A stretch of 64,000 nucleotides of DNA from Homoserinimonas sp. (GTDB taxonomy: Bacteria > Actinomycetota > Actinomycetes > Actinomycetales > Microbacteriaceae). Where the stretch lies: positions 2,481 to 66,480 of the forward strand of contig JBBDSS010000004.1 of assembly GCA_040904805.1 (NCBI GenBank), given 5' to 3'. The notes below the pieces were generated by a model. That model was not told the DNA's origin, made no database searches, and worked only from the letters and a program-made list of their open reading frames with translations. The stretch's first letter is position 1. Each line of letters begins with the position of its first letter. Positions 1 to 64,000 of the stretch are shown here, one piece after another. A program made the translations under genes and the position numbers.

Positions 1-945
1 GTCGCGGCCACCGCGACCCTCGCCCTTGCCCTCACTGGTTGCAGCGCAGCGGATGCCGGACCAGGGTCATCCGACGATAAGGGCTCTGTCGCCATGAGCT
101 TCGGCGGCCTGGACATCCAGATCTGGGTGGACATGCTCAGCTATATGGAGCCGATCATCGAAGACGCCGGCTACGAGCTGATCACCGACGACCCGAAGTG
201 GGACATCCAGACCCAGGTTTCCGACTGGGAGACCTGGATTGTGCGCGGCGACGTCAAGGCGATCATGGGCTACCCGGTGCAGTCCGACTCGATGGTGGCG
301 GTCACCCAGCAGGCACAGGACGCCGGCATCCCGGTGGTCGGCTACGCCTCCGAGTGGGAGGGCACCAGCAACAGCGTTGTTCTCGACAACTTCGCCGACG
401 GCAAGATGCTCGGCGAAGAGGCCGTCGCCTGGATGGAGGAGACCTACGGCACCTCCGCCGAGATCCCGGTCGCCCTCCTCGGCTACTGGGACACCGACCT
501 CGGGCGGGAACGGTCGGAGGGCATCCGCGAGGCACTCGATGAGAGCGGCCTGAACCTGGACATCTCCGAGATCCCGGTGGTGAGCCTGGACGACGGATAC
601 GCGGCCGTGCAGAACCAGCTGACCGCGGTGCCTGACACCAAGGTGTGGTTGGCCATGGCATCCGACCCCGCCCTCGGCGCCTACCGTGCGCTGATCGACG
701 CGGGCGTGGACCCGGAGGACCCGGAGGTCATCCTGGCCAGCCACGACGCCACCAATGAGGTGCTCGACATCAACAAGAACGCGGACTCGTTCTACCGCCT
801 CAGCTACATCCTTCCGGCTGAGGAACTGGGCCGCGCCTGCGCCGAGATGCTGATCGCGGCCGCGGAGGGCAACCTCAGCGGGAACAGCACGGTGGAGCCG
901 ACGCGGGTCACCCCGGAGAACGCCGACGAGTTCTACACCAACTAA
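1..945 (+). CDS. sugar ABC transporter substrate-binding lipoprotein (5' end cut by window edge)
   Basis: Frame 1 is open from nt 1 (VAATATLALALTGCSAADAG, lipobox LTGC) and runs into tracked ORF 94..945. The sequence resembles a type-I periplasmic binding protein. The cognate ATPase and permease follow. Confidence 0.8.
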   Translation, partial: VAATATLALALTGCSAADAGPGSSDDKGSVAMSFGGLDIQIWVDMLSYMEPIIEDAGYELITDDPKWDIQTQVSDWETWIVRGDVKAIMGYPVQSDSMVAVTQQAQDAGIPVVGYASEWEGTSNSVVLDNFADGKMLGEEAVAWMEETYGTSAEIPVALLGYWDTDLGRERSEGIREALDESGLNLDISEIPVVSLDDGYAAVQNQLTAVPDTKVWLAMASDPALGAYRALIDAGVDPEDPEVILASHDATNEVLDINKNADSFYRLSYILPAEELGRACAEMLIAAAEGNLSGNSTVEPTRVTPENADEFYTN

Positions 946-966
946 CCGCACCAACAAGGAGACATC

Positions 967-2445
967 GTGGTCTTGCAGGCAGACGTTCCCCGGCTCGAAT
1001 TCAGGGACCTGACCGTCGACTTCGGAGCAACTCGTGCTCTGGACGGCATCTCGGTGAGCTTCCAGCCCGGCGAGATCGTCGGCCTGCTCGGCCACAACGG
1101 TGCAGGCAAGACCACCTTGTTCAACGTGGCAGCAGCGGTGATCAGCGCCAGCGGCGGCAGCTACCTGATGGATGGCACGGAGATTCCCGGCCACACCAAC
1201 CCGGCGATGATCGCCGGGATGGGGATGACGATCATCCACCAGGAGCCCGCCCTGGCGCCGAACCTCAGCGTCTTCGACAACCTGTTCCTGGCCCGCAAGG
1301 TGTCGGGGTCGCGCAAGGATCGGGTGGCGTTGGCGACGGATGCGCTGGAGCGGGTCGGCGCGACGGTGAGTCTCGACCAGCCGGTGGAGACTCTCAGCCT
1401 GGGTGATCGGCAGTTGGTCGACCTGGCTCGCGGCCTGCTCGGCGGCGAGCTGAAGGTGCTGCTGCTCGACGAGCCGACCGCCGCGCTCGGGCTGGCCGAG
1501 ACGAAGGCGCTGCACGACCTGATCCGCGCGTTCGCCGCGGCCGGCACGCTGGTCATCTACGTCTCGCATCGGCTCCCCGACATCCTCGAGGTCTGTGAGC
1601 GCATCGTGGTGCTGCGGGCCGGGCGCCTCGTGGTTGATGACGCGGCGAGCGCGTTCACCCCGCGCAAGCTGGCGGAGGCGCTGGTGCCCGACGTGATGGC
1701 TGACGCTTTCGAGCATCCGCAGGTCGGTGACGAGGTGCTCTCGGTCGCCGCGCCCGCCCCGATCGCTTTTCGCGAGGGAGAGGTGGTCGGACTCTTCGGC
1801 ATGGCCGGTGGTGAACAGTTCACATTGCTGGAGCGGATGTTCGGGCTCCACGATCCGTTCAGGTTCACCCTCGACGGCCGCGAGTTGACCATCTCGTCGC
1901 CGAACGCGGCGATCAGGCACGGTGTCTTGCTGTGTCCGGCTGACCGGGAGAAGGACGGCCTGATCGGTGGGCTCCCCGCCGCGGTCAACGTGTTCCTGCC
2001 CTGGTACGGCGAGCGTGATTCGCGCGGCTGGTGGGTGGACAACAACACCGGCAAGGCCGACTACGAGCTGGCCCGGCGCGAGCTGAACATCCTCGGGCCG
2101 GACGGCACCGAACCGATCGACCAGTTCAGCGGCGGCAACCGGCAGAAGCACTTGCTGGCCCGGTGGATGATCCCCAGGGTGCCGCGCGTGCTGCTGCTCG
2201 CCCAGCCGACCCAGGGTGTCGACGTCGGCGCGAAGGTGGACATCGCCCGGATGGTCAGAAAGCTGGCGCGCACCGGCACCGTGGTGATCATCGCCTCCGC
2301 CGAGTCCGACGAGATCTCGTCAATGTGCGACCGCGCCTACGTCATGCTCGGCGACCGGGCCCAGCTCGTCGAGCGCGGCCCCGACTTCGACGAGTCGCTG
2401 CTGTCGACGCTCCTGCAACTCGCCGCCCACTCCACAGCCGCCTAA
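967..2445 (+). CDS. sugar ABC transporter ATP-binding protein, duplicated ATPase (CUT2 ribose/xylose type)
   Basis: 492 aa. GTG start lies shortly after AAGGAG. Walker A GHNGAGKT, signature LSLGDRQ, Walker B LLLDEPT. Second half has FSGGNRQK and LLLAQPTQGVD. Confidence 0.9.
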   Translation: MVLQADVPRLEFRDLTVDFGATRALDGISVSFQPGEIVGLLGHNGAGKTTLFNVAAAVISASGGSYLMDGTEIPGHTNPAMIAGMGMTIIHQEPALAPNLSVFDNLFLARKVSGSRKDRVALATDALERVGATVSLDQPVETLSLGDRQLVDLARGLLGGELKVLLLDEPTAALGLAETKALHDLIRAFAAAGTLVIYVSHRLPDILEVCERIVVLRAGRLVVDDAASAFTPRKLAEALVPDVMADAFEHPQVGDEVLSVAAPAPIAFREGEVVGLFGMAGGEQFTLLERMFGLHDPFRFTLDGRELTISSPNAAIRHGVLLCPADREKDGLIGGLPAAVNVFLPWYGERDSRGWWVDNNTGKADYELARRELNILGPDGTEPIDQFSGGNRQKHLLARWMIPRVPRVLLLAQPTQGVDVGAKVDIARMVRKLARTGTVVIIASAESDEISSMCDRAYVMLGDRAQLVERGPDFDESLLSTLLQLAAHSTAA

Positions 2446-2475
2446 CGCCGCTCGACCGAAGGAACCCCTCCACCT

Positions 2476-3522
2476 ATGTTCACCACTGGCAAGCTGAAAA
2501 TCTTTCTGGCGCAGAACGGCATCTTCATCGCACTGATCCTGCTGGTCGCCCTGTTCGGGATCATGAACCCGAACTTCCTCTCTCTGGGCAACGCGGAGAA
2601 TATTCTCCTGCAGTCGGTGGAGTTGGGGCTGATCGCCTTGCCGCTGGCGTTCCTGGTGATGACCGGGTCGGTCGACCTCTCGGTCGGCTCCATCGCATCC
2701 GCCGGCGCTGTGACCTCAGGCATGGTGATGGCCAGCACTGGGTCAGCGGTTCTCGGCATCGCGGTGGGTGTCGGCTTCGGCCTGATGGCCGGGGCGATCA
2801 ACGGCTTTCTGGTGTCATTCCTGGGGCTGAACCCGATCGTGGTCACGCTCGGTTTTCTGAGTGTGTGGGGCGGTTTCGCGCTCATGCTGACCGGAGGAAA
2901 GACGGTCACGAGGTCGGACCTTCCGGAGGACTTCCGCGAGTTCGGGTCAGCAACGGTGGGGCCGCTACCGGTGCAGATCATCGCGCTGATCCTGGCGGTC
3001 GCGATCGCCTGGTACCTGCTCAACCGCAACAGTGTCGGGCGCCGGGTGCTGGCGATCGGCGGCAACGGTCGCGCCGCGTTCCTGATGGGCATCAAGGTGA
3101 AGCAGACCCGCTTCTGGTTGTTCGTGGCCAGCGGCCTGTTCAGCTCGATCGCCGGAATGCTGTTGGCGGCGAAGGTGCAGTCGGCCAGCCCGACCCTCGG
3201 CAGCGGGATGGAGTTGCACGCGCTCACCGTCGTGCTGCTGGGTGGCGTCGCGTTCGAGGGCGGCGTCGGTCGCATCAGCGGCGTGATCGCCGGGCTGCTG
3301 TTCTTCCGGGTGCTGCGCAACGGTCTGGTGTTCATGCAGGCGTCGCCGTTCCTGCAGACCATCCTGGTCGGCCTCACCCTGGTGGTCGCCGTCGCCCTGG
3401 ACAGCTCGATTCAGCGGATCGTGAAGAACTCGTGGGCGCAACTGGGCAAGAAGGCCATCGACGAAGACAAACCGGACCAAGACGAGCCCGAAGACTCGTC
3501 CAGGGTTCGACTGACTGTGTGA
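2476..3522 (+). CDS. sugar ABC transporter permease
   Basis: 348 aa and highly hydrophobic with multiple predicted TM segments. Third gene of the SBP-ATPase-permease set. Confidence 0.9.
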   Translation: MFTTGKLKIFLAQNGIFIALILLVALFGIMNPNFLSLGNAENILLQSVELGLIALPLAFLVMTGSVDLSVGSIASAGAVTSGMVMASTGSAVLGIAVGVGFGLMAGAINGFLVSFLGLNPIVVTLGFLSVWGGFALMLTGGKTVTRSDLPEDFREFGSATVGPLPVQIIALILAVAIAWYLLNRNSVGRRVLAIGGNGRAAFLMGIKVKQTRFWLFVASGLFSSIAGMLLAAKVQSASPTLGSGMELHALTVVLLGGVAFEGGVGRISGVIAGLLFFRVLRNGLVFMQASPFLQTILVGLTLVVAVALDSSIQRIVKNSWAQLGKKAIDEDKPDQDEPEDSSRVRLTV

Positions 3523-3564
3523 CGACGAGCTACTTCGTCGGCTGAAACAAGGGGAGAGATACGG

Positions 3565-4689
3565 ATGAGACGCACCGGCTACGTCTGGCACGAACAGTAC
3601 GCATGGCACGACACCGGAACGTATGCCGGGTTGGTGCCGGCAGGCGGAACCACGCAGCCGCACCAGAACTTCGAGTCGCCGGAGTCGAAGACCCGATTCG
3701 CGGGACTGGTCGAGGTCAGCGGGCTCATCAACGACCTGGTGAAGATTCCGGCGCGGTCGGCGACGGAGGAAGACGTGCTGCGCGTTCACACCGCCGAGCA
3801 CCACGACAACATCAAGACGCAGAGTGATGCCGGGGGAGGGGACGCCGGTGACGGTTGGTCGCCGTTCGGTCGTGGCTCTTACGAGATCGCCCTGCTCGCT
3901 GCGGGAGGAACAATTGCCGCAGTGGATGCCGTGCTCACCGGCGAGGTCGACAACGCCTATGCGCTGGTGCGGCCGCCCGGCCATCACGCGGTGCGCGAGA
4001 CCGGGATGGGTTACTGCCTGTTCGCGAACATCGCGATCGCCATCGAGTGGGCGCGCAAGCATCACGGTGTGCAGCGGGTCGCGGTGGTCGACTACGACGT
4101 GCACCACGGCAACGGCACCCAGAGCATCTTCTTCGAAGACCCGGATGTGCTGACGATCTCGATTCACCAGCACCAACTGTTTCCGCAGGACACCGGCCTG
4201 GTCACCGAGCGCGGCTCCGGCGACGGTCACGGCACCAACATCAACGTGTCGCTGGCGGCGGGGGCCGGCAACGAGGCCTACCTGAACGCGATCGACCGGG
4301 TAGTGTCCCCGGCCGTGCGCGCGTTCAAGCCCGAGATCATCATCGTCGCGAGCGGTTTCGACGCCAGCGCGGCTGACCCCCTGGGGCGGATGTCGGTGAC
4401 CGCTTCCGGGTTTAGGGCAATGGCCGAGCGGCTGGTCGACCTGGCGGCGGAGGTCTGTGGAGGCAAGCTGGTGATGTCGCACGAGGGTGGGTACTCGCCG
4501 GTCTACGTGCCGTTCTGCGGGCTGGCCGTGTTGGAGGCGTTGTCGGGCAAGGAGACCGGCGTTGTCGACCCGTTCGCGATCTCCTTCGAGAACTCGCCGA
4601 CGCATCCGCTCACCCCCTGGCAAGACGAGGTAATCGCCCAGGCGGCGGCGCTCGCCGAGGAGCTGCAACTGGTGGTCCGCTCCGACTAG
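3565..4689 (+). CDS. histone deacetylase-family Zn hydrolase (acetoin utilisation / acetylpolyamine amidohydrolase-like)
   Basis: 374 aa with motifs RPPGHHA, DYDVHHGNGTQ and SGFDA. Confidence 0.85.
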   Translation: MRRTGYVWHEQYAWHDTGTYAGLVPAGGTTQPHQNFESPESKTRFAGLVEVSGLINDLVKIPARSATEEDVLRVHTAEHHDNIKTQSDAGGGDAGDGWSPFGRGSYEIALLAAGGTIAAVDAVLTGEVDNAYALVRPPGHHAVRETGMGYCLFANIAIAIEWARKHHGVQRVAVVDYDVHHGNGTQSIFFEDPDVLTISIHQHQLFPQDTGLVTERGSGDGHGTNINVSLAAGAGNEAYLNAIDRVVSPAVRAFKPEIIIVASGFDASAADPLGRMSVTASGFRAMAERLVDLAAEVCGGKLVMSHEGGYSPVYVPFCGLAVLEALSGKETGVVDPFAISFENSPTHPLTPWQDEVIAQAAALAEELQLVVRSD

Positions 4690-4744
4690 CTCCCTTGCTG
4701 GTCGAGTAGCCCGCGAGCGAAGCGAGCAGGCGTATCGAGACCCC
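4689..4744. repeat. REP-like intergenic repeat, copy 1 (inverted relative to copy at 19691)
   Basis: Fills the gap between convergent stop codons. Its reverse complement matches the 44-nt core at 19691-19734 (GGGGTCTCGATACGCC.GCTCGCT.CGCTCGC.GGCTACTCGAC) with 3 mismatches by hand alignment. A CTCGACCAGCAAGGGAGC module follows, related to TTCGACAAGCTCAGGGAGC at 19662 and 24937. Confidence 0.7.
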
Positions 4745-5638
4745 TTACCGAGCATCCGCCCCCAACCGAGCAATCCGCCGCAAAGCGGCCTCCTCCGACG
4801 ACGACGTGCCATCCAGCACCAGCGCGATCCCCCACAGCATCACCCTCGTCGCCGTGACGGCGGGCAGCCAGGTGCGGCGAAGCCCGAGCATCTCCCGGTA
4901 CTGCCGCGGCAGCGAGGCCACCGCTCCGGCGAACAGGATGCGGTAGGCCGGTTTCATGGTTCGAGTCAGCGGCGGGTTGCGGATGAAGCGGACCACGTCG
5001 GCGACCCGCTCATCCGCTTTGAGCTCGCTCCGGAAGGAGTCGAGTCCTTCCCGTAGCTCGAGTTCGCTGTGTGGTGCGTCGGGCACGCCGAGCAGTTCGC
5101 CGGCGGTGGCCCACTCGTCCACGTACTGGTCGGCGCCGCCCGGGATCGGCCCGCCCCAGAGTTGGTGGCAGGCGAGGAAGGAGTCTGCGAACACGAGGTG
5201 CACCCAGCGGAGCAACTCCGGGTCGCTGGCCGCGTAGCTGCGCTCGTTTCCCGCGTTGTCGAGGTAGGTTCCGCGCACGCGGCCGTGGAAGCGCTCGACG
5301 CGTGCGGTTTCGGCGCGGGCGAGGGCGGTGTCTCCGTAGGTGACGGTGACCAGCCATTTGACGGTTCCGGAGAGCCGTCCGAGGGCATCCTCCTGGTAGC
5401 GCGACCAGTCGTGCACTCCCGCCATGGCACCCGGGTGCAGCGCCTGAAGCAGCAGGGAGCGGATGCCGGCGACCATGGTCGGGATCCCACCGTGAACGGC
5501 CCACGCCGCCGAGCCGGGGCCGAAGTACCCGGCATCGTCACCGTGCTCGATCTTGTCCACCCAGGGCGGGCGGCCGTCGTCGTCCCCGGTGAGGGTGCTG
5601 AGCACGTTGGAGCGCCAGCGGTTAGAGAACCCAGCCAT
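4745..5638 (-). CDS. MpaB/DUF2236-family oxygenase-like protein
   Basis: 297-aa ORF with high GC3. The overall sequence resembles the DUF2236 (MpaB/rubber oxygenase-like) family by eye. Confidence 0.6.
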   Translation of the reverse strand: MAGFSNRWRSNVLSTLTGDDDGRPPWVDKIEHGDDAGYFGPGSAAWAVHGGIPTMVAGIRSLLLQALHPGAMAGVHDWSRYQEDALGRLSGTVKWLVTVTYGDTALARAETARVERFHGRVRGTYLDNAGNERSYAASDPELLRWVHLVFADSFLACHQLWGGPIPGGADQYVDEWATAGELLGVPDAPHSELELREGLDSFRSELKADERVADVVRFIRNPPLTRTMKPAYRILFAGAVASLPRQYREMLGLRRTWLPAVTATRVMLWGIALVLDGTSSSEEAALRRIARLGADAR

Positions 5639-5676
5639 GGGTTGAGGCTACGTCCCGTCCCCGAGAAAACGCCCGC

Positions 5677-6501
5677 TCAGCCGCCGAACTTCACCACGCT
5701 CTGCACCGCCGCATGATCCGAGGGCCACCCTTCCTCATGCCGCCGCACGTTGATCCCGGCTTTCAGCACGTCGATCCCCGGGCTGACCAGCACCCAGTCG
5801 ATCCGCTTCCGCTGGTGACGCGGTGGTCGGTAGTTGAGGAATGTCCCCCACACTTCGGTGACGCGCTCCTGCGTCACATCCCAGGCGTCGACGAGGAGGC
5901 CGTGTCCGGTGAGAGCGTCGTAGGGGTCGGTGTCGGCATCCGTGTTGAAGTCGCCGGTCATGATGGTGGGCAGTGGCGAGGCGAGGACGATGCGTCGCAG
6001 ATCCTCGGCGGAGCGCAGTCGTGACGTGCGTGACTTGTGGTCGAGGTGGGTGTTCACCGCCTGGAACTCGACGCCGGTGTCGAGGTCGCGCATGGTGGCG
6101 TCGACGACGATGCGAGGTACGCGGTTGCCCCAGGTGGTGGAGCCGGACACCTCCGGGGTGTCGGAGAGCGCGGTCTGCCGCCATTCGAGCACGCGCAGTC
6201 GGCGGGAGTCGTAGAAGATCGGGCAGCCTTCGCCGCCCATGTTGGCTTCGCGGCCGTGGCCGATGGAGTGGTAGTGCTCGCCGAGTGCCTGGCGCAGGGA
6301 CTGGGCCTGTTCGAACAGTGCTTCCTGCACGCCGATTAGGGAGGGTTGTTCCCTCCTGAGTAGCCGCCTCAGCAGCGGACGCCGGCGCGCCCACCGGTCA
6401 GGGTTGTGCGGCATCAAATGCGGCAACCGCCGACGGATGTTGTAGCTCATCACGTGCAGGCCCGGTGCCTCGATTGGGCCAATCAGTGGGCCATCCGTCA
6501 T
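5677..6501 (-). CDS. endonuclease/exonuclease/phosphatase (EEP) family protein
   Basis: 274 aa. N-terminal VMSYNIRR, GDFN and C-terminal WPSDHAAV are typical of the EEP fold. Confidence 0.8.
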   Translation of the reverse strand: MTDGPLIGPIEAPGLHVMSYNIRRRLPHLMPHNPDRWARRRPLLRRLLRREQPSLIGVQEALFEQAQSLRQALGEHYHSIGHGREANMGGEGCPIFYDSRRLRVLEWRQTALSDTPEVSGSTTWGNRVPRIVVDATMRDLDTGVEFQAVNTHLDHKSRTSRLRSAEDLRRIVLASPLPTIMTGDFNTDADTDPYDALTGHGLLVDAWDVTQERVTEVWGTFLNYRPPRHQRKRIDWVLVSPGIDVLKAGINVRRHEEGWPSDHAAVQSVVKFGG

Positions 6502-6600
6502 GCAGCAAGCCTAGGTTGCTCATCTCGCTGGTTGAGCTTGTCGAAACCCCCTCGCGCAACAATTTCCTTGTTCACGCCTCTGCCGAGGAGAATCCTTCTC

Positions 6601-7032
6601 ATGCGCTACGAAACCACGATGTACCAGGTAGGCAACAACACCGGCATCCCAGTCCCCACCGAAATCCTCGACGCCCTCGGCGGCGGCCGCCGCCCCGCCG
6701 TCACAGTCAAGGTGAACGACTTCGAGTACCGCCGCACGGTCGGCTCGATGAATGGGCAGTTCCTGATCCCGTTCAGCTCCGCTCTCCGGACAGAGTCCGG
6801 CATCGCAGGCGGTGACGCGCTCAGTGTCGATATCGAACTCGACACGGCTCCTCGCACGGCGGAACCGGCGGCTGACCTGGCCGAGGCGATGGATGCTGCA
6901 GGCGTCCACCCGGCGTTCGACGCCCTCAGCCCGTCCCGTCAGAAGGCACACGTCACCTCGGTCGAGTCCGCTAAGACGGAGGAGACGCGTGCCCGCCGGG
7001 TGGCGAAGGTGGTCTCGGATTTAGGCGGTTAG
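6601..7032 (+). CDS. DUF1905 / YdeI-OmpD-associated family protein
   Basis: 143 aa from ATG 6601, with GAGGAG upstream. The tracked start at 6406 would overlap the divergent EEP gene. The sequence MRYETTMYQVGNNTGIPVP...SPSRQKAHVTSVESAKTEETRARR resembles this family. Confidence 0.6.
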   Translation: MRYETTMYQVGNNTGIPVPTEILDALGGGRRPAVTVKVNDFEYRRTVGSMNGQFLIPFSSALRTESGIAGGDALSVDIELDTAPRTAEPAADLAEAMDAAGVHPAFDALSPSRQKAHVTSVESAKTEETRARRVAKVVSDLGG

Positions 7033-7045
7033 TCTCTAGGCTGCA

Positions 7046-7417
7046 ATGGTTGGCGCGTGTCCAGCCGGCATGTGCTTGGAGAAATTCACAAACTCGGGGA
7101 TTATCGGGTCCATGCCCGAAAACGCAACGAAGCCGCTATCGCTGAGAGATGACCCCTTTCTAGGAGCTCGTCTTTCCCTTCCTGGTGTAACGCGTTACAT
7201 CAAGTTGCGACGCGCTCGAAGGCTTGCAGTAGCCGGCGCTCTCTTGGCGCTGGCGTCGTTGACCGTTAGCTATGCGATCGGTCTCAATTTGGTCGGTGCG
7301 CTCTCGGGAGCCGTACTCCTGGTGCTGGGTCTAACTGCCACGGTGGCGTACAGCATGGAAGTGCTTGCCACTCCTGCCGTCAGTATTCCAGGTGAGCGAA
7401 TCGCGGACCCATTCTGA
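7046..7417 (+). CDS. hypothetical membrane protein (about 2 TM)
   Basis: 123-aa ORF with an alternative in-frame ATG at 7112. Hydrophobic stretch LAVAGALLALASLTVSYAIGLNLVGALSGAVLLVLGLTATVAY. Its stop overlaps the next ATG (TGATG at 7415-7419). Confidence 0.45.
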   Translation: MVGACPAGMCLEKFTNSGIIGSMPENATKPLSLRDDPFLGARLSLPGVTRYIKLRRARRLAVAGALLALASLTVSYAIGLNLVGALSGAVLLVLGLTATVAYSMEVLATPAVSIPGERIADPF

Positions 7418-8013
7418 TGTTATTTGCGTCGATAGTTTCCAGCACGTTTCTCGCTACGATCGCCGTGATTATCCTGTGGGGGGCATTTCGTGACAGCAAG
7501 CGGCTCGCAGAGGGAAGGAAATTCCTCGCGAAAAGAAACACCCCTGGGAACGATGGATTCCTAGGATTCTTTTCACCTGAGGAGCTCAGGGGCCTCGAGG
7601 AGAACCGCAACAAGTGGATCGACAAACAACTGCCGGACCCTCGAGATGGCGTGATCTCGCGTGATCTCGCACGTGTGTATTGGAGGATCGCGACGCACAA
7701 AGCTGAGACAAGCGACATGCTGGCTGAGGTAGTCATCGTGGTTGCATCGGTGACACTCGGCATCGTGGGCGGGAACCTCTGGATCGCATTGAGTTCAGCC
7801 GGGTTCCAATTGGCAGAGTGGATTGCCTTGCCTGCGATTGTATTCACCCTTGTACTAGTGGTGCTTGCCTATGGGGTGTCGTCGAAGGTCGCCGCTAGCC
7901 GTCGATGGCAGGAAGCAATCCGCTTGTATGCCCGGCTGGGCTGGCCGGAGGAGAAAACCGTCGTGAACGTACCCAAACGAAACGGTTTCCGGCTCAACTG
8001 GTTTTCTCGGTGA
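7417..8013 (+). CDS. hypothetical membrane protein (N-terminal TM, soluble middle, C-terminal TM bundle)
   Basis: 198-aa ORF translationally coupled to 7046..7417. Island-type codon usage. No family recognised. Confidence 0.5.
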   Translation: MLFASIVSSTFLATIAVIILWGAFRDSKRLAEGRKFLAKRNTPGNDGFLGFFSPEELRGLEENRNKWIDKQLPDPRDGVISRDLARVYWRIATHKAETSDMLAEVVIVVASVTLGIVGGNLWIALSSAGFQLAEWIALPAIVFTLVLVVLAYGVSSKVAASRRWQEAIRLYARLGWPEEKTVVNVPKRNGFRLNWFSR

Positions 8014-8029
8014 CTAGGGTGTTGCCCTG

Positions 8030-8905
8030 CTAGACCCGCAAGGGCGCCCACATTCTGCGGTGGTACTTCGCATTGGACACATCAATTTGATGGCCTTTCG
8101 CAAAACTGAGCTCAGTGAACGGCTTGTAGTCGATGGTCCGAGCGACGCTGAGGTCGTCGAGGATGACCATTCCGCCAATGTCGAGCTGCGTGTGGTGGTT
8201 CGGGCAAAGGCACAGAATATTGTCTAACTTGTCAGCGCCGAGATGGGGAGTTCCTAGGGGCTTTACATGTGCGCCTTCCGAGTACAGTCGCTCGCCTATC
8301 CCGGGGATGCTTGATCCACAGACCTGGCACTTGTTCGAGTACATCGATTTCACACGTCGAGACAGGGCGGTATCGCGGAGTCTTCGGATGACAACGCTGC
8401 TTGCATATGCGGGATCTGATTCGGCGGGAACATTGGCAACGAAAGGCTCTTGCTCGGAGACGCGCTCCAGCGTGTAACGCATGAGCGTGAAGCCGTCTGG
8501 GTTTTGTTGGTGCCAGTAGCTCGTCACAAGGTAAAGGCCGGCGTATCGGTACCCTACAGGAGGGGCATACGGTGAGGGCAACTTACTACCGCGGATCACC
8601 CGGACTGGCAAACCTCGGACGAAGCTTGTCGCCAGTGCCGCGTTGCCTCGAGCGGAGGGATCCTGGTCCGCCACCTGCTTCTTTCCGGGCCCCTGTCCTC
8701 CATGCCCCGTGTAGAGAATGTAGTCGCCGTGGTCTTCATCGTCTGGGTAGCCACCCGAAAGGACTATGGCGTCGGCACCCTCATGGGGAGTGCCAGCAAT
8801 CCCGGCTTGTCCTTGGTTGTGGAGTTTGGCGTGACGGAGTTGATCGCGGCTCTCGAAGAGCTCGCCTACCTTGACGCCGTCCGGGGTGCCGAAGAACCGA
8901 ACCAT
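8030..8905 (-). CDS. SRA(YDG)-HNH type IV methylcytosine-dependent restriction endonuclease
   Basis: 291 aa. SRA-like motifs YTGHGGQG, VRVIRG and YRYAGLYLV. C-terminal HNH motif CQVCGSS...HVKPLG...CLCPNHHTQLD. Confidence 0.8.
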   Translation of the reverse strand: MVRFFGTPDGVKVGELFESRDQLRHAKLHNQGQAGIAGTPHEGADAIVLSGGYPDDEDHGDYILYTGHGGQGPGKKQVADQDPSARGNAALATSFVRGLPVRVIRGSKLPSPYAPPVGYRYAGLYLVTSYWHQQNPDGFTLMRYTLERVSEQEPFVANVPAESDPAYASSVVIRRLRDTALSRRVKSMYSNKCQVCGSSIPGIGERLYSEGAHVKPLGTPHLGADKLDNILCLCPNHHTQLDIGGMVILDDLSVARTIDYKPFTELSFAKGHQIDVSNAKYHRRMWAPLRV

Positions 8906-9138
8906 CAGCGTCGCCCTGTGCGTCCGTAGTCGCTTTGATCGAGCGGCTCACTATTTTGCCAGATTGCTGACGCTCGGTTGAGTTCGAGCCACCGGTAGTG
9001 GTCGCGAAGACCCCGACTCACCCCAACGCGAATGATCCCGTACAGGACTAGAAGCCCGACGATCGCGCCAAGCAGTGGGAGCAACACGGCGTAGAGCGCT
9101 GCGACCCATACCAACTCCGTGTCCATGTTGAGGATCAT
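8905..9138 (-). CDS. small single-pass membrane protein, coupled to the SRA-HNH gene
   Basis: 77 aa with TM segment LVWVAALYAVLLPLLGAIVGLLVLYGII. Its stop and the SRA-HNH start share TGATG (complement of 8903-8907). Confidence 0.5.
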   Translation of the reverse strand: MILNMDTELVWVAALYAVLLPLLGAIVGLLVLYGIIRVGVSRGLRDHYRWLELNRASAIWQNSEPLDQSDYGRTGRR

Positions 9139-9309
9139 TTCAGTGATTGGCTTGGACGGCTATCTTTTTCGAGAAGATCAGGGCAATCCGCCCCGATGTG
9201 GGGTCGTCCCAGGGAGGTGCTTCGCGGATGCTTCGCTAATCTGCCTCGGGTCTTGAGTCGGCCACACCAGGAGTGTCAGACGATGGTGCTAGTTCTGGTG
9301 TTGGGTGCC

Positions 9310-9326
9310 GCTCGAACGCTTCGAGC
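9310..9326. promoter_or_regulatory. 17-bp palindrome GCTCGAA-CGC-TTCGAGC, candidate operator upstream of the HTH gene
   Basis: Perfect 7-bp arms. It lies 56 nt upstream of ATG 9382 and is followed by the -10-like TATCAT at 9337-9342. Confidence 0.3.
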
Positions 9327-9381
9327 GCAGCTCCGCTATCATCGGGAACGCTGGCCTGCACGGGCCGCGGTGGGGGGCGAT

Positions 9382-9582
9382 ATGAGCGAGCCGTGGTTGT
9401 CAGCTGACTATGTCGCCGTTCATCTTGGCGTCACCCAAGACGCCGTCTACACCTGGATCCCTGAGAAGCGCATGCCCGCCCACGAGATCGGTCGGCTCTG
9501 GAAGTTTCAGGTCAGCGAAGTCGACGAGTGGGTGCGGACCGGCGGCGCAGCCGCAAACGCGACTGATGGGGCGGGTGACTAA
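9382..9582 (+). CDS. excisionase/MerR-like helix-turn-helix DNA-binding protein (possible controller of the operon)
   Basis: 66 aa from ATG 9382. LSADYVAVHLGVTQDAVYTWIPEKRMPAHEIGRLWKFQVSEVDEWV is a typical HTH_17-type sequence. Its stop overlaps the SNF2 start. Confidence 0.7.
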   Translation: MSEPWLSADYVAVHLGVTQDAVYTWIPEKRMPAHEIGRLWKFQVSEVDEWVRTGGAAANATDGAGD

Positions 9583-12500
9583 CAGCTTGCGCATAATCAA
9601 TAACGTCACAGACTTGCTCGGAGACGATCTGAAGGGCGAAATCACCCCGGGTTCCAAGGTCCGAATCGCTGCATCGACGTTCTCAATCTTCGCGTTCGAG
9701 GCTCTCCGTAAAGAATTGGAGCAGGTCTCTGAGCTGGAGTTTATTTTCACGACGCCAGCGTTCGTAACGGAGAAGATGACGGACAAGCTCCGCAAGGAGC
9801 GGCGTGAATTCTTCATCCCAGGGGGGCACGCCGAGTCGAGCCTGTCTGGGTCGGAGTTTGAGATTAGGTTGCGTAACCAGCTCACCCAGCGCGCAGTCGC
9901 GAAAGAATGTGCCGACTGGGTACGCCGCAAGGTCACGTTCCGTTCGAACGCAACCAGCAACCCGATGCAGCAGTTCGCGGTTGTTGGCGACAGTGCTGCC
10001 TACACATCCCTGCAGGGCTTCACCACGGCTGACCTCGGATACGAGCGGGGCAATGCTGTGTCAAACATGGTGCAACGCGTTGACGAGACTCCGATGACGT
10101 CGCAGTACCTCCAGCTGTTCGACCAGATTTGGCACAATCCCGATCAGCTCGACGATGTTACTCAAACGGTCCATGACCACATTGCCAGCGTGTATGCGGA
10201 GAATGCCCCATCGCGCATTTACTTCCTGATCCTGTACAACCTGTTCGCGGAGTTTCTTGACGACATCAACGAAGATGTATTGCCGAACGATCGCACTGGC
10301 TACCAGGACACGAAGGTTTGGCAGAGCCTCTACAACTTCCAGCGCGATGCGGCGACCGGGATCATCAACAAGTTGGAGACGTATAACGGGTGCATTCTCG
10401 CCGACAGCGTCGGCCTGGGTAAAACCTTCACTGCACTGGCAGTGATCAAGTATTACGAGTTGCGCAACAAGTCGGTGCTCGTGCTTGCTCCGAAGAAGCT
10501 CTCCGAGAACTGGACAAACTACAACGCGAACCTCACGACAAACATCTTCGCCTCTGACAGGTTCAACTACGACGTCCTCGCCCACACCGATCTCTCACGC
10601 ACCCGCGGCGAGTCGCTCGGCTTGAGGCTGGATCGAATCAACTGGGGCAACTACGACTTGGTCGTCATCGATGAGTCGCACAATTTTCGCAACGCTGACT
10701 ACGCCGAGGAGAAGGAGTCTCGGTACCAGCGGCTCATGCGGCAGGTTATCCGAGAAGGTGTGAAGACCAAGGTGCTGATGCTCTCGGCGACCCCTGTAAA
10801 CAACCGCTTCAACGACCTGAAGAACCAGCTCCAGCTCGCCTACGAAGGGGAATCAGAGAACCTCGCACAGCACCTCAACCTCTCCACCACCGTAGAGAAA
10901 GTCTTCAGCGACGCGCAACGGGTCTTCAATGAGTGGTCCAAACTCGACCCTCAAGATCGCACCACCGACCGCATCCTCAAGATGCTGGACTTCGACTTCT
11001 TCGAACTACTAGACGCGGTAACGATTGCCCGCTCACGCAAGCACATCCAGGCTTTCTACGACACCACCGAGATCGGTGCCTTTCCCGAACGCCTCCCACC
11101 GCTCTCGATCCGCGAACCGCTCACTGATCTAGCGGATGCGCCCGGGTTCAACGACATTTTCGAGCAACTGCAGGAGCTCACTCTCGCGGTCTACACCCCA
11201 ATGGCATACGTCTTTCCAAGTCGGATGAGTAAGTACGAGGATCTGTACAACGTCACAACAGGCAACGCCCGCTCTAACCTTGGCCAAGCCGGACGCGAGC
11301 AAGGCCTGAAGAAACTCATGACGGTGAACCTCCTCAAACGACTGGAGAGTTCAGTCGAAGCCTTCCGCCTGACCGTAAGCAGGATCGAAGAGTCTGTGGA
11401 CCGAACCCTGCGTCGCCTTGATTCTCACGCAGGAGCTCTCACTGATCTGAGCGCCGACCTCACCGGCCTTGACTTCGATCTCGATGACGAAGACGACGCA
11501 AACATCGAGGCCATTTCGTTCGGCGAGAAGATCAAGATCGATCTCGACGACCTTGACATCGAGTCCTGGCAGCGGGACCTATGGAACGACCGCGAGACCC
11601 TGCGAGAACTGCTTGACGAGATGCGGGAGATCACTCCGGACCACGACCTGAAGCTCCAGAAAATTACACAACTCATCACAGAGAAGGTCGCACATCCGAT
11701 AAACCCCGGCAACCGCAAGGTGCTGGTCTTCTCGGCGTTTGCTGACACCGCGAACTACCTCTACCGTGAACTCGCCCCAGTGCTCACCAAAGCCGGACTG
11801 GCGACGGCCGTCATCACCGGCGGCAGCCACGGCGCCAAGGCAACTCTCGGCACCGGATTCGACTTCCAGCAGGTCATGGCCATGTTCTCGCCCAAGTCGA
11901 AGCAACGCCACCTCACCATGCCGAAAGAGACGCGTGAACTGGACGTCCTAATCGGCACTGATGTCATAAGCGAAGGACAAAACCTCCAGGACTGCGACTT
12001 TCTGATCAATTACGACATCCACTGGAACCCAGTCCGGATCATTCAGCGATTTGGGCGTATCGACCGCATCGGCTCCACCAATGCTCAGATTCAGCTGGTC
12101 AACTTCTGGCCTGACATCTCTCTCGACGAGTACATCAACCTCAAAGAGCGGGTCGAGAACCGCATGGTTATCGCTGACGTGGCGGGTACCGCCGATGACA
12201 ACGTCCTCACCCTGGAAAACTCCGATGCAGCCTTCCGCAAAGAACAGCTCCGTAAGCTCCAGGATGAGGTCATTGAGCTTGAAGACGTGCGCACCGGGGT
12301 CTCGATCACTGACCTCGGGCTCAACGACTTCCGGATGGATCTGCTCGGTTACATCAAGGACAACGGAGACCTTGCAGGCGTACCCAAGGGCCTGCACGCG
12401 GTCGTTCCTGCGGACGCTGCGAAGGGCCTGAAGCCGGGCGTGATTTTTGCACTGCGCAGCGTGAATGCAGACGATGTTCAGCTCACCGGGAAGAGCGGAA

Positions 12501-12880
12501 ACCGTGGTAACCGGCTCCACCCGCACTATCTCGTCTACCTGGACGATCAAGGTAACGTCATCGCCGACCACACCGAGGCCAAGCACCTGCTCGACCTGCT
12601 CCGCGCCGGATGCCGCCCCTACGACGAACCTACCTCCGAGGTCGTGCACGCGTTCAACGCAGCTACGCAGGAAGGTGCGCAGATGAGCACGTACTCCGGG
12701 CTGCTGACAGATGCGATTCATTCGATGATCGACGTCACAGAAGAACGCGACATCGACAGCCTCTTCACCGGAGGCCAAACCACCGCCCTTACCCAGACCA
12801 TCGCCGGCCTTGACGACTTCGAGCTGATCGCATTCGTCGCCGTTGTGGACCCCTCCACGCCAATTGAGACCAATGGTTGA
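9566..12880 (+). CDS. SNF2-family helicase/translocase with uncharacterised N- and C-terminal domains
   Basis: 1104 aa from ATG 9566. Motif I LADSVGLGKTF, motif II VVIDESHNFRN, motif III MLSATPVNN, motifs V-VI GTDVISEGQNLQDCD...HWNPVRIIQRFGRIDRIGS. The roughly 250-aa N-terminal domain has no HxK motif. Confidence 0.85.
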   Translation: MGRVTNSLRIINNVTDLLGDDLKGEITPGSKVRIAASTFSIFAFEALRKELEQVSELEFIFTTPAFVTEKMTDKLRKERREFFIPGGHAESSLSGSEFEIRLRNQLTQRAVAKECADWVRRKVTFRSNATSNPMQQFAVVGDSAAYTSLQGFTTADLGYERGNAVSNMVQRVDETPMTSQYLQLFDQIWHNPDQLDDVTQTVHDHIASVYAENAPSRIYFLILYNLFAEFLDDINEDVLPNDRTGYQDTKVWQSLYNFQRDAATGIINKLETYNGCILADSVGLGKTFTALAVIKYYELRNKSVLVLAPKKLSENWTNYNANLTTNIFASDRFNYDVLAHTDLSRTRGESLGLRLDRINWGNYDLVVIDESHNFRNADYAEEKESRYQRLMRQVIREGVKTKVLMLSATPVNNRFNDLKNQLQLAYEGESENLAQHLNLSTTVEKVFSDAQRVFNEWSKLDPQDRTTDRILKMLDFDFFELLDAVTIARSRKHIQAFYDTTEIGAFPERLPPLSIREPLTDLADAPGFNDIFEQLQELTLAVYTPMAYVFPSRMSKYEDLYNVTTGNARSNLGQAGREQGLKKLMTVNLLKRLESSVEAFRLTVSRIEESVDRTLRRLDSHAGALTDLSADLTGLDFDLDDEDDANIEAISFGEKIKIDLDDLDIESWQRDLWNDRETLRELLDEMREITPDHDLKLQKITQLITEKVAHPINPGNRKVLVFSAFADTANYLYRELAPVLTKAGLATAVITGGSHGAKATLGTGFDFQQVMAMFSPKSKQRHLTMPKETRELDVLIGTDVISEGQNLQDCDFLINYDIHWNPVRIIQRFGRIDRIGSTNAQIQLVNFWPDISLDEYINLKERVENRMVIADVAGTADDNVLTLENSDAAFRKEQLRKLQDEVIELEDVRTGVSITDLGLNDFRMDLLGYIKDNGDLAGVPKGLHAVVPADAAKGLKPGVIFALRSVNADDVQLTGKSGNRGNRLHPHYLVYLDDQGNVIADHTEAKHLLDLLRAGCRPYDEPTSEVVHAFNAATQEGAQMSTYSGLLTDAIHSMIDVTEERDIDSLFTGGQTTALTQTIAGLDDFELIAFVAVVDPSTPIETNG

Positions 12881-13538
12881 TCTGCTGTACAAGTGGCCCG
12901 TCGCAGCGAAGTTCGGCAGCCGTGTGCCCAAGGAGAAGTTCTACGAGTACGGCAATGTCAGCACGACTGTGCGTGAGAAGTTTGTGTCCGATGTCCTGCG
13001 CATTACCTGGGCCTACAAGCTTGCCGAATCCACCATCAACCTCGCCGGCAGCACGAGCGTGCCTGAGATCCAGATCTTTCATATCGACGCCAAGGCCGGC
13101 GATGTCGCCGATCAGGTGCTGTCTGCGATCGACAAGGCCATCCAGTACCCGATCATCTTCGAGATCACGCGAGTAACGGTTGGCGAACCCCAAGTCCGGA
13201 TGGTCGCAGCACACAAGCACCTCAGCTCGGGCACCTCGAAACTCAGTGCCTACTACTCGACCGGATGGCTCCCTGCTGACGCAGAACGGCAATCGCTCCC
13301 TACGGCAATCAGCCTGCCCACCCTCTACGCGGCGATCATGGAGCCGTTGACGCCGCTGACGGTACGGCCCGGTGAGGAGATGTCAGAGGTCGCCGACAGA
13401 CTGGCAACCGTGCGGAAACTCGAACGCGAGATCACTTCTTTGGAGCGCAGGCTCCGTACCGAGCCGCAGCTCAACCGCAAGATCGAGCTGCGCCGCACCC
13501 TCAAATTTAGACAACAAGAACTCGAAGAGCAGAGGTAA
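12873..13538 (+). CDS. DUF4391-like protein
   Basis: 221 aa from ATG 12873, which overlaps the SNF2 stop (ATGGTTGA). VPKEKFY...ITWAYKLAESTINL...EIQIFHID...AIDKAIQYPIIFEI matches my recollection of the DUF4391 consensus, as does its usual SNF2/methylase neighbourhood. Coiled-coil C-terminus. Confidence 0.65.
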   Translation: MVDLLYKWPVAAKFGSRVPKEKFYEYGNVSTTVREKFVSDVLRITWAYKLAESTINLAGSTSVPEIQIFHIDAKAGDVADQVLSAIDKAIQYPIIFEITRVTVGEPQVRMVAAHKHLSSGTSKLSAYYSTGWLPADAERQSLPTAISLPTLYAAIMEPLTPLTVRPGEEMSEVADRLATVRKLEREITSLERRLRTEPQLNRKIELRRTLKFRQQELEEQR

Positions 13539-13541
13539 CCC

Positions 13542-15416
13542 GTGGAGAAACTACGAATGACGTCGCCAGACCTGACCGACGCCAACATCGACAAGCTCGC
13601 GGACCTGTTCCCAACCGTCGTCACTGAGTCCGTCGACGTTGACGGCAACGTTAAGAAATCCATCGACTTTGACCTGCTCCGCCAAGAGCTCTCCGACCAC
13701 GTCGTCGAAGGGCCGCAGGAGCACTACCAACTCGACTGGCCTGGAAAGCGCGCCGCAGCATTTGCCGCGAACGCTCCGATCGCGAAGACGCTTCGTCCTG
13801 TGCGCGAGGAATCCGTCGACTTCGACATCACCCAGAACCTCTTCATTGAAGGTGACAATCTCGACGTACTCAAGCTCCTCCAGGAGTCTTACCTCGGCAA
13901 GGTGAAACTCATTTTTATCGACCCGCCGTATAACACCGGTTCTGACAGATTCGTATACGAAGATGACTTCGCCGAAGAAGCCGAAGAGTATTTGCGGCGT
14001 TCTGGCCAAATCAACGATCTTGGCGAGCGCGTGCGCTCGAACATCGAGTCGAGCGGTCGATTCCATTCCGACTGGCTAAGCATGATGTACCCACGTCTTA
14101 AGCTTGCGCGAAACCTGCTCGCCCAAAACGGTGTGGTCTTCGTTTCCATCGGTGACGCAGAGGCGGCTTCGCTGAAGCATCTGCTTGACGAGATCATGGG
14201 GGCGAACAACTTCGTCGCGACAGTTGTGTGGCAGAAGGTGTACTCACCGATGAACAGCGCAACACAGTTCGCCTCGGTTCACGACTACATCCATGTCTAC
14301 GCGCGCAACGCGGCAGACTGGACCTCCAATCTGCTTCCGAGGACTGAAGCCCAGGACGCGGCCTACAAGAATTTGGATAGTGACCCGCGCGGTCGATGGA
14401 AGGCGGTTGATGCGACTGCAGCTGCCGGTCACGCCACCCAGAGCCAGTTCTATGAGCTGGCGACGCCAGCGGGAAATCGCTTCACGCCGCCACCTGGTCG
14501 CGCGTGGCTCTATACCGAGCCGCGATTTCAGGAGATGCTCGCAGACGATCGTGTGTGGTTCGGCTCCGACGGCAACGGTAGACCGGCGATTAAGCGATTC
14601 CTGACCGAAGTCAAGCAGGGCCGTGTCGCGCAGACGTTTTGGCCTTACACCGAGGTGGGGCACACGCAGGACGCCAAGAAGGAGTTGCTCGCTCGGGTAG
14701 CTTTCTCTGACGGCGACACAGTCTTCGATACACCGAAACCGACGCAACTCATACGTCGGATGCTCGCGCTCGCTACGTCAACGTCATCCGCGGACGTCGT
14801 TTTGGACTTTTTTGGGGGCTCCGGCACGACGGCTGACGCAGTGCTCCAGCAGAACGCTGAGGACGGAGGCACCCGGCGATTCATCTTGGTGCAACTCCCG
14901 GACGGCGGCGACGACCGAAAGAAAGGCATCCCTGACGTGGCCCGCGAGCGCATCCGGAGTGCCGGACGCGCGGTCTCGGAGGCTGCCGGACTCACGGGGC
15001 ACGGACTCGACGTCGGATTTCGTGCGCTGAGAGTCGACTCGTCCAACATGGTCGACGTCTTACGAACACCTGACGATACAGCCCAGCTTGTGCTCGACGA
15101 ACTTGAGGGCAGCGTAAAAGCAGATCGCACGCACGAAGACCTGCTGTTCCAGGTACTTCTTGACTGGGGCCTCGAACTGACAATGTCGATCTGTGTCGAA
15201 CAAGTACACGAAAACGCAGTGTACGTGATCGAGGACGGTGCGCTGATCGCCTGTTTCGATGACTTAGTTTCAGCCGAGGCCGTGCTCGACATCGCAAAAC
15301 GTCAGCCAATCCGGGCAGTATTTCGCGATTCTGGCTTCGAGTCGGACGCCGCGCGTATCAACACCGAGCAGATCTTCCGCGAAGTGTCTCCCGCCACCGA
15401 CGTTAAGGCGATCTGA
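13542..15416 (+). CDS. type III-like DNA methyltransferase (Mod), beta-class N6A/N4C
   Basis: 624 aa. Motif IV FIDPPYNTGS lies N-terminal to motif I VLDFFGGSGTTADAV. GTG 13542 or in-frame ATG 13557 could be the start. Confidence 0.9.
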   Translation: MEKLRMTSPDLTDANIDKLADLFPTVVTESVDVDGNVKKSIDFDLLRQELSDHVVEGPQEHYQLDWPGKRAAAFAANAPIAKTLRPVREESVDFDITQNLFIEGDNLDVLKLLQESYLGKVKLIFIDPPYNTGSDRFVYEDDFAEEAEEYLRRSGQINDLGERVRSNIESSGRFHSDWLSMMYPRLKLARNLLAQNGVVFVSIGDAEAASLKHLLDEIMGANNFVATVVWQKVYSPMNSATQFASVHDYIHVYARNAADWTSNLLPRTEAQDAAYKNLDSDPRGRWKAVDATAAAGHATQSQFYELATPAGNRFTPPPGRAWLYTEPRFQEMLADDRVWFGSDGNGRPAIKRFLTEVKQGRVAQTFWPYTEVGHTQDAKKELLARVAFSDGDTVFDTPKPTQLIRRMLALATSTSSADVVLDFFGGSGTTADAVLQQNAEDGGTRRFILVQLPDGGDDRKKGIPDVARERIRSAGRAVSEAAGLTGHGLDVGFRALRVDSSNMVDVLRTPDDTAQLVLDELEGSVKADRTHEDLLFQVLLDWGLELTMSICVEQVHENAVYVIEDGALIACFDDLVSAEAVLDIAKRQPIRAVFRDSGFESDAARINTEQIFREVSPATDVKAI

Positions 15417-15421
15417 GCGGG

Positions 15422-18400
15422 ATGAAGCTTCAGTTCAAGGTTCAGCAATATCAGACTGACGCAGTTGATTCAGTGGTTCACGTTTTCGCGGGTCAACCGA
15501 AACGCGACGGTATCTCGTACCTGATCGACCCAGGCAAGGCCAAGCCCGCTGCCAACCCGACGCTGTTCGAGACCAACGAGGCTCCTGACTCTGGTCTGCG
15601 GAACTCAGAGATCGTACTTTCAGCCGATCGACTCCTGGAGAACGTCCACAAGGTTCAGCGGTCTCGCAACCTACCTCTCTCGACGAAGCTCATCGACAGC
15701 AAGGCGGCCCCCGGCGCCCCGAACCTTGACATCGAGATGGAGACGGGGACGGGCAAGACATACGTTTACATCAAGACGATCTTGGAGCTGCACAAGCGAT
15801 ACGGCTGGTCGAAGTACATCATTGTTGTGCCTTCAGTTGCGATCCGTGAGGGCATCAAGAAATCTCTAGATGTGACCGCGGAACACTTTCAGCAACACTA
15901 TGGAACGAAGCCACGGTCGTTCATCTACAACTCTTCCCAACTGCACGAGATCGAGCGTTTCAGCTCCGATGCCGGGGTGCAGGTGATGATTATCAACATC
16001 CAGGCATTCAACGCGACTGGCAAAGATAACCGTCGCATCTACGACGTACTCGATGACTTCCAGTCGCGACGTCCGATCGACGTGATCGCGGCGAACCGAC
16101 CTATCGTGATCATTGACGAGCCGCAGAAGATTGGTGCTGCGAAGTCCCTCGACGCGCTTTCGCGTTTCCACGGCCTTATGATGTTGCGCTACTCGGCCAC
16201 CCACAAAGTCGAGCACACAAAGGTGCACCGCCTCGATGCCTTGGACGCATACAACCAGAGGCTAGTCAAGAAAATTGCGGTGCGAGGTATCACGGTCAAA
16301 GGCCTGGCCGGATCCACCGCATACCTGTACCTAGACGCGATCGAGATTGCCAAGGGTGCGAAGCCGCGTGCTCGGATTGAGATTGAAGTGCAGACCCAGA
16401 CTGGCATCAAACGTCAGGTCAAGCGTCTCGACGTCGGTGCGAACCTGCACGACGTATCGAACGGCATTGAGGCTTATAAGGGCTTGTTCATCACCGAGAT
16501 CGACGCGAACCGTGACGTGATCGAGTTGAGTAACGGTGACGTCGTCATCGCCGGGCAGCTCGCCGACCGCGACGCCACGGAGGAGACGAAGCGGCGCATC
16601 CAAATTCGCGAAGTCATTCGCGCCCACCTGGATAAGGAGCGTGCGCTGTTCAGCCAGGGCATCAAGGTACTCTCGCTGTTCTTCATTGACGAGGTCGCCA
16701 AATACCGTGACTACGGCCGCGAAGACACCCTCGGCGACTACGCCCGCATGTTCGAGGAGGAGTTTGCCGCGATCCGCGACGAGGTACTCGGCGAGCTGGC
16801 GATCGATGACTTGACCGGGGAGTTCCAGCAGTACTTGCGGCGCGATGAGGTCCGACGGGTACACGAGGGATACTTCTCGATCGACAAGAAATCCAAGCAC
16901 CAAGTCGACGGCAATGTCTCCGGCCGTGGCGACGACAAGGGCCAGTCGAACGACATCGATGCGTACGACCTGATCTTGAAGGACAAAGAGCGACTGCTCT
17001 CGTTCACAGAGCCAGTCCGGTTCATCTTCTCTCACTCCGCGCTGCGCGAGGGCTGGGACAATCCCAACGTGTTCGTCATGGGCATGCTCAAGAAGAGCGA
17101 CAACACTATCTCCCGGCGGCAAGAGATCGGTCGCGGCCTGCGCCTCGCCGTCGACCAGCACGGCATACGCATGGACAACCCTGCCACTGTGCATGACATC
17201 AACGAGCTGACGGTGGTCACCGACGAGTCGTACACCGACTTTGTTGCCGGACTTCAGAAGGAGATTTCGGAGTCCTTAGCTGCCCGACCGCGCAAGGCGA
17301 CCCCCGAGTACTTCGTCGGCAAGACTGTTGAGGATGTTCCAACCGGAACCCTTCACACGATCACGCTAGACGAGGCAAAACAACTCCAGCACTGGCTGAC
17401 GATTAATGCCTTTATCGACTACGAGCACCACCTCACTGACAAGTGGCTCGGTCGGGACGAATTGCCTGAGATGCCCGAGCTGCCGGCCTCGCTGCAGCCG
17501 TACTTTTACCAGGTTGCCGAACTAGTTGACGCTCTACACGTCGCGGCGCCGGAGATCACTGACGACCGCAAGCCGAAGAGGATCCCGCTCAACGAGGCGA
17601 ACTTCGCCAAGAAGGAGTTCCAAGCGCTCTGGGGTCGGATCAACCACAAGGCGGTCTACCAAGTCGAGTTCGACTCGGCCGAACTGATCCACAAATCCGT
17701 CGCCCACCTCGACAAACACCTGAACGTCGCCGCGATGCAGTACGTCGTTCAGGCGGGGCAACAGCGCGACCGGCTTGAGGCTGATGACATGGCGAGTGGC
17801 TCCGGATTCGCTGTGTCGACTACGCAAACTCACGCCGAGACCGTGAGCGCTGGCTCTCAGGTGAAGTACGACCTGCTGGGCGAGATTGCTGAGAAGACTC
17901 AGCTGACCCGTCGTACGGTCGCCGCGATCCTGCGAGGGGTGGCGCCGGGCACGTTCGGGAAGTTCCGGCTCAATCCGGAGCAGTTCATCACCGAGGCGGC
18001 GCGATTGATGAACGAGCAGAAAGCGACCGTAATCGTCGAGCACCTCACCTACGACACACTGGAGGATCGGTTCGACTCGGCGATCTTCACCGAGAATCAA
18101 ACCGCGCAGGACTTCAGCAAAGCTGGTGACAAACTCAAAAAACACGTCTATGACTTCGTGGTGACGGATTCGAAGATTGAGCGAGCGTTCGTCACGGAGC
18201 TGGACACCAGTACCGAGGTCGCTGTCTACGCGAAGCTTCCACGCGGGTTCTTCATCCCGACCCCTGTCGGTGATTACAATCCCGACTGGGCGATCGCGTT
18301 CACAGAAGGCAGCGTCAAGCACGTCTACTTCGTCGCTGAAACCAAGGGCTCACTTTCGACCCTTCAGCTCAAGGGTATGGAAGACGCCAAGATCGAGTGC

Positions 18401-18502
18401 GCCCGCAAATTCTTTGCTTCGCTGAGTGAGAAGAACGGTCAGGATGTCACCTACGATGTTGTCACCGGCTACACCGAGCTAATGCAGCTCGTCACCGCTT
18501 AG
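15422..18502 (+). CDS. type III restriction enzyme Res subunit (helicase plus PD-(D/E)xK nuclease)
   Basis: 1026 aa. Helicase motifs METGTGKTYVY, VIIDEPQK, RYSATH and LREGWDNPNVF. C-terminal nuclease-like NPDWAIAF...YFVAETKGS. Confidence 0.9.
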   Translation: MKLQFKVQQYQTDAVDSVVHVFAGQPKRDGISYLIDPGKAKPAANPTLFETNEAPDSGLRNSEIVLSADRLLENVHKVQRSRNLPLSTKLIDSKAAPGAPNLDIEMETGTGKTYVYIKTILELHKRYGWSKYIIVVPSVAIREGIKKSLDVTAEHFQQHYGTKPRSFIYNSSQLHEIERFSSDAGVQVMIINIQAFNATGKDNRRIYDVLDDFQSRRPIDVIAANRPIVIIDEPQKIGAAKSLDALSRFHGLMMLRYSATHKVEHTKVHRLDALDAYNQRLVKKIAVRGITVKGLAGSTAYLYLDAIEIAKGAKPRARIEIEVQTQTGIKRQVKRLDVGANLHDVSNGIEAYKGLFITEIDANRDVIELSNGDVVIAGQLADRDATEETKRRIQIREVIRAHLDKERALFSQGIKVLSLFFIDEVAKYRDYGREDTLGDYARMFEEEFAAIRDEVLGELAIDDLTGEFQQYLRRDEVRRVHEGYFSIDKKSKHQVDGNVSGRGDDKGQSNDIDAYDLILKDKERLLSFTEPVRFIFSHSALREGWDNPNVFVMGMLKKSDNTISRRQEIGRGLRLAVDQHGIRMDNPATVHDINELTVVTDESYTDFVAGLQKEISESLAARPRKATPEYFVGKTVEDVPTGTLHTITLDEAKQLQHWLTINAFIDYEHHLTDKWLGRDELPEMPELPASLQPYFYQVAELVDALHVAAPEITDDRKPKRIPLNEANFAKKEFQALWGRINHKAVYQVEFDSAELIHKSVAHLDKHLNVAAMQYVVQAGQQRDRLEADDMASGSGFAVSTTQTHAETVSAGSQVKYDLLGEIAEKTQLTRRTVAAILRGVAPGTFGKFRLNPEQFITEAARLMNEQKATVIVEHLTYDTLEDRFDSAIFTENQTAQDFSKAGDKLKKHVYDFVVTDSKIERAFVTELDTSTEVAVYAKLPRGFFIPTPVGDYNPDWAIAFTEGSVKHVYFVAETKGSLSTLQLKGMEDAKIECARKFFASLSEKNGQDVTYDVVTGYTELMQLVTA

Positions 18503-18789
18503 GTTGACACCTGGTGCTCTTTCGTAGCTAGGTTCAACTGGCTTCGACGATCCATTCGCGTCGCTTGGTCGTTGACCGGACTGCCACCACCGACCTGTTC
18601 CAAGATGTCGCTGCTCCCGCACACCGGCGGGGCTGCTTGAGATTTTGAATGGCGACCGGATGAGGCGTGACGAGCCGCGGGCCTCAACAACTATATGGAA
18701 GGGCATTACACCGTCATCAACATGGTGCTAATGCGCCCTTGGAAGTTCCGACTGGTCCTATGCTTTCAGCAAGTAGACCTGGAGGCAGC

Positions 18790-19278
18790 ATGGCGTGGTA
18801 CGAGTGGGCTTTCAACGGTGTAGGCGCAGCTCTAATCGTTTTCCTGCTGACCTGGTTTATCGGGCGACGGGCAACGCGTGCTGGGAAGGGTGGCAATGCT
18901 TCCGTCGGCAAGAGTGGATACGCTCGGGGAGGCAAAGGTGGCGGCCCGGGCGGCGGTGCCGGCGGGCATGCCTCAGTAGGGGGTAGCGGGGTGGCCCTTG
19001 GCGGCGATGCCGGGGGCGGCGGCCCTGAAAGCTTCATTGCGCGTGGCGGTGCTGGCGGCGGCGGTTCGATCAGCGGGGACGGATTCGTCGCCGGTGGTGA
19101 GGGCGGCGAAGCTAGCCAAAGGGATCGGGGCGGGCGAGGCGGACGAAGCGGTGCTGAAGCAGCGGGTGTGCCAAACCAACAATTTCCGGACGGCAGTTGG
19201 CTCTGGGACTACGGCAGGGGTGGCGACGGAGCTTCGCCGCTGCCGGATGAATCCATCGATGGACAGGCGAGCAACTAG
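18790..19278 (+). CDS. glycine-rich membrane-anchored protein, unknown function
   Basis: 162 aa from ATG 18790, with GGAGG 5 nt upstream. N-terminal TM VGAALIVFLLTWFI, then repeated GG.G..ASVG / GGAGGGG blocks. A/T-ending codons match the island. Confidence 0.5.
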   Translation: MAWYEWAFNGVGAALIVFLLTWFIGRRATRAGKGGNASVGKSGYARGGKGGGPGGGAGGHASVGGSGVALGGDAGGGGPESFIARGGAGGGGSISGDGFVAGGEGGEASQRDRGGRGGRSGAEAAGVPNQQFPDGSWLWDYGRGGDGASPLPDESIDGQASN

Positions 19279-19370
19279 GCACAAGCAGAAGGCGATGAAG
19301 TCTATCTACCGCGGGATTTGCGACCATCGCAAACATCTACCAGCGGGTAGTACGTCCGCCGTCGAACGGC

Positions 19371-19655
19371 TTGACCGTCGCCGCTCTCGCGCTGGCCATC
19401 GTTGCGATCGCGGTCGGCAACTGGAGCATCATCCCTATCCCCGGCCTGATGGCGGCGCTCTTCGCGTTCATTCAGGGAGTACTCGCTGTCATCTTCGGCG
19501 CCATCGGGCGCAGCCGGTCGGGGGCGCTCGGAGGGCTCGGGCGCGGGCAGGCTCTGGCCGGGCTCGTGTTGGGCGCGGTCACGCTGGGGATTATCGTGCT
19601 CACCGCGATGGTGTGGATCTTGGGAACGGTCGCGACAGGGAGTAGTACTACGTAG
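19371..19655 (+). CDS. DUF4190-like small membrane protein, paralog A (N-terminus possibly degenerate)
   Basis: 94 aa from TTG 19371. About two-thirds identical (56/84 by hand alignment) to 24521..24925. In-frame homology continues upstream (IYQRVVRPPSNG versus IYQQVVRPPSNG), but no in-frame ATG exists there. The nearest ATG (19295) is in another frame. Confidence 0.5.
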   Translation: MTVAALALAIVAIAVGNWSIIPIPGLMAALFAFIQGVLAVIFGAIGRSRSGALGGLGRGQALAGLVLGAVTLGIIVLTAMVWILGTVATGSSTT

Positions 19656-19661
19656 GCGCCC

Positions 19662-19734
19662 TTCGACAAGCTCAGGGAGCGGGGCACTGAGGGGTCTCGA
19701 TACGCCGGCTCGCTGCGCTCGCCGGCTACTCGAC
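19662..19734. repeat. REP-like intergenic repeat, copy 2 (module TTCGACAAGCTCAGGGAGC plus 44-nt core)
   Basis: Module at 19662-19680 and core at 19691-19734. The core overlaps the last codons of oleD (stop at 19726-19728). Confidence 0.7.
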
Positions 19735-20715
19735 CCGCAAAGGGGGCGGCGACGCGTAGGAGGCAGCCAGAAGGCGGAGGCCCTCGTCCAAGGAGACCGT
19801 CGGCTCCCACAGCAACTCAGCACGAGTGCGGCGCTGGTCGAACCAGTGGGCTGTCGACAATTGCTCGGCCAGGAAGCGGGTCATCGGCGGCTCGTCGGTA
19901 CCCGGCCGCACCCGCCAGAGAGCCTCGATCAGCGAACCACCACGGCGTGCCACTGCCGCGGGCACCCGCCATGCGGGCGCGGGCACACCCGCCGCCGCAC
20001 AGATCCCAGCCAGCAGCTCGGCCACCGGGCGGGGCTCCCCATTGGTGACCACGAACGCCTGGCCGTGCACCGCATCCGCCCGCCGCAACGCAGCAGCGAT
20101 CGAGGAAGCCGCATTGTCCACGTACGTCGTATCGATCAGGGCTGCGCCGTGGTCGAGAAGCGGCAGCCGACCCCGCCTGGCCCGGTCGACGATGCGCGCG
20201 ATCAGCTGGGTGTCACCCGGGCCCCACACCAGATGCGGACGCACCGCCACCACCGAGAAACCCGGCGCATCCGCGGCCAACGCGAACAACTCTGCCACCG
20301 CCTTCGTGCGGGCGTAGTCGCCGTGGGCACGATGCGGATCGGCCGGCAGCGCATCGTCACCCATGATCGAAGTGCCCGCATGCGCGACCGACGGAGAAGA
20401 CACGAACACGAAACGAGTGGCCCTGGCCTCCTGAGCCGCGGCGAGCATCGATCGAGTCCCGTTAACATTCACCCGGCGGAACTCGGCCGGGTCACCCGCC
20501 ATCGACACCTTCGCCGCCAGGTGCACCACCGCATCCATGCCCTGCACCGCGCGGTCGACATCGGCCCGGCCGGTCACCGAGCCGAGCACGTCGTCCACGC
20601 CGGTGACGCCGGATGGGCGCCGTTGGAAGGTCCGCACCGAGTGCCCGGCCGCCGCGATCTCTGCAGCTACAGCGCCGCCGAGGAACCCGCTCGCCCCGGT
20701 AACCAGCACCCTCAC
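19726..20715 (-). CDS. oleD: OleD-like NAD(P)-dependent 3-beta-HSD/epimerase-family reductase
   Basis: 329 aa from GTG 20715, which shares GTGA with the upstream stop. Rossmann motif VLVTGASGFLGG. Third gene of the oleA-oleBC-oleD arrangement. The tracked 449-aa ORF is an over-extension. Confidence 0.75.
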   Translation of the reverse strand: MRVLVTGASGFLGGAVAAEIAAAGHSVRTFQRRPSGVTGVDDVLGSVTGRADVDRAVQGMDAVVHLAAKVSMAGDPAEFRRVNVNGTRSMLAAAQEARATRFVFVSSPSVAHAGTSIMGDDALPADPHRAHGDYARTKAVAELFALAADAPGFSVVAVRPHLVWGPGDTQLIARIVDRARRGRLPLLDHGAALIDTTYVDNAASSIAAALRRADAVHGQAFVVTNGEPRPVAELLAGICAAAGVPAPAWRVPAAVARRGGSLIEALWRVRPGTDEPPMTRFLAEQLSTAHWFDQRRTRAELLWEPTVSLDEGLRLLAASYASPPPLRVE

Positions 20716-23333
20716 GGCTGCACCATGCGGCCGCCGGACAGGATCCGACTGGCCCACTCGGCCAGCCGCGTGCGGTTGATCTTCGAGTTGTGCCGGATGT
20801 CCGTCGGCAGCCGAGGAACCACCAGCACCGCCGCAATCGGCACCGAAGCAGCGGCGCGAACGGATGCTGCCAACTCGGCATCCGCGAGCGAGACCCGCCT
20901 CGCCCGGGGAGTGGTCTCCACGATCGCAACCACCTGCTGCGTTCCGGCCGGTCCGACGCCCACCATCGCAGCGCGAGCAACCCCGGCTACCGACTCGACC
21001 GCCTGCTCCTGACCGACCGGCGTCAGCACACCGGACGCCGTCGTGATCACATGCGGCAGCCTGCCCTCCACCCACAACCGACCCTGGTCGTCGAGGTGAC
21101 CGACATCACCGGTGCGGTGCCAGCGACCGTTGCCCGTGTCGCGGGCCGCAGCCTCGTTGGTCAGCCACAACCGGTCGTAGTGGTCCTTCAGGTGCTCCGC
21201 CGAAACCACGATCTCACCGGTGACGCCAGGTGATCCCGTCGGCTCACCAGACGCATTGCCGTGCTCATCCAGCGGGCTGATCCGCACCTGCGTCGTCGCA
21301 GCCGGCTTTCCGACACAGACCCCGCCCGGCCCGTCAGCCCCGGCCGCCTCCCGGATTCCCTCCAGCGAGGCATCCGTCAGCAGCAGACCCTCCGTCATGC
21401 CGTAGGGGGTGTGCGCGCTCGCCGCCGGCATGAGAGCAGATGCCGCGGACAACAGCGACTCCGACACCGGCGCCCCAGCCGACAGGAACAACTCCACCCG
21501 CCCGAGCGCATTGTGGTCGGCAGGCAGCAGTCCATCCGAGGTCGCGACCACGTTGGCCACCGCGGCGGGGGAGAGGAACACCACCGTGGAATCAGTGCCG
21601 ATGTTCGCCTCGGTCACGGCTGCCGCTACCGCCTTGGCGGTGAGGGACTTCGGGGAGGTCACGTTCATGTCCGGAGTCACCGACCGTGCGCCGAGCGCCG
21701 GCCCGAGCAGGGCGAAAGGCGCGAAGCCTGCCACCAGGCCTGTGCCTGGGCCGACGCCGTACTGGCCGGCCAGCGCCTGGCAGAGCGCGGACAGCTGCTG
21801 GTGCGTGTAGACGACGCCCTTCGCCGGCCCGGTGGAGCCGGAGGTGAACAGCACCGCCGCGGTATCGGCGGCGTCGGGTTCGGGTGGAAGGTCGTCGGTC
21901 CGGCCGATCCTGGCGACATCGGCGAGCACATGTGAGACACCGAGCGCTCGATGGACTCCGGGCGCGAGCCGCGTGGTCGAGATCTTCTGCCCCGGCCAGC
22001 TCAACGCGCGGGCAGCCATCAGGCCAGCCGCGGCGCCGACCACGTGGTCGGGGCGGGCACCGCGCACCGCTCGGGTCAACCCGGCCAAGCCGAGCCCGGC
22101 ATCCGCCACCACCACAACGGCACCGAGGCGCAGGCACGCGTACAGCACGGCGGTGAGGTCGGCGCCGGGCGGGATGAGCAAGGAGACCCGGTCGCCGCGC
22201 TTCACCCCGACGCGGGTCAGGCCGGCAGCCAGCTGCCGCACCCGGCGGGACAGCAGGCGCCAACTCACCACTCGCGGAGCATCCCCGCGCGGCGGCGCCA
22301 TCTCCACCAGCGCGGTATCGGAGCTGTCACGAAACTCATCAAGGTGGTGCCACAGCGGCCGGTACGAAGCCGACTCGGCAGCGAGCGGCTCGCGGTCAGA
22401 CCCCAGGCCGTTCAGCCATCCGAGCACCGCCGACGCGTAGTCGACGTCCTCGGCCAGCAGGTGGCCGGCACCCTCGAAGCGGTGCACATCGGCGTGCGGC
22501 AACCGCTCGGCCAGGTCGTCCAGGTACGTGTCGCTGAAGATCGGGTCCCGCGGACCCCACAGCATCAGCGCCGGCTGCGCGAGCCAGCGCACCCCATCGG
22601 CGATGCGGTCGAGCTCGGCGCGGCTGGGGTGATCAGGGGAGACCGGGATGTCGGCGACGAACTCTCCGATGCCTTCACGACGCTCAGCGGTGTTGTAGGG
22701 GGCGCGGTAGCCGCGCTTCACCTCGGTAGTGAGGGGTGGATGCGCCAGCCTCAGCGTGGTCTCGAGGAACGCGGGCGTCGTCACCGTTCCGAGGCGGTGC
22801 ACCGGCTGACTCAACGCCAGGCGCAGGGGAGCCGGGATCGGCCCGCCGGGATGGTGGACGGCCGTGTTGAGCAGCATCACCCCCGCCAGAAGCTCGGGGT
22901 GGTCGACCGCCCAGCCGAGCGAGACCGGTCCACCCCAGTCGTGGCCGAGGGTGTACACCGGGCCGTCAAGTTCCAGATAGGAGGTCAGGGACGAGAGGTC
23001 GCTGACCCGCTGGGGCAGGCCACGAGCGGAACCGGTGCGCTCCGAGAAACCCATGTCCAGTTGGTCGACCGCGATCACCCGCCAGGCCGGGGTAGCTGAT
23101 GTTGCAGCGCTGAGCAGCTTGCGCCACAGGTACGACCAGGTCGGGTTGCCGTGCACGCAGAGGATCGTGCCCGCCGGGGTCGCACCGAGTGCGTCCAGCC
23201 GGGCCGCGTTGTCGAGAAGGTGCCAGGTGCGCGGAGTGCCGTCAGCGTCCGGAGCAGTCACCAGCTGGGAGGAATCCGGGGGGAGCCCATCGAGAGTGGG
23301 CGGCAACTGGGCTGGAGCGGCGGCGGGACTCAC
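20712..23333 (-). CDS. oleBC: OleB-OleC fusion (alpha/beta hydrolase plus AMP-dependent synthetase / beta-lactone synthetase)
   Basis: 873 aa. The N-terminal half is haloalkane-dehalogenase-like (VHGNPTWSYLW, LGHDWGG). The C-terminal half carries the adenylation motif LFTSGSTGPAKGV. GTGA overlaps at both junctions. Confidence 0.8.
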   Translation of the reverse strand: MSPAAAPAQLPPTLDGLPPDSSQLVTAPDADGTPRTWHLLDNAARLDALGATPAGTILCVHGNPTWSYLWRKLLSAATSATPAWRVIAVDQLDMGFSERTGSARGLPQRVSDLSSLTSYLELDGPVYTLGHDWGGPVSLGWAVDHPELLAGVMLLNTAVHHPGGPIPAPLRLALSQPVHRLGTVTTPAFLETTLRLAHPPLTTEVKRGYRAPYNTAERREGIGEFVADIPVSPDHPSRAELDRIADGVRWLAQPALMLWGPRDPIFSDTYLDDLAERLPHADVHRFEGAGHLLAEDVDYASAVLGWLNGLGSDREPLAAESASYRPLWHHLDEFRDSSDTALVEMAPPRGDAPRVVSWRLLSRRVRQLAAGLTRVGVKRGDRVSLLIPPGADLTAVLYACLRLGAVVVVADAGLGLAGLTRAVRGARPDHVVGAAAGLMAARALSWPGQKISTTRLAPGVHRALGVSHVLADVARIGRTDDLPPEPDAADTAAVLFTSGSTGPAKGVVYTHQQLSALCQALAGQYGVGPGTGLVAGFAPFALLGPALGARSVTPDMNVTSPKSLTAKAVAAAVTEANIGTDSTVVFLSPAAVANVVATSDGLLPADHNALGRVELFLSAGAPVSESLLSAASALMPAASAHTPYGMTEGLLLTDASLEGIREAAGADGPGGVCVGKPAATTQVRISPLDEHGNASGEPTGSPGVTGEIVVSAEHLKDHYDRLWLTNEAAARDTGNGRWHRTGDVGHLDDQGRLWVEGRLPHVITTASGVLTPVGQEQAVESVAGVARAAMVGVGPAGTQQVVAIVETTPRARRVSLADAELAASVRAAASVPIAAVLVVPRLPTDIRHNSKINRTRLAEWASRILSGGRMVQP

Positions 23334-24352
23334 CAGGCGAGTTCCATCATCGCCGTGTTCAGGCCAGACCCGACCCCCATCAGCAGCACCCGGCTGCCCG
23401 GAGCCAGCGAAGCCGACTCTTCAGCGAGCGTGATCGGGATCGACGCCGGCCCGACATTGCCGAATTTAGGATAGGTGAGCGGCACCCGCGAGCGGTCGAT
23501 GCCGGACGCCTTCACCATGGCGTTGGTGTGCACATCCGACACCTGGTGCACGATGTAGCGGTCCATGTTCGACCAGTTCCAGTCGCGCTTCGCCTCGTTC
23601 CAGGCGGAGACCACCAGCTCCATGCCGCCCTTCAGTAGCGCCTTCGCGTCGGTGAACATGCCGTCGACGCTGCCGACACAGAGATCGTTGAACTGGGTGG
23701 CGGCGCGGGTCACGCCGCCGAGCACCCGGTGACCTGACGGATGCGCATCCGCCGGCCCCAACACAGCGGCGGCAGCCCCGGAACCGAGGGTCAGGCTGGC
23801 GAACTCGCTCATGAAGTCCTTGCGGCTGATGCCGCTGCGGCTGAGCCGGCTGATGGTGTTGGTCTGGATGTCGTCAGCATCCTCACCGTCGATGATGACC
23901 GCGTACTTCACCTGGCCGGAGTCGATCATGCTCGACGCCAGCGACATCCCGTTCACGAACCCGAGGCAGGCGTTCGCGATATCGAAATTGATGGCGGATG
24001 ACGGCAGCCCCAGCCCGTGGTGGATGCGCACCGCCACCGACGGTTCCAGGTTCTTGCGGGTCACCGAGGTGTTGATGAGCAGGCCCACCTGGCCGGGCTC
24101 GATGCCCGCCTGCTGCAGGGCGCGCTCGCCCGCCGAGACCGCAGCATCGTCGAAGGTCTCGCCTTCGGCCCAGTTGCGGCGCTCATGAACACCGGCAACC
24201 CGTTGCAGTAGACCGGTGGGGAGTTTCAGCCGGCGCAGAACCGGCGCCAGCTGCCGGTCGATGTCCTCCGAGGTGGTGACTCTGGGGGCGATGGTAGTGG
24301 CGACCGAGAGGAGCGCGACGTTGTGGTGCGTGGTCGTCGCATTACCGTTCAA
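23330..24352 (-). CDS. oleA: OleA-like FabH-family thiolase (head-to-head Claisen condensing enzyme)
   Basis: 340 aa. Active-site Cys context DIANACLGFVNG. C-terminal GNVGPASIPI...GVGSGLN is typical of KAS III-like enzymes. First gene of the cluster. Confidence 0.8.
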   Translation of the reverse strand: MNGNATTTHHNVALLSVATTIAPRVTTSEDIDRQLAPVLRRLKLPTGLLQRVAGVHERRNWAEGETFDDAAVSAGERALQQAGIEPGQVGLLINTSVTRKNLEPSVAVRIHHGLGLPSSAINFDIANACLGFVNGMSLASSMIDSGQVKYAVIIDGEDADDIQTNTISRLSRSGISRKDFMSEFASLTLGSGAAAAVLGPADAHPSGHRVLGGVTRAATQFNDLCVGSVDGMFTDAKALLKGGMELVVSAWNEAKRDWNWSNMDRYIVHQVSDVHTNAMVKASGIDRSRVPLTYPKFGNVGPASIPITLAEESASLAPGSRVLLMGVGSGLNTAMMELAW

Positions 24353-24520
24353 CGGATCTCCCTGTCGATTAGAGTTTCTCTCTTGAGAATGCCCCAGAAC
24401 GCTGAATGTTCACCGACCGTATGCCGGACGGTTGTCGGTCCGTGGGGTCGCCTGATCGGCGTGCTCGCCGCCGGCCTGCTCGCGTCTGCGCGCTGAGCTG
24501 GGTCCTGCCATAATCACGGC

Positions 24521-24925
24521 ATGAGCAATCCCGGAGATACAACCCCATACGGAGCATCGCAGACCATCTACCAGCAGGTGGTCCGGCCGCCATCCAACGG
24601 CATGGCCACCGCCGCACTGGTCCTCGGCATCATCGCCATCGCCTTCGGGGTGTGGAGCGTCATCCCGATCCTCGGGCTGTTCGCAGCATTCACCGCATTC
24701 GTCCCCGCAGTGCTCGCGGTCGTCTTCGGCGCCATCGGCCGCACCAGATCGACGACACTCGCCGGCATCGGGCGCGGGCAGGCGCTCACCGGACTCGTTC
24801 TGGGAGCGGTCACCCTCACGATCATCGTGCTCACCACGATTGGGTGGGCGCTGCTGTCCATCCCGTTCAGCGTGAGCGAGTCGTACGTCACTTCGGCGGG
24901 TTCTCTGAGCGGGCTGGGCGCGTAG
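24521..24925 (+). CDS. DUF4190-like small membrane protein, paralog B
   Basis: 134 aa. -10-like CATAAT lies just upstream. Two TM hairpin segments. Paralog of 19371..19655. Confidence 0.7.
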   Translation: MSNPGDTTPYGASQTIYQQVVRPPSNGMATAALVLGIIAIAFGVWSVIPILGLFAAFTAFVPAVLAVVFGAIGRTRSTTLAGIGRGQALTGLVLGAVTLTIIVLTTIGWALLSIPFSVSESYVTSAGSLSGLGA

Positions 24926-24936
24926 GTCAGGCTGCT

Positions 24937-24955
24937 TTCGACAAGCTCAGGGAGC
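24937..24955. repeat. REP-like module TTCGACAAGCTCAGGGAGC, copy 3
   Basis: Identical 19-mer to 19662-19680, in the same position relative to the DUF4190 stop codon. Confidence 0.65.
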
Positions 24956-24971
24956 GGGTCCGGGCGGCTGG

Positions 24972-25520
24972 CTACGCCGTCTGGCCCTCGTGCTTGCCCT
25001 CCGCGAACTCCTCCACGATCTTCGCGTTGAACGCGGGCAGGTCGTCAGGGTTGCGACTCGACACGAGCCCCTGGTCGACCACGACCTCCTCATCCACCCA
25101 CTCGGCTCCCGCATTGCGCAGGTCCGTCTTGAGGCTCGGGTACGACGTCATCGTTCGACCGCGCACCAGGTCTGCCTCGGTCAGAATCCACGCGCCGTGG
25201 CAGATCACGCCGACCGGCTTGTGCTGACTGAAGAAGCCGCGCACGAACTCGACGGATGCGGCATCCATCCGCAGATGGTCGGCATTGACGACGCCGCCCG
25301 GCAGCACCAGCGCGTCGAACTCGGACGCGTCAGCGTCCCCAGACACCTTCTCCACCGGCTGACTGTGTCCGTTCTTGCCTTCGATCGCCCCTGATTCCGG
25401 TGCGATCATCACCGGAGTGCCACCGGCATCCGTCACCGCCTGCCACGGGCTGGTCAATTCGGAGTCCTCGAAACCGTTGGTTGCGACGAAAGCGATCTTC
25501 TTGTTGGTAAGACTGGCCAT
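24972..25520 (-). CDS. DJ-1/PfpI family protein
   Basis: 182 aa with nucleophile elbow VGVICHGAW. Typical PfpI-like length and sequence. Confidence 0.85.
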   Translation of the reverse strand: MASLTNKKIAFVATNGFEDSELTSPWQAVTDAGGTPVMIAPESGAIEGKNGHSQPVEKVSGDADASEFDALVLPGGVVNADHLRMDAASVEFVRGFFSQHKPVGVICHGAWILTEADLVRGRTMTSYPSLKTDLRNAGAEWVDEEVVVDQGLVSSRNPDDLPAFNAKIVEEFAEGKHEGQTA

Positions 25521-25716
25521 AACAACTCCTTTGCTCGCGCTTCACGCTAGGTCCATGCCCCGGTACGGCCAAGCGAATCTCACGAAGCTCGCAGGTTGCG
25601 GAACCCTGCATCAGCAGGGCGGAAAAATTCTGCTTGACGCCGGCTCAAAGCTGAGTAATGTCAATGACACCCGTTCGGGGGGCGGCGTCCATATCGCACA
25701 CCCTGAAGGAGTAATC

Positions 25717-26079
25717 GTGTTCAAGAAGTCCCTTATGACGGTCGGCATCGCGGCCGGTCTCGTCTTTGTTCCCACCGCCGCCTACGCCCTGGACTGCGCC
25801 AACGTCTCACGCCCGCCGGCCGCCTGCGGATCGAACTGTACCGAGGGCCCCGTTCTCAAGGGCAACTGGGCCTGGCTGCCCAGCGTCTTCCCGGGAGCGC
25901 AGGAAGCCTGGGTGTTCGTTCCTCCGGGAACCGTGCCGGACCTGCCGGGCGCGAACGGCAACTACCAGAACGGCGAAGGCTACGCATTACTGGTGAACGC
26001 CATCTGCGACTCCGAGGGCTCCGTGCTGGTGAACCGGCAGACCGAACACGGGATCCAGCTCATGGAGGGCTGCGCGTAG
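25717..26079 (+). CDS. small secreted Cys-containing protein, unknown function
   Basis: 120 aa from GTG 25717, with GAAGGA 6 nt upstream. Signal peptide ending AAYA-LD. Six Cys in the mature part. TTGACG/TAATGT promoter-like hexamers at about 25634-25662. Confidence 0.5.
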   Translation: MFKKSLMTVGIAAGLVFVPTAAYALDCANVSRPPAACGSNCTEGPVLKGNWAWLPSVFPGAQEAWVFVPPGTVPDLPGANGNYQNGEGYALLVNAICDSEGSVLVNRQTEHGIQLMEGCA

Positions 26080-26210
26080 AGGGCAGTCGTTTCGAAGCGC
26101 CGGATCTGGACAAGCTCCACCCGCGGCCTGGTGAAGGAAAGTCGTCCTTGTGGCGAGGGGCATAGGCGCGCATACTTGCCCGCACGCAGACCGAGCAAAG
26201 GAGCTCCGTC

Positions 26211-28361
26211 ATGGCCAACAGCCGCACCGTTCTCCAGGATGTCGGGTCGAGCGGCAAGACGCTCGCCATCTTCGGGGACGGGTTCGCCGCCGGTGCCGAC
26301 CAAACCATCTACAACAATTACGTGCGCGACGAGGTCATGCGTGACGTCTTCCTCCGCGACGCCTTCAACGAAGACATCTCCGCGTGGAACATCGTGCGCG
26401 TCAACCTCGAATCGAACAATTCCGGCGCGAGCACGCGCAACTGGAACCTGATGGGCACCCCGAACAATCTCGCTGACGACACCTTCACCGAGAACATCGT
26501 CGACACCGCCCTCGACATCATCTCGAACGGCGAGTGGTGGCACAACTGGTTCGAGGATGGCGACGACACGGCGTGCAACCTGCTGCTTGCCCGGGCCATC
26601 TGGGCGCCCAAAGCGGACTTCGTGCTCATCGTCGTGAACTCCACGCGTTCCGGCGGGCTCCGCTCCGGCGACGTGCTCAAAGTCACCACCCAGGAGTCGG
26701 CCGCCGTCATCGCCCATGAGTTCGGTCACGGGTTCGGCAACCTGGCCGACGAGTACAGCGCAGGCGGCAAGGGGGCGTACACGGGATCCGAACCGGGCAG
26801 GGTGAACGTGACGATCGAGACCAGGCGCTCCAGGATCAAGTGGCGTCGTTACATCGCGCCGGGAACCCCGGTGCCGACCGGCACGGGCGCAGACTCCGGG
26901 TACACGGCGGGCACCAAGCCGGCCACCTGGGACGATCAGGCGGATGCCGGCCTGTTCGAGGGGGCGAGCACTTTCGAAACCGGAATCCACAAACCGGCCG
27001 TCAATTGCCGGATGCGCGGCAACACCGACGAGTTCTGCCCGGTCTGCTACACCGAGATGAAGGAACAGCATCACGACGAGACGGGTCGCACGTTCCGCAC
27101 CACGGTGGCCGGCCGGTTCACCGGAACCGGGCGTAGCGAGTTCTTCGGCATCGACCGCCGCGGGCTCAGCCTCTACCGGGCCGACGGCGCGCGGTGGGAG
27201 CACGTGCGAAGCACGGCGGGCATCATCCCGGGAGGCTGGGGCATCCGGCCCGGGGACGTCTACATCGCCGGCGACTTCGACGGCGACGGCCGAGACGAAC
27301 TGGTGGTCTACAACCCCACCTGGTGGAGCATCCCGCTGCTCGGGCTGATCAAGGTGGCGGCCGACGGCAGCCTGCGGCTGATCCGTCGCTACGACGCCGA
27401 CATCCCCGGCTGGGGCGGCTTCGCCCGCAACGACCGCTTCCTGGTCGGCGACTTCGACGGGGACGGCCGCGACGACCTGCTGGTGACGAATTTCACCGAC
27501 TGGTCCATGCCCTATGTGGCAACCCTCATCTCCACCGGAACCGGGTTCACCCTCACTCGGCGCTACGACGGGGACATCCCCGGCTGGGGTGGGATGCGCC
27601 GTCGCGACCAGGTTCAGATCGGCGACTTCTCCGGCAGCGGACGCAGCGATGTGCTCATCTGGAACGCGAGGGACTGGTCATCCATCTACCTCGGCCTGTG
27701 CCGGATGCAACGCGGAGGGCTGCGGTGCATCCGCATGTACACCGACGACCTGCCGGGGTGGGGTGGCTTCGCCACGCACGACCGGATCTACATCGGTGAC
27801 TTCAACGCGGACGGCAAAGACGACCTCTACCTGTTCAATGGCCGGGACTGGTCCGAGGCCTACCTCGGGATGTTCCGCTCCACCGGCAGTGCCTTCGCGT
27901 ATCAGCGCCGCTACGACGGCGACGTTCCCGGCTGGGGCGGTATGCGCGAGCACGACCGGTTCCTGCCGGTCGACCTCACCGGCGACGGGCGGATCGGCCT
28001 GTTCGCCTGGAACATGGTCGACTGGGGCCCGAACTACGCTGGCCGGATGCGGTCCACCGGCACCGCGCTGGTCGCGGACTGGCGCGAGGACTGGGTGGGC
28101 GAATGGCACCTCGGAAGCCTCGACCGGTTCACCGCGGTGCCGCCGGCGGCACGCCGCCTCGTGGTGACGGATATCGGCGACCGCGCCCCGGTGATCGCCC
28201 GGCGCCTCGCCACCGATCACATCCTGGTGCCTCGCGGCCCCGACCGGGTGATCGCACACAACCGGGACTGGCTCGGCACCATCCGCACGGCCAGCCCGCT
28301 CACCCTCGACAGCATCTACAACCGCTGGGTGCACAACTATCGGCACGGCCGCAACTGGTGA
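26211..28361 (+). CDS. M64-like zinc metallopeptidase fused to a 6-7-bladed FG-GAP/VCBS-like beta-propeller
   Basis: 716 aa. Motifs LAIFGDGF, HEFGHGFGNLADEY and CRMRGNTDEFCPVC resemble peptidase M64. About 60-aa repeats follow (GDFDGDGRD-L-V-N---WS...RRYDGDIPGWGG) from about 27110 to 28130. No N-terminal signal peptide. Confidence 0.75.
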   Translation: MANSRTVLQDVGSSGKTLAIFGDGFAAGADQTIYNNYVRDEVMRDVFLRDAFNEDISAWNIVRVNLESNNSGASTRNWNLMGTPNNLADDTFTENIVDTALDIISNGEWWHNWFEDGDDTACNLLLARAIWAPKADFVLIVVNSTRSGGLRSGDVLKVTTQESAAVIAHEFGHGFGNLADEYSAGGKGAYTGSEPGRVNVTIETRRSRIKWRRYIAPGTPVPTGTGADSGYTAGTKPATWDDQADAGLFEGASTFETGIHKPAVNCRMRGNTDEFCPVCYTEMKEQHHDETGRTFRTTVAGRFTGTGRSEFFGIDRRGLSLYRADGARWEHVRSTAGIIPGGWGIRPGDVYIAGDFDGDGRDELVVYNPTWWSIPLLGLIKVAADGSLRLIRRYDADIPGWGGFARNDRFLVGDFDGDGRDDLLVTNFTDWSMPYVATLISTGTGFTLTRRYDGDIPGWGGMRRRDQVQIGDFSGSGRSDVLIWNARDWSSIYLGLCRMQRGGLRCIRMYTDDLPGWGGFATHDRIYIGDFNADGKDDLYLFNGRDWSEAYLGMFRSTGSAFAYQRRYDGDVPGWGGMREHDRFLPVDLTGDGRIGLFAWNMVDWGPNYAGRMRSTGTALVADWREDWVGEWHLGSLDRFTAVPPAARRLVVTDIGDRAPVIARRLATDHILVPRGPDRVIAHNRDWLGTIRTASPLTLDSIYNRWVHNYRHGRNW

Positions 28362-28384
28362 CCGTGGCGGTGGAGGGATAGACC

Positions 28385-29182
28385 ATGGACGAGACCGAGC
28401 GCAGCAAGAAGCGCATTGAAGAGTTCGACGAGAAAGCCGCCACCGAGCATCCGGCAGCCTCGAGTGGGGTGGCCGTCGGCACGCTCAAGGGCAGGCCGCT
28501 CGAGCCCGAACTGACCGGCCGGGTGAAGCCGTCAGTGGCGGATGCCACGAAGCAGGCCGCCCAGTCCGACCGTGAGGTCGGCAGGCGAGACCTGCCGCTT
28601 CCGCCGGAAGCGGACAGGGAGGCGCACGAGATGGATAGCCGCAGCCTCGGACTTCGACTGGAGGTCAGCGGCGACCGGATCACGGTGCTCGACTCCCTGG
28701 AGGTCGACGTGCCAGTCTTCATGCCCGAGCAGGTGCGAGGCACCGACTTCCTCGCGGTGCAGGCGAGCGACGAGATCCTGGCGATCAAGCCGCTGGTCGA
28801 CCCGGGCATCGCCGTGGGCATCCCCGACCCGAACGACACCGAATTCCGCGGGCATCGGGAAATCGTGCTCGACGCCTACGAGCTCACAGTGCTGCTGCCG
28901 CTCGACGCGATCGAGCGGCTCACCGCCCGCGACCTGCAGGGCGCCCCGGACCGCACCGACCAACCCAGTAGCGCGGTAGAGATCGTCATGTACCGCTCCG
29001 CGGAGACCAGCGAGATACAGCCGCGGCGGCAGGCCGCGATCTGGAGTCGCGACGACCTGGAGGTCGTCGCATCCTCCGGTCAGCTCACCCTGGACTCGCT
29101 GCGCGGAACCGGCTGGGCCGACGTCAACCGCAGGCGGGACGACGTGAAGCCGCGCCCGGAACAGGACGACTTGGAGGAGTAG
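28385..29182 (+). CDS. acidic hypothetical protein
   Basis: 265-aa ORF with high GC3. It starts 24 nt after the M64-propeller gene on the same strand. No family recognised. Confidence 0.55.
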   Translation: MDETERSKKRIEEFDEKAATEHPAASSGVAVGTLKGRPLEPELTGRVKPSVADATKQAAQSDREVGRRDLPLPPEADREAHEMDSRSLGLRLEVSGDRITVLDSLEVDVPVFMPEQVRGTDFLAVQASDEILAIKPLVDPGIAVGIPDPNDTEFRGHREIVLDAYELTVLLPLDAIERLTARDLQGAPDRTDQPSSAVEIVMYRSAETSEIQPRRQAAIWSRDDLEVVASSGQLTLDSLRGTGWADVNRRRDDVKPRPEQDDLEE

Positions 29183-29185
29183 GCG

Positions 29186-29686
29186 CTATTCGCTGATCTT
29201 CTCCCCGTCCGGGCCGAGCACCCACCACAGGTCGTTCATGCCCTGGCCGTTCGTGTCACCGGCGGCGGTGTCGCCCGCAAAGTAGTACACCGGCCACCCG
29301 TTCACGGTCACCTGCATGGAGCCGTCGACCCCGGTGATCGTCCCCACCTCGCCGGTCACGCCCTCCACGGCCGGAGCCTCGGCGGCATCCGTTGTCACGG
29401 CAGGCCAGTTGGTCGCGCAGTCGCCCTCACAACTGCTGGTGTCGGAGCCCTGGGTGTCGTTGTCGAACAGGTACACCGTCATGCCGTCGGCGTCGACGAC
29501 GATCTCGCCGAACTCCGAGTCGGTGGTCATCAGCTCCGCGTCGCCGGCCTCAGGTGTGGTCATGCCCGGGTTCTGCTCCGTCGTGCCGTTGTCGGCAGGC
29601 GGTTCGGTGGTGTCGCCGCCGGTACACCCGCTCAGCAGGATGGCCAGGGCGGTGACGGCCAGCCCGGCTGCGAATCGTGTCTTCAT
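29186..29686 (-). CDS. lipoprotein with secreted-repeat (COG4315-like, Y-x-[FY]-x-x-D) motifs
   Basis: 166 aa with lipobox LLSGCTGG. Motifs MTVYLFDND and GWPVYYFAGDTAAGDTNGQG. Confidence 0.75.
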   Translation of the reverse strand: MKTRFAAGLAVTALAILLSGCTGGDTTEPPADNGTTEQNPGMTTPEAGDAELMTTDSEFGEIVVDADGMTVYLFDNDTQGSDTSSCEGDCATNWPAVTTDAAEAPAVEGVTGEVGTITGVDGSMQVTVNGWPVYYFAGDTAAGDTNGQGMNDLWWVLGPDGEKISE

Positions 29687-29842
29687 GATGAACCTCCATT
29701 TGGTCGTGGTCAGGACATAGTGGGAACACGGTGTCGAGCCGCGAAAAGTTCACGACGCGCCGAGTGTCACGTCTTGGAAGTCGCGTCTGCCCTGGTGTCA
29801 CCCACCTCCGATAGGGTGCGAAGCAACTAATGGAGGTGGCGC

Positions 29843-32800
29843 GTGTTCCTCAGCGACAACGGTGACCGCACCGTCATCTACACCAGCGCCAGCGACCTCA
29901 CCATCGCCTCCAAATGCGAATTCGCTTTCCTCCGCAAACTGGATGCCCGGCTCGGCCGCATCGACGCGGTCGAACAAAAACCCGACGCCCTGCTTGAGCG
30001 CACCGGCCGCCTCGGCGACGCGCACGAACTCCGCACACTGGAGGAGTACCGCTCCGAAGGGCAGGTGGCCGAATTCGAGCGACCGGATGTCCGCGACGCC
30101 ACCGCGCTCGCCGCCGCCGCGGAGGAGACCCGCCTGGCATTCGTCTCCGGCGCGGACGTCGTGTTCCAGGCCACCTTCCACGACCCCGGTTCGGATAGCG
30201 CTGGTGACGGCCAGATCGCTTTCCTCGGGTTCGCCGACTTCATCGTGCGCACCCCCGACGGACGCTACCTGGTGCAAGACACCAAACTGGCCCGCAGCGC
30301 CCGCGTCACCGCCCTGCTGCAGCTCGCCGCCTACGCCGAGCAACTCCAGCGCATCGGCATCCCCACCGCCGACACCGTTGAGCTGCTGCTCGGCGACGGC
30401 ACCGTCAGCGAGCACCGCCTGCGCGACATCGCCCCGGTCTACCGCAACCGTCGCGACCGGCTGCACCGCATCATCCGGGAACGCCTCGACGCCCACGACT
30501 ACGTCGCCTGGGGCGATCCGCGCTACACCGTCTGCGGACACTGCGACACCTGCGAGGCCGAGATCGAGGCCAGCCGTGACGTGCTGCTGGTCGCCGGGAT
30601 GCGCGTCACCCAGCGAGCGAAACTCGGCATCGTCGGCATCCGCACCATCGACCAACTCGCCCACTCGAGCGGACCGGTCGACGGCATCGGGGGCAGGGCG
30701 CTCGCCGGCCTGCGCACCCAGGCCGCCCTGCAACTCGATGCCACATCGGAGGCACCCCCTCCCTACCAGGTGGCGGATGCCTCCGCCCTGTCCGCGATCC
30801 CCGCGCCCGACGATGGCGACCTCTTCTTCGACTTCGAAGGCGACCCGCTCTACACGGAGGGCGACGCCACCCGCTGGGGGCTCGACTACCTGTTCGGCGT
30901 GGTCGATCGCCACGACGAGTTCACCGCCTACTGGGCGCACACCTTCGACGAAGAAAGACAAGCCCTCCGCGACTTCCTCGACGACGTCGCCCGGCGCCGG
31001 GCCGTGAACCCGGGCCTGCACATCTACCACTACGCCGCCTACGAGCGAACGCACCTCTCCAGCCTCGCCGCCCGGCACGGCATCGGCGAAGACGAAGTCG
31101 ACCAACTGCTGCGCGAACACGTGCTCGTCGACCTCTACCCGATCGTGCGCAAAGCCCTCCGCGTCGGCTCGCCCTCCTACTCGATCAAGAAACTCGAACC
31201 GCTCTACATGGGCTCCGAGCTGCGGGAGAGCGACGTCACCACCGCGGCCGACTCGATCACCGAGTACGCGGATGCCATGGAGCTGGGCGCATCCGGAGAC
31301 CTCGCCGCCCAGCAGCACAAGCTGAACGAGATCGCCGACTACAACCGGTACGACTGCGTCTCCACCCTGCGACTGCGCGACTGGATGCTTGGCCTCGCCC
31401 GGGAGAACGGCATCGCGCCGTTGGGTGCGGACGAGTCGGTGGATACCGTTGACCTCGAGCCTTCACCGCTGCACGACGCCCTCAGCGCCCTGGCCGGCGA
31501 CCCGCTCGGCCCCGGTCGCACCGACGATCAGACGGCCGCCGCTTTCGCCGCCGCCGCGCTCGACTACCACCGGCGGGAACACAAGACGTTTTGGTGGGGT
31601 CACTTCTCGCGCCTGGTGCAACCCGTCGATGAGTGGGCGGACACCCGGGACGTCCTCGTCGTCGAGCGGGCATCCGTCGAACGCGACTGGTTTCGGGAAG
31701 ACAGGCAGCGGGTCGACCGACGGCACCTGCGCCTGCACGGGGTCTGGGGTCCCGGGTCGAGCGTCAGCACCGGCGGCATCGCCCAGCCGCACATCCTCTA
31801 CGACCAGCCGGCCCCGGTCACCTCGGTCGGCGGCGACCCCGGCGCCCGCGCGGCGCACAAGGTGACCGTACTCGAAGTCGGCGACGACAGCATCCTGGTG
31901 CAGGAGACCCTCGCCAAAGACACCGACCACTACACCGCGCTGCCGATGGCACTCACCCCGGCCGCACCACCACCCGCCGGCCAGCAGAAACCCGCCATCG
32001 AACAGTGGGCGCAGGCGATCGTCGACTCCGCTCCAGGGTGGCCAGCCGACCCGGCCGTCGACATCCTGCGCCGCACGCCGCCGCGCACCCGCAGTGGGGG
32101 GCTCGCCCCGGTGGTGGGGGAGCAGCTGAAGCCGGCCGTGGTCACCAGCCTGCTCGGTCTCGACGACTCCTACCTCGCCGTGCAGGGTCCGCCCGGTACC
32201 GGAAAGACCTACCTTGGTGCGCAGGTCATCGCCGACCTGGTCAGTCGCCATGGCTGGAAGGTCGGGGTCGTCGCCCAGTCGCACGCGGTCGTCGAGAACC
32301 TGCTCGACGCCATCGTGAAAGCCGGGTTGGCCGCCGCGCTGGTGGGCAAAGTGCCCAGGGAGGCCAGTGCCGAGGTGGCGTTCACTGCGCTCCCCAAAGA
32401 CGGGCAGCTGATGTTCGCCGCCGAGAATCAGGCGACCGGATTCGTGGTCGGTGGCACCGCCTGGGATTTCTCCAACGCGGCCCGAGTGCCTCGCCGTTCG
32501 CTCGACCTGCTCGTGATCGACGAAGCCGGCCAGTTCTCGCTCGCCTCGACCATCGCCGCCGGCGTCGCCGCGCGCAACCTGATGCTGCTCGGCGACCCGC
32601 AGCAACTTCCGCAGGTCAGCCAGGGACTGCACCCGGAGCCGGTCGACGGATCCGCCCTCGGCTGGATCAGCGACGGCCACGACGTGCTGCCGCCCGACCT
32701 CGGCTACTTCCTCGCGGCCAGCCGCCGGATGCATCCGGCCGTCACCGCGCCCGTCTCCGAACTGTCCTACGAGGGTGCGCTGCACGCGCATCCGGATGCC

Positions 32801-33346
32801 TCGGCGCGGAAACTCGAAGGCATCGAACCCGGGCTGCACATCGTGCCGGTGCCGCACCAGGGCAACGCGGTGGAGTCAGCTGAAGAGGCCGACCGCGTCG
32901 TTGCGCTCGTGCGGGAGGTGTTCGGGCTCGCCTGGACCGACCCCAGCGATCATCGCGATCGCGAACCGCTCAGACAGGCCGGCATCATCGTGGTGTCGCC
33001 CTACAACGCCCAGGTGGCCCGGGTGCGGGACGTCCTCGACGCTGCCGGATACCCGGCGGTCCGGGTCGGCACCGTCGACAAATTCCAGGGCCAGGAGGCG
33101 GTCATCGCGATCGTCACCCTCGCCGCATCCTCCCCAGCCGACGTTCCGCGTGGCATGTCGTTCCTGCTGATGCGCAACCGGCTCAACGTCGCCATCTCCC
33201 GCGCCAAGTGGGCGGCCTACCTGCTGCACTCGCCCGAACTCGTCGAATACCTGCCGACCACGCCGGCGGGCGTCGCCGAGCTCAGCGCGTTCATCCTCCT
33301 GGGGGAGGCCGGGCGCCGACGCCCGCTGACAGGATGGAGCGGGTGA
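29843..33346 (+). CDS. RecB-like (TM0106-type) nuclease / RNase-H-fold exonuclease / SF1 DNA2-NAM7-like helicase fusion
   Basis: 1167 aa from GTG 29843. PD-(D/E)xK-like DFIVRTPDGRYLVQDTKLA, Cys cluster CGHCDTCEAE, FFDFEGDP...IYHYAAYE, helicase motifs GPPGTGKT, VIDEAGQ, GDPQQLPQV and VDKFQGQE. Confidence 0.85.
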   Translation: MFLSDNGDRTVIYTSASDLTIASKCEFAFLRKLDARLGRIDAVEQKPDALLERTGRLGDAHELRTLEEYRSEGQVAEFERPDVRDATALAAAAEETRLAFVSGADVVFQATFHDPGSDSAGDGQIAFLGFADFIVRTPDGRYLVQDTKLARSARVTALLQLAAYAEQLQRIGIPTADTVELLLGDGTVSEHRLRDIAPVYRNRRDRLHRIIRERLDAHDYVAWGDPRYTVCGHCDTCEAEIEASRDVLLVAGMRVTQRAKLGIVGIRTIDQLAHSSGPVDGIGGRALAGLRTQAALQLDATSEAPPPYQVADASALSAIPAPDDGDLFFDFEGDPLYTEGDATRWGLDYLFGVVDRHDEFTAYWAHTFDEERQALRDFLDDVARRRAVNPGLHIYHYAAYERTHLSSLAARHGIGEDEVDQLLREHVLVDLYPIVRKALRVGSPSYSIKKLEPLYMGSELRESDVTTAADSITEYADAMELGASGDLAAQQHKLNEIADYNRYDCVSTLRLRDWMLGLARENGIAPLGADESVDTVDLEPSPLHDALSALAGDPLGPGRTDDQTAAAFAAAALDYHRREHKTFWWGHFSRLVQPVDEWADTRDVLVVERASVERDWFREDRQRVDRRHLRLHGVWGPGSSVSTGGIAQPHILYDQPAPVTSVGGDPGARAAHKVTVLEVGDDSILVQETLAKDTDHYTALPMALTPAAPPPAGQQKPAIEQWAQAIVDSAPGWPADPAVDILRRTPPRTRSGGLAPVVGEQLKPAVVTSLLGLDDSYLAVQGPPGTGKTYLGAQVIADLVSRHGWKVGVVAQSHAVVENLLDAIVKAGLAAALVGKVPREASAEVAFTALPKDGQLMFAAENQATGFVVGGTAWDFSNAARVPRRSLDLLVIDEAGQFSLASTIAAGVAARNLMLLGDPQQLPQVSQGLHPEPVDGSALGWISDGHDVLPPDLGYFLAASRRMHPAVTAPVSELSYEGALHAHPDASARKLEGIEPGLHIVPVPHQGNAVESAEEADRVVALVREVFGLAWTDPSDHRDREPLRQAGIIVVSPYNAQVARVRDVLDAAGYPAVRVGTVDKFQGQEAVIAIVTLAASSPADVPRGMSFLLMRNRLNVAISRAKWAAYLLHSPELVEYLPTTPAGVAELSAFILLGEAGRRRPLTGWSG

Positions 33347-33453
33347 ACGAGCCAGCCGTATTCCTCGCCGCCCTCCTGCTCGCGAGCCACCGCGAGCAGC
33401 GCTGGACCAACCCGAAACGGGCGAGTGACACCGGCGGCAACTAGCCTCGAAAC

Positions 33454-33804
33454 ATGACGCTCAAGTGGGAAGAACTCGTAGTCGACAGCCAGAACCCCGC
33501 CGTAATCGGGCGCTGGTGGGCCGAAGCGCTCGGGTGGGACATCGTCGACGAGGATGATGAGGTGCTGGAACTGAAGGATCCGGACGGATCCGGTCCGACC
33601 GTGCTGTTCGCCGCAGTTCCTGAGGGCAAGGCGGTCAAGAACCGCCTGCACCTCGACTTCGTCCCTGACGACCAGGCTGCCGAAGTCACCCGGCTGATCA
33701 ATCTGGGCGCCCGTCGCATCGACATCGGCCAGGGCGAACCGACCTGGGTGGTCATGGCCGATCCGGAGAACAACGAATTCTGCGTACTCTCCGCCCGTCC
33801 GTAG
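33454..33804 (+). CDS. VOC (glyoxalase/bleomycin-resistance) family protein
   Basis: 116 aa. MTLKWEELVVDSQNP...NRLHLDF...GARRID...WVVMADPENNEFCV is typical of actinobacterial VOC proteins. Confidence 0.8.
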   Translation: MTLKWEELVVDSQNPAVIGRWWAEALGWDIVDEDDEVLELKDPDGSGPTVLFAAVPEGKAVKNRLHLDFVPDDQAAEVTRLINLGARRIDIGQGEPTWVVMADPENNEFCVLSARP

Positions 33805-33859
33805 CGGTCGCTGTGGATAACTGACGGCGGATGTCGGTGGCTGGCGCGACCGTCACAGC

Positions 33860-34321
33860 ATGACAACCGCACGCCACACCATCGACGAAATCCTCCAGCC
33901 CTTCTTCAACTCCCAGACCACGGGAAAGAAGGGGCTCACGCTCCGGCGCATCCAGGAGGTCGAGCGACACCTCCGCGCCTGCAGCGAGACTGAAGCCGAA
34001 CGCATTCTGATCGCCCCGGACCTGGCGGTGCTCGCCGCCGAACGCCAGTTCAATCCGAACGGTGCGGTCGCCCGGGTCATGCACGCCGACGACCTGGTCT
34101 TCATCCTGTCGATCTTCGTAGGACCGGAATGGCAACCGACCGATCCGGTGCAGCGTCGGGTGCAGCTGCGGATTACCGAGCAGCTGGCCGGCGTCCTGAT
34201 CCGGCGTCGGCTCGTCGACCGCTCGAGCCTTGCCTGCCCGATCATCGACATCGAGATCGGCATCCAGCGCGGTCGCGACGAGGTGCGGCGTCAGCAGCGG
34301 CAAGCCCGGGCTCCATTTTGA
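33860..34321 (+). CDS. hypothetical protein
   Basis: 153-aa ORF with strongly GC-biased third positions. No family recognised. The opposite-strand ORF 33752..34303 looks like a shadow. Confidence 0.5.
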   Translation: MTTARHTIDEILQPFFNSQTTGKKGLTLRRIQEVERHLRACSETEAERILIAPDLAVLAAERQFNPNGAVARVMHADDLVFILSIFVGPEWQPTDPVQRRVQLRITEQLAGVLIRRRLVDRSSLACPIIDIEIGIQRGRDEVRRQQRQARAPF

Positions 34322-34373
34322 GGGGTCACTGATTTGCAGCGGTCCCCAAGCCGCCGGGAGGAGGATGGCTCAT

Positions 34374-34745
34374 ATGAAGACAATCCTGAACGTGCTCTGG
34401 CTGGTGTTCTCCGGATTCTGGCTGTTCCTCGGCTACATGCTCGCGGCCGTCATCATGTGCGTGCTGATCGTCACCATCCCTTGGGGGATAGCGTCTGCCC
34501 GTATCGGCGTCTACGCACTGTGGCCGTTCGGCAAGACCGTCATCGACAAGCCCACCTCCGGACTCGGTTCCCTGTTCGGCAACATCATCTGGATCGTGCT
34601 CGCCGGCTGGTGGATCGCCGCCGAACACATCATCAGCGGCGTGCTGCTCTGCCTCACCATCATCGGCATCCCGTTCGGCATCGCCAACTTCAAGATGGTG
34701 CCGGTCGCCCTGATGCCGATCGGGAAAGAGATCGTCGACACGTAG
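34374..34745 (+). CDS. YccF-domain inner-membrane protein
   Basis: 123 aa from ATG 34374, with GGGAGGAGG upstream. Duplicated motif IPWGIASARI / IPFGIANFKM. Confidence 0.8.
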   Translation: MKTILNVLWLVFSGFWLFLGYMLAAVIMCVLIVTIPWGIASARIGVYALWPFGKTVIDKPTSGLGSLFGNIIWIVLAGWWIAAEHIISGVLLCLTIIGIPFGIANFKMVPVALMPIGKEIVDT

Positions 34746-34763
34746 GTCTCCACCAGTGAGGCG

Positions 34764-35417
34764 CTACGCCACTCGCGGCAGGATGTGCGCGGTCACCGCG
34801 AAGAACACGCAGGTGCCGATGATGGCCGCGAACAGGGCCAGCCACAGCGGCGAGGGGATGCCGGTCCTGCGGAACAGCAGGTAGGCATCCGAAGTCTGCA
34901 ACTGGTCCCGGCGGCTGGTGTGCACGGCGATCACGCCGAACAACCCGCGCACCGAACCGACCAGCAGCGCGATGCCGATCACCAGCAGCGCGTAGCCCTG
35001 CACCTCGGGAGTCGCGTAGAACCACAGCGCCGCACTCGCCGCGGCCGAGGTCAGCACCACGAGCACTCCGAACAGGTTGCGGATCACCAGCAGCGTCAGC
35101 AGCAGCACCACCCCGCCGGCGAACAAGGCGATCGCCGTGTACCCGGTGAACACGCACCACAACTGCGCGGCGCCCACCACGGCAGGCGCGGGGTAACCCA
35201 TCACCCCGCTGACGATCGTGCCGAGCACGCCGCGCCCGCTGCTCAGGGCGTCACCCGAATGGTTGCGGCGAATCCGGATGCCGTGCACGACCCGTCCAGT
35301 GAGGATCGCCGCAACGGCATGGCCGAGCTCGTGTACGAGGGTCGTGAAGAGTCCGAACCACCGCCAGGTCGCTCGCGGGATGCTCAGCACCGCCGCCGCG
35401 ACCAGGACGGCGAGCAT
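34764..35417 (-). CDS. M50B-like membrane metallopeptidase
   Basis: 217 aa with HELGHAVAA in the first TM region. Polytopic. Confidence 0.75.
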   Translation of the reverse strand: MLAVLVAAAVLSIPRATWRWFGLFTTLVHELGHAVAAILTGRVVHGIRIRRNHSGDALSSGRGVLGTIVSGVMGYPAPAVVGAAQLWCVFTGYTAIALFAGGVVLLLTLLVIRNLFGVLVVLTSAAASAALWFYATPEVQGYALLVIGIALLVGSVRGLFGVIAVHTSRRDQLQTSDAYLLFRRTGIPSPLWLALFAAIIGTCVFFAVTAHILPRVA

Positions 35418-35589
35418 CAGTTGCGCGGAGACGGTGATCGGCTCCGCGCGAGTGAACAGTGAGTCGAGAGAGACGGTGTTGCTAAGGAAAGTATCGATGG
35501 GTTCAGTCTGGCAGGGGGAGGCTGGATGGCGCCCCGGCGAGGCTTTCAGGAACGGGTCGCGACCCGCCCAAAAATAGTTCTAGCCAGAG

Positions 35590-35940
35590 CGACCAGACCT
35601 GAGTAGTATTACTCGAGTTGCGCCGCATTCAAGCCGCGCCGGAAGCAAGAGAGGAGGGCCTCCCGTGATGGAAACCATCGCAGCAAGCGCCGCGTTCACA
35701 AACGCGTTCAGCGCCGCCCTCCGCCCACTCTTCACTTCCACCTCGCTCACCGCGTAACCGTTCATCGGGGCGCGAGTAGCGCTCAACCGATGAGGTTCAC
35801 GATGACCACCACTCTGTCCGGGCGCATGCGCCCAACCGACCAGCCGTCCGCCCGCAACACCGGGCCCGCACGGGGGAGTCTGCACCCGACTGACTGGGCG
35901 GCATCCGCCCCCACCGGTCGCCGCACCCCGAACATCACTT
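35590..35940. other. hairpin-dense non-coding stretch (candidate structured RNA or leader; family and strand unknown)
   Basis: Six or more short perfect or near-perfect stem-loops at 35601-14, 35665-81, 35691-706, 35763-92, 35820-33 and 35896-910. Codon third positions of the long ORFs here are not GC-biased. A 29-codon ORF (35668..35757) follows GAGAGGAGGG. Confidence 0.25.
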
Positions 35941-35968
35941 ATGACATATCCAATGAAGGAGCAAGACA

Positions 35969-36163
35969 ATGTCGGAGTACCTGACATACACCCTGTGGCA
36001 GCAACGCGAACAGCGGATGCCCCACGAACTGGAGCACCAACGCGTCATCGAAGAGCGACTGCTTCAACAAGAGCAGGACGCCCGGCTCGCCGCTGCGACT
36101 GAGGCCGAAGTCGGAGTCGTCGGAGCCGAGAGTGGCCACGAGTATGTGCTCGTCGACGAGTAG
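35969..36163 (+). CDS. small hypothetical protein (64 aa, Glu/Gln-rich)
   Basis: ATG 35969 lies 8 nt after AAGGAG. No family recognised. Confidence 0.35.
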   Translation: MSEYLTYTLWQQREQRMPHELEHQRVIEERLLQQEQDARLAAATEAEVGVVGAESGHEYVLVDE

Positions 36164-36244
36164 CACCCAGAATCACGGCCGTGCCGGCAGCGACACCATC
36201 AGTCGCTGTCGCACGGCCGTGCTGCATTAACCAGCGGCAACCCG

Positions 36245-36595
36245 CTACGGCCGCTGCGAACCCTGCATGATCTCACGCACCTCGACAGCACCGCCGACCA
36301 CTTCCGCGATCGTGCCGGCGATCTCGTTCGCGCGTTCCTCGGTGGCAACCTTCACCACCCAGAACCGGGACAACGGAAAACCGCGGCCGGTGATCGAGCC
36401 GTGGTGGAAACGCCGGCGGCGATCGACCACGGTGGCCCCGCCGCCGTCCTCCAGCACCTCGGAGTAGACGAGTTCCCCGCTCTGCGCCAGCTCGTCGTCG
36501 AGCCGCGCCACGAAGGCGACGAACTGCTCGGCCCACTGCGGCGGCTTCGAGTGCAGATCCTTCTCGTCACCGAACACCATGATCATGAACTTCAT
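36245..36595 (-). CDS. YciI (DGPF-domain) family protein
   Basis: 116 aa. MKFMIMVFGDE...PPQWAEQF...LDDELAQSGELVYSEVL is typical of YCII-related proteins. Confidence 0.8.
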   Translation of the reverse strand: MKFMIMVFGDEKDLHSKPPQWAEQFVAFVARLDDELAQSGELVYSEVLEDGGGATVVDRRRRFHHGSITGRGFPLSRFWVVKVATEERANEIAGTIAEVVGGAVEVREIMQGSQRP

Positions 36596-36666
36596 CGTTG
36601 CTCCTCGCGAGTTGCCGACGGATGCGCTCTACCAACTGTCGCACCGGAGCCCCCGGATAGCTATCG

Positions 36667-36710
36667 CCCCACCCGTCTCATCCCGATTCCCCACCCGTCT
36701 CATCCCGATT
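36667..36710. repeat. perfect 22-bp direct tandem repeat (CCCCACCCGTCTCATCCCGATT x2)
   Basis: Copies at 36667-36688 and 36689-36710, in the divergent promoter region between the YciI-like and M18 aminopeptidase genes. Confidence 0.9.
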
Positions 36711-36824
36711 GAGAGACCTTTTCGTGCATGTGCAGGGAATGGAGGAGGTTTTTCGGCGCAGGCGGCGGTTCCTCCTCCTTTCGCGCGGGCAAGGCTGATG
36801 ATGTCGGGATGCTTGAATTGGGTC

Positions 36825-38129
36825 ATGACCGCTGAGCACATCCAGGACCTTGCCCGATTCGTCGAATCCTCGCCATCGTCATTCCACGCTGTCGCCGAAG
36901 CGGGCCGCCGGTTGGACGCCGCCGGGTTCACCCAGCTACAGGAAGCGGATGACTGGACCGCCCGCAAGGCCAAGCCCAAACCCAGCAGGAACAGTGCCGG
37001 CAAGCATTACGTCATCCGCGACGGCGCCGTCATCGCCTGGATCCAGCCGGCCACCGCCAGCGCGACCACCCCGTTCCGCATCCTCGGCGCGCACACCGAC
37101 TCGCCCGGCTTCAAGCTGAAGCCCAAACCCACCATCGGCTCGGAAGGCTGGCTGCAGGCCGGCATCGAAGTGTACGGGGGTCCGTTACTCAACTCCTGGC
37201 TCGACCGGGAACTCGAACTCGCCGGCCGCATCACCTTTGCCGACGGCAGCACCTCGTTGGTGCGCACCGGACCGTTCCTGCGCTTCCCCCAGCTGGCCAT
37301 CCACCTCGACCGCGACATCAGCGATGGGCTCACCCTCCGCCGCCAGGCCCACATGAACCCGATCTTCGGGCTCGGCGACCGGGCCGACGCCGACCTGCTC
37401 GGCCACCTCGCCGGCCTCACCGGGAACCGCAAGGCGAAGGCCGCCGACATTGTCGGCTACGACATCAGCGTCGCCGACACGGCGACGCCCACAGTGTTCG
37501 GCCTCGACGGCGCCTTCTTCGCCTCCGGACGCCTCGACAACCTCTCGTCGGTACACTCCGGGCTGACCGCGTTCCTGCGCCTCGGTGCCAGCCACGCGCA
37601 CATCCCGGTGTTCGCGGCCTTCGACCACGAAGAGGTCGGCTCGGCCACCCGGTCCGGTGCGAGCGGCCCGTTCCTGGCCGACATCCTCACGCGCGTTGGC
37701 GCCGGCCTGGGAGCATCCGACACCGACCGGATGCGCGCGTTCGCCGACTCCTGGTGCCTCTCCGCCGACGCCGGGCACGCCGTGCACCCTAACTACCCCG
37801 ACCGCCACGACCCGGCCAACAGGCCGGTGCTGAACCGCGGACCGCTGCTGAAGATCAACGCCAACCAGCGCTACGCGACGGATGCCATGGGTGCCGCCGA
37901 ATGGGCCCGCGCCTGCGCTCAGGCCGGGGTCGGCTACCAGGAGTTCGTGTCGAACAACGACCTGCCATGCGGCTCCACCATCGGACCGCTCACGGCGACT
38001 CGGCTGGGTATCCGCACCATCGATGCCGGGATCCCGCTGCTGTCGATGCACTCGGCGCGGGAACTGTGCGGCGTCGACGACCCGGCCGCGTTCACCGCCG
38101 CGATCGGGGCGTTCCTGGCGCCCGCCTGA
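36825..38129 (+). CDS. M18 family aminopeptidase (aspartyl aminopeptidase-like)
   Basis: 434 aa from ATG 36825. Motifs GAHTDSPGFKLKP, FDHEEVGS and SADAGHAVHPNY. The tracked start at 36579 over-extends across the divergent promoter. Confidence 0.85.
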   Translation: MTAEHIQDLARFVESSPSSFHAVAEAGRRLDAAGFTQLQEADDWTARKAKPKPSRNSAGKHYVIRDGAVIAWIQPATASATTPFRILGAHTDSPGFKLKPKPTIGSEGWLQAGIEVYGGPLLNSWLDRELELAGRITFADGSTSLVRTGPFLRFPQLAIHLDRDISDGLTLRRQAHMNPIFGLGDRADADLLGHLAGLTGNRKAKAADIVGYDISVADTATPTVFGLDGAFFASGRLDNLSSVHSGLTAFLRLGASHAHIPVFAAFDHEEVGSATRSGASGPFLADILTRVGAGLGASDTDRMRAFADSWCLSADAGHAVHPNYPDRHDPANRPVLNRGPLLKINANQRYATDAMGAAEWARACAQAGVGYQEFVSNNDLPCGSTIGPLTATRLGIRTIDAGIPLLSMHSARELCGVDDPAAFTAAIGAFLAPA

Positions 38130-38308
38130 GTCAGGCTGCTCCACTCCCGCCCGTAATCCGGCGACCTCTTCGCGAGTCGGGCCGATTGGTGGGTGAGTGG
38201 CTGCAGTGACACGCGAATTGCCCCGACGCGCGGAAGGCGCGAAGGCGGGAACCGGTCAACACTCGACGCATGACCGATGCGCGGCCACCCGCACGGCGAG
38301 CGACCTGC

Positions 38309-39082
38309 TCAACCTGCAGAAGAACGGAGGGCATCCCGGCTGAGCATGGTGGCCCCGGCCACGGCCGCCGGCATGGCGAAGACGGCTCCGAGCGGGATGA
38401 GGAAAAGGAGGTAGGTGGCCGCACCGAAACCGACCGTGCCCGCCCGGTTGGCCGCGAGCATCCGCCGCCGCTGCCGCAAACTGAGCCCGCGGGCGTCGAA
38501 CGCGAAGCCGCACAGTTCGACCGCGAGCATCCACCCGCCGAAGACGACCCCGAGCACCGGAACGGCAATCTGGCCGACCACCGGGATGAACCCGCCGATG
38601 AACAGGACGAGGCCGATCGCGGCAGTCGCGCTGAACAGCCGGAGCCCGTTGCCCACCCCGCGGCGCATCGAGACCCAGAAGGTGTCGGCGGATTCCGGGA
38701 CCGTTCCGCCGGCGCGCCGCTCGACCTCCCGCCAGATGCGCTCATAGAACGGGTCGCCCACCGCCAGGGTGACGGCGGTGAAGGTGAACAGGCCGGCGTA
38801 GACGACGATGACGGATGCCGCCAGCCCGGCCGCCACCTGGGTGGCGATGCGCGGCGGATCACCCCAGCCGTCGGCGAACGGGGTCAGCCAAGCGGCGATC
38901 GTGCCCAGGTTCATCACGAAGAAGACCGCTCCGGCCAGGAACACCGTGCCCACGAGGAGGGCCGGGATGGCGCCGAGCATCATCAGCCTGGGCGAGGTTG
39001 CCCACAGTCCGAGACCCTGGGCGAGGTAGCGCGGGCCGCCGAAGAACCGCTTCACGGCGCCAGGAACTCGGGGTTGTCTCAC
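38309..39082 (-). CDS. EI24/CysZ-like membrane protein
   Basis: 257 aa and polytopic. The N-terminus FFGGPRYLAQGLGLW...LMMLGAIPALLV is typical of EI24-domain proteins. Confidence 0.7.
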   Translation of the reverse strand: MRQPRVPGAVKRFFGGPRYLAQGLGLWATSPRLMMLGAIPALLVGTVFLAGAVFFVMNLGTIAAWLTPFADGWGDPPRIATQVAAGLAASVIVVYAGLFTFTAVTLAVGDPFYERIWREVERRAGGTVPESADTFWVSMRRGVGNGLRLFSATAAIGLVLFIGGFIPVVGQIAVPVLGVVFGGWMLAVELCGFAFDARGLSLRQRRRMLAANRAGTVGFGAATYLLFLIPLGAVFAMPAAVAGATMLSRDALRSSAG

Positions 39083-39193
39083 CCGAACAGCCTAGGTCCG
39101 CGGGAGACTGCGAGACTGCTGGCAGCCCCTCCCGGGCACCGAAAACCAGGGTTACCGTTGGCCGCACCACGTTTCGACAGGAAGGTGATCGGT

Positions 39194-39370
39194 ATGGGCA
39201 ATGACGAGAAGATGGAACACAAGGCCGAAGAGATGAAGGGCAAAGTCAAGGAGGGCGCCGGCAAGGCGACCGATAATGAGTCGCTCGAAGCCGAAGGCAA
39301 GAAGGATCAGAGCAAGGCGAACCTGAAGCAGGCCGGCGATAACGTCAAGGACGCCTTCACCGACAAGTGA
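39194..39370 (+). CDS. CsbD-family stress protein
   Basis: 58 aa. MGNDEKMEHKAEEMKGKVKEGAGKATDNESLEAEGKKDQSKANLKQAGDNVKDAF. Confidence 0.8.
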   Translation: MGNDEKMEHKAEEMKGKVKEGAGKATDNESLEAEGKKDQSKANLKQAGDNVKDAFTDK

Positions 39371-39385
39371 CTTGACCAGGTGTGG

Positions 39386-39410
39386 CCCCGCTCGTGCTCA
39401 CCGGGCGGGG
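39386..39410. terminator. GC-rich hairpin between convergent genes (possible bidirectional terminator)
   Basis: CCCCGC (39386-91) pairs with GCGGGG (39405-10). No clear U-tract. Confidence 0.3.
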
Positions 39411-39440
39411 TCCTCTGCTGTGCGCTCGGTGCCTGGCCGC

Positions 39441-40133
39441 TCAAACGCCGTCGGCCGCGTCGGCTGCCTGGGCCTCGCTCAGCGGCTCGCCCGTCGGGTC
39501 TGCCGCCGCCGCATCCGCCAGTTCCGCGCCCCCCATCGGTCGGTCGGCCCAGCGGGTCAAGGTCCAGCCGTCGGCGAAGGATCCCTCGACGACGACCACA
39601 CCGGTGTTGTCCAGGTCGTTCTCGCCGGCAAAGGTCGGCGCAACGTTTCGGGCGTGGGCGGCAACCCAGACGCGGATGGCGGCGCCGTGGCTGACCACGG
39701 CCGCCGACGACACGCCAGAGTCGACGATGTTCTGCAGGTCAGAGTTGTAGCGTCCGAAGAAGTCGTGGCCAGTCGGGCCGCCGGGCATCGTGGCATCCAG
39801 CCGCCCTGAGCCCCAGGCGAACACGGTCTCCAGGTACTGGCGCACCGAGTGGTGGTCGCTGCGCATCTCCAGGTCGCCGGCCTCGATCTCGTGCAGCCCA
39901 TTCTTGACCTCCACGTCGAGCCGGCGATCATCCGCCAGCGGTGAGGCGGTCAACTGGGTGCGCACCAGGGTGGACGCGAACAGCGCGTCGATCGGCTCAT
40001 CGCTCAGGGCATCCGGAATCCGCGCCGCCTGCTCGAGGCCGCGGTCGGTGAGCCCAGGGCCAGGGTGGGCGGTGTCGAGCTGGCCGAGCACATTGGCCGG
40101 CGTCTGACCGTGGCGGATGAGGAAAAGGCGCAT
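39441..40133 (-). CDS. histidine phosphatase (phosphoglycerate mutase / CobC-like) family protein
   Basis: 230 aa with N-terminal RLFLIRHGQT catalytic motif. Confidence 0.85.
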   Translation of the reverse strand: MRLFLIRHGQTPANVLGQLDTAHPGPGLTDRGLEQAARIPDALSDEPIDALFASTLVRTQLTASPLADDRRLDVEVKNGLHEIEAGDLEMRSDHHSVRQYLETVFAWGSGRLDATMPGGPTGHDFFGRYNSDLQNIVDSGVSSAAVVSHGAAIRVWVAAHARNVAPTFAGENDLDNTGVVVVEGSFADGWTLTRWADRPMGGAELADAAAADPTGEPLSEAQAADAADGV

Positions 40134-40171
40134 AACCCCTTCAGCCTAAGGTGCCCCGCTGACAGTCGCGG

Positions 40172-40636
40172 TCAGTCGTTCCAGCCTGGTCCAGCCGGGA
40201 TCGCCAGACCCCGCTGGAACGCCTCAGCGACCGAACGCGCGCGCAGGTCGGCAGCCTCGTTCAGAATGTGGCCGATATGCCCGCGCACCCACTCGAAGGT
40301 GTAGCGGCGGCCGGCGATCGCCTCGTCCAGCTCCTTCAGAAGTTCCAGGTTCATGACCGGCTTGCCGTCGCCCTTGCGCCAGCCTTTCGCCTTCCAGCCG
40401 GGCATCCACTTGGTGATCGAATTGATCACGTACTGGCTGTCGCAGAGCACGTGCAGGTCGTCGTCAAGGTGCGCGGTCGCCCGGAACAGCTCGAGCACCG
40501 CCTTCAGTTCACCCTGATTGTTGGTGGCGTGCGCCCACCCACCGGCACCCCAGCATCCGTCGCTCACATACCAGGCCCAGCCCGCAGGTCCGGGGTTGCC
40601 GAGGGCGGATCCGTCTGCGGCGGCGATGATCGTCAT
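40172..40636 (-). CDS. rnhA: ribonuclease HI
   Basis: 154 aa. Motifs DGSALGNPGPAGWA, NNQGELKAV, CDSQYV and GHIGHILNEAAD. Confidence 0.9.
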   Translation of the reverse strand: MTIIAAADGSALGNPGPAGWAWYVSDGCWGAGGWAHATNNQGELKAVLELFRATAHLDDDLHVLCDSQYVINSITKWMPGWKAKGWRKGDGKPVMNLELLKELDEAIAGRRYTFEWVRGHIGHILNEAADLRARSVAEAFQRGLAIPAGPGWND

Positions 40637-40655
40637 GAATCAAGCGTATCGGCGG

Positions 40656-41156
40656 CTACTCCTCCGGAAGTGCGCCCTCGATCAGTTCGACGATGCTCCG
40701 ATCATCCGGAAGCGTCTTGCTGCGGAAGCGGTGCATGTCGCCGTTCGGGAGGATCAGGAACTTCTCGAAATTCCACCGCACCCTCCCACCACGACCGGAC
40801 GGGTCCTTCGCCCGGTGAAGCAGCGAGAACAGCGGATGCCTGGAGCGCCCGTTCACCTTGGTCGCCTCGAACATCGGGAAGGTGACGCCCCAGGTGGTCG
40901 AGCAGTAGTCGTCGATGGCGTCAGCCGACTTCAGCTCCTGCCTGAACTGGTTGGAGGGGAAGCCGAGCACCGTGAACCCGTGGTTCGCGTAGGTGCGCTG
41001 CAGCTCTTCCAGCTGCTCGTACTGCGGGGTATGCCCGCAACGGGAGGCCACGTTGACCGCCAGGATCACCTTGTCCGCGTAGTCGCCGAGGCGCTCCGGG
41101 GTTCCGTCGAGCCGGGTGAGCTGGATGTCGTTCAGTGTGGTGGTGCTGAGGGTCAT
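40656..41156 (-). CDS. glutathione peroxidase-family thiol peroxidase
   Basis: 166 aa from ATG 41156. Motifs VNVASRCGHTPQY and GFPSNQF. Confidence 0.9.
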   Translation of the reverse strand: MTLSTTTLNDIQLTRLDGTPERLGDYADKVILAVNVASRCGHTPQYEQLEELQRTYANHGFTVLGFPSNQFRQELKSADAIDDYCSTTWGVTFPMFEATKVNGRSRHPLFSLLHRAKDPSGRGGRVRWNFEKFLILPNGDMHRFRSKTLPDDRSIVELIEGALPEE

Positions 41157-41242
41157 ACTCGAACCGTATGGCACCAGTCCCTGAAAACAGTGTGAACCGG
41201 ATTCGACGGAATACCCTCGGGTGCATGAACGCTGCACCGAGT

Positions 41243-42262
41243 ATGAAGCGAATCGGATTCCTCTCGTTCGGCCACTACCAGGACGTCCCCGGATCGGTGG
41301 TGCGCACCGCCCGCGACGCGTTGGCCCAGACGATCGAGCTGGCGGTCGCCGCCGAAGAGTTGGGGGTGGACGGCGCCTTCGTGCGCGTGCACCATTTCGC
41401 CCCGCAGCTGGCGTCCCCGTTCCCGCTGCTGGCCGCCATCGCCGCGCGTACCAGCCGCCTCGAAATGGGAACCGGCGTCATCGACATGCGCTACGAGAAC
41501 CCGCTCTACATGGCGGAGGAGGCGGCCGCGGTCGACCTGATCAGCGACGGGCGACTGCAACTCGGTATCAGCCGCGGTTCACCTGAGACTGCCTTGAACG
41601 GGTACGAGGCGTTCGGGTACGTGCCGGGTGAGGGGAGCAGCGATGCGGATGACGCCCGCAACAAGGCGGCCATCTTCCGCGCGGCGATCGACGGTGCCGC
41701 GGTGGCCAGGGCGAACCCGCAAATGGTCGGCAGCGACGGGTACCTGCCGATCGAGCCGCACTCGCCTGGGCTGCGCGAACGGATCTGGTGGGGGTCCGGT
41801 ACCAGGTCCACCGCGAAGTGGGCCGGCGAGCAGGGGATGAACCTGATGAGCTCCACTCTGCTCACCGAGGACACCGGTGTGCCGTTCCACGAGTTGCAGG
41901 CCGAGCAGATCCAGGTCTTCCGGGACGCCTGGAAGGAGGCCGGGCATCCGTTCGCCCCTCGGGTGTCGGTCAGTCGCAGCATCATGCCGATCGTCACCGA
42001 GCAGGATCGGCACTACTTCGGGCTGCGCGCCCAGGCGGAGGGCAAGGACCAGGTCGGGAATTTGGACGGGGGACTGGCGCGGTTCGGCAAGAGCTACATC
42101 GGGGAACCGGATGCGCTCGCCGAGGAGTTGGCGAAGGACGTCGCCATCCAGGGGGCCGACACCCTGCTGGTCACGGTGCCGAACCAGTTGGGTGTCGACT
42201 ACAACGCGAAGCTGCTCGAGAGCATTGTGAAGCTGGTGGCGCCCGCGGTCGGCTGGCGGTAG
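41243..42262 (+). CDS. LLM-class (luciferase-like) flavin-dependent oxidoreductase
   Basis: 339 aa from ATG 41243, with an alternative in-frame ATG at 41225. N-terminus MKRIGFLSFGHYQ. TIM-barrel LLM-like sequence. Confidence 0.8.
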   Translation: MKRIGFLSFGHYQDVPGSVVRTARDALAQTIELAVAAEELGVDGAFVRVHHFAPQLASPFPLLAAIAARTSRLEMGTGVIDMRYENPLYMAEEAAAVDLISDGRLQLGISRGSPETALNGYEAFGYVPGEGSSDADDARNKAAIFRAAIDGAAVARANPQMVGSDGYLPIEPHSPGLRERIWWGSGTRSTAKWAGEQGMNLMSSTLLTEDTGVPFHELQAEQIQVFRDAWKEAGHPFAPRVSVSRSIMPIVTEQDRHYFGLRAQAEGKDQVGNLDGGLARFGKSYIGEPDALAEELAKDVAIQGADTLLVTVPNQLGVDYNAKLLESIVKLVAPAVGWR

Positions 42263-42356
42263 GTACCGACCACGCCTGCGTTTTTCATCCGCGGTGGCTT
42301 GTTGAGGCGCGCGCTCAACGACTGGCGCGCCGTTTGCAGCGGAGCACCAGCGAGAC

Positions 42357-44039
42357 TTACCGATCAGGCTCGGCCGGTTCGGCATCCGCGTCGGGAATGT
42401 CGACTGGCTCCGTGAACGGAACAGTTGACGTCGTGTCCGCTGTGCCGCGCACCGGCCCGATTCGGCGTTGCCGCAGCGGGTCGCGCCTCAGGTCGGCATA
42501 CAGGGCGACGCAGAGTCCGATGACGATCAGCACGAACGGGGTCGCGGCAAGGATCGTGAAGGTCTGCAGCGCTCCCAGCCCGCCGACGTAAAGCAGCACC
42601 GCGGCGACGGCGCCGGTGAGGACGGCCCACAGGATGACCAGCGGCTTCCACGGTTCTTTGCGGCCGCGACTCGACAGCGTTCCCAGAACCAGGGAGCCGG
42701 CATCCGCCCCGCTGACGAAGAAAATCGCGGTGAGCGTCATGACCACCACCGCGGCCCCGATGAAGAACGGGTACTGCTGCAGGGCTGCGAAGAACCCGGC
42801 AGCCTCATCGCCGGTGCCGGCGATGTCGGTGCCGCCCAGTTGCAGGTGCAGGCCGGCTCCGCCGAACACGACGAACCAGATGGTGCTCACCGCGGTCGGA
42901 ACCAGCATCACGCCGAGTACGAACTCCTTGATCGTGCGCCCACGGGAGATGCGCGCGATGAACGTTCCGACAAAGGGGGTCCAGGAGATCCACCAGGCCC
43001 AGTAGAAGATGGTCCAGCTGGCCAGCCACTCCTCACCGCCGAAGACCGCCGAATGGAAACTCATCGGCACGATGTTCGAGAAGTATGAGCCGATCGACGA
43101 CGGAAGCAGGTCGAGGATGAAGACCGTCGGCCCGACCACGAAGACGAATACCAGCAGCACGGCGGCGAGCACCATATTGGTATTGCTCAGCCATTTGATG
43201 CCCCTCGAAACGCCGCTGGCCGCCGAGAACACGACGCCGACCGTCAATACGCAGATGACGATGATCGCGATCGCGGTGTCCGGCTCATCCGCGAACGCGC
43301 CGGTGCGCAGCAGGGAGATCCCGGCCGCGATCTGCAGTGCGCCGAGGCCGAGCGAGGTCGCCGAGCCGAACTTGGTGCAGATGATCGCCAGAATGTCGAT
43401 CGGCTTTCCCCAGCCCTTGTCCTCGATGCGCTCCTTGCCGAAAAGCGACTGGAAGGGCGCGCTCATCAGATTGCCGCGCCCCATCCGGAACGTCGAATAG
43501 GCCAGCGCCAGCCCGACCACCGCGTAGATGGCCCAGGGGTGGAGTCCCCAGTGGAAGAAGGTGTACGCCATGGCGGCGCGGGCGGCATCCGGGCTCCCGG
43601 CTTCTGCCTCGACGTACGGCGGCGGATCGGCCAGGTGACTGACCGGTTCGTAGACGCCAAAGAACATCAGGCCGATGCCCATGCCGGCGCTGAACATCAT
43701 GGCCACCCAGGAGATGGTGGAGAACTCGGTCTTCTCACCCTCACTGGAGAGTGGGATGTTGCCGTAGCGTCCGAAGGCGAGCACCAGGGCGAAGATGACG
43801 AAGCCGGTGGCGCCGAGGATGAACAGCCAGCCGACGTTCTGGGTGACCCAGGCGAGCGCCGCGCCTGCCCCGGTCTGCACGGCGTCGGTGGCGAAGATGC
43901 CGAGCAGGCAGATGATGAGAATGAGTCCTGCCGAGACGCCGAAGACGACCTTGTCGATGCTCGCCCACCCTTGTGCCCGGGTTTCGGATGACGCATTGCC
44001 GAGACGGGCAGCGTACTGATCGTCCGGAACGTGCGTCAT
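42357..44039 (-). CDS. BCCT-family (betaine/carnitine/choline) transporter
   Basis: 560 aa and polytopic. Trp-rich signature WTIFYWAWWISWTPFVG. Confidence 0.9.
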   Translation of the reverse strand: MTHVPDDQYAARLGNASSETRAQGWASIDKVVFGVSAGLILIICLLGIFATDAVQTGAGAALAWVTQNVGWLFILGATGFVIFALVLAFGRYGNIPLSSEGEKTEFSTISWVAMMFSAGMGIGLMFFGVYEPVSHLADPPPYVEAEAGSPDAARAAMAYTFFHWGLHPWAIYAVVGLALAYSTFRMGRGNLMSAPFQSLFGKERIEDKGWGKPIDILAIICTKFGSATSLGLGALQIAAGISLLRTGAFADEPDTAIAIIVICVLTVGVVFSAASGVSRGIKWLSNTNMVLAAVLLVFVFVVGPTVFILDLLPSSIGSYFSNIVPMSFHSAVFGGEEWLASWTIFYWAWWISWTPFVGTFIARISRGRTIKEFVLGVMLVPTAVSTIWFVVFGGAGLHLQLGGTDIAGTGDEAAGFFAALQQYPFFIGAAVVVMTLTAIFFVSGADAGSLVLGTLSSRGRKEPWKPLVILWAVLTGAVAAVLLYVGGLGALQTFTILAATPFVLIVIGLCVALYADLRRDPLRQRRIGPVRGTADTTSTVPFTEPVDIPDADAEPAEPDR

Positions 44040-44129
44040 ATGTCCACTCCTCGCTGCCGTGCGGGGTTCAACCGATTGCTCAGGAATTACGCTACCCCCG
44101 GATGGGGGCCTTCGCTATATAGTTGCCCC

Positions 44130-44747
44130 ATGGTCACAGCGGATGACGGAAGCGCGAACGCGCTCACCAGCAGGACCCATGAGGGCGACAGCGGAAGAAC
44201 CAACCTCGGCGGGTATGGCGAGGTTGCGAAGACGGATCTGCGGGTGGCGGCCTACGCGGAATGCGACGAGGCCAACGCGGCAGTGAGCGTCGCAATCGCC
44301 GCTGGTGCGCTGCCGAACCACGTGACATCGATGCTGGCCAGCGTGCAGAACGATCTCTTCGATCTGGTCACCGACCTCTCATCCCCGCTGACGGTCGAAG
44401 CGGATGCTCGGATCCAGGAAGCCCACATCGAGCGCCTGGAGCGTGCAATCCAGCATTTCGTGCAGGAGGCATCCGACCTCAGCGGGATGATCCTGCCGGG
44501 CGGAACTCTGGCGGCAGCACTGCTCTACCAGGCCCGCGGCGTGGTCCGCCGGGCCGAACGCGCCGTGTGGAACGCGATCGAGGCGTACCCCGACCAGCTG
44601 AACCCGCTGACCGCGCGATACCTGAACCGGCTGTCGCAGCTGCTGTTCGTGATCGCGCGCGGAGCCAACGTCGAGCACGGCGACGTGCTCTGGGAGCCGG
44701 AGGCGTCAGCCCGGGCGATGGCGGCGGAGACGCCTGGGCCTGACTGA
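44130..44747 (+). CDS. PduO-type ATP:cob(I)alamin adenosyltransferase
   Basis: 205 aa from ATG 44130. TDLRVAAYAECDEANAAV...NDLFDL...LPGG...RAERAV...YLNRLSQLLFV is typical of the family. Confidence 0.8.
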   Translation: MVTADDGSANALTSRTHEGDSGRTNLGGYGEVAKTDLRVAAYAECDEANAAVSVAIAAGALPNHVTSMLASVQNDLFDLVTDLSSPLTVEADARIQEAHIERLERAIQHFVQEASDLSGMILPGGTLAAALLYQARGVVRRAERAVWNAIEAYPDQLNPLTARYLNRLSQLLFVIARGANVEHGDVLWEPEASARAMAAETPGPD

Positions 44748-44758
44748 GCTCGGCCTGT

Positions 44759-45043
44759 CTAGCGGCTCAGTAGCCCGGCGCGTTCCGGGTGCTCGTCGAA
44801 CCACTTGCCGACGTACCAGCACATCGGCACCACCCGGTAGCTGGTGTTCTGCTCCACGTCGTCGATGGCGTAGTCGACCACTTCGCCGGCCAGGCCCTCC
44901 CCGCGGTGGGCGGGGTTGGTGTACGTGTGGTGGAACGAGATCTGGTTGCCGTTGATGCGGTAGTCAGCGGTGCTGAGCAGTTCGTCGCCGTCGCGCAGGG
45001 CGTAGCGCCCGGCATCTGTCTCGTGCGAAAGTTCCTTGGCCAT
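44759..45043 (-). CDS. small GNAT-like N-acetyltransferase (YjdJ type)
   Basis: 94 aa. FHHTYTNPAHRGEGLAGEVVDYAIDD...VVPMCWYV. Confidence 0.7.
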   Translation of the reverse strand: MAKELSHETDAGRYALRDGDELLSTADYRINGNQISFHHTYTNPAHRGEGLAGEVVDYAIDDVEQNTSYRVVPMCWYVGKWFDEHPERAGLLSR

Positions 45044-45080
45044 GCCACCAGCCTAGAGGGGCTCCCCGTACCCTGACTGG

Positions 45081-45371
45081 ATGCCCTCGTACCGCGTGAC
45101 CATGACTGTCGGAATGCTCCGGGCCGGCGTCGCCCCCGACCGGGTGCTGCCGGCAGCGGCGGATGCGGCGCGAGAGCTGACGACGGTGGAGGCGGCCGAT
45201 CTCGGCATCGCGGCCGGGGCGCCGCGGGTGACCATCCGGTATACGGCGGATGACGCCGAACTCGCCCGGCAGCTCGGGGAGCACATTGCGGCGGCGACGA
45301 GCCGGTCGGCCGAGGTGCTGGTGTGGAAGGTGACCGAGCGGGTCAAGGGGCGCTGGTACGTGGTGCGGTGA
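45081..45371 (+). CDS. hypothetical protein
   Basis: 96-aa ORF with GC-biased third positions. No family recognised. Confidence 0.45.
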   Translation: MPSYRVTMTVGMLRAGVAPDRVLPAAADAARELTTVEAADLGIAAGAPRVTIRYTADDAELARQLGEHIAAATSRSAEVLVWKVTERVKGRWYVVR

Positions 45372-45518
45372 GTGTGCGGGTCGTGTTTGCCGAAGCCCCG
45401 CCGAGCGAGTTGTCTTCTCCTGCACAACCCCGCCTCTTATCTTTGTCCACGGCAAATCTGTGGAGAACAAGTACTCACATTTCGTCGAATAGACCTTCGA
45501 ATGTGGGAGAATTGGGGC

Positions 45519-47024
45519 ATGTCCCAGTTCACCGAATCCCTCAGTGTCATCGCAGCAGCCGCAGCCGCGCTGCCGCGGGATTCGGCGACTCTGGCCACTC
45601 TGCCTGAAGAAGAACTGTTGGCAATTCCTGCTTTGTTCGCGGACATCACCCGCCAGCTTGAGCCGTCCATGGCCGCCGCCGCCGGCGAGATCGCCCGCCG
45701 CTCCACCTACGAGTTGGGCTATGCCGGCTTGGCGCAGAAGACCGGGTTCCGCACCCCGGAGAAGCTCGTCCAACATCTGACCGGGTCCACCACTCGGGAG
45801 GCGTCGAAGTTGGTGCGCACCGGGGTGATCATCCAGGAGGCGGAGACCCTCACCGAGGCCGAACGCACCGGGGAAGTGTCGCCGGAGCTGACCAAACCGT
45901 GGCTGGCACCAGTGGGTCGGGCGGTCACCGCCGGTACTCTCTCGATCGAGGCGGCTGAAGCCATTCGGTTGGGTTTGGGTGCCCCGACCGAAGAGATTTC
46001 GGCCGACATTCTCGCTCAGGCGGCGGCCCAGCTGGTGGACATTGCCGATTCCCGTGGTGAAAATCCGTTGAACGCCGACCAGCTCCTGGATCGGGCCCGT
46101 GCGTTACGGGATGAATTGGATGAGACCGGTATTGCCGACCGCGAGAAGGCTCGTCACAACGCCCGCTCGTTCAAACGGTACCGCCGCTCAGATGGGATGA
46201 CCGTCTACACCCTTACCGCCGACCCGGAGAACTCCGCCTTTGTCGATGGCATTTACGATTCGCTGACCTCCCCGCGCCGCGGAGGCCCCCGCATGGTCGA
46301 TTTGGCCGATAAGTCCCGGGCGGAGGCGATTGAGACCGATCCGCGCAGCACCGAACAGTTGTCCTTCGACGGGGTGATGGCAATTCTGCGGATTGGCGCC
46401 GATACCGACGCGAAGACCGCCGCCCGATCCGTGCTCGGCGCCCGCCGACCAGCCGTCCGGGTCCTGGTCACCGGCACCGCACTCGACACCCGCACCGGGC
46501 ACGGGCGCATCGAGGGTCAAGCCGGCCCGGTGTCGATCGAAACCATCGAACGGATCGTCTGCGAAACCGGCACCATCCCGGTCACCTTCGACCGGGACGG
46601 CCAATGCGTCGACCTGGGCCGGGAGCAACGCCTCTACAGCACCCTGCAACGCGTCGGCCTCGCTGCACGGGACGGCGGCTGCCGGTGGCCGAGCTGTGAC
46701 CGACCCGCTTCCTGGTCGGAAGCCCATCACATCAACCAATGGGCCAGAGACCACGGCAAAACCGATCTCGCCGACGGCATCCTCTTGTGCCGACATCACC
46801 ACATGCTCCTGCACAACAACCATTGGGACGTCACCCGCGACGGCGGTACCTACTGGCTCCACCCACCCGCCAGTGTGGACCCCGCACGGACCCCACGCCT
46901 CATGCCCCACAAATCCTCGGCCCTCGGAGACCTCCAACGGGAACGACGACCGCGGGAACGACGACCGCGGGAACGACGACCGCGGGAGCAACGACCGCGG
47001 GGGCAGCACCAGGCGACCGGGTAG
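45519..47024 (+). CDS. DUF222 / HNH endonuclease (REP13E12-like element protein)
   Basis: 501 aa from ATG 45519, with an alternative at 45501. HNH motif CRWPSCDRPASWSEAHHINQW...LCRHHHMLLH. The N-terminal region is DUF222-like. Confidence 0.8.
   Translation: MSQFTESLSVIAAAAAALPRDSATLATLPEEELLAIPALFADITRQLEPSMAAAAGEIARRSTYELGYAGLAQKTGFRTPEKLVQHLTGSTTREASKLVRTGVIIQEAETLTEAERTGEVSPELTKPWLAPVGRAVTAGTLSIEAAEAIRLGLGAPTEEISADILAQAAAQLVDIADSRGENPLNADQLLDRARALRDELDETGIADREKARHNARSFKRYRRSDGMTVYTLTADPENSAFVDGIYDSLTSPRRGGPRMVDLADKSRAEAIETDPRSTEQLSFDGVMAILRIGADTDAKTAARSVLGARRPAVRVLVTGTALDTRTGHGRIEGQAGPVSIETIERIVCETGTIPVTFDRDGQCVDLGREQRLYSTLQRVGLAARDGGCRWPSCDRPASWSEAHHINQWARDHGKTDLADGILLCRHHHMLLHNNHWDVTRDGGTYWLHPPASVDPARTPRLMPHKSSALGDLQRERRPRERRPRERRPREQRPRGQHQATG
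46939..46998 (+). repeat. 15-nt in-frame tandem repeat (GGGAACGACGACCGC x3 plus one variant) encoding (RERRP)n
   Basis: Copies at 46939-53, 46954-68 and 46969-83, with variant GGGAGCAACGACCGC at 46984-98. It lies in the C-terminal tail of the DUF222-HNH ORF. Confidence 0.9.
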
Positions 47025-47093
47025 AGTTCTGCCCTGCAGGCGAACGAATAGTTCAAGGGAACTCGGGCAGGCGTAGCACATCGAGGCCGGAGA

Positions 47094-48491
47094 TTATCCC
47101 AGCAACGGCGGACGCCCGAACGGCGCGGCCGCCTCGTAGGCGGCACCGGCGCGCAGCACCAGGGCGTCGGCGTGACGCGGCCCGACAAACTGCAGGCCGA
47201 TCGGCAGCCCGGCATCCGTCAGACCGCACGGTACCGAGAGACCGGGTTGCTGGGTCAGGTTGAACGGGTAGCTGAACGGCGTCCACTCCGCCCACCGCGT
47301 CAGGCCGGACCCGGGCGGCACCTCGACGCCGATCTCGAACGCCGGAATCGGGATGGTCGGGGTGACCAGCAGGTCGTACTGCTCGTGGAACGCCCCCATC
47401 CGAAGGCCCAGGTCGGCACGCACCTGGTTGGCGTCGAGGAAGTCCAGCGCGGTCATCCGGTGCCCCTGCAGTGAGACCTCGAGCAGGCCAGGGTCGAGCT
47501 CGTTCCAGCGCTCTTCCGGGTAACCCATGATGACCTTGCCCGCACCCGAGAACCACAGCGTGTGGTACGCCTCGATCGGGTCGCTGAAGCCCGGATCCAC
47601 CTCTTCGACGATGGCACCCAGATCGATCAGGACCTGCACGGCGGCGTCAACGGATGCCGCGACTTCCGGGTCCACGTCCACGTAGCCGAAGTCGCGGCTG
47701 TAGCCGATGCGCAGGCCGGCGATACCGTCGTGCAGGCCGGACGAGAACGAGGTGCGCGGCTGCGGCAGCGCCGACCAGTCGCGGGAGTCGAAGCCGGTGA
47801 GCACGTCCATCATCAGCGCGGCATCGCCGACGGTGCGGGTCATCGGCCCGGCGTGGGCGAGCGTGCCGAACGGGCTGGTCGGGTACAGCGGGATGGCGCC
47901 GTAGGTCGGCTTCAGGCCGACGATTCCGCTGAAGGAAGCCGGGATGCGAACCGAGCCGCCTCCATCCGTTCCCACCGACAGGGGAGCCATGCCAAGCGCG
48001 ACCGCCGCGGCCGACCCGCCGCTGGATCCGCCGCTGGTCTTGGACGGGTCCCAGGGGTTGCCGGTGCCGCCGGTGAGCGGATTGTCGGTGACGCCTTTCC
48101 AGCCGAACTCGGGGCTGGTCGTCTTGCCGACGAGGACGGCCCCGGCCCCGCGCAGTCTCGCGACCGAGGGGGCGTCCTCGGTCCATTCCTGGTCCGGTGA
48201 GATCAGCTTCGACCCGCGCAGGGTGGGCCAGCCTTCGGTCAGCAGGAGGTCCTTGATGCTGGTCGGCACCCCGTCGAGGAGCCCGGCCGGCGTCCCGGCC
48301 AGCCAGCGGGCTTCGGATGCGCGTGCCTGCCCCAGGGCGGACTCCTCATCGACCAGGCAGTAGGCGTTCACCTGGTCGTCGAGTTGCGCGATGCGCAGCA
48401 ACGCCGCCTCTGTCGCCTGGACCGGAGACAGTGACTTGTCGCGGTAGGCGGTGAGTAGTTCGGTGGCGGTGAGGTCGGCGAGTTGGTCCAT
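47094..48491 (-). CDS. amidase-signature family amidase
   Basis: 465 aa from ATG 48491. Signature GGSSGGSAAAVALGM. Confidence 0.85.
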   Translation of the reverse strand: MDQLADLTATELLTAYRDKSLSPVQATEAALLRIAQLDDQVNAYCLVDEESALGQARASEARWLAGTPAGLLDGVPTSIKDLLLTEGWPTLRGSKLISPDQEWTEDAPSVARLRGAGAVLVGKTTSPEFGWKGVTDNPLTGGTGNPWDPSKTSGGSSGGSAAAVALGMAPLSVGTDGGGSVRIPASFSGIVGLKPTYGAIPLYPTSPFGTLAHAGPMTRTVGDAALMMDVLTGFDSRDWSALPQPRTSFSSGLHDGIAGLRIGYSRDFGYVDVDPEVAASVDAAVQVLIDLGAIVEEVDPGFSDPIEAYHTLWFSGAGKVIMGYPEERWNELDPGLLEVSLQGHRMTALDFLDANQVRADLGLRMGAFHEQYDLLVTPTIPIPAFEIGVEVPPGSGLTRWAEWTPFSYPFNLTQQPGLSVPCGLTDAGLPIGLQFVGPRHADALVLRAGAAYEAAAPFGRPPLLG

Positions 48492-48518
48492 TGGCACAGT
48501 TTGGATGGCCGGGAATCT

Positions 48519-48531
48519 GATTGTCAACAAT
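48519..48531 (-). promoter_or_regulatory. 13-nt motif ATTGTTGACAATC, site 1 (candidate GntR operator)
   Basis: Exact 13-mer on the minus strand, about 28 nt upstream of the amidase ATG. Confidence 0.5.
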
Positions 48532-48570
48532 GCGCTTGGCTTCCTCCTCCGCGGACCCCTAGAATGTATT

Positions 48571-48583
48571 ATTGTTGACAATC
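48571..48583 (+). promoter_or_regulatory. 13-nt motif ATTGTTGACAATC, site 2 (candidate GntR operator)
   Basis: Exact 13-mer, 30 nt upstream of ATG 48613. -10-like TAGAAT at 48560-48565 lies just upstream. Confidence 0.5.
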
Positions 48584-48612
48584 TGCAACTTCCGTACTGA
48601 GGACACCAAGAG

Positions 48613-49869
48613 ATGACATCGCTGAGCCCACTCCTGAAGCAAGCAACTCCCGTCGTTGTCGAGCGCGCGCTCGGTAGCTGGATCTACGGCACTGACGGCG
48701 AGAAGTACTTGGACTTCACCACGGGGATCGGCGTCACCAGCACCGGGCACTGCCACCCGCGGGTTGTCGAGGCCGCGCGTGAGCAGGCCGGCGTCATCAT
48801 CCACGCGCAGTACACGACGGTCATGCACAAACCGCTGATGGCACTGACCGAGAAGCTGGGCGAGGTGCTGCCGAGCGGGCTCGACAGCGTGTTCTACGCC
48901 AACTCCGGGTCAGAAGCGGTCGAGGCATCCATCCGGCTGGCCCGTATGGCCACCGGCCGCCCCAACATCATCGCCTTCCACGGCGGGTTTCACGGTCGCA
49001 CCGTCGCCGCAGCATCCCTGACCACCGCAGGAACCAAGTTCCGCTCCGGCTTCAGCCCGATCATGGGCGGCGTGCACATTGCGCCGTTCCCGAACGCGTT
49101 CCGCTACGGCTGGAGCCTCGACACGGCCATCGACTTCGCCCTGCGCGAGCTCGACTTCCTGCTGCAGACCGTCTCGTCGCCGGCCGACACCGCCGGCTTC
49201 ATCATCGAGCCGGTGCTCGGCGACGGCGGCTACCTGCCCACCCCGCCGCGCTTCCTGGAAGGCGTGCGCGAGCGTGCTGACAGGCACGGCATCGTGCTCA
49301 TCCTCGACGAGGTGCAGGCCGGCGTCGGCCGCACCGGCAAGTTCTGGGGCCACAACCACAGCACGGTGACACCGGATGTCCTCATCACCGCCAAGGGACT
49401 GGCCAGCGGTTTCCCGATTTCGGCCATCGCGGCATCCGCCGAGCTGATGAGCAAGGCATGGCCGGGCTCGCAGGGCGGAACCTACGGGGGAAATGCGGTT
49501 GCTGCTGCTGCCGCGGTCGCCACCCTTGATGTGGTGCGTGACGAGAACCTCGTCGAGAACGCCCGAGTTCGCGGCGACGAGTTGCAGGCCGGAATCAAGG
49601 CGCTCCAGGCCGACAATCCGCTCATGGGTGACGTGCGTGGGCTCGGCCTGATGCAGGCCGTCGAGTTCGTCACCGAGAGCGGGGAGCCGAACGCGGACCT
49701 CGCTGCTGCCGTACAGCAGGCCGCGATCGCCGAGAACCTGCTGCTGCTCACCTGCGGTCCTGCCGGCAACGTGGTGCGGGTCATCCCGGCCCTGACCGTC
49801 TCTGCCGAGGAGATCATCACCGGGATCGACCGCTTCGGTGCTGCGCTGCGCGCGGCGCGGGGCGCGTAG
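48613..49869 (+). CDS. class III PLP aminotransferase (GabT / diaminobutyrate transaminase-like)
   Basis: 418 aa. Motifs ANSGSEAVE, DEVQAGVGRTGKFWG and TAKGLASG. Confidence 0.9.
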   Translation: MTSLSPLLKQATPVVVERALGSWIYGTDGEKYLDFTTGIGVTSTGHCHPRVVEAAREQAGVIIHAQYTTVMHKPLMALTEKLGEVLPSGLDSVFYANSGSEAVEASIRLARMATGRPNIIAFHGGFHGRTVAAASLTTAGTKFRSGFSPIMGGVHIAPFPNAFRYGWSLDTAIDFALRELDFLLQTVSSPADTAGFIIEPVLGDGGYLPTPPRFLEGVRERADRHGIVLILDEVQAGVGRTGKFWGHNHSTVTPDVLITAKGLASGFPISAIAASAELMSKAWPGSQGGTYGGNAVAAAAAVATLDVVRDENLVENARVRGDELQAGIKALQADNPLMGDVRGLGLMQAVEFVTESGEPNADLAAAVQQAAIAENLLLLTCGPAGNVVRVIPALTVSAEEIITGIDRFGAALRAARGA

Positions 49870-49887
49870 CCGCCCGCACGGGCGGGA

Positions 49888-52866
49888 GTGGTGCCAGCTA
49901 TGACGATGACAGCTACTGAACCGACGACGGCGGCACCCGTTGCCGCCCTCCGGGAGCGCGGCGTCGCCCTCGACACCGACTCGCGTCGCCTCGCCGAGTA
50001 CTCCTACGACGCATCCAACTACCGCATCCGCCCGCTCGGGGTTGTCTTTCCCCGCACCGCCGAGGAGGTGGCCGCCACCCTGGCCGTCTGCTTCGAGCAT
50101 CGTGTGCCGGTGATCGGCCGTGGCGGAGGAACCTCGATGGCCGGCGGCGCTGTCGGTCCGGGCGTCGTGATCGACTTCTCCCGGTTCATGAACGCGGTGC
50201 TGCACATCGACGCCGAGGCGAAACAGGCGACGGCCGAAGCAGGGATCGTGCTCACCACCCTGCAGCGGGAGGTGCTGAACGCGACCGGCGGCACCCTCAC
50301 CTTCGCCCCCGACCCGTCGAGCAAGACCCGGGCGACGCTCGGCGGCTCGATCGCGAACGATGCCTGCGGCAATCACTCGGTGAGCTACGGTCGCACCTCC
50401 GACCACGTCATCGCGCTGAACCTGGTCACCGCCGATGGTCTGCAGCTGACCGCGACCCGCACCGGGCTCCACGCCACCATCGAGGGCGACCCCGCAGCCG
50501 CCGCCCGTGCCGAGAAGTTGACCGAGGAATTGAGGGTTCTCGCCGCAGCCAATCTCAGCATGTTCCGCCTCGAACTGGAGCGCATCCCGCGCCAGGTGTC
50601 CGGCTTCCACCTCGCACAACTGCTCCCGGAACACGGCTTCGATGTCGCCCGCGCCCTGGTCGGCAGCGAGGGAACCTGCGCCATCGTCGTCAGCGCCACG
50701 GTTCAGCTGGTCCCTGTCGCCCCGGCCGCCCTGCTGGTCACCCTCGGCTACGACGATGTGGTGGAGGCGGCCCAGGACGTCATGACCATCCTCGAGTTCA
50801 CCCCGGCCGCGATCGAGGGGATCGACGAGGCGATCGTAGACACCATGCGCCACCTGCGCGGCCATGATTCGGTGCGCGGGCTCCCCGAGGGAAAGGCCTG
50901 GCTCTACGTCGACCTCGACGGCGACGACCCTGCCGAGGTCGCCGCGAAGGCCGAAGAGCTCCTCGCCCGGCTGCGCCAGAACGGCAGGCTCATCGCCGGA
51001 CGCGCCGTTCCCAACATCACCGACCGCGCTTCGCTGTGGCGGGTGCGCGAGGACGGCGCCGGGCTGTCCGCCCGGCTGCACACCGGCGGAGAGTCCTGGC
51101 CCGGCTGGGAAGACTCGGCTGTCGCGCCAGAGAACCTCGCCGACTACCTCTCCGAATTCCGCGTGCTGTTGAGCCGGTTCGGGCTCGAAGGCGTGATGTA
51201 CGGGCACTTCGGTGCCGGCTGCATGCACGTGCGCATCACCTTCGACCTGAGAACGGATGACGGCCGCCGGGTGATGGAGGCGTTCATGCGCGAAGCCGCC
51301 ACCCTGGTCGTGAAGCACGGCGGCTCCCTCTCCGGGGAGCACGGCGACGGCCGGGCCCGCAGCGAACTGCTCCCGATCATGTACTCGGCCCAGATGCTGG
51401 ACGCCTTCGACGCGTTCAAGCGCGCCTGGGACCCGTCCGGCATCCTGAACCCGGGCATCCTGGTCGCCCCTGACAGCCTGGGTGAAAACCTCGCCCTGGC
51501 CGGAGTGCCGGAGAGGCAGTGGCGCACCAGCTTCGACCTCGCTCCGCGCACCCCATCGCCGACGCAGCACGCCGGCGACGACTTCGTGCACGCCGTGCAG
51601 GGCTGTGTCGGCATTGGCCGCTGCCGTACCGATGTCGGTGGCGTGATGTGCCCGAGTTACCGGGCAACCGGCGACGAAAAGGACTCCACCCGGGGGCGCG
51701 CGCGGGTGCTGCAGGAGATGGTCCGCGGAGCCAAGACCATCGACGAGGGGTGGAAGAGCGACGACGTGCGCGAGGTGCTCGACCTCTGCCTGTCGTGTAA
51801 GGCCTGCTCAACCGACTGCCCGGTCGGCGTCGACATGGCCACCTATAAGAGCGAGTTCTACGACCACTACTACCAGGGCCGCCTGCGCCCGCTCTCGCAC
51901 TACTCGCTCGGCTGGCTGCCGATCTGGCTGAAACTCACCGTGCGGGTCGCCCCGCTGCTCAACCTGGTGCTGCAGTCCCCGCTCGGCAAGGTCGTCGCCT
52001 TCCTCGGCGGCCTCACCACCAGGCGCACGCTTCCCCGGTTCGCCAGCGCGAAGCAGTTGCGGCGCGAGCTGGCGAAGAACGGCAAACCGGCCGCCAACGG
52101 GACCGGCGACATCGTCCTGGTCATCGACAGCTTCACCAAGGGCTTCCGGCCGGAGGTGGCCGGCGCTGCGCAGCGCGTGTTGAACACCACCGGGAACACC
52201 ATCGAGTGCAACGCCGAGGTCTGCTGCGGCCTCACCATGATCTCCACCGGGCAGCTCGGCAAGGCGAAGAGGACGCTGGCCCGCGCCGCCGAGAACCTGG
52301 ACGACGGCACCGACCGACCGATCGTGGTGATCGAGCCGAGCTGTGCCGCCGCCTTCAGGAAGGACCTGCCGGAGCTGATCCACACCGATGCCGCCCGCCG
52401 GGTCTCGGCGCGCATCCGCAGCTTCGCCGGCATGGTGAAGGAGCTGGCGGATGACGGCTGGCAACCGGAGTGGCCGAACGGCGCCCCGGCCGAAGTGACG
52501 GTGCAGACCCATTGCCACGAGTATTCGGTCTTCGGCGCGAAAGCCCAGAGCGCTGCCCTCCACGCGGTCGGGGTGTCGCAGATTCGGGAGGCGACCGGAT
52601 GCTGTGGTGTCGCCGGGAACTTCGGGTTCGAGCCCAGCCACTACGACGTCAGCATGCAGGTGGCCGAACAGGCGCTGATCCCCGCCCTCAAGAAGACTCC
52701 AGCCGACACCCCGGTGCTCGCCGACGGCTTCAGCTGCCAGATGCAGCTCATGCAGGTCGACCCCCACCGCACCGGACTGCACATCGCCGAACTCCTCGAC
52801 CCCGCCAAGCCAGCCCAGACCATCCAGCCCAGCCCCGCCAGCCCCGCAACTAAGGAACAACTATGA
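49888..52866 (+). CDS. FAD-linked oxidase fused to Fe-S/CCG-domain oxidoreductase (YdiJ/GlcD-GlcF-like)
   Basis: 992 aa. FAD-binding RGGGTSMAGGAVG. 4Fe-4S motif CLSCKACSTDCPVGVD. C-terminal Cys-rich CCG-like repeats. Confidence 0.85.
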   Translation: MVPAMTMTATEPTTAAPVAALRERGVALDTDSRRLAEYSYDASNYRIRPLGVVFPRTAEEVAATLAVCFEHRVPVIGRGGGTSMAGGAVGPGVVIDFSRFMNAVLHIDAEAKQATAEAGIVLTTLQREVLNATGGTLTFAPDPSSKTRATLGGSIANDACGNHSVSYGRTSDHVIALNLVTADGLQLTATRTGLHATIEGDPAAAARAEKLTEELRVLAAANLSMFRLELERIPRQVSGFHLAQLLPEHGFDVARALVGSEGTCAIVVSATVQLVPVAPAALLVTLGYDDVVEAAQDVMTILEFTPAAIEGIDEAIVDTMRHLRGHDSVRGLPEGKAWLYVDLDGDDPAEVAAKAEELLARLRQNGRLIAGRAVPNITDRASLWRVREDGAGLSARLHTGGESWPGWEDSAVAPENLADYLSEFRVLLSRFGLEGVMYGHFGAGCMHVRITFDLRTDDGRRVMEAFMREAATLVVKHGGSLSGEHGDGRARSELLPIMYSAQMLDAFDAFKRAWDPSGILNPGILVAPDSLGENLALAGVPERQWRTSFDLAPRTPSPTQHAGDDFVHAVQGCVGIGRCRTDVGGVMCPSYRATGDEKDSTRGRARVLQEMVRGAKTIDEGWKSDDVREVLDLCLSCKACSTDCPVGVDMATYKSEFYDHYYQGRLRPLSHYSLGWLPIWLKLTVRVAPLLNLVLQSPLGKVVAFLGGLTTRRTLPRFASAKQLRRELAKNGKPAANGTGDIVLVIDSFTKGFRPEVAGAAQRVLNTTGNTIECNAEVCCGLTMISTGQLGKAKRTLARAAENLDDGTDRPIVVIEPSCAAAFRKDLPELIHTDAARRVSARIRSFAGMVKELADDGWQPEWPNGAPAEVTVQTHCHEYSVFGAKAQSAALHAVGVSQIREATGCCGVAGNFGFEPSHYDVSMQVAEQALIPALKKTPADTPVLADGFSCQMQLMQVDPHRTGLHIAELLDPAKPAQTIQPSPASPATKEQL

Positions 52867-54341
52867 CCATCGCTGCACCGATCGTTGACGCACAGACCAT
52901 CATCTCGAAGCTGAAGACCGGCCTCTACCTGAACAACAAGTGGGTGGACGCCGAAGACGGCAAGACCTTCCCGGTCGAGAACCCGGCAACCGGCGAGGTG
53001 CTCGCGCACGTCGCTGACGGGTCGGTGGCGGATGCCGAACGCGCCATTGCTGCCGCCGGCGCCGCCCAGGCCGACTGGGCCAGGACGTCGCCGCGGGAAC
53101 GCAGCGAGATCCTGCGTCGGGCCTACGAGCTGATCATCGAGCGCACCGACGAGCTGGCCGCGATCATGACCGCCGAGATGGGCAAGCCGCTGGCCGAGGC
53201 CAGGGGAGAGGTCGTGTACGGCGCCGAGTTCTTCCGCTGGTTCTCCGAGGAAGCCGTGCGCATCAGCGGCGACTACACCACCACCGGCGACGGCAAGAGC
53301 CGCATCCTGGTCACCCGGGTGCCGGTCGGCCCCTGCGTTCTGGTGACGCCGTGGAATTTCCCGCTCGCGATGGGCACCCGCAAGATCGGACCGGCCGTCG
53401 CGGCCGGCTGCACCATGGTGTTCAAGCCGGCGGCGCAGACCCCGCTCACCTCTCTGGCGCTGGTGGCCATCCTCGAAGAGGCCGGCCTGCCATCCGGTGT
53501 CTTGAACGTGGTGACCACCTCGACGGCGTCCAAGGTCGTCGGCAGCTGGATGAGCAGCGGAATCGCCCGCAAGGTCAGCTTCACCGGCTCCACCGAGGTG
53601 GGCAAGATCCTGCTCACGCAGGCGGCCGAAAACGTCATGCGCTCCTCGATGGAGCTCGGCGGCAACGCCCCGTTCATCGTCTGCGCGGACGCCAACATCG
53701 ATACCGCCGTCGACGGAGCCATGCAGGCGAAACTGCGCAACATGGGGGAGGCCTGCACCGCGGCCAACCGCTTCCTCGTTCACCGTTCGGTCGCGGCCGA
53801 GTTCACCGAGAAGCTGGCGGCGCGGATGGCTGCCCTGACGGTGGGCGACGGTAGCGTCGCCGGCACCGACATCGGGCCGCTGGTCGACCAGGCAGGCCTG
53901 GACAAGGTGCAGTTGTTCGTCGACGACGCCGTGAACCGCGGCGCGACCGTCGTCACCGGCGGAAGCCGACCGGAGGGCGCCGGCTACTTCTACACCCCGA
54001 CCGTGCTCGCCGATGTGAGCCCCGAATCCGAGTTGATGAGCGCCGAGATTTTCGGACCGGTGGCGCCCATCGTGCCGTTTGACGACGAGAATGAGGCCAT
54101 CCGCATCGCCAACGACACCGAGTGGGGTCTGGTCGGATACATTTTCACTCAGGACATCGACCGTGCCCTCCGCCTCGGCGAAGAGCTGGAGGTCGGTATG
54201 GTCGGGTTGAACTCCGGTTTGGTGTCCAACCCGGCAGCACCATTCGGCGGGGTCAAGCAGTCCGGGCTTGGCCGCGAAGGCGGGCGCGTCGGCATCGACG
54301 AGTTCCTGGAATACAAGTACCTGGCAATCCCGCGCCGCTAG
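52863..54341 (+). CDS. NAD(P)-dependent aldehyde dehydrogenase (succinate-/aspartate-semialdehyde dehydrogenase-like)
   Basis: 492 aa. Motifs MELGGNAPFIV and catalytic Cys in GEACTAANRF. Its ATG overlaps the upstream stop (ATGA). Confidence 0.9.
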   Translation: MTIAAPIVDAQTIISKLKTGLYLNNKWVDAEDGKTFPVENPATGEVLAHVADGSVADAERAIAAAGAAQADWARTSPRERSEILRRAYELIIERTDELAAIMTAEMGKPLAEARGEVVYGAEFFRWFSEEAVRISGDYTTTGDGKSRILVTRVPVGPCVLVTPWNFPLAMGTRKIGPAVAAGCTMVFKPAAQTPLTSLALVAILEEAGLPSGVLNVVTTSTASKVVGSWMSSGIARKVSFTGSTEVGKILLTQAAENVMRSSMELGGNAPFIVCADANIDTAVDGAMQAKLRNMGEACTAANRFLVHRSVAAEFTEKLAARMAALTVGDGSVAGTDIGPLVDQAGLDKVQLFVDDAVNRGATVVTGGSRPEGAGYFYTPTVLADVSPESELMSAEIFGPVAPIVPFDDENEAIRIANDTEWGLVGYIFTQDIDRALRLGEELEVGMVGLNSGLVSNPAAPFGGVKQSGLGREGGRVGIDEFLEYKYLAIPRR

Positions 54342-54366
54342 GCCGGGAACACTCAAGGAGAACACT

Positions 54367-55065
54367 ATGGCTGGCGAAGATGGCTTGGCTGCCCTGGAGG
54401 GCAGGCCAACATCCGTACTGATTGCGGACCAATTGCGCGAGCGGATCATCGACGGGTCGTTCCGGCCCGGCGAGCAGATTCGCGAGGCCAGCCTGGTCGA
54501 GAAGCTGCAGGTGTCGCGCGGCCCGGTGCGGGAGGCGCTGCAGAGGCTGAGCCAGGAGGGTCTGCTGGTCAGCCACCGCAACCGCGGCGTCTTCGTGCTC
54601 GACCTGTCGGTGGGCGACGTCGCCGAGATCTACGCGGCGCGCGAGGCCATCGAGCTGGGCGCGGCCGAGGCCATCCTCGAGCTCCCACCGGAGGCCATCG
54701 CGGCGACGGTGAAGTCGCTGTCGAAGATCGTCGGCAAGATGGGTCCACTGGTGGCGGCGAAAGACTGGCGCACCCTGGCCGAACTTGACCTCAGCTTTCA
54801 CGTCGCGTTCGTCGCCAGCGCCAAGAACTCCCGCCTGTCGAAGATCTACTCGACGCTGGCCGCCGAGTCGCGCATCTGCATCGTCAATCTGGAGGGGTCG
54901 TACCCGCACGCCCACGCCCTGGTCGAAGAGCACCAGCAGCTTGTAGCCCTGGTGGCCAGCGGCGACGGCGCACAGCTGAGCGCCGCCATCCGCAAGCATA
55001 TGGAACTCGCCGTACGCGACCTGACGGCTTCCATGGTGGCCTCAGGCCAGTCGCTCCCCGCCTGA
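54367..55065 (+). CDS. GntR-family (FadR/FCD subfamily) transcriptional regulator
   Basis: 232 aa from ATG 54367, 7 nt after AAGGAG. wHTH LVEKLQVSRGPVREALQRLSQEGLL. Helical C-terminal FCD-like domain. Confidence 0.85.
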   Translation: MAGEDGLAALEGRPTSVLIADQLRERIIDGSFRPGEQIREASLVEKLQVSRGPVREALQRLSQEGLLVSHRNRGVFVLDLSVGDVAEIYAAREAIELGAAEAILELPPEAIAATVKSLSKIVGKMGPLVAAKDWRTLAELDLSFHVAFVASAKNSRLSKIYSTLAAESRICIVNLEGSYPHAHALVEEHQQLVALVASGDGAQLSAAIRKHMELAVRDLTASMVASGQSLPA

Positions 55066-55105
55066 GTCGAAACCGCTTGCGGAGCGGCAGCGCACCCGCT
55101 AGCGT

Positions 55106-55118
55106 GATTGTCAACAAT
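55106..55118 (-). promoter_or_regulatory. 13-nt motif ATTGTTGACAATC, site 3 (candidate GntR operator)
   Basis: Exact 13-mer on the minus strand, in the 79-nt gap between the GntR stop and GTG 55145 of the M24 gene. Confidence 0.5.
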
Positions 55119-55144
55119 CTACCAAAGAAGATGGATGTGCCTGC

Positions 55145-56329
55145 GTGGAGATCTCGCAACATGAATACGACGAGCGCCTGCGCAACGTTCGTGCCCGGAT
55201 GACCGACCAGGGCCTCTCGGCGCTCCTGGTCTCCGACCCGTCGAACCTCTACTACCTGACCGGCTACAACGCCTGGTCGTTCTACACACCGCAGTTCCTG
55301 TTCGTCCCGGCCAGCGGCGACCTCATCCTGTTCGCCCGGGCGATGGACGCCGGCGGCGCCCACCGCACCGCCTGGCTGCCGAAAACCCAGATCATCGGAT
55401 ACCCGGAGACCCTGGTGCACCGCCCGCACGAGCATCCGTTCGACTGGGTGGGCGCCCAGCTGCGGGAACTCGGGGTGGTGGCCGACGCATCCGCCGGCCA
55501 GGTCGGGCTCGAGCTCGACTCCCACTTCTTCTCGCCGAAGGCCTACCTCTCCCTGCTGAACGCCCTGCCAGAGTGGAAATTCGTCGACAGCTACGAACTC
55601 GTCAACTGGGTGCGGGTCGTCAAGTCGCCGGCAGAGATCGGCCTGATGCGCATCGCTGCCGACGTCTGCACCAACGCCATGAACGCCGCAATCGACAACA
55701 TCCGGGTCGGCGCCCGCCAGTGCGACGTCGCTGCCGAGATCAGCCGGGCCCAGATCGCCGGCACCCCGGAGCACGGCGGCGACTACCCGGCGATCGTGCC
55801 GATGATGCCGATGGGGGCGGCGGCAGACACCCCGCACCTGACCTGGACCGAAGACCCGTTCATCGACAACCAGGGCGTCTCGGTGGAGATCGCCGGCACG
55901 CATAAGCGGTACCACGTGCCGCTGGCCCGCACCATCATGCTGGGCACGCCCACCAGCGAGCTGCAGAAAGTCGTCGGCGCAGTCGGCGAAGGCGTCGAAT
56001 CGGTGCTGAGCATCATCCGCCCTGGCGTGCAGGCCCGCGAACTGGCGGCGGCCTGGGATGCCACGCTCGCCAAGTACGGGCTGTCGAAGCCGTCGCGCAT
56101 CGGCTACTCCATCGGCATCGGCTACCCGCCGGACTGGGGAGAGCGCACCGTCAGCCTGCGCGGTGACGACGAGACCGTGCTGCAGGAGAACATGACCTTC
56201 CACCTGATGTGCGGCATGTGGATGGACGACTACGGCTACGAACTGTCCGAACCCTTCCGGGTCTCGGCAGACGGCGTCGAGACGTTCACCTCGCTGCCTC
56301 GCGACCTGATCTACGCAAGGAATCGATAA
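55145..56329 (+). CDS. M24-family hydrolase (creatinase/prolidase fold; ectoine hydrolase DoeA/EutD-like)
   Basis: 394 aa. The N-terminal region LLVSDPSNLYYLTGYNAWSFYTPQ and the pita-bread C-terminal domain resemble the DoeA/creatinase subgroup by eye. Confidence 0.75.
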   Translation: MEISQHEYDERLRNVRARMTDQGLSALLVSDPSNLYYLTGYNAWSFYTPQFLFVPASGDLILFARAMDAGGAHRTAWLPKTQIIGYPETLVHRPHEHPFDWVGAQLRELGVVADASAGQVGLELDSHFFSPKAYLSLLNALPEWKFVDSYELVNWVRVVKSPAEIGLMRIAADVCTNAMNAAIDNIRVGARQCDVAAEISRAQIAGTPEHGGDYPAIVPMMPMGAAADTPHLTWTEDPFIDNQGVSVEIAGTHKRYHVPLARTIMLGTPTSELQKVVGAVGEGVESVLSIIRPGVQARELAAAWDATLAKYGLSKPSRIGYSIGIGYPPDWGERTVSLRGDDETVLQENMTFHLMCGMWMDDYGYELSEPFRVSADGVETFTSLPRDLIYARNR

Positions 56330-57552
56330 TGAGCACCACCACGCTGCCGTTCGCGGCCCGCGCCAGCCGCCTCACCGGGTCGATCATCGACTCGAGCACC
56401 TCGCTCCTGGCCGCGCAGACTCACGACATCGTGCGCTTCGCCATGGGGTCGCCGGCGGATGAGGCGGTGCCGCTCGACGAGTTCAGGGACATCGCGGCCA
56501 GCGAGCTCGACTACAGCAGCTTCACCTACGGCGCGACCGAGGGGGAGCCGGAGCTGCTGGAACAGTTGGTCGACTACCTGTCGACCACCCCGGAGCCGAC
56601 ATCACTCGATCGGATCATCGTCACCGCCGGTGGCATGCAGGGTCTCGACCTGGCCTGCAAGATCTTCGTCGACCCGGGCGACCTGGTTATCGTCGAGAGC
56701 CCGACCTACACGAACGGCAGCGCCACCGCCGCCAGCTACGGGGCCGAACTGCTCGAAGCGCCGATGGACGACGACGGGCTCATCGTGGAGGCCCTGCCCG
56801 AGCTGGTGGCGAAGGCCGGCCGCACCCCCAAGGCGATCTACGTCATCCCGAACTTCCAGAACCCCTCCGGCACCACGCTGTCCGCCGCCCGCCGCGAGCA
56901 CCTGCTTGAACTGGCGCACGAGTGGAATGCTGTCATCATCGACGACGACCCCTACGGGCTGCTGCGTTTCGCCGGCGAAGAACTGCCCGGCTTCCAGAGC
57001 CTCAGCCCGGCCGACCCGCTGCTGTTCTCGGTGCGCACCTTCTCCAAAATCCTGGCCCCCGGCCTGCGCGTCGGCTGGGTCGACACCGACCCGGCCATCC
57101 GCCAGCTGGTCATCAACGCCAAGCAGGCGATGGACACCTGCACCAATGTCCCGGCGCAGCAGATGGTGGCCGAATTCATCCGTCGCGGCGGACTGAGCGA
57201 CCACCTGGAGTCGATCAAAAAGACCTACCTCGAGCGCAAGAACGCGATGACCGAGAGCATCACCCGCCACCTGGGCGACCGGGTGCGGATGACCGACCCG
57301 GAGGGCGGCTTCTTCCTCTGGGTGACCCTGCAGGGCGAGGATGCGAAGACCTCGACCTCCGCGCTGTTCGAGACCGCCCTGGCAGAGGGCGTCGCGTTCA
57401 TCCCCGGACCGGCGCTGTCGGCCAGCGGCAAATTCGATGACGCGCTGCGCCTGTGCTTCGCCTCGTCCACGCCCGACCGCATCGATGAAGGCGTGCGGCG
57501 GCTGGCCAGGGCCCTCGATCAGCACCGTGCCCTTGATCGAGCCCGGCTATGA
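56329..57552 (+). CDS. class I/II PLP-dependent aminotransferase
   Basis: 407 aa from ATG 56329, sharing TAATG with the upstream stop. PLP-Lys context RTFSKILAPGLRVGW. Confidence 0.8.
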   Translation: MSTTTLPFAARASRLTGSIIDSSTSLLAAQTHDIVRFAMGSPADEAVPLDEFRDIAASELDYSSFTYGATEGEPELLEQLVDYLSTTPEPTSLDRIIVTAGGMQGLDLACKIFVDPGDLVIVESPTYTNGSATAASYGAELLEAPMDDDGLIVEALPELVAKAGRTPKAIYVIPNFQNPSGTTLSAARREHLLELAHEWNAVIIDDDPYGLLRFAGEELPGFQSLSPADPLLFSVRTFSKILAPGLRVGWVDTDPAIRQLVINAKQAMDTCTNVPAQQMVAEFIRRGGLSDHLESIKKTYLERKNAMTESITRHLGDRVRMTDPEGGFFLWVTLQGEDAKTSTSALFETALAEGVAFIPGPALSASGKFDDALRLCFASSTPDRIDEGVRRLARALDQHRALDRARL

Positions 57553-58733
57553 CCACTGCGGCTGAGCAGGAACTGCTCGACCGCATCGACACCGACCAAC
57601 TGCGGGAGCTGACCCTGGCCCTGGTCGGCGCCGCGGGCGAGAACCCGGGTTCCACCGAGGAAGCGACAGTCTCAGTGCTGACGGATGCCTGCGAGAGGTA
57701 CGGCTTCACCGTCGAGCTCCAGGATGTCGCCCCCGGGCGGCAGAACCTGATCGCCACCCTGTCCGGCGGCAGCGAGCTCGGCCTGATGTTCCTCGGCCAC
57801 TCGGATGTGGTCCCGGCCGGCGAAGGCTGGAAAAGCGAACCCTTCGAACCGTTCGTGGAAGACGGACGCCTGTACGGCCGCGGCTCGACCGACATGAAAG
57901 GCGGTCTCGCGGCCGTCATTCTCGCGATGGCCGCCCTGTCGGCGACGCCGCTGCGCGGGCCGGTGCAGCTGGTCTGCACTGTCGACGAGGAAGACCTGGG
58001 GCTCGGCATCCGCGCCTACGCTCCGACAGCGCCGCGCGGGATGTTCGCCGGCTGTGTCGTCGCCGAACCCACTGACCTGCAGACGGTCATCGGATGCCGC
58101 GGCGACAGCTACCTGCGCCTGGGCGTCACCGGCAAGGCGGCGCACTCCGGCCGGCCGGATGACGGCCGCAACGCGATCGCGGCAGCGGCCCGGGTGTTCG
58201 AGCTGCTGCGCGCGAACCATCACGAACTGAAGGAGCATCCCGACCCGCTGCTCGGCTCCGGCACCTGGAGCATCGGCAGCATCGTCGGCGGAACCGGCAC
58301 CTCGATCGTCGCAGCCGACTGCGCCGCGGCAGTCGACCGACGGCTGATGCCGGGCGAGAATGCCCAGGACATCGCCGACGACCTGAAGACCCGCATCCGC
58401 GAGGCCGGCATCGACGGCGACGGCATCGAGGTGAGCGTCGAGGTCGAGATGGAGATGCCCGGCTTTCGAACCGACCCCGAGCATCCGCTGGTCGCCGCCG
58501 GAGTCGACGCCATCGACGACGCCGGGGGAGGCCGCATCGCCATCGGCGGCTGGACCGCCGCCTGCGATGGTGGCTTCATCGCCCGCGACGTCGGGGTCTC
58601 CTGCATCGTGCTCGGCCCTGGTGGCCTCAACGACCAGGCGCACCAGGCCAACGAGTCGGTCGGGCTCGAGGAGCTGGAAGTCGCCACGCGGGCATATGCC
58701 TTGCTCGCCATACGAACCGTAGGAGTCGCATGA
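57549..58733 (+). CDS. M20-family metallopeptidase/deacylase (ArgE/DapE-like)
   Basis: 394 aa. Motifs GHSDVVP, GRGSTDMKGG and TVDEE. Overlaps the upstream stop by 4 nt. Confidence 0.85.
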   Translation: MTTAAEQELLDRIDTDQLRELTLALVGAAGENPGSTEEATVSVLTDACERYGFTVELQDVAPGRQNLIATLSGGSELGLMFLGHSDVVPAGEGWKSEPFEPFVEDGRLYGRGSTDMKGGLAAVILAMAALSATPLRGPVQLVCTVDEEDLGLGIRAYAPTAPRGMFAGCVVAEPTDLQTVIGCRGDSYLRLGVTGKAAHSGRPDDGRNAIAAAARVFELLRANHHELKEHPDPLLGSGTWSIGSIVGGTGTSIVAADCAAAVDRRLMPGENAQDIADDLKTRIREAGIDGDGIEVSVEVEMEMPGFRTDPEHPLVAAGVDAIDDAGGGRIAIGGWTAACDGGFIARDVGVSCIVLGPGGLNDQAHQANESVGLEELEVATRAYALLAIRTVGVA

Positions 58734-59698
58734 TCCTCGTAGTGCTGTATCAGGAGGGGCTGCCGGAAGGCATGGCCGAGATCGAAGCCGTCGCCGAGGT
58801 GCGGTACACCCGGGCGGACGGGCTGGCTGAGGCGATCAGGGGAGCGGATGCGCTGCTGCTCTGGGACTTCTTCTCCACCGCGGTCAAGGACATCTGGCAG
58901 AACTGCGACTCGCTCACCTGGATCCACGTGGCCGCGGCCGGGGTCGACAAGTTGCTGTTCGACGAGCTGCGGGAGTCCGGCGTCATTGTCACCAACTCGC
59001 GCGGAATTTTCGATCGGCCGATCGCCGAGTTCGTGCTGGCCAGCATCCTGGCGTTCGCCAAAGACCTGCCAGGGTCGCTGCGGCGGCAGCAGGCGGCAGT
59101 GTGGGAACACCGCGAGACCGAGCGGATCGATGCCTCGACGGCGCTCATCGTCGGCACCGGGTCGATCGGCCGCGAGACAGCCCGGCTGCTGTCGGCGGTC
59201 GGCATGCGGGTGTCCGGCGTAGGGCGCACCGACCGTGTTGGTGACCCCGACTTCGGGGTGGTGCATGCGGCAGGCCGGCTGGCATCCGTCGTCGCCGACA
59301 GCGACTATGTGGTGCTGATCGCCCCGCTGACGGATGCGACGCGCGGCATGGTGGACGCCGAGGTGCTCGCGGCGATGAAGCCGCCCGCCCGCCTGGTCAA
59401 CGTCGGTCGCGGGGAACTGCTCGACGACGAGGCCCTGGTCGACGCGCTGCGGTCCGGGACGATCGCCGGTGCTGCCCTCGACGTCTTCAGCACCGAACCG
59501 CTGCCGCGCGACAACGCGCTGTGGGGACTCGAGAACGTGCTCATCTCGTCGCACCTCAGCGGCGACGCCGTCGGATGGCTGGAACGGCTCTCCGCGCTGT
59601 TCGGCGAGAACACGCGCCGCTACCTCGACGGCGCCCCCCTGCTCAACGTCGTAGACAAGCAACTGGGCTTCGTCCCACCGGACCCGCGCCCCCGATAG
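58730..59698 (+). CDS. D-isomer-specific 2-hydroxyacid dehydrogenase family protein
   Basis: 322 aa. Motifs IVGTGSIGRETARLL, NVGRGELLD and SSHLSG. Overlaps the upstream stop by 4 nt. Confidence 0.85.
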   Translation: MILVVLYQEGLPEGMAEIEAVAEVRYTRADGLAEAIRGADALLLWDFFSTAVKDIWQNCDSLTWIHVAAAGVDKLLFDELRESGVIVTNSRGIFDRPIAEFVLASILAFAKDLPGSLRRQQAAVWEHRETERIDASTALIVGTGSIGRETARLLSAVGMRVSGVGRTDRVGDPDFGVVHAAGRLASVVADSDYVVLIAPLTDATRGMVDAEVLAAMKPPARLVNVGRGELLDDEALVDALRSGTIAGAALDVFSTEPLPRDNALWGLENVLISSHLSGDAVGWLERLSALFGENTRRYLDGAPLLNVVDKQLGFVPPDPRPR

Positions 59699-59704
59699 GT
59701 ACGA

Positions 59705-60436
59705 CTACCCGCGGAAGAGGGTTCCCAGGCCGGGGAGCTTGAGCGGACGCCCGGCGATCCGCAGGCCCTCCCATACGGTGACCTGGTTCGCGGTGAGCAC
59801 GACCTTGCCGGTGGCCTGCTCCAGGTCGTCGACCCAGCGCAGGGAGTGCATGGCGGTGTCCGGGATGAGGATGGCCTCGGCATCCGCGTGGTCTGCCGCC
59901 TTCGCCATGGCGATCACCTGCTCCCTGTCCAGCAACCCGACCTCGCCGGCGGTGGCGATGTCGTTGCTCTGGAACGACACGACCTCGATGCCGGCGTCCC
60001 CGAGAAACCGCTTGAAGTGCTGGGCCAGGTCGTCCGGGTAGCTGGCCGCCACGGCGACCTTGCCGACGCCGAGCGCACGGCAGGCCTGGGCGAATGCGAT
60101 CGACGTCGACGAGGTGGGGATCCCGATCGCCTGGGCGACCTCATCCGCCTGGTCATGGGCGCCTCCCCAGCCATAGACGAAGCTGCCGGAGGTGCACGCC
60201 CAGATGACCGCATCCGGGGAGAATGCGGCGACCTCCCGGGCGCCCTCCAGGAGGTTTTCGCTGCCGCCGACCGCGAGCAGTTCCTCGACGAGGTGCGCCA
60301 CATCGCCGCCAGCGGTGAGAACCAGGGGGAGCCGCAGCACGCCGTCGTGGGCTTCCTCCAGGTACGGGAAGTCGTCTTCCGCTCCCACCCCCGGGTAAAG
60401 CAGCCCAACAGAAGGCACGGTGTTCAACTCGGTCAT
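59705..60436 (-). CDS. Asp/Glu racemase - arylmalonate decarboxylase - maleate isomerase family protein (EutA-like)
   Basis: 243 aa from ATG 60436. The family call is by eye (ACTSGSF, IPTSSTS, C-terminal VLTANQVTVWE). A paralog lies at 63799..>64000. Confidence 0.65.
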   Translation of the reverse strand: MTELNTVPSVGLLYPGVGAEDDFPYLEEAHDGVLRLPLVLTAGGDVAHLVEELLAVGGSENLLEGAREVAAFSPDAVIWACTSGSFVYGWGGAHDQADEVAQAIGIPTSSTSIAFAQACRALGVGKVAVAASYPDDLAQHFKRFLGDAGIEVVSFQSNDIATAGEVGLLDREQVIAMAKAADHADAEAILIPDTAMHSLRWVDDLEQATGKVVLTANQVTVWEGLRIAGRPLKLPGLGTLFRG

Positions 60437-60473
60437 GGCTGCCCTTCCAAACGAGATCAAAAAGTGTTCGTTG

Positions 60474-60506
60474 ATTGTTGACAATCCTACACAGAGTGAA
60501 TAGGTT
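60474..60506 (+). promoter_or_regulatory. 13-nt motif ATTGTTGACAATC, site 4, embedded in a candidate promoter (TTGACA-17 nt-TAGGTT)
   Basis: Motif at 60474-60486. Its TTGACA (60478-83) sits exactly 17 nt before TAGGTT (60501-06), upstream of the ABC transporter operon and divergent from the racemase-like gene. Confidence 0.5.
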
Positions 60507-60596
60507 TTCTAGGAACGCACCGAGAGAATTCCTGTCGAACCATGTGCAGGGACCGTTAAGGCCTGATGCAGGCCCCCAGAAAGATCGGAATCAACG

Positions 60597-61496
60597 ATGA
60601 ACCGAATTCCCACACGGCAGCGCATGCTTCGAGCTATCGGAGTCACCACCGCCGGACTGCTTCTCGCGGGAACCTTCGCAGCGTGTACCACGACCACCCC
60701 GGGCGGCCCCGGCGCCGGCGAGCCTGCCGATGTCAACACGCTTGAGCGTGGGATGGAAGACGGTTACCTGCGCGTCGGTATCGCCAACGAGCCGCCGTAC
60801 ACCGAGGTCAACGCCGACGGTTCCGTCCACGGGGCCGAACCGGACATCCTCCGCGCAGTGCTTCAGACGATGGGCATCGAAGAGATCCAGGGCGTCATCA
60901 CTCCTTACGACGCGATGATCCCCGGCCTGAACGCCGACCGCTGGGACGTGGTCGCAGCAGGCCTGTTCATGAAGCAGTCACGCTGTGCGGCTGTCGCCTA
61001 CTCCGAGCCGGTCATCGTGTCGACCGAATCGTACGGCGTGCCGATCGGCAACCCGAAGGACATCACCACCATTCAGGATGCCATCGACAACGCCGACCTG
61101 AAGATCGCCGTCCTCTCCGGAGGCTTCGAGGAGGGCATCCTGAAGAACATGGGCGTTCCCGACGGACAGCACGTGCTGGTCAAGGATGCTCGCAGTGGCA
61201 TGGAGGCGGTGACCGCCAACCGTGCTGACGCGTTCCTGCTTCCGACGCTCTCGCTCCTGTCGCTGATTGAACAGGATGCGAGCATCGAAGTCACCGAGCC
61301 GATCGAGGACGCACCGCGTACCGGCTCCGGCGCCGCATTCCGCCAGACCGATACCGAACTGCTCGACGCCTACAACGAGGCACTCGCCGAGTTCAAGGAG
61401 ACCCCGGAGTTCGCCGAGATTCTGACCCAGTGGGGCTTCGACCCGACAGTGGTCGAGGGTGTCACGGCTGAAGAGCTCTGCCAGACCGAAGGCTAG
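60597..61496 (+). CDS. polar amino-acid/ectoine-type ABC transporter substrate-binding lipoprotein
   Basis: 299 aa with lipobox LLAGTFAAC. Type-II (family 3) SBP-like sequence. Confidence 0.85.
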   Translation: MNRIPTRQRMLRAIGVTTAGLLLAGTFAACTTTTPGGPGAGEPADVNTLERGMEDGYLRVGIANEPPYTEVNADGSVHGAEPDILRAVLQTMGIEEIQGVITPYDAMIPGLNADRWDVVAAGLFMKQSRCAAVAYSEPVIVSTESYGVPIGNPKDITTIQDAIDNADLKIAVLSGGFEEGILKNMGVPDGQHVLVKDARSGMEAVTANRADAFLLPTLSLLSLIEQDASIEVTEPIEDAPRTGSGAAFRQTDTELLDAYNEALAEFKETPEFAEILTQWGFDPTVVEGVTAEELCQTEG

Positions 61497-61575
61497 CCGA
61501 ACCTCGGTCGCGGGGTGCAGCGCAGCGATGCCTGCTGCACCCCGCTATCGCACTCCCGCCAGGAAAGGCAGGTAG

Positions 61576-62274
61576 ATGAACGCGGTAATTGAATTCGGCC
61601 CACTGCTGCTGCAGGGCCTCTGGGTGACGATTCTCGTCACCGTACTCGGTGCACTCCTCACCATCGTCGTCGCATTTGCCGCAGGCCTGTCGGGTCTGTC
61701 AAAGCACTGGTGGCTGCGGGTACCGTCCTCGATCTTCGTGGAATTCTTTCGCGGATCCGGCCTGCTCGTTCAGATGTTCTGGTTCTTCTACGCGCTGCCG
61801 TTCCTCGGGATCCAGTTGACCCCGCTGATGGCCGGGGTGCTCGCCCTCGGTTTGAACGAGGGGGCTTACGCTGCCGAAGTGGTGCGAGGAACCATTCGCT
61901 CCCGGCCCAAGGGGCAGACGGAAGCGGCCATCGCACTGGGCATGAGCCCGTCACTGCGGATGCGACGCATCCTGCTCCCGCAATCCTTCCCCTCGATGCT
62001 GCCGGCCTTCGGCAACGTCATGGTCGACCTGCTGAAGAACACCTCGCTGGTGTCCCTGGTCACCGTCTCCGACCTGACCTGGCGGGCGTTCACCGCCCGT
62101 ACCGTCACCGGCGCGACTCTCGAACTGTTCCTCACCATCCTGGTGCTGTACTACCTCCTGTCGCTGCTGCTCGGCTGGCTGACCAGGTGGCTCGAGAAGA
62201 AGTACGCACTCGACCGTAAGTCCCTGGCGAAGGCCCGCCCGCTGAAGAACCTGGTTGGGGGTGTCTCCGCATGA
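61576..62274 (+). CDS. amino-acid ABC transporter permease
   Basis: 232 aa with about 5 TM. His/Glu/Gln/Arg/opine-type permease. Confidence 0.85.
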   Translation: MNAVIEFGPLLLQGLWVTILVTVLGALLTIVVAFAAGLSGLSKHWWLRVPSSIFVEFFRGSGLLVQMFWFFYALPFLGIQLTPLMAGVLALGLNEGAYAAEVVRGTIRSRPKGQTEAAIALGMSPSLRMRRILLPQSFPSMLPAFGNVMVDLLKNTSLVSLVTVSDLTWRAFTARTVTGATLELFLTILVLYYLLSLLLGWLTRWLEKKYALDRKSLAKARPLKNLVGGVSA

Positions 62275-62930
62275 GCATCTGGGACAGTGAATTCGCGATC
62301 TCCATCATCCCGGTCCTGTTGCATGGGTTCTGGATCACCATCCAGATCACCTTCTGGTCGTTCCTGATCAGCCTCGCCGTCGGGTTGGTGGTCTCGGTCA
62401 TCCGGTTCCTCAAGATCCCGATCGTCTCGCGCCTGGGCGACTTCTACGTGTCGTTCATCCGCGGCACTCCGCTGCTGGTTCAGGCCTATATCGCCTACTT
62501 CGTGCTTCCGTCGTTCGGGTTGGTCTACGACGCGCTGCCCACCGGCATCGTCGTGCTGGGCCTCAACTACAGCGCGTACACGGCCGAGGTCTACCGGGCC
62601 GGCATCGAGCAGCTGCCGAAGGGGCAGTGGGAGGCATCGCGAGCACTCAGCCTGCCGCCCGCACGCACCTGGTTCCGCATCGTGGTTCCGCAGGCGGTCC
62701 GCCCGATCATCCCCGTTCTCGGCAACTACCTGATCATGATGTTCAAGGACTCGGCGATACTCTCGTCCATCACGATCCTCGAACTGCTCGGTACGGCCTT
62801 GCAGATCGGCAGCAACTACTACCGCTATCTGGAGCCGATCACGATCATCGGGCTGATGTACCTTGCGATCAGCTTCCCCTGCTCACTACTCATTAGAAGA
62901 CTGGAGCGACGTTTTGTCCCCACACACTGA
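62271..62930 (+). CDS. amino-acid ABC transporter permease
   Basis: 219 aa. Paralogous to the previous gene, with a 4-nt overlap. Confidence 0.85.
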   Translation: MSIWDSEFAISIIPVLLHGFWITIQITFWSFLISLAVGLVVSVIRFLKIPIVSRLGDFYVSFIRGTPLLVQAYIAYFVLPSFGLVYDALPTGIVVLGLNYSAYTAEVYRAGIEQLPKGQWEASRALSLPPARTWFRIVVPQAVRPIIPVLGNYLIMMFKDSAILSSITILELLGTALQIGSNYYRYLEPITIIGLMYLAISFPCSLLIRRLERRFVPTH

Positions 62931-63729
62931 CACCCTGCGGACCCTGAACTCGAAGGGTGCGCCCAGCGACGTCGAAATCTCGTTCACCAATGTGAGCAAG
63001 GCCTGGGGGTCGAACCAGGTGCTGCGCGGCCTCAACTTCGAGGTCGCCCCAGGCGAGAAGGTCTCGATCATCGGCCCGTCAGGGTCGGGCAAGACCACCA
63101 TCCTGCGCATCCTGATGACCCTGGAGACTCCGGACGAGGGCCTGGTCACCGTGGGCGGCGATGTACTCTGGGATGCCAAGCGCGGCGTGAAGAACAAGGA
63201 GACCAAGCAGACCATCGCCACCAGGCGCAAGGTCGGCATGGTCTTCCAGCAGTTCAATCTCTTCCCGCACATGACGGTTCTCGAGAACGTCATCGAGGCG
63301 CCCATCCACGTGCTGGGCATCTCCAAGCAGGAGGCGAACGAGCGGGCGGTCGACCTGCTCGAGCTGGTTGGCCTGAAGGACCACATGAAGCACACTCCAC
63401 CGGAGCTCTCCGGTGGCCAGCAACAGCGCGTGGCTATTGCCCGGGCGCTTGCCATGCGACCGCGCGTCATGCTGTTCGACGAGCCGACTTCCGCCCTCGA
63501 CCCCGAGCTGATCGGCGAGGTGCTGAACGTCATTCGTCGCCTGGCGACCACGACCGACATGACCATGCTGATGGTGACGCACGAGATGCGGTTCGCGCAG
63601 GAGATCTCCGACCGCGTCGTGATGTTCGACAAGGGCGTCGTGGTCGAGGCCGGCCCGCCGGAGCAGCTCTTCAAGAACCCGCAGCAGGAGCGGACACAAC
63701 AGTTCTTGAAGGCGGTCAACCCTTACTAG
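62914..63729 (+). CDS. amino-acid ABC transporter ATP-binding protein
   Basis: Motifs GPSGSGKTT, LSGGQQQRVAIARAL and MLFDEPTSALD. The start is uncertain. In-frame TTG 62914 lies 7 nt after GGAG. The tracked ATG 62863 would overlap the permease by 68 nt. Confidence 0.85.
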   Translation: MSPHTDTLRTLNSKGAPSDVEISFTNVSKAWGSNQVLRGLNFEVAPGEKVSIIGPSGSGKTTILRILMTLETPDEGLVTVGGDVLWDAKRGVKNKETKQTIATRRKVGMVFQQFNLFPHMTVLENVIEAPIHVLGISKQEANERAVDLLELVGLKDHMKHTPPELSGGQQQRVAIARALAMRPRVMLFDEPTSALDPELIGEVLNVIRRLATTTDMTMLMVTHEMRFAQEISDRVVMFDKGVVVEAGPPEQLFKNPQQERTQQFLKAVNPY

Positions 63730-63748
63730 CCGCCAGTGGTTGGCTGCT

Positions 63749-63776
63749 GGCCGGGCTGTCCTGTGATGGCCCGGCC
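63749..63776. terminator. 8-bp GC hairpin between convergent genes
   Basis: GGCCGGGC (63749-56) pairs with GCCCGGCC (63769-76). No clear U-tract. Confidence 0.3.
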
Positions 63777-63798
63777 GCTGCCGTCCGTACCGCGAGGG

Positions 63799-64000
63799 TC
63801 AGCGGGTACTGAGCAGGCGCTGGCCTGGGCCGACCGCCGACAGCCCGACTTTCTCGAGCACGGCCCACATGGTGACCTGGTTCGCGCTGATGATCGGCTT
63901 GCCGAGTTCGGCTTCCAGGGGCGCGATGAGGTCGTAGGTCGGCAGGTTGGTACAGGAGACCACAATGGCGTCGGCATCCGGGGTGTTGGCTTCGCGGATG
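63799..64000 (-). CDS. Asp/Glu racemase-family paralog (3' end only; continues beyond window)
   Basis: Minus-strand frame ending at TGA (complement of 63799-63801) reads ...GKPIISANQVTMWAVLEKVGLSAVGPGQRLLSTR. This parallels ...GKVVLTANQVTVWEGLRIAGRPLKLPGLGTLFRG of 59705..60436. Nucleotide similarity is visible at 63860-63990 versus 59770-59900. Confidence 0.55.
   Translation of the reverse strand, partial: IREANTPDADAIVVSCTNLPTYDLIAPLEAELGKPIISANQVTMWAVLEKVGLSAVGPGQRLLSTR

What the first reader, a model, noticed from the sequence alone, without database searches (positions are those of the whole stretch)
9382..18502. Five-gene coupled operon HTH - SNF2 - DUF4391 - Mod - Res: a type III R-M core with an uncharacterised SNF2/DUF4391 add-on
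Seen: five same-strand ORFs have overlapping or abutting junctions. The HTH stop at 9582 overlaps the SNF2 ATG at 9566. The SNF2 stop and DUF4391 start share ATGGTTGA at 12873-12880. Only 3-nt and 5-nt gaps precede Mod and Res. They are therefore almost certainly one expression unit. Mod has motif IV (FIDPPYNTG) N-terminal to motif I (LDFFGGSGTT), the order found in type III Mod enzymes. Res has DEPQ-box helicase motifs plus a C-terminal NPDW...ETKG nuclease-like motif. Established: Mod plus Res suffice for a classical type III system. Two proteins are extra. One is a 1104-aa SNF2 ATPase (GLGKT, DESH, SAT, QRFGRIDRIG) whose roughly 250-aa N-terminal domain shows no HxK motif. The other is a 221-aa DUF4391-like protein. 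To my knowledge neither has an experimentally assigned role. Inference: this is a composite defence module combining a methylation mark with two translocases. It is conceptually like DISARM or BREX but lacks their hallmark genes (no DUF1998/DrmB, PglZ, BrxC or PLD).
Basis: partly seen in the sequence, partly recalled or inferred. Interest (0 to 1): 0.8.

Follow-up and report, generated by a model that had tools for sequence, protein, structure and literature searches.

The report
Four-gene type III restriction-modification variant
This is a real operon that occurs in several bacterial phyla: an ordinary-looking type III restriction-modification pair (Mod, Res) is always preceded by a second DNA motor (an SNF2 ATPase with a dead nuclease domain) and a small protein of unknown fold (DUF4391), and I found no report of what this arrangement does.

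Summary
Five same-strand genes lie at 9382-18502 with overlapping or near-abutting junctions, in a low-GC island. They are HTH, SNF2, DUF4391 (PF14335, E=1.9e-50), a type III Mod and a type III Res.

The SNF2-DUF4391-Mod-Res order is not a local accident:
- It held in every one of 80 actinobacterial genome loci where the contig reached far enough.
- In 80 metagenome loci of a divergent DUF4391 clade, SNF2 was found in 68/68, Mod in 64/65 and Res in 37/39.
- It also occurs on plasmids of E. coli, Acinetobacter, Vibrio, Listeria, Lactococcus, Weissella and Bacillus.

The SNF2 stop overlaps the DUF4391 start in 115 of 158 loci. SNF2, DUF4391 and Res co-vary in identity (r 0.75-0.81). Mod varies mainly in its target-recognition region.

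New findings:
- The SNF2 N-domain is a degenerate HKD/PLD nuclease domain. No HxKxxxxD motif occurs in 113 homologues, although the ATPase motifs are always intact.
- DUF4391 gives a confident model (pLDDT 96) with no structural match.
- Other defence genes are often inserted inside the cassette.

I found no literature on it and no PADLOC model for DUF4391. My best reading is an extended type III system with an accessory motor and adaptor. The mechanism is inferred. I rate it a new variant of a known kind.

The parts
9382..9582 (+). Small HTH_17 / excisionase-family DNA-binding protein (66 aa), a likely operon regulator
   Evidence: Pfam HTH_17 E=4.9e-10. TIGR01764 excisionase domain E=4.7e-11. 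It resembles MADS MAD1 but scores below that model's cutoff, 55.9 against 80 bits. A homologue lies just upstream of SNF2 in 52 of 80 actinobacterial loci. An HTH gene is also annotated there in Methylotuvimicrobium, Desulforapulum and Vibrio plasmids. The regulatory role is inferred.
9566..12880 (+). SNF2-family ATPase, 1104 aa (possible true start TTG 9587)
   Evidence: SNF2-rel_dom, Helicase_C and ResIII hits. The best PADLOC model is 'HKD+Snf2' C3a139, E=2.1e-118; DrmD matches are only partial. Walker A, DExH and motif VI are present in all 113 full-length homologues. In plasmids, full-length hits at 40% identity or more drop abruptly to partial hits at 28% or less.
9566..10315 (+). N-terminal degenerate (inactive) HKD/PLD-like domain of the SNF2 protein (aa 1-250)
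   Evidence: The E. coli homologue aligns over the whole HKD+Snf2 profile, positions 4-947 of 948. The Desulforapulum homologue gives a weak PLDc_2 hit, E=0.005. The AF2 model is poor (pLDDT 56), but 37 of the 40 best Foldseek PDB hits are PLD-superfamily proteins, best E=3e-3. A Nostoc relative keeps HAKAYIFD...GSSNFT, where the window has ...QGFTTADLG. None of 113 homologues has HxKxxxxD, and 111 of 113 have GFT.
10316..12145 (+). SNF2 ATPase core (two RecA-like lobes with a long insertion)
   Evidence: Pfam hits cover aa 255-425 and 714-836. PDB sequence matches are to SMARCA5, RapA, ISW1 and other SNF2 proteins.
12146..12880 (+). C-terminal region of the SNF2 protein, about 240 aa, with no family assignment
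   Evidence: No Pfam family matches aa 871-1104 even at E<=10 (protein 5). The region lies inside the full-length homology with plasmid homologues.
12873..13538 (+). DUF4391 protein, 221 aa; likely a non-enzymatic partner of the SNF2 protein
   Evidence: PF14335 E=1.9e-50. The family has 1248 clusters at 50% identity with E<=1e-3. The AF2 model has pLDDT 96 and shows an alpha/beta domain plus a C-terminal helical hairpin at 170-220. No Foldseek match reaches E<=1e-3 in PDB or BFVD, and there is no PDB sequence match. No PADLOC, NCBIfam or PHROGs model matches. Its start overlaps the SNF2 stop in 115 of 158 loci.
13542..15416 (+). Type III Mod methyltransferase (624 aa from GTG 13542; 619 aa from ATG 13557)
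   Evidence: N6_N4_Mtase E=2.2e-34. PADLOC MTase_III PDLC03634 E=5.5e-212 over the full length. DPPY (motif IV) precedes FGGSG (motif I).
14154..14756 (+). Variable central region of Mod (about aa 200-400), the presumed target-recognition domain
   Evidence: Across 40 actinobacterial homologues, identity to the window residue is 24-36% here, against 62-92% in aa 1-200. Mod identity correlates only weakly with that of the other three proteins, r 0.31-0.40.
15422..18502 (+). Type III Res subunit (1026 aa): SF2 ATPase plus C-terminal PD-(D/E)xK nuclease
   Evidence: PADLOC REase_III PDLC03647, 1058 bits over 1-1024. NCBIfam PRK15483 E=1.6e-115 over the full length, but 387 bits is below the 564-bit cutoff. 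Walker A and DEPQ are present in 87 of 87 full-length homologues, and PD...ExK in 86 of 87.
18137..18466 (+). Nuclease domain of Res
   Evidence: Pfam RE_endonuc PF19778 E=1e-32 over aa 906-1015. The motif PDWAIAF...VAETK starts at aa 954.

Best explanation
The operon encodes an extended type III restriction-modification system.

Shown or standard for the families:
- Mod is a beta-class N6-adenine or N4-cytosine methyltransferase with a variable target-recognition region. It marks host DNA at a short sequence and supplies sequence specificity.
- Res has an intact SF2 ATPase and a PD-(D/E)xK nuclease. It is the only protein in the operon with an intact nuclease motif, so it is the cutter.

Inferred from anatomy and gene association:
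- The SNF2 protein and DUF4391 form a stoichiometric sub-complex, because their genes are translationally coupled.
- The SNF2 protein is an ATP-driven double-strand DNA translocase whose ancestral HKD nuclease has been inactivated. The dead domain is kept as a DNA-binding or dimerisation module.
- DUF4391 is a non-enzymatic adaptor with an alpha/beta domain and a coiled-coil hairpin. It links the motor to Mod-Res or to DNA.
- The pair works only together with Mod-Res, on DNA that Mod-Res has recognised as unmethylated.

Most speculative step: the second motor supplies directed movement or clears bound proteins. The diffusing type III complex lacks both abilities. This would strengthen or broaden restriction, for example on DNA whose sites are all in one orientation.

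The small HTH protein probably controls transcription of the operon.
For: Obligate linkage:
- The SNF2-DUF4391-Mod-Res order is present in all 80 actinobacterial loci where the contig allows it.
- In 80 metagenome loci of a divergent DUF4391 clade, SNF2 was found in 68/68, Mod in 64/65 and Res in 37/39.
- The same order occurs on plasmids or elements from Gamma- and Alphaproteobacteria, Bacillota and Thermodesulfobacteriota.
- SNF2-DUF4391 was never found without a type III Mod next to it, apart from loci truncated by deletion or IS elements.

Coupling:
- The SNF2 stop overlaps the DUF4391 start in 115 of 158 loci.
- Inserted cargo genes split DUF4391|Mod and Mod|Res. The SNF2|DUF4391 junction is overlapping or within 30 nt in 146 of 158 loci.

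Inheritance as one unit:
- Identities of SNF2, DUF4391 and Res to the window proteins correlate at r 0.75-0.81 across 60 loci.
- The 39 plasmid Res hits at 46.7% identity or more are on DUF4391 plasmids, with one clear exception and one record I could not check against the DUF4391 list.

Activity is maintained:
- SNF2 ATPase motifs are intact in 113 of 113 homologues.
- Res ATPase motifs are intact in 87 of 87 and its nuclease motif in 86 of 87.
- The HKD motif is absent in 113 of 113.

DUF4391 has no invariant acidic/lysine triad typical of nucleases. E97 is replaced by K, T, R or C in some members.

SNF2 proteins related to this one (DrmD, BrxH, HmaA, DpdE, ZorD) are parts of other DNA-targeting defence systems, several of them methylation-based (PMC12839542; bioRxiv 10.1101/2021.12.28.474362).
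Against: - No functional or interaction data exist, and no complex prediction could be run.
- The specific role proposed for the motor is a guess.
- Aeromonas veronii pHX3 carries a Res of the same clade (57.8% identity) with Mod but with no trace of SNF2 or DUF4391. Mod-Res can therefore persist alone, and the add-on is not structurally indispensable.
- Cargo often sits exactly between DUF4391 and Mod. That fits two separable modules as well as it fits one machine.
- Classical type III enzymes need no second motor (established knowledge).
- The loci sampled were found through DUF4391 or through plasmid records. A rare class of SNF2-DUF4391 pairs with other partners could have been missed.
Confidence: 0.45

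Rival explanations
1. SNF2-DUF4391 is a governor rather than a booster. It protects the host from its own type III enzyme or recycles the enzyme. It would strip Mod-Res complexes that stall or assemble on transiently unmethylated chromosomal sites, or that remain bound after cleavage, much as the SNF2 protein RapA recycles stalled RNA polymerase.
For: The linkage evidence is the same as for the best explanation. RapA is among the closest solved SNF2 relatives by sequence. The dead nuclease domain argues against a direct killing role. The cassette lives on mobile elements that must establish in new, unmethylated hosts.
Against: The HTH regulator already offers a simpler route to safe establishment. 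Type III systems are intrinsically protected after replication by the two-site orientation rule (established knowledge). A. veronii keeps Mod-Res of this clade without the pair. Nothing in the sequences distinguishes this role from a booster role.
Confidence: 0.2
2. SNF2-DUF4391 is an independent two-gene defence system, for example a sensor and motor acting by abortive infection or interference with replication. It merely shares a preferred docking site and promoter with a type III system, like the other cargo genes seen in these loci.
For: Unrelated defence genes are repeatedly embedded in the same cassette: OLD+DUF2130, SIR2+HerA, Schlafen-like, and AAA+DUF4276. This shows that the locus attracts defence cargo. 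The boundary between DUF4391 and Mod is a frequent insertion point.
Against: Unlike the cargo, the pair is present in nearly every locus, always in the same position and order. It was never found alone or with another partner in about 175 loci. Its divergence tracks that of Res. It has no intact effector domain of its own, because the HKD is dead.
Confidence: 0.15
3. The cassette is a DISARM-type system or a fragment of one. SNF2 would be DrmD and Mod would be DrmMI, and the cassette would normally work with DrmA/DrmB encoded here or elsewhere in the genome.
For: The best NCBIfam hit of the SNF2 protein is DISARM DrmD, E=4.1e-46. In a Bacillus cereus plasmid, drmA and a DUF1998 gene lie directly upstream on the same strand.
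Against: The DrmD match is partial, at 158 bits against a cutoff of 610. tblastn with the B. cereus DrmA and DrmB finds nothing in the 64-kb window or in any other locus. DrmMI is described as pfam13659, whereas Mod here is PF01555 and matches type III Mod over its full length (bioRxiv 10.1101/2021.12.28.474362). Res is a complete type III Res.
Confidence: 0.05

Closest known systems
Classical type III restriction-modification systems (EcoP1I, EcoP15I, StyLTI; NCBIfam PRK15483, PADLOC MTase_III/REase_III)
   Same: Mod lies upstream of Res. Mod has the beta-class motif order with a variable central region. Res aligns over its full length with type III Res and has an intact SF2 ATPase and a C-terminal PD-(D/E)xK nuclease.
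   Different: Two extra genes, an SNF2 ATPase with a dead HKD domain and DUF4391, are conserved and translationally coupled upstream, often with an HTH gene. Res scores below the curated cutoff of the EcoP15I-type model, 387 against 564 bits. That classical systems need only Mod and Res is established knowledge.
HKD(PLD)-SNF2 nuclease-helicases next to type IIG/PglX-like methyltransferases (PADLOC C3a139 'HKD+Snf2'; the Nostoc pn2 locus; the PLD+SNF2 gene upstream of Cj0031-like enzymes noted in PMC9881135)
   Same: The overall architecture is an N-terminal PLD-fold domain followed by an SNF2 core. This is the best PADLOC model for the window protein, and the E. coli homologue aligns over the full profile. 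These proteins are also partnered with a DNA methyltransferase.
   Different: Those proteins keep the catalytic HxKxxxxD...GSxN motif; Nostoc has HAKAYIFD...GSSNFT. They are presumably the nuclease of their system. Here the motif is lost in 113 of 113 homologues, identity to Nostoc is only about 26%, the partner methyltransferase is a type III Mod, and a separate Res supplies the nuclease.
Class 1 DISARM (DrmD SNF2 + DrmMI + DrmA/B/C)
   Same: An SNF2-family ATPase is encoded next to an adenine methyltransferase that marks a non-palindromic site, in a multi-gene defence operon. DrmD is the best NCBIfam hit for the SNF2 protein (bioRxiv 10.1101/2021.12.28.474362).
   Different: There is no DrmA, no DrmB (DUF1998) and no active PLD DrmC. 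The methyltransferase family differs. DUF4391 and a type III Res are present instead. Only the B. cereus plasmid combines the two gene sets.
Hma and BREX-related 'BR' systems (SNF2 helicase + DUF1156 methyltransferase + DUF499 ATPase)
   Same: They combine an SNF2 motor, sometimes with an N-terminal HKD nuclease, with a methyltransferase in a restriction-modification-like defence logic (PMC11232893, PMC12839542). HmaA gives a partial hit, E=2.3e-28.
   Different: There are no DUF499 or DUF1156 genes. The nuclease sits in a separate type III Res rather than on the SNF2 protein. DUF4391 is absent from the descriptions of those systems.
MADS (methylation-associated defence system), MAD1 component
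   Same: The small HTH protein resembles MAD1 (PADLOC mad1 E=1.9e-9; NCBIfam NF047737 E=3.7e-15).
   Different: The score of 55.9 bits is below the 80-bit cutoff. No other MADS model appears among the reported PADLOC hits of the operon proteins, of which the best 25 per protein were shown.

Membership tests
Type III restriction-modification system | Mod methyltransferase of the beta class (motif IV DPPY before motif I FxGxG) with a central target-recognition region | tested here: met
   DPPY lies at aa 122 and FGGSG at aa 419. MTase_III PDLC03634 matches at E=5.5e-212 over the full length. The central region is variable.
Type III restriction-modification system | Res subunit with SF2 ATPase motifs and a C-terminal PD-(D/E)xK nuclease, encoded directly after mod | tested here: met
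   GTGKT, DEPQ and PD...ETK are present. RE_endonuc matches at E=1e-32. REase_III scores 1058 bits. The gap after mod is 5 nt.
Type III restriction-modification system | Res reaches the curated score of the EcoP15I/StyLTI-type equivalog model (NCBIfam PRK15483) | tested here: not met
   The score is 387 bits against a cutoff of 564, although the alignment is full-length. Res is therefore a distinct clade of type III Res, not an EcoP15I equivalog.
Type III restriction-modification system | Two components (Mod and Res) are sufficient; cleavage is ATP-dependent and needs two inversely oriented unmethylated sites | not testable with these tools
   This is a biochemical property. One relative keeps Mod-Res without the extra genes, which hints that the two are sufficient.
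HKD+SNF2 nuclease-helicase (PADLOC C3a139) | SNF2 ATPase core with intact motifs | tested here: met
HKD+SNF2 nuclease-helicase (PADLOC C3a139) | N-terminal PLD-fold domain with a catalytic HxKxxxxD...GSxN motif | tested here: not met
   The fold and homology are supported. However, there is no HxK in the protein, and no HxKxxxxD in 113 homologues.
DISARM | Core genes drmA (helicase), drmB (DUF1998) and drmC (PLD) | tested here: not met
   No such Pfam or PADLOC hits occur in the operon or its immediate upstream neighbours. None occur in the called genes within 10 kb on either side. tblastn with DrmA and DrmB from L173 finds nothing in the 64-kb window.
DISARM | The SNF2 protein qualifies as DrmD | tested here: not met
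   NF038317 scores 157.8 bits against a cutoff of 610, and the alignment is partial.
BREX | PglZ, BrxC and a PglX-type methyltransferase | tested here: not met
   None appear among the operon proteins or the called genes within 10 kb. The rest of the window was not scanned for them.
Hma / BREX-related BR systems | DUF499 ATPase and DUF1156 methyltransferase next to the SNF2 helicase | tested here: not met
   Both are absent from the operon and its flanks. The defining features are taken from PMC11232893 and PMC12839542.
MADS | MAD1 equivalog plus the other mad genes | tested here: not met
   MAD1 scores 55.9 bits, below the 80-bit cutoff. No other mad models appear among the reported PADLOC hits.
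Pfam DUF4391 (PF14335) | Score above the Pfam gathering threshold over the full model | tested here: met
   The score is 172.3 bits against 29.9, covering positions 3-232 of 232.

The most novel reading that the evidence does not exclude
SNF2-DUF4391 turns a diffusing type III enzyme into a two-motor restriction machine of a new subtype. DUF4391, a protein with a new fold, would physically couple a directional SNF2 translocase to Mod-Res. The SNF2 protein's dead HKD domain would serve as a clamp or dimeriser. The coupled complex could then cut DNA regardless of site orientation or number. That would close the loophole by which phages with single-orientation sites escape type III restriction.
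Probability: 0.2. Interest if true: 0.85.

Novelty: new variant of a known kind. Interest (0 to 1): 0.66.

Why it matters
- Type III enzymes are a textbook case of long-range communication on DNA by an ATP-triggered sliding switch, and they are thought to need only two proteins. This large clade is spread across phyla, and in it a second, SNF2-type motor and an uncharacterised protein are kept in lockstep with Mod and Res. The ATPase motifs of both motors are preserved in every full-length homologue examined.
- Working out the role of the extra pair could give the first function for a family with more than a thousand sequence clusters (DUF4391).
- It could show how a chromatin-remodeller-type motor cooperates with a restriction enzyme.
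- It could explain why SNF2 proteins recur in methylation-based defences such as DISARM, BREX-related systems and Dpd.
- Natural E. coli plasmid versions exist (58-60% identity for SNF2 and Res), so the question can be tested directly in a standard host.
- The cassette is also a docking site for other defence genes, which matters for how defence islands are built and annotated. Current tools would report only 'type III R-M' here.

Tried and rejected
- **DUF4391 as a PD-(D/E)xK nuclease.** Rejected. E65 and D87 are conserved, but the would-be (D/E)xK position is not: E97 varies to K, T, R or C and no lysine follows. No structural match to nucleases was found.
- **DUF4391 fused to Mod as evidence of interaction.** P0270 has DUF4391 plus the start of an MTase, but its sequence looks like frameshifted read-through. 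P0143 is DUF4391 plus a 500-aa helical extension unrelated to Mod. Its locus is again the same cassette, with SIR2-HerA cargo.
- **Structure-based function for DUF4391.** Foldseek against PDB and BFVD gave nothing at E<=1e-3. The weak top hits (MPN-domain subunits, CorA) have TM about 0.2. A PDB sequence search gave nothing.
- **Structure of the SNF2 N-domain.** The alignment was shallow (sequences at 59% identity or more) and the model poor, pLDDT 56. I used it only for the consistent PLD-superfamily ranking. A profile search of the PDB found only the SNF2 core.
- **Promoter and terminator scan.** Counts were no higher than in shuffled sequence, so the scan was uninformative. No tRNA gene marks the island edges.
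- **First locus search.** The search with the 41-sequence alignment failed for lack of a conserved stretch, and a narrower alignment was used instead.
- **Literature searches.** Searches for DUF4391, PF14335, COG3587+COG0553, HKD+Snf2, type III+SNF2, lactococcal type III and class 1 DISARM found no description of this gene set.
- **Membership of MADS, Hma, DISARM and BREX.** Considered and rejected (see the membership tests).

Full report
**Observation**

The window matches a Homoserinimonas sp. metagenome-assembled genome (Microbacteriaceae). The DUF4391 protein is 100% identical to a protein of that record, and the same gene order is found on its contig.

Between about 7 and 19 kb the G+C content drops to 55-61%, against a typical 64-70% elsewhere. 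No tRNA gene is present.

Inside this island, five + strand ORFs occupy 9382-18502. I read every junction in the sequence:
- HTH stop at 9580-9582 and SNF2 ATG at 9566.
- ATGGTTGA at 12873-12880, shared by the SNF2 stop and the DUF4391 start.
- A 3-nt gap before the Mod GTG at 13542.
- A 5-nt gap before the Res ATG at 15422.

Two start codons are open to doubt. Public gene calls start Mod at ATG 13557. The N-termini of SNF2 homologues line up with TTG 9587.

**Identities**

- HTH: HTH_17/excisionase family. It resembles MAD1 but scores below that model's cutoff.
- SNF2: SNF2-rel_dom plus Helicase_C. The best PADLOC model is 'HKD+Snf2' (C3a139, E=2e-118). Matches to DrmD, BrxH, HmaA, DpdE and ZorD are only partial.
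- DUF4391: PF14335, E=1.9e-50 over the full model. It matches nothing in PADLOC, NCBIfam or PHROGs.
- Mod: a full-length match to a PADLOC type III methyltransferase model, E=5.5e-212.
- Res: a full-length match to a type III REase model, 1058 bits. It also aligns end to end with NCBIfam PRK15483 (EcoP15I/StyLTI type), but at 387 bits against a cutoff of 564. It is therefore a distinct clade of type III Res.

**Is the five-gene arrangement meaningful?**

DUF4391 is a large family, with 1248 clusters at 50% identity at E<=1e-3. A pattern-limited scan of one genome per species found at least 538 loci.

- In the 80 best loci, all Actinomycetota with 54-91% identity, tblastn with the window proteins found SNF2, DUF4391, Mod and Res in that order on one strand wherever the contig extended far enough. 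The one exception, L048, has a truncated Mod and no Res.
- A metagenome scan with a divergent clade (38-47% identity to its own query) gave 80 more loci. SNF2 was upstream in 68/68, Mod downstream in 64/65 and Res in 37/39. The exceptions are truncated loci or loci carrying cargo.
- The same order is annotated on plasmids of E. coli, Acinetobacter, Methylotuvimicrobium, Vibrio, Acetobacter, Weissella, Listeria, Lactococcus and Bacillus cereus, and on an Erysipelothrix element deposited as a phage.
- In E. coli the cassette is rare: 10 of 5426 complete genomes, with 9 of the 10 copies on plasmids.

Gene packing is conserved:
- SNF2 stop overlaps DUF4391 start in 115 of 158 loci (-4 nt in 75, -8 nt in 34), and the two are overlapping or within 30 nt in 146 of 158.
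- DUF4391 to Mod is overlapping or within 30 nt in 118 of 149 loci.
- Mod to Res is overlapping or within 30 nt in 85 of 113 loci.

**Co-inheritance**

Across 60 actinobacterial loci, the identities of SNF2, DUF4391 and Res to the window proteins correlate at r=0.75-0.81. Mod correlates at only 0.31-0.40. Mod's divergence is concentrated in aa 200-400, with 24-36% conservation against 62-92% in aa 1-200. This is the pattern expected of a swappable target-recognition region.

On plasmids, tblastn with Res gave 291 records. The 39 records at 46.7% identity or more are those that also carry DUF4391, with one clear exception and one record I could not check against the DUF4391 list. The next tier, Firmicutes at about 44%, also has the helicase and a short DUF4391. 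The exceptions are:
- Aeromonas veronii pHX3, which has Mod, an AAA ATPase, DUF4276 and Res but no trace of SNF2 or DUF4391.
- Clostridium taeniosporum pCt3, which keeps only a DUF4391 remnant.

The SNF2 clade is sharply bounded. Full-length plasmid hits at 40% identity or more drop to partial hits at 28% or less.

**New anatomy: the SNF2 N-domain**

The first 250 residues are conserved at about 60% identity between Actinobacteria and Proteobacteria. Several lines of evidence show this is a PLD/HKD-fold domain:
- The E. coli homologue aligns across the whole 'HKD+Snf2' profile.
- The Desulforapulum homologue gives a weak PLDc_2 hit.
- A low-confidence model (pLDDT 56) retrieves almost only PLD-superfamily structures: phospholipase D, phosphatidylserine synthase, the NgoAVII R protein and SauUSI. 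The best E-value is 3e-3.
- The nearest relative outside the clade, on a Nostoc plasmid beside a TaqI-like methyltransferase, keeps the canonical HAKAYIFD...GSSNFT. The window protein has ...QGFTTADLG at the aligned place.

None of 113 full-length homologues has HxKxxxxD. All 113 keep Walker A, DExH and motif VI. The clade therefore descends from nuclease-helicases and has lost the nuclease while keeping the motor. Res keeps Walker A and DEPQ in 87 of 87 homologues and the nuclease motif in 86 of 87. It is the only nuclease left in the operon.

**New anatomy: DUF4391**

With a 41-sequence alignment the model is very confident, with pLDDT 96 and pTM 0.88. It shows an alpha/beta domain of about 130 residues and a C-terminal helical hairpin at residues 170-220 that carries the conserved EKQFNRKVELN-type motif.

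Foldseek finds no match at E<=1e-3 in PDB or BFVD, and there is no PDB sequence match. The conserved residues do not form a recognisable catalytic set. I therefore treat DUF4391 as a structural partner of the SNF2 protein. That assignment is an inference.

**Cargo**

Many relatives carry other defence genes inside the cassette:
- An OLD-family nuclease plus DUF2130, or an unknown gene plus SIR2 and HerA, between DUF4391 and Mod.
- A Schlafen/AlbA_2-HATPase_c_4 protein, an AAA ATPase plus DUF4276, or a second Mod, around Mod and Res.

Large gaps occur between DUF4391 and Mod in 27 of 149 loci and between Mod and Res in 26 of 113. They occur between SNF2 and DUF4391 in only 10 of 158 loci, and I did not examine those cases.

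**Mechanism**

The Mod-Res part can be assigned with confidence to type III restriction-modification. Mod supplies specificity and the self mark, and Res supplies the ATP-triggered switch and the cut. This rests on established knowledge of the family plus the intact motifs.

For the add-on I commit to the following reading. SNF2 and DUF4391 form a complex that acts with Mod-Res on unmethylated DNA as a second, directional motor, and so strengthens or widens restriction (confidence 0.45). This rests on:
- obligate linkage and translational coupling;
- co-divergence with Res;
- preserved ATPase motifs;
- a uniformly dead nuclease domain;
- the recurrent use of related SNF2 motors in other defence systems that act on DNA, several of them methylation-based.

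The rivals are:
- a governor or recycling role (0.2);
- an independent neighbouring system (0.15);
- a DISARM-type system (0.05).

The Bacillus cereus plasmid, in which drmA and a DUF1998 gene lie directly upstream, is the only link to DISARM. Those two genes are absent from the window and from all other loci.

**Prior knowledge and novelty**

The searchable literature holds 'DUF4391' in two papers. One is a list of enriched domains and the other appears to be a misprint for DUF7941. 'PF14335' occurs in none.

Papers on Hma, BREX-related systems, class 1 DISARM, programmed inversions and lactococcal restriction-modification describe related SNF2 or HKD-SNF2 proteins, but not this gene set. The library covers open-access papers and bioRxiv only, so an unsearchable description cannot be excluded.

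I class the finding as a new variant of a known kind. The core is a type III system, and the conserved add-on and its logic are undescribed.

**Verdict**

Function is still untested. Interest is 0.66. The result is not categorically new. It is a well-defined puzzle, found in several phyla, in a classic system, and natural E. coli versions are available for experiments.

Noticed in passing
window 8030-8905 (-) and 8905-9138 (-): A SAD/SRA + HNH protein (Pfam E=1.9e-43 and 1.3e-8) lies divergently next to the operon, in the same low-GC island. A 77-aa ORF upstream of it on the same strand shares one base with it. It looks like a type IV-style nuclease directed at modified cytosine. A homologue at 39% identity appears near the cassette in only one other locus, L064.
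   Followed up: partly
window 7046-7417 (+) and 7417-8013 (+): Two abutting ORFs of 123 and 198 aa lie at the low-GC island edge. Neither matches any family in Pfam, PADLOC, NCBIfam or PHROGs. Their function is unknown.
   Followed up: no
window about 7000-19000: G+C is 55-61% here, against a typical 64-70% in the rest of the window. The whole block looks horizontally acquired. No tRNA gene occurs in the window, and no integrase appears among the genes called within 10 kb on either side of the DUF4391 gene. The island boundaries were not mapped.
   Followed up: partly
L156 10680-13972; L178 3012-8378; L008 12574-16329; L110 7913-9559; L092 7204-8998: Other defence genes are inserted inside the cassette in relatives. 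OLD nuclease+DUF2130, or an unknown gene+SIR2+HerA, sit between DUF4391 and Mod. A Schlafen/AlbA_2-HATPase_c_4 protein, AAA+DUF4276, or a second (split) Mod sit around Mod and Res. The cassette behaves as a docking site for defence cargo.
   Followed up: partly
L173 (Bacillus cereus plasmid pMRY14-0057_1) 3143-16876: drmA and a DUF1998 (drmB-like) gene lie directly upstream of SNF2-DUF4391-Mod-Res on the same strand, with a 32-nt gap. This could be a hybrid of DISARM core genes with this cassette. It was not seen in any other locus.
   Followed up: partly
L176 (Nostoc sp. plasmid pn2) 2553-11201: The nearest SNF2 relative outside the clade keeps an intact HKD motif. It follows an HTH gene, a TaqI-like (type IIG/PglX-like) methyltransferase and two hypothetical genes. 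This may be a separate, little-studied restriction-like system. A viperin gene and other defence genes lie next to it.
   Followed up: no
L084 (E. coli plasmid CP057716.1) and the hits; L177 (Erysipelothrix phi1605): In E. coli the cassette sits just after repA on IncFIB plasmids that also carry a 'porphyrin biosynthesis protein' gene and an AAA ATPase gene. From memory, that gene content resembles SSU5/pHCM2-like phage-plasmids; I did not test this. In Erysipelothrix the cassette lies on a 90-kb element deposited as a phage, next to mef(A)/msr(D), and there DUF4391 is mis-annotated as a methyl-accepting chemotaxis protein.
   Followed up: no
window 9566-9589: The SNF2 start is ambiguous. ATG 9566 is used by gene callers, but TTG 9587 would give MRIINN..., which matches the N-termini of most homologues.
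   Followed up: partly
L089 6509-7066 and L090 6583-7140 (Listeria and Lactococcus plasmids): Firmicutes carry a short DUF4391 form of 185 aa, in Listeria annotated only as a hypothetical protein. It is detected with a family HMM at E about 1e-15. Simple searches therefore undercount the family.
   Followed up: partly

What the first reader, a model, noticed from the sequence alone, without database searches (positions are those of the whole stretch)
48519..60486. Identical 13-nt motif ATTGTTGACAATC at four promoter regions: candidate operator of the embedded GntR regulator
Seen: exact copies occur at 48519-31 (minus strand), 48571-83 (plus), 55106-18 (minus) and 60474-86 (plus), and I saw no others in the window. 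All four lie in intergenic promoter regions. Two sit in the divergent amidase/aminotransferase gap, each about 30 nt from its start codon and oriented toward it. One sits between the GntR stop and the M24 gene. One sits in the divergent racemase-like/ABC transporter gap. The core ATTGT-TG-ACAAT is a near palindrome of the GT-N-AC type associated with GntR/FadR-family operators. It also contains a consensus -35 hexamer TTGACA. At site 4 that hexamer is exactly 17 nt from TAGGTT. Inference: one regulator (54367..55065) controls at least four transcription units covering 47.1 kb to beyond 64 kb, probably by occluding the promoters.
Basis: partly seen in the sequence, partly recalled or inferred. 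Interest (0 to 1): 0.6.

Follow-up and report, generated by a model that had tools for sequence, protein, structure and literature searches.

The report
GntR repressor operator of osmolyte-breakdown genes
A 14-base palindrome repeated in front of the operons of an 18-kb nutrient-uptake and breakdown gene island is almost certainly the docking site of the GntR-type repressor encoded in the island; this is an ordinary, well-known kind of switch, seen here on a little-studied actinobacterial ectoine-type gene set.

Summary
The 13-mer occurs four times in the window (0 expected). It occurs five times in the whole 3.03-Mb genome, all within 16 kb; the fifth copy lies about 600 bp past the window end. 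The real unit is a 14-bp palindrome, GATTGT-YR-ACAATC.

Orthologues of the embedded GntR/FCD regulator sit in the same gene set in 21 loci from other Actinomycetia. Those loci hold 55 copies of ATTGT-NN-ACAAT (about 0.02-0.04 expected). None lies inside a recognised cluster gene, and nearly all lie in front of one. In six other whole genomes the 14-mer occurs only 2-3 times, all but one copy next to the regulator.

The regulator's recognition helix (VSRGPVREA) matches that of proteobacterial PhnR and PrpR. Their published predicted sites are the same words. None of the 13 FCD paralogues in this genome has this helix.

Repression by promoter occlusion is inferred. Sites 4 and 5 contain the -35 hexamer, an arrangement conserved in about 20 sites elsewhere. 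Sites 2 and 3 lie at the -10/+1 region of other promoters.

No expression or binding data could be obtained. The effector is unknown. This is a new member of a known kind.

The parts
48519..48532 (-). Operator site 1 (GATTGTCAACAATg on the + strand; 13/14 of the palindrome). TTGACA points to the amidase gene.
   Evidence: It lies 27 nt upstream of the amidase ATG. On the minus strand the layout is TTGACA-18-CAAACT-6-ATG with no Shine-Dalgarno sequence, which suggests a leaderless amidase mRNA (inference). It also lies 5 nt upstream of the -35 hexamer of the aminotransferase promoter.
48570..48583 (+). Operator site 2 (tATTGTTGACAATC; 13/14).
   Evidence: It lies 4-5 nt downstream of the predicted -10 TAGAAT, so it covers the predicted start site of the aminotransferase-YdiJ-ALDH-GntR operon. 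Its centre is 52 bp from the centre of site 1. The same site, with the same ATCTGCAA flank, precedes the orthologous gene in Rhodococcus yunnanensis.
48536..48565 (+). Predicted promoter TTGGCT-18-TAGAAT of the aminotransferase-YdiJ-ALDH-GntR operon.
   Evidence: the only sigma-70-like match in 48400-48700; shuffles gave a mean of 0.1.
47094..48491 (-). Amidase-signature-family amidase.
   Evidence: Pfam PF01425 (1.8e-104). NCBIfam PRK06169 scores 744 bits, above its cut-off of 506. It is a member of the conserved core regulon.
48613..49869 (+). Class-III (GABA/DABA-type) aminotransferase.
   Evidence: PF00202, 5.2e-114. Core regulon member, 61-79% identical in other loci.
49888..52866 (+). 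YdiJ-like FAD/Fe-S oxidoreductase (D-2-hydroxyacid dehydrogenase type).
   Evidence: PF01565, PF02913, Fer4 and CCG domains. NCBIfam YdiJ scores 459 bits, below its cut-off of 1350. Accessory member: present in L005 and L040.
52863..54341 (+). Succinate-semialdehyde-dehydrogenase-like aldehyde dehydrogenase.
   Evidence: PF00171, 9.5e-166. TIGR01780 scores 585 bits, below its cut-off of 646. Core regulon member.
54367..55065 (+). GntR-family regulator with a wHTH and an FCD domain (FadR/VanR-type). It is the proposed repressor and the last gene of the operon controlled by sites 1 and 2, so it would be autoregulated.
   Evidence: PF00392 (2e-20) and PF07729 (2.5e-20). The best NCBIfam hit is phnR_burk TIGR03338 at 131 bits, below its cut-off of 271.5. 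The closest structure is 2HS5. The recognition helix VSRGPVREA is unique among the 14 FCD proteins of the genome.
55106..55119 (.). Operator site 3 (GATTGTCAACAATC; perfect 14-mer) between the GntR stop and the M24 start.
   Evidence: A TAnnnT hexamer, TAGCGT (55100-55105), abuts it, and TTGCGG lies 17 nt upstream. The Rhodococcus locus has the same layout (TAGCCT-GATTGTCAACAATC). No terminator is predicted between GntR and M24.
55145..56329 (+). M24 hydrolase related to ectoine hydrolase DoeA/EutD.
   Evidence: PF01321 and PF00557. TIGR02993 scores 421 bits, below its cut-off of 613.
56209..57552 (+). Class I/II aminotransferase closest to the sensor domains of MocR-type regulators, but without a wHTH. 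The true start is probably near 56293-56330.
   Evidence: PF00155. The best NCBIfam hits are PdxR, YczR, MocR and EhuR over residues ~70-435 only. The alignment to L005 starts at residue 29.
57549..58733 (+). M20 ArgE/DapE-type deacylase.
   Evidence: PF01546 and PF07687. TIGR01910 scores 224.9 bits, above its cut-off of 217.6.
58730..59698 (+). D-2-hydroxyacid dehydrogenase.
   Evidence: PF02826 and PF00389. Core regulon member. In other genomes it heads its own operator-controlled HADH-amidase operon.
59705..60436 (-). Amdase/EutA-like (Asp/Glu/hydantoin-racemase superfamily) protein 1.
   Evidence: PF17645, 9.6e-24. TIGR02990 eutA scores 84 bits, below its cut-off of 318. Core regulon member.
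60473..60486 (+). Operator site 4 (GATTGTTGACAATC; perfect 14-mer) in the divergent Amdase-like / ehuB gap.
   Evidence: TTGACA (60478-60483), 17 nt, then TAGGTT (60501-60506). The same TTGACAAT(C/G)-N-TAnnnT layout precedes ehuB in L040 and L053 and HADH in 17 loci.
60597..63729 (+). ehuBCDA-type ABC importer: substrate-binding protein 60597-61496, permeases 61576-62274 and 62271-62930, ATPase 62863-63729.
   Evidence: All four proteins score above the NCBIfam equivalog cut-offs for the ectoine/hydroxyectoine transporter: EhuB 260.7>190.9, EhuC 233.2>197, EhuD 242.5>205.2, EhuA 372.4>345.4.
63799..64000 (-). 3' part of the Amdase/EutA-like gene 2. The gene runs to window-equivalent 64593. Operator site 5 (tATTGTTGACAATC) follows at 64607-64620, and the DUF3830 gene at 64679-65182. 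All of these lie beyond the window end.
   Evidence: L001:279-1073 minus strand; site L001:1087-1100; DUF3830 L001:1159-1662, PF12903 5.5e-65. At site 5, TTGACA is followed after 18 nt by TAGTCT.

Best explanation
The 14-bp palindrome GATTGT-YR-ACAATC is the operator of the GntR/FCD (FadR/VanR-type) regulator encoded at 54367-55065. A dimer, or possibly a dimer of dimers, binds five operators in four intergenic regions. Together these cover about seven transcription units and 16 genes (window 47.1 kb to about 65.2 kb): amidase; aminotransferase-YdiJ-ALDH-GntR, which makes the regulator autoregulated; M24-aminotransferase-M20-HADH; Amdase-like 1; ehuBCDA; Amdase-like 2; and DUF3830. Without inducer the protein most likely blocks RNA polymerase. 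At sites 4 and 5, and probably site 1, the operator contains the -35 hexamer TTGACA. At sites 2 and 3 it lies directly downstream of the -10 hexamer, over the start site. A metabolite of the pathway would bind the FCD domain and release the DNA. The pathway takes up and degrades an ectoine-type, nitrogen-rich solute. What is shown: the motif, its positions, its genome-wide specificity, its conservation with the regulator and target genes, and the match of the recognition helix to regulators with the same predicted sites. What is inferred: binding itself, the sign of regulation, the transcription start sites and the inducer.
For: There are five exact 13-mers in 3.03 Mb, all within 16 kb around the regulator gene, and 6 core sites genome-wide against 0.27 expected. 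Pfam finds only one DNA-binding protein in the island. Orthologous regulators (38-57% identity; 50-71% in the HTH) lie in the same gene set in 21 loci from at least 8 families of Actinomycetia. These loci hold 55 core sites in 389 kb against 0.015-0.04 expected. None of the sites lies inside a recognised cluster gene, and nearly all sit in front of AT3/ALDH, HADH-amidase, Amd-Amd-GntR, ehuB or M24, even though the operons are rearranged. In six other genomes of 3.0-6.7 Mb the 14-mer occurs 2-3 times, and all but one copy lie within about 10 kb of the regulator; the reversed-pattern control gave 0. Rhodococcus yunnanensis has the same gene order and the same two sites, before AT3 and between GntR and M24. 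The recognition helix/wing VSRGPVREALQRL..EGLL..NRGVFV matches PhnR (NVSRGPVREAFRALEQAGLL..NRGV) and PrpR (VSRGPLREA). Their predicted sites in the Suvorova 2015 supplement are ATTGTTGACAAT and ATTGTCAACAAT. The 10 FCD paralogues of this genome that aligned carry SRTP, SRAT, SRSP, SVVP or SATP instead. P. aeruginosa PrpR binds its promoter fragment, which carries ATTGTCGACAAT, in EMSA and acts as a repressor (PMC9765439). On geometry: TAnnnT follows the TTGACA strand at 16-19 nt in 21 of 45 CA/TG-centred sites, against 1 of 45 on the other strand. The promoter TTGGCT-18-TAGAAT ends 4-5 nt before site 2. TAGCGT (window) and TAGCCT (Rhodococcus) abut site 3.
Against: The -10 hexamers at sites 4 and 5 (TAGGTT, TAGTCT) fail the E. 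coli-type scan and rest on the actinobacterial TAnnnT rule and on conservation. ATTGT-N2-ACAAT is used by many different FCD regulators, so the motif alone does not identify the protein. One homologue with the same helix (L059) has no core motif within 20 kb. The 21 loci are related, so the counts are not independent events. The regulator scores below the PhnR cut-off. Its effector is unknown. The conserved core of the regulon lacks the DoeA-like hydrolase and the Ehu transporter in most genomes, so 'ectoine' is only a working label.
Confidence: 0.87

Rival explanations
1. The palindrome is bound by the embedded regulator, but the protein activates transcription or acts in both directions. For example, it could recruit polymerase at the promoters where the site overlaps -35.
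For: Some FadR-subfamily proteins act both ways (E. coli FadR activates fabA; established knowledge). At sites 4 and 5 the operator centre falls near -33.
Against: A site centred on the -35 hexamer occludes it, whereas activator sites usually sit near -41.5 or further upstream. Sites 2 and 3 lie over the predicted -10/+1 region. The closest studied relatives, PrpR and Atu1419, are repressors.
Confidence: 0.07
2. The motif is recognised by a different FCD/GntR paralogue (the genome has 14 FCD proteins), or is shared with one, and the embedded regulator is not the main binder.
For: ATTGT-N2-ACAAT is a generic word for a large clade of FCD regulators (earlier notes). A sixth core site lies on another contig, upstream of a D-amino-acid-dehydrogenase-like gene.
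Against: No aligned paralogue has the SRGP recognition helix, and their HTH identity is only 35-48%. The motif travels with this regulator's orthologues in 21 loci and is otherwise absent from those genomes.
Confidence: 0.04
3. The word is only an extended -35 promoter element, or the remnant of a repeat or mobile element, and binds no dedicated protein.
For: It contains the consensus -35 hexamer TTGACA. Sites 4 and 5 share the extension ATCCTAC.
Against: Conservation is two-fold symmetric outside the hexamer: the flanking G/C is kept in 85% of sites. Fourteen of 60 sites have a CG centre and therefore no TTGACA. At site 3 the hexamer faces away from the downstream gene. Sequence beyond about 17 nt is unrelated between copies.
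Confidence: 0.02

Closest known systems
PhnR of Betaproteobacteria (NCBIfam TIGR03338 phnR_burk; regulon and sites predicted by comparative genomics in Suvorova et al. 2015, PMC4494728)
   Same: It is a GntR wHTH + FCD protein and the best NCBIfam hit of the window regulator. It has the same recognition-helix signature, VSRGPVREA...GLL...NRGV, and the same predicted sites, ATTGTTGACAAT / ATTGTCAACAAT, placed in divergent promoter regions of its own cluster.
   Different: The score of 131 bits is far below the family cut-off of 271.5. The target genes differ: 2-aminoethylphosphonate utilisation there, an ectoine-type uptake and catabolic set here. The phylum also differs. PhnR sites are themselves predictions.
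GntR-type PrpR (PA0797) of Pseudomonas aeruginosa, repressor of the 2-methylcitrate operon (PMC9765439)
   Same: It is an FCD-type GntR repressor with the palindrome ATTGTCGACAAT upstream of its own operon. EMSA shows binding to that promoter fragment, and genetics shows repression. It carries the SRGPLREA helix. It belongs to the GT-N2-AC spacing class.
   Different: It controls a different pathway, has a different (unknown) effector, uses a single site, and is proteobacterial.
Atu1419 of Agrobacterium fabrum (VanR-group FCD repressor; PDB 6Z74, 6ZA3; PMC7797058)
   Same: It is the third-best solved-structure match (E = 8.9e-13). It binds short GT-N2-AC palindromes that overlap the -10 boxes of divergent promoters. 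It has several sites per region and forms a tetramer that can loop DNA. This is a model for the paired sites 1 and 2, 52 bp apart.
   Different: Its palindrome is ATGTATACAT. It controls hydroxycinnamate degradation. The oligomeric state of the window protein is unknown.
EnuR/EhuR (MocR-type) and AsnC/DoeX regulators of proteobacterial ectoine catabolic clusters (PMC5924519, PMC8739950)
   Same: They give substrate-inducible control of an Ehu-type importer together with DoeA/EutD-, aminotransferase- and aldehyde-dehydrogenase-type genes.
   Different: They belong to a different regulator class (a PLP-dependent MocR fold with direct-repeat sites, against an FCD fold with a palindrome). The island has no EnuR or AsnC. 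It does contain a MocR-like aminotransferase domain that lacks a DNA-binding head.

Membership tests
FadR-subfamily (FCD) GntR regulator with a GT-N2-AC palindromic operator | The regulator has an N-terminal GntR wHTH and a C-terminal all-helical FCD domain. | tested here: met
   PF00392 (2e-20, residues 19-77) and PF07729 (2.5e-20, residues 87-213).
FadR-subfamily (FCD) GntR regulator with a GT-N2-AC palindromic operator | An A/T-rich palindrome with TKGT/ACMA boxes and 2 nt between GT and AC, as in the GntR, HpxS, HypR, MdcY, PrpR and UxuR groups (PMC4494728). | tested here: met
   The motif is ATTGT-YR-ACAAT, that is TTGT-N2-ACAA.
FadR-subfamily (FCD) GntR regulator with a GT-N2-AC palindromic operator | The sites lie in promoter regions of the regulator's own operon and of neighbouring catabolic or transport operons, and they are conserved with the regulator across genomes. 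| tested here: met
   Five sites in four intergenic regions here. There are 55 sites in 21 orthologous loci, none inside a recognised cluster gene. Genome-wide specificity was checked.
FadR-subfamily (FCD) GntR regulator with a GT-N2-AC palindromic operator | The protein binds the palindrome in vitro, and a small-molecule effector releases it. | not testable with these tools
   This needs EMSA, footprinting or ITC. The RNA-seq route was closed.
PhnR (TIGR03338, phosphonate-utilisation-associated regulator) | A score above the curated equivalog cut-off. | tested here: not met
   131.3 bits against a cut-off of 271.5. The regulator is not a PhnR orthologue, although its DNA-reading head and site are alike.
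PhnR (TIGR03338, phosphonate-utilisation-associated regulator) | Neighbouring 2-aminoethylphosphonate utilisation genes. | tested here: not met
   No phosphonate gene was found in the 16-gene island.
Ectoine/hydroxyectoine uptake and catabolism cluster (ehuABCD-eutABCDE / doeABCD type) | An EhuABCD-type ABC importer. | tested here: met
   All four subunits score above the NCBIfam equivalog cut-offs.
Ectoine/hydroxyectoine uptake and catabolism cluster (ehuABCD-eutABCDE / doeABCD type) | The ectoine hydrolase EutD/DoeA at equivalog level. | tested here: not met
   TIGR02993 scores 421 bits against a cut-off of 613. The protein is related but below threshold.
Ectoine/hydroxyectoine uptake and catabolism cluster (ehuABCD-eutABCDE / doeABCD type) | The EutE/DoeB deacetylase, EutB and EutC, and an EnuR or AsnC regulator. 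| tested here: not met
   No island protein hit such families. An M20 deacylase, two weak EutA-like proteins (84 and 97 bits against a cut-off of 318) and an FCD regulator take their places.
Ectoine/hydroxyectoine uptake and catabolism cluster (ehuABCD-eutABCDE / doeABCD type) | Growth on, or induction by, ectoine or hydroxyectoine. | not testable with these tools
   This needs a physiological experiment.

The most novel reading that the evidence does not exclude
The operator marks a regulon found across Actinomycetota. Its conserved core is two Amdase/EutA-like proteins, DUF3830, an AS-family amidase, a D-2-hydroxyacid dehydrogenase, a class-III aminotransferase and an aldehyde dehydrogenase. 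This core may be a so far undescribed route for degrading ectoine, hydroxyectoine or a related nitrogen-rich osmolyte. The route would be controlled by an FCD repressor instead of EnuR/AsnC. The operator has been selected to double as the -35 element of several promoters: the centre is TG/CA in 75% of sites and never TA. The repressor's inducer would then be a new pathway intermediate.
Probability: 0.3. Interest if true: 0.6.

Novelty: new member of a known kind. Interest (0 to 1): 0.35.

Why it matters
The switch itself is textbook. Its value is practical.

- **It defines the regulon.** It marks out, with high confidence, the full set of 16 co-regulated genes. A conserved eight-gene core within that set includes proteins of unknown reaction (DUF3830 and two Amdase/EutA-like proteins).
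- **It fills a gap in the ectoine literature.** Ectoine consumers were long thought to be restricted to Proteobacteria (PMC5924519). Putative Gram-positive clusters were reported only in 2026, and that paper names no GntR-type regulator (no occurrence of 'GntR'; PMC13188858).
- **It offers an experimental handle.** The operator and repressor pair can be used to find the inducer and hence the substrate of the pathway.
- **It could serve as a tool.** The 14-bp operator is tight and specific, so the pair could be developed as an inducible expression system for high-GC actinobacteria.

Tried and rejected
- **Literature search by sequence strings**. Most hits were primers; only the P. aeruginosa PrpR paper was relevant.
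- **Search for 'DUF3830' in papers**. It returned nothing.
- **The search for related loci with the single regulator protein**. It gave one true relative (Rhodococcus yunnanensis) and one irrelevant weak hit (L006).
- **Search of 60 near relatives**. Only two distant orthologues turned up. The island is absent from the other 36 same-family genomes searched, so footprinting had to use the whole class.
- **HypR of Streptomyces as a relative**. Rejected, because its experimentally determined motif differs (CTNTGC(A/C)ATGTCAC).
- **The E. coli-type promoter scan**. It finds nothing at sites 3-5, because TAGGTT, TAGTCT and TAGCGT match only 3 of 6 positions of TATAAT. The promoter calls at these sites rest instead on the TAnnnT rule and on conservation.
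- **One-mismatch variants genome-wide**. They are at chance level and were not counted as regulon members.
- **'-35 hexamer at every site'.** Rejected for site 3 (wrong strand) and for site 2 (no -10 hexamer at 16-19 nt).
- **Repeat or mobile-element origin.** Rejected, because the flanks are unrelated.

Full report
**Observation**

The 13-mer ATTGTTGACAATC occurs exactly four times in the window, at the stated coordinates and strands. None was found in 100 dinucleotide-preserving shuffles. Allowing two mismatches adds only the reverse readings of sites 3 and 4. This shows that the real unit is a 14-bp palindrome, GATTGT-YR-ACAATC. It is perfect at 55106-55119 and 60473-60486, and 13/14 at 48519-48532 and 48570-48583.

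The assembly holding the window has 3.03 Mb in 20 contigs at 65% G+C. It contains only five exact 13-mers, all within C4:50999-67100. The fifth lies about 600 bp beyond the window end, at window-equivalent 64608-64620.

The 10 specified bases of the core ATTGTnnACAAT occur six times genome-wide, against 0.27 expected. The sixth copy is on contig C18, 93 nt upstream of a D-amino-acid-dehydrogenase-like gene. One-mismatch variants number 15 against 11.5 expected. That is chance level.

**Gene context**

ORF listing with Pfam and NCBIfam gives an 18-kb island, listed here in map order:
- AS-family amidase (minus strand).
- Sites 1 and 2.
- Class-III aminotransferase, YdiJ-like FAD/Fe-S oxidoreductase, SSADH-like aldehyde dehydrogenase and the GntR/FCD regulator.
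- Site 3.
- DoeA/EutD-like M24 hydrolase, a class I/II aminotransferase that resembles MocR sensor domains but lacks a DNA-binding head, an M20 deacylase and a D-2-hydroxyacid dehydrogenase.
- Amdase/EutA-like protein 1 (minus strand).
- Site 4.
- An ABC importer whose four subunits all exceed the NCBIfam equivalog cut-offs for the ectoine/hydroxyectoine transporter EhuBCDA.
- Amdase/EutA-like protein 2 (minus strand).
- Site 5.
- DUF3830.

The GntR/FCD protein is the only DNA-binding protein found in the island. It is the last gene of the operon headed by sites 1 and 2. The gene gaps in that operon are 18 nt, a 4-nt overlap, and 25 nt. The regulator would therefore be autoregulated.

**Comparative test of the regulator-motif link**

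Among 60 near relatives, only two distant genomes have an orthologue of the regulator. The island is absent from the other 36 same-family genomes searched.

A scan of GTDB representative genomes found Rhodococcus yunnanensis. Its regulator is 57% identical, its enzymes are 54-79% identical, and the gene order is the same. It has GATTGTTGACAATC 46 nt before the aminotransferase gene. It has GATTGTCAACAATC between the regulator and the M24 gene. These are the same two places as window sites 2 and 3, and the ATCTGCAA flank and the strand are also the same.

A sample of 400 genomes of the class gave 31 genomes (17 genera) with a homologue at E <= 1e-35. I fetched 20-kb regions around 25 homologue loci and mapped the window's proteins onto them. 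In 21 of the loci the homologue sits in the same gene set or carries the motif nearby. The operons are shuffled among these loci.

The conserved core is the class-III aminotransferase, the aldehyde dehydrogenase, the regulator, both Amdase-like genes, DUF3830, the hydroxyacid dehydrogenase and the amidase. The M24/aminotransferase/M20 module, the YdiJ-like gene and EhuABCD are accessory.

These 21 loci (389 kb) contain 55 exact ATTGTnnACAAT sites. The expectation is 0.015 from base composition and 0.04 from first-order Markov simulations. None of the 60 sites, counting the window's five, falls inside a recognised cluster gene. Nearly all lie in front of one of the following:
- the aminotransferase / aldehyde-dehydrogenase divergent pair;
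- the HADH-amidase operon;
- the Amd-Amd-GntR operon;
- ehuB;
- the M24 gene.

The flanking G and C that make the site a 14-mer are kept in 85% of sites.

In six other whole genomes (3.0-6.7 Mb) the 14-mer occurs only two or three times. Every copy but one lies within about 10 kb of the regulator gene. The reversed-pattern control gave zero.

**Which protein reads the motif**

The genome encodes 14 FCD-domain proteins. Only the embedded one has the recognition helix and wing VSRGPVREALQRL..EGLL..NRGVFV. All orthologues in the other loci share this signature, with 50-71% identity over the head. The 10 paralogues of this genome that aligned over the head carry SRTP, SRAT, SRSP, SVVP or SATP, and are 35-48% identical.

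The best NCBIfam hit of the regulator is the PhnR family of Burkholderia, below its cut-off. The supplement of Suvorova et al. 2015 pairs the PhnR heads (NVSRGPVREAFRALEQAGLL..NRGV) with the predicted sites ATTGTTGACAAT and ATTGTCAACAAT. It pairs the GntR-type PrpR heads (VSRGPLREA) with ATTGTCAACAAT. The same paper places the PrpR, MdcY and GntR groups in the FadR-subfamily class with 2 nt between GT and AC.

For P. aeruginosa PrpR, EMSA shows binding to the promoter fragment that carries ATTGTCGACAAT. Genetics shows that it is a repressor.

The window regulator therefore has the DNA-reading head that goes with this word. This argument is independent of gene position.

**How it probably works**

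The central dinucleotide is CA/TG in 45 of 60 sites, CG in 14, and never TA. Most sites therefore carry TTGACA on one strand.

On that strand a TAnnnT hexamer follows at 16-19 nt in 21 of 45 sites. On the opposite strand it does so in 1 of 45. The 21 sites include all HADH promoters (gATTGTTGACAATCCTAyg-N9-TAGCGT, in 17 loci) and ehuB promoters in L040 and L053.

- **Sites 4 and 5.** Window site 4 (TTGACA-17-TAGGTT, in front of ehuB) and site 5 (TTGACA-18-TAGTCT, in front of DUF3830) have this conserved design. The operator centre falls at about -33, so a bound protein would exclude RNA polymerase from the -35 region.
- **Site 1.** Read toward the amidase gene, it gives TTGACA-18-CAAACT-6-ATG with no ribosome-binding site. 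This suggests a leaderless mRNA, which is an inference.
- **Site 2.** It lies 4-5 nt downstream of the only sigma-70-like promoter predicted in the gap, TTGGCT-18-TAGAAT at 48536-48565. It therefore covers the predicted start site.
- **Site 3.** It abuts TAGCGT (55100-55105), with TTGCGG 17 nt upstream. The Rhodococcus site abuts TAGCCT in the same way. Here the TTGACA is on the strand facing away from the M24 gene, so the '-35' reading does not apply.

No terminator-like hairpin separates the regulator gene from the M24 gene, so site 3 may also act as a roadblock.

Sites 1 and 2 are 52 bp apart centre to centre, which is about five helical turns. Paired sites 96-273 bp apart recur in other loci. 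Atu1419 is the third-best solved-structure match (6Z74). It is a tetramer that binds GT-N2-AC palindromes over -10 boxes and loops DNA. Cooperative binding here is possible but untested.

An inducer that binds the FCD domain and releases the DNA is expected from family knowledge. Its identity is unknown.

**What the regulon does**

The Ehu-type importer (above cut-offs), the DoeA-like hydrolase, a deacylase, a DABA/GABA-type aminotransferase and an SSADH-like dehydrogenase point to an ectoine-type solute. However, the hydrolase is below its equivalog cut-off. EutB, EutC, EutE, EnuR and AsnC are absent. The core conserved in other genomes lacks the hydrolase and the importer. 'Ectoine-type' is therefore a working label.

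A 2018 review states that ectoine consumers are restricted to Proteobacteria. A 2026 paper reports putative clusters in Actinomycetota and never mentions a GntR-type regulator.

**Comparison, novelty and verdict**

This is a canonical FadR/VanR-type GntR operator and local regulon. It has the same kind of site, the same reading head and the same promoter-overlapping placement as PhnR, PrpR and Atu1419. It is not a member of the PhnR equivalog family, because both the score and the gene context fail. It is not an EnuR-type ectoine regulator either.

Earlier notes of this scan independently describe the same island as ectoine-type. They also describe the same palindrome as the operator of several other FCD regulators. 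I used them as leads. I checked the PhnR and Atu1419 leads in the papers themselves.

I rate the finding as a new member of a known kind. Its interest is modest, and lies mainly in defining a little-studied actinobacterial catabolic regulon and giving a handle on its unknown inducer.

No binding or expression evidence could be obtained.

Noticed in passing
window-equivalent 64607-64620 (L001:1087-1100), just beyond the window end: A fifth exact copy of the motif lies in the divergent gap between a second Amdase/EutA-like gene (window 63799 to about 64593, minus strand) and a DUF3830 gene (about 64679-65182). TTGACA is followed after 18 nt by TAGTCT. This extends the regulon to about 65.2 kb.
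   Followed up: yes
genome contig C18:212179-212190 (L036:5179-5190): This is the only core site (aATTGTCAACAATa) outside the island. It lies 93 nt upstream of a D-amino-acid-dehydrogenase-like FAD oxidoreductase (L036:5272-6519) and after a TrmH-like methyltransferase gene. It may be a remote regulon member or a chance site.
   Followed up: partly
window 56209-57552: The class I/II aminotransferase is closest to the sensor domains of MocR-type regulators (PdxR, YczR, MocR, and also the ectoine regulator EhuR), but it has no wHTH. There is no room for one, because the M24 gene ends at 56329. It is an enzyme-only relative of the canonical ectoine regulators, sitting in an ectoine-type operon.
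   Followed up: partly
window 47094-64000 and beyond: The island is absent from the other 36 same-family genomes searched, including the one other species of the genus. Its best match is Rhodococcus yunnanensis, in a different order, with the same gene order and 54-79% protein identity. A DUF222-HNH gene lies directly to the left (45372-47024). Horizontal acquisition is likely.
   Followed up: partly
L039, L042-L049, L051 (for example L042:7930-7980): In about 10 other genomes a conserved element, CTGGACAC-N(~18)-GGATGtTTCCATAGC, lies directly upstream of the operator on the aminotransferase side. It does not fit a TTGACA/TAnnnT promoter. It may be a second regulatory site or a promoter for an alternative sigma factor.
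   Followed up: no
all 60 sites (window plus 21 loci): The central dinucleotide of the palindrome is CA/TG in 75% of sites, CG in 23%, and never TA. This is more asymmetric than independent half-site choice predicts (47%, 38% and 14%). It fits selection for an embedded TTGACA, or a preference for a flexible CA/TG step.
   Followed up: partly
genome contig C3:147580-147592 (L037:4580): A one-mismatch variant, ATTGATGACAATC, lies about 2.6 kb from another FCD regulator gene (C3:144618-144992). It may be the operator of that paralogue.
   Followed up: no
L059 (G405:C1:1185001-1205000): A homologue with the same SRGP recognition helix sits next to ABC ATPase genes, but has no ATTGTnnACAAT site (at most one mismatch allowed) within 20 kb. 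It is an exception to the link between helix and motif.
   Followed up: no
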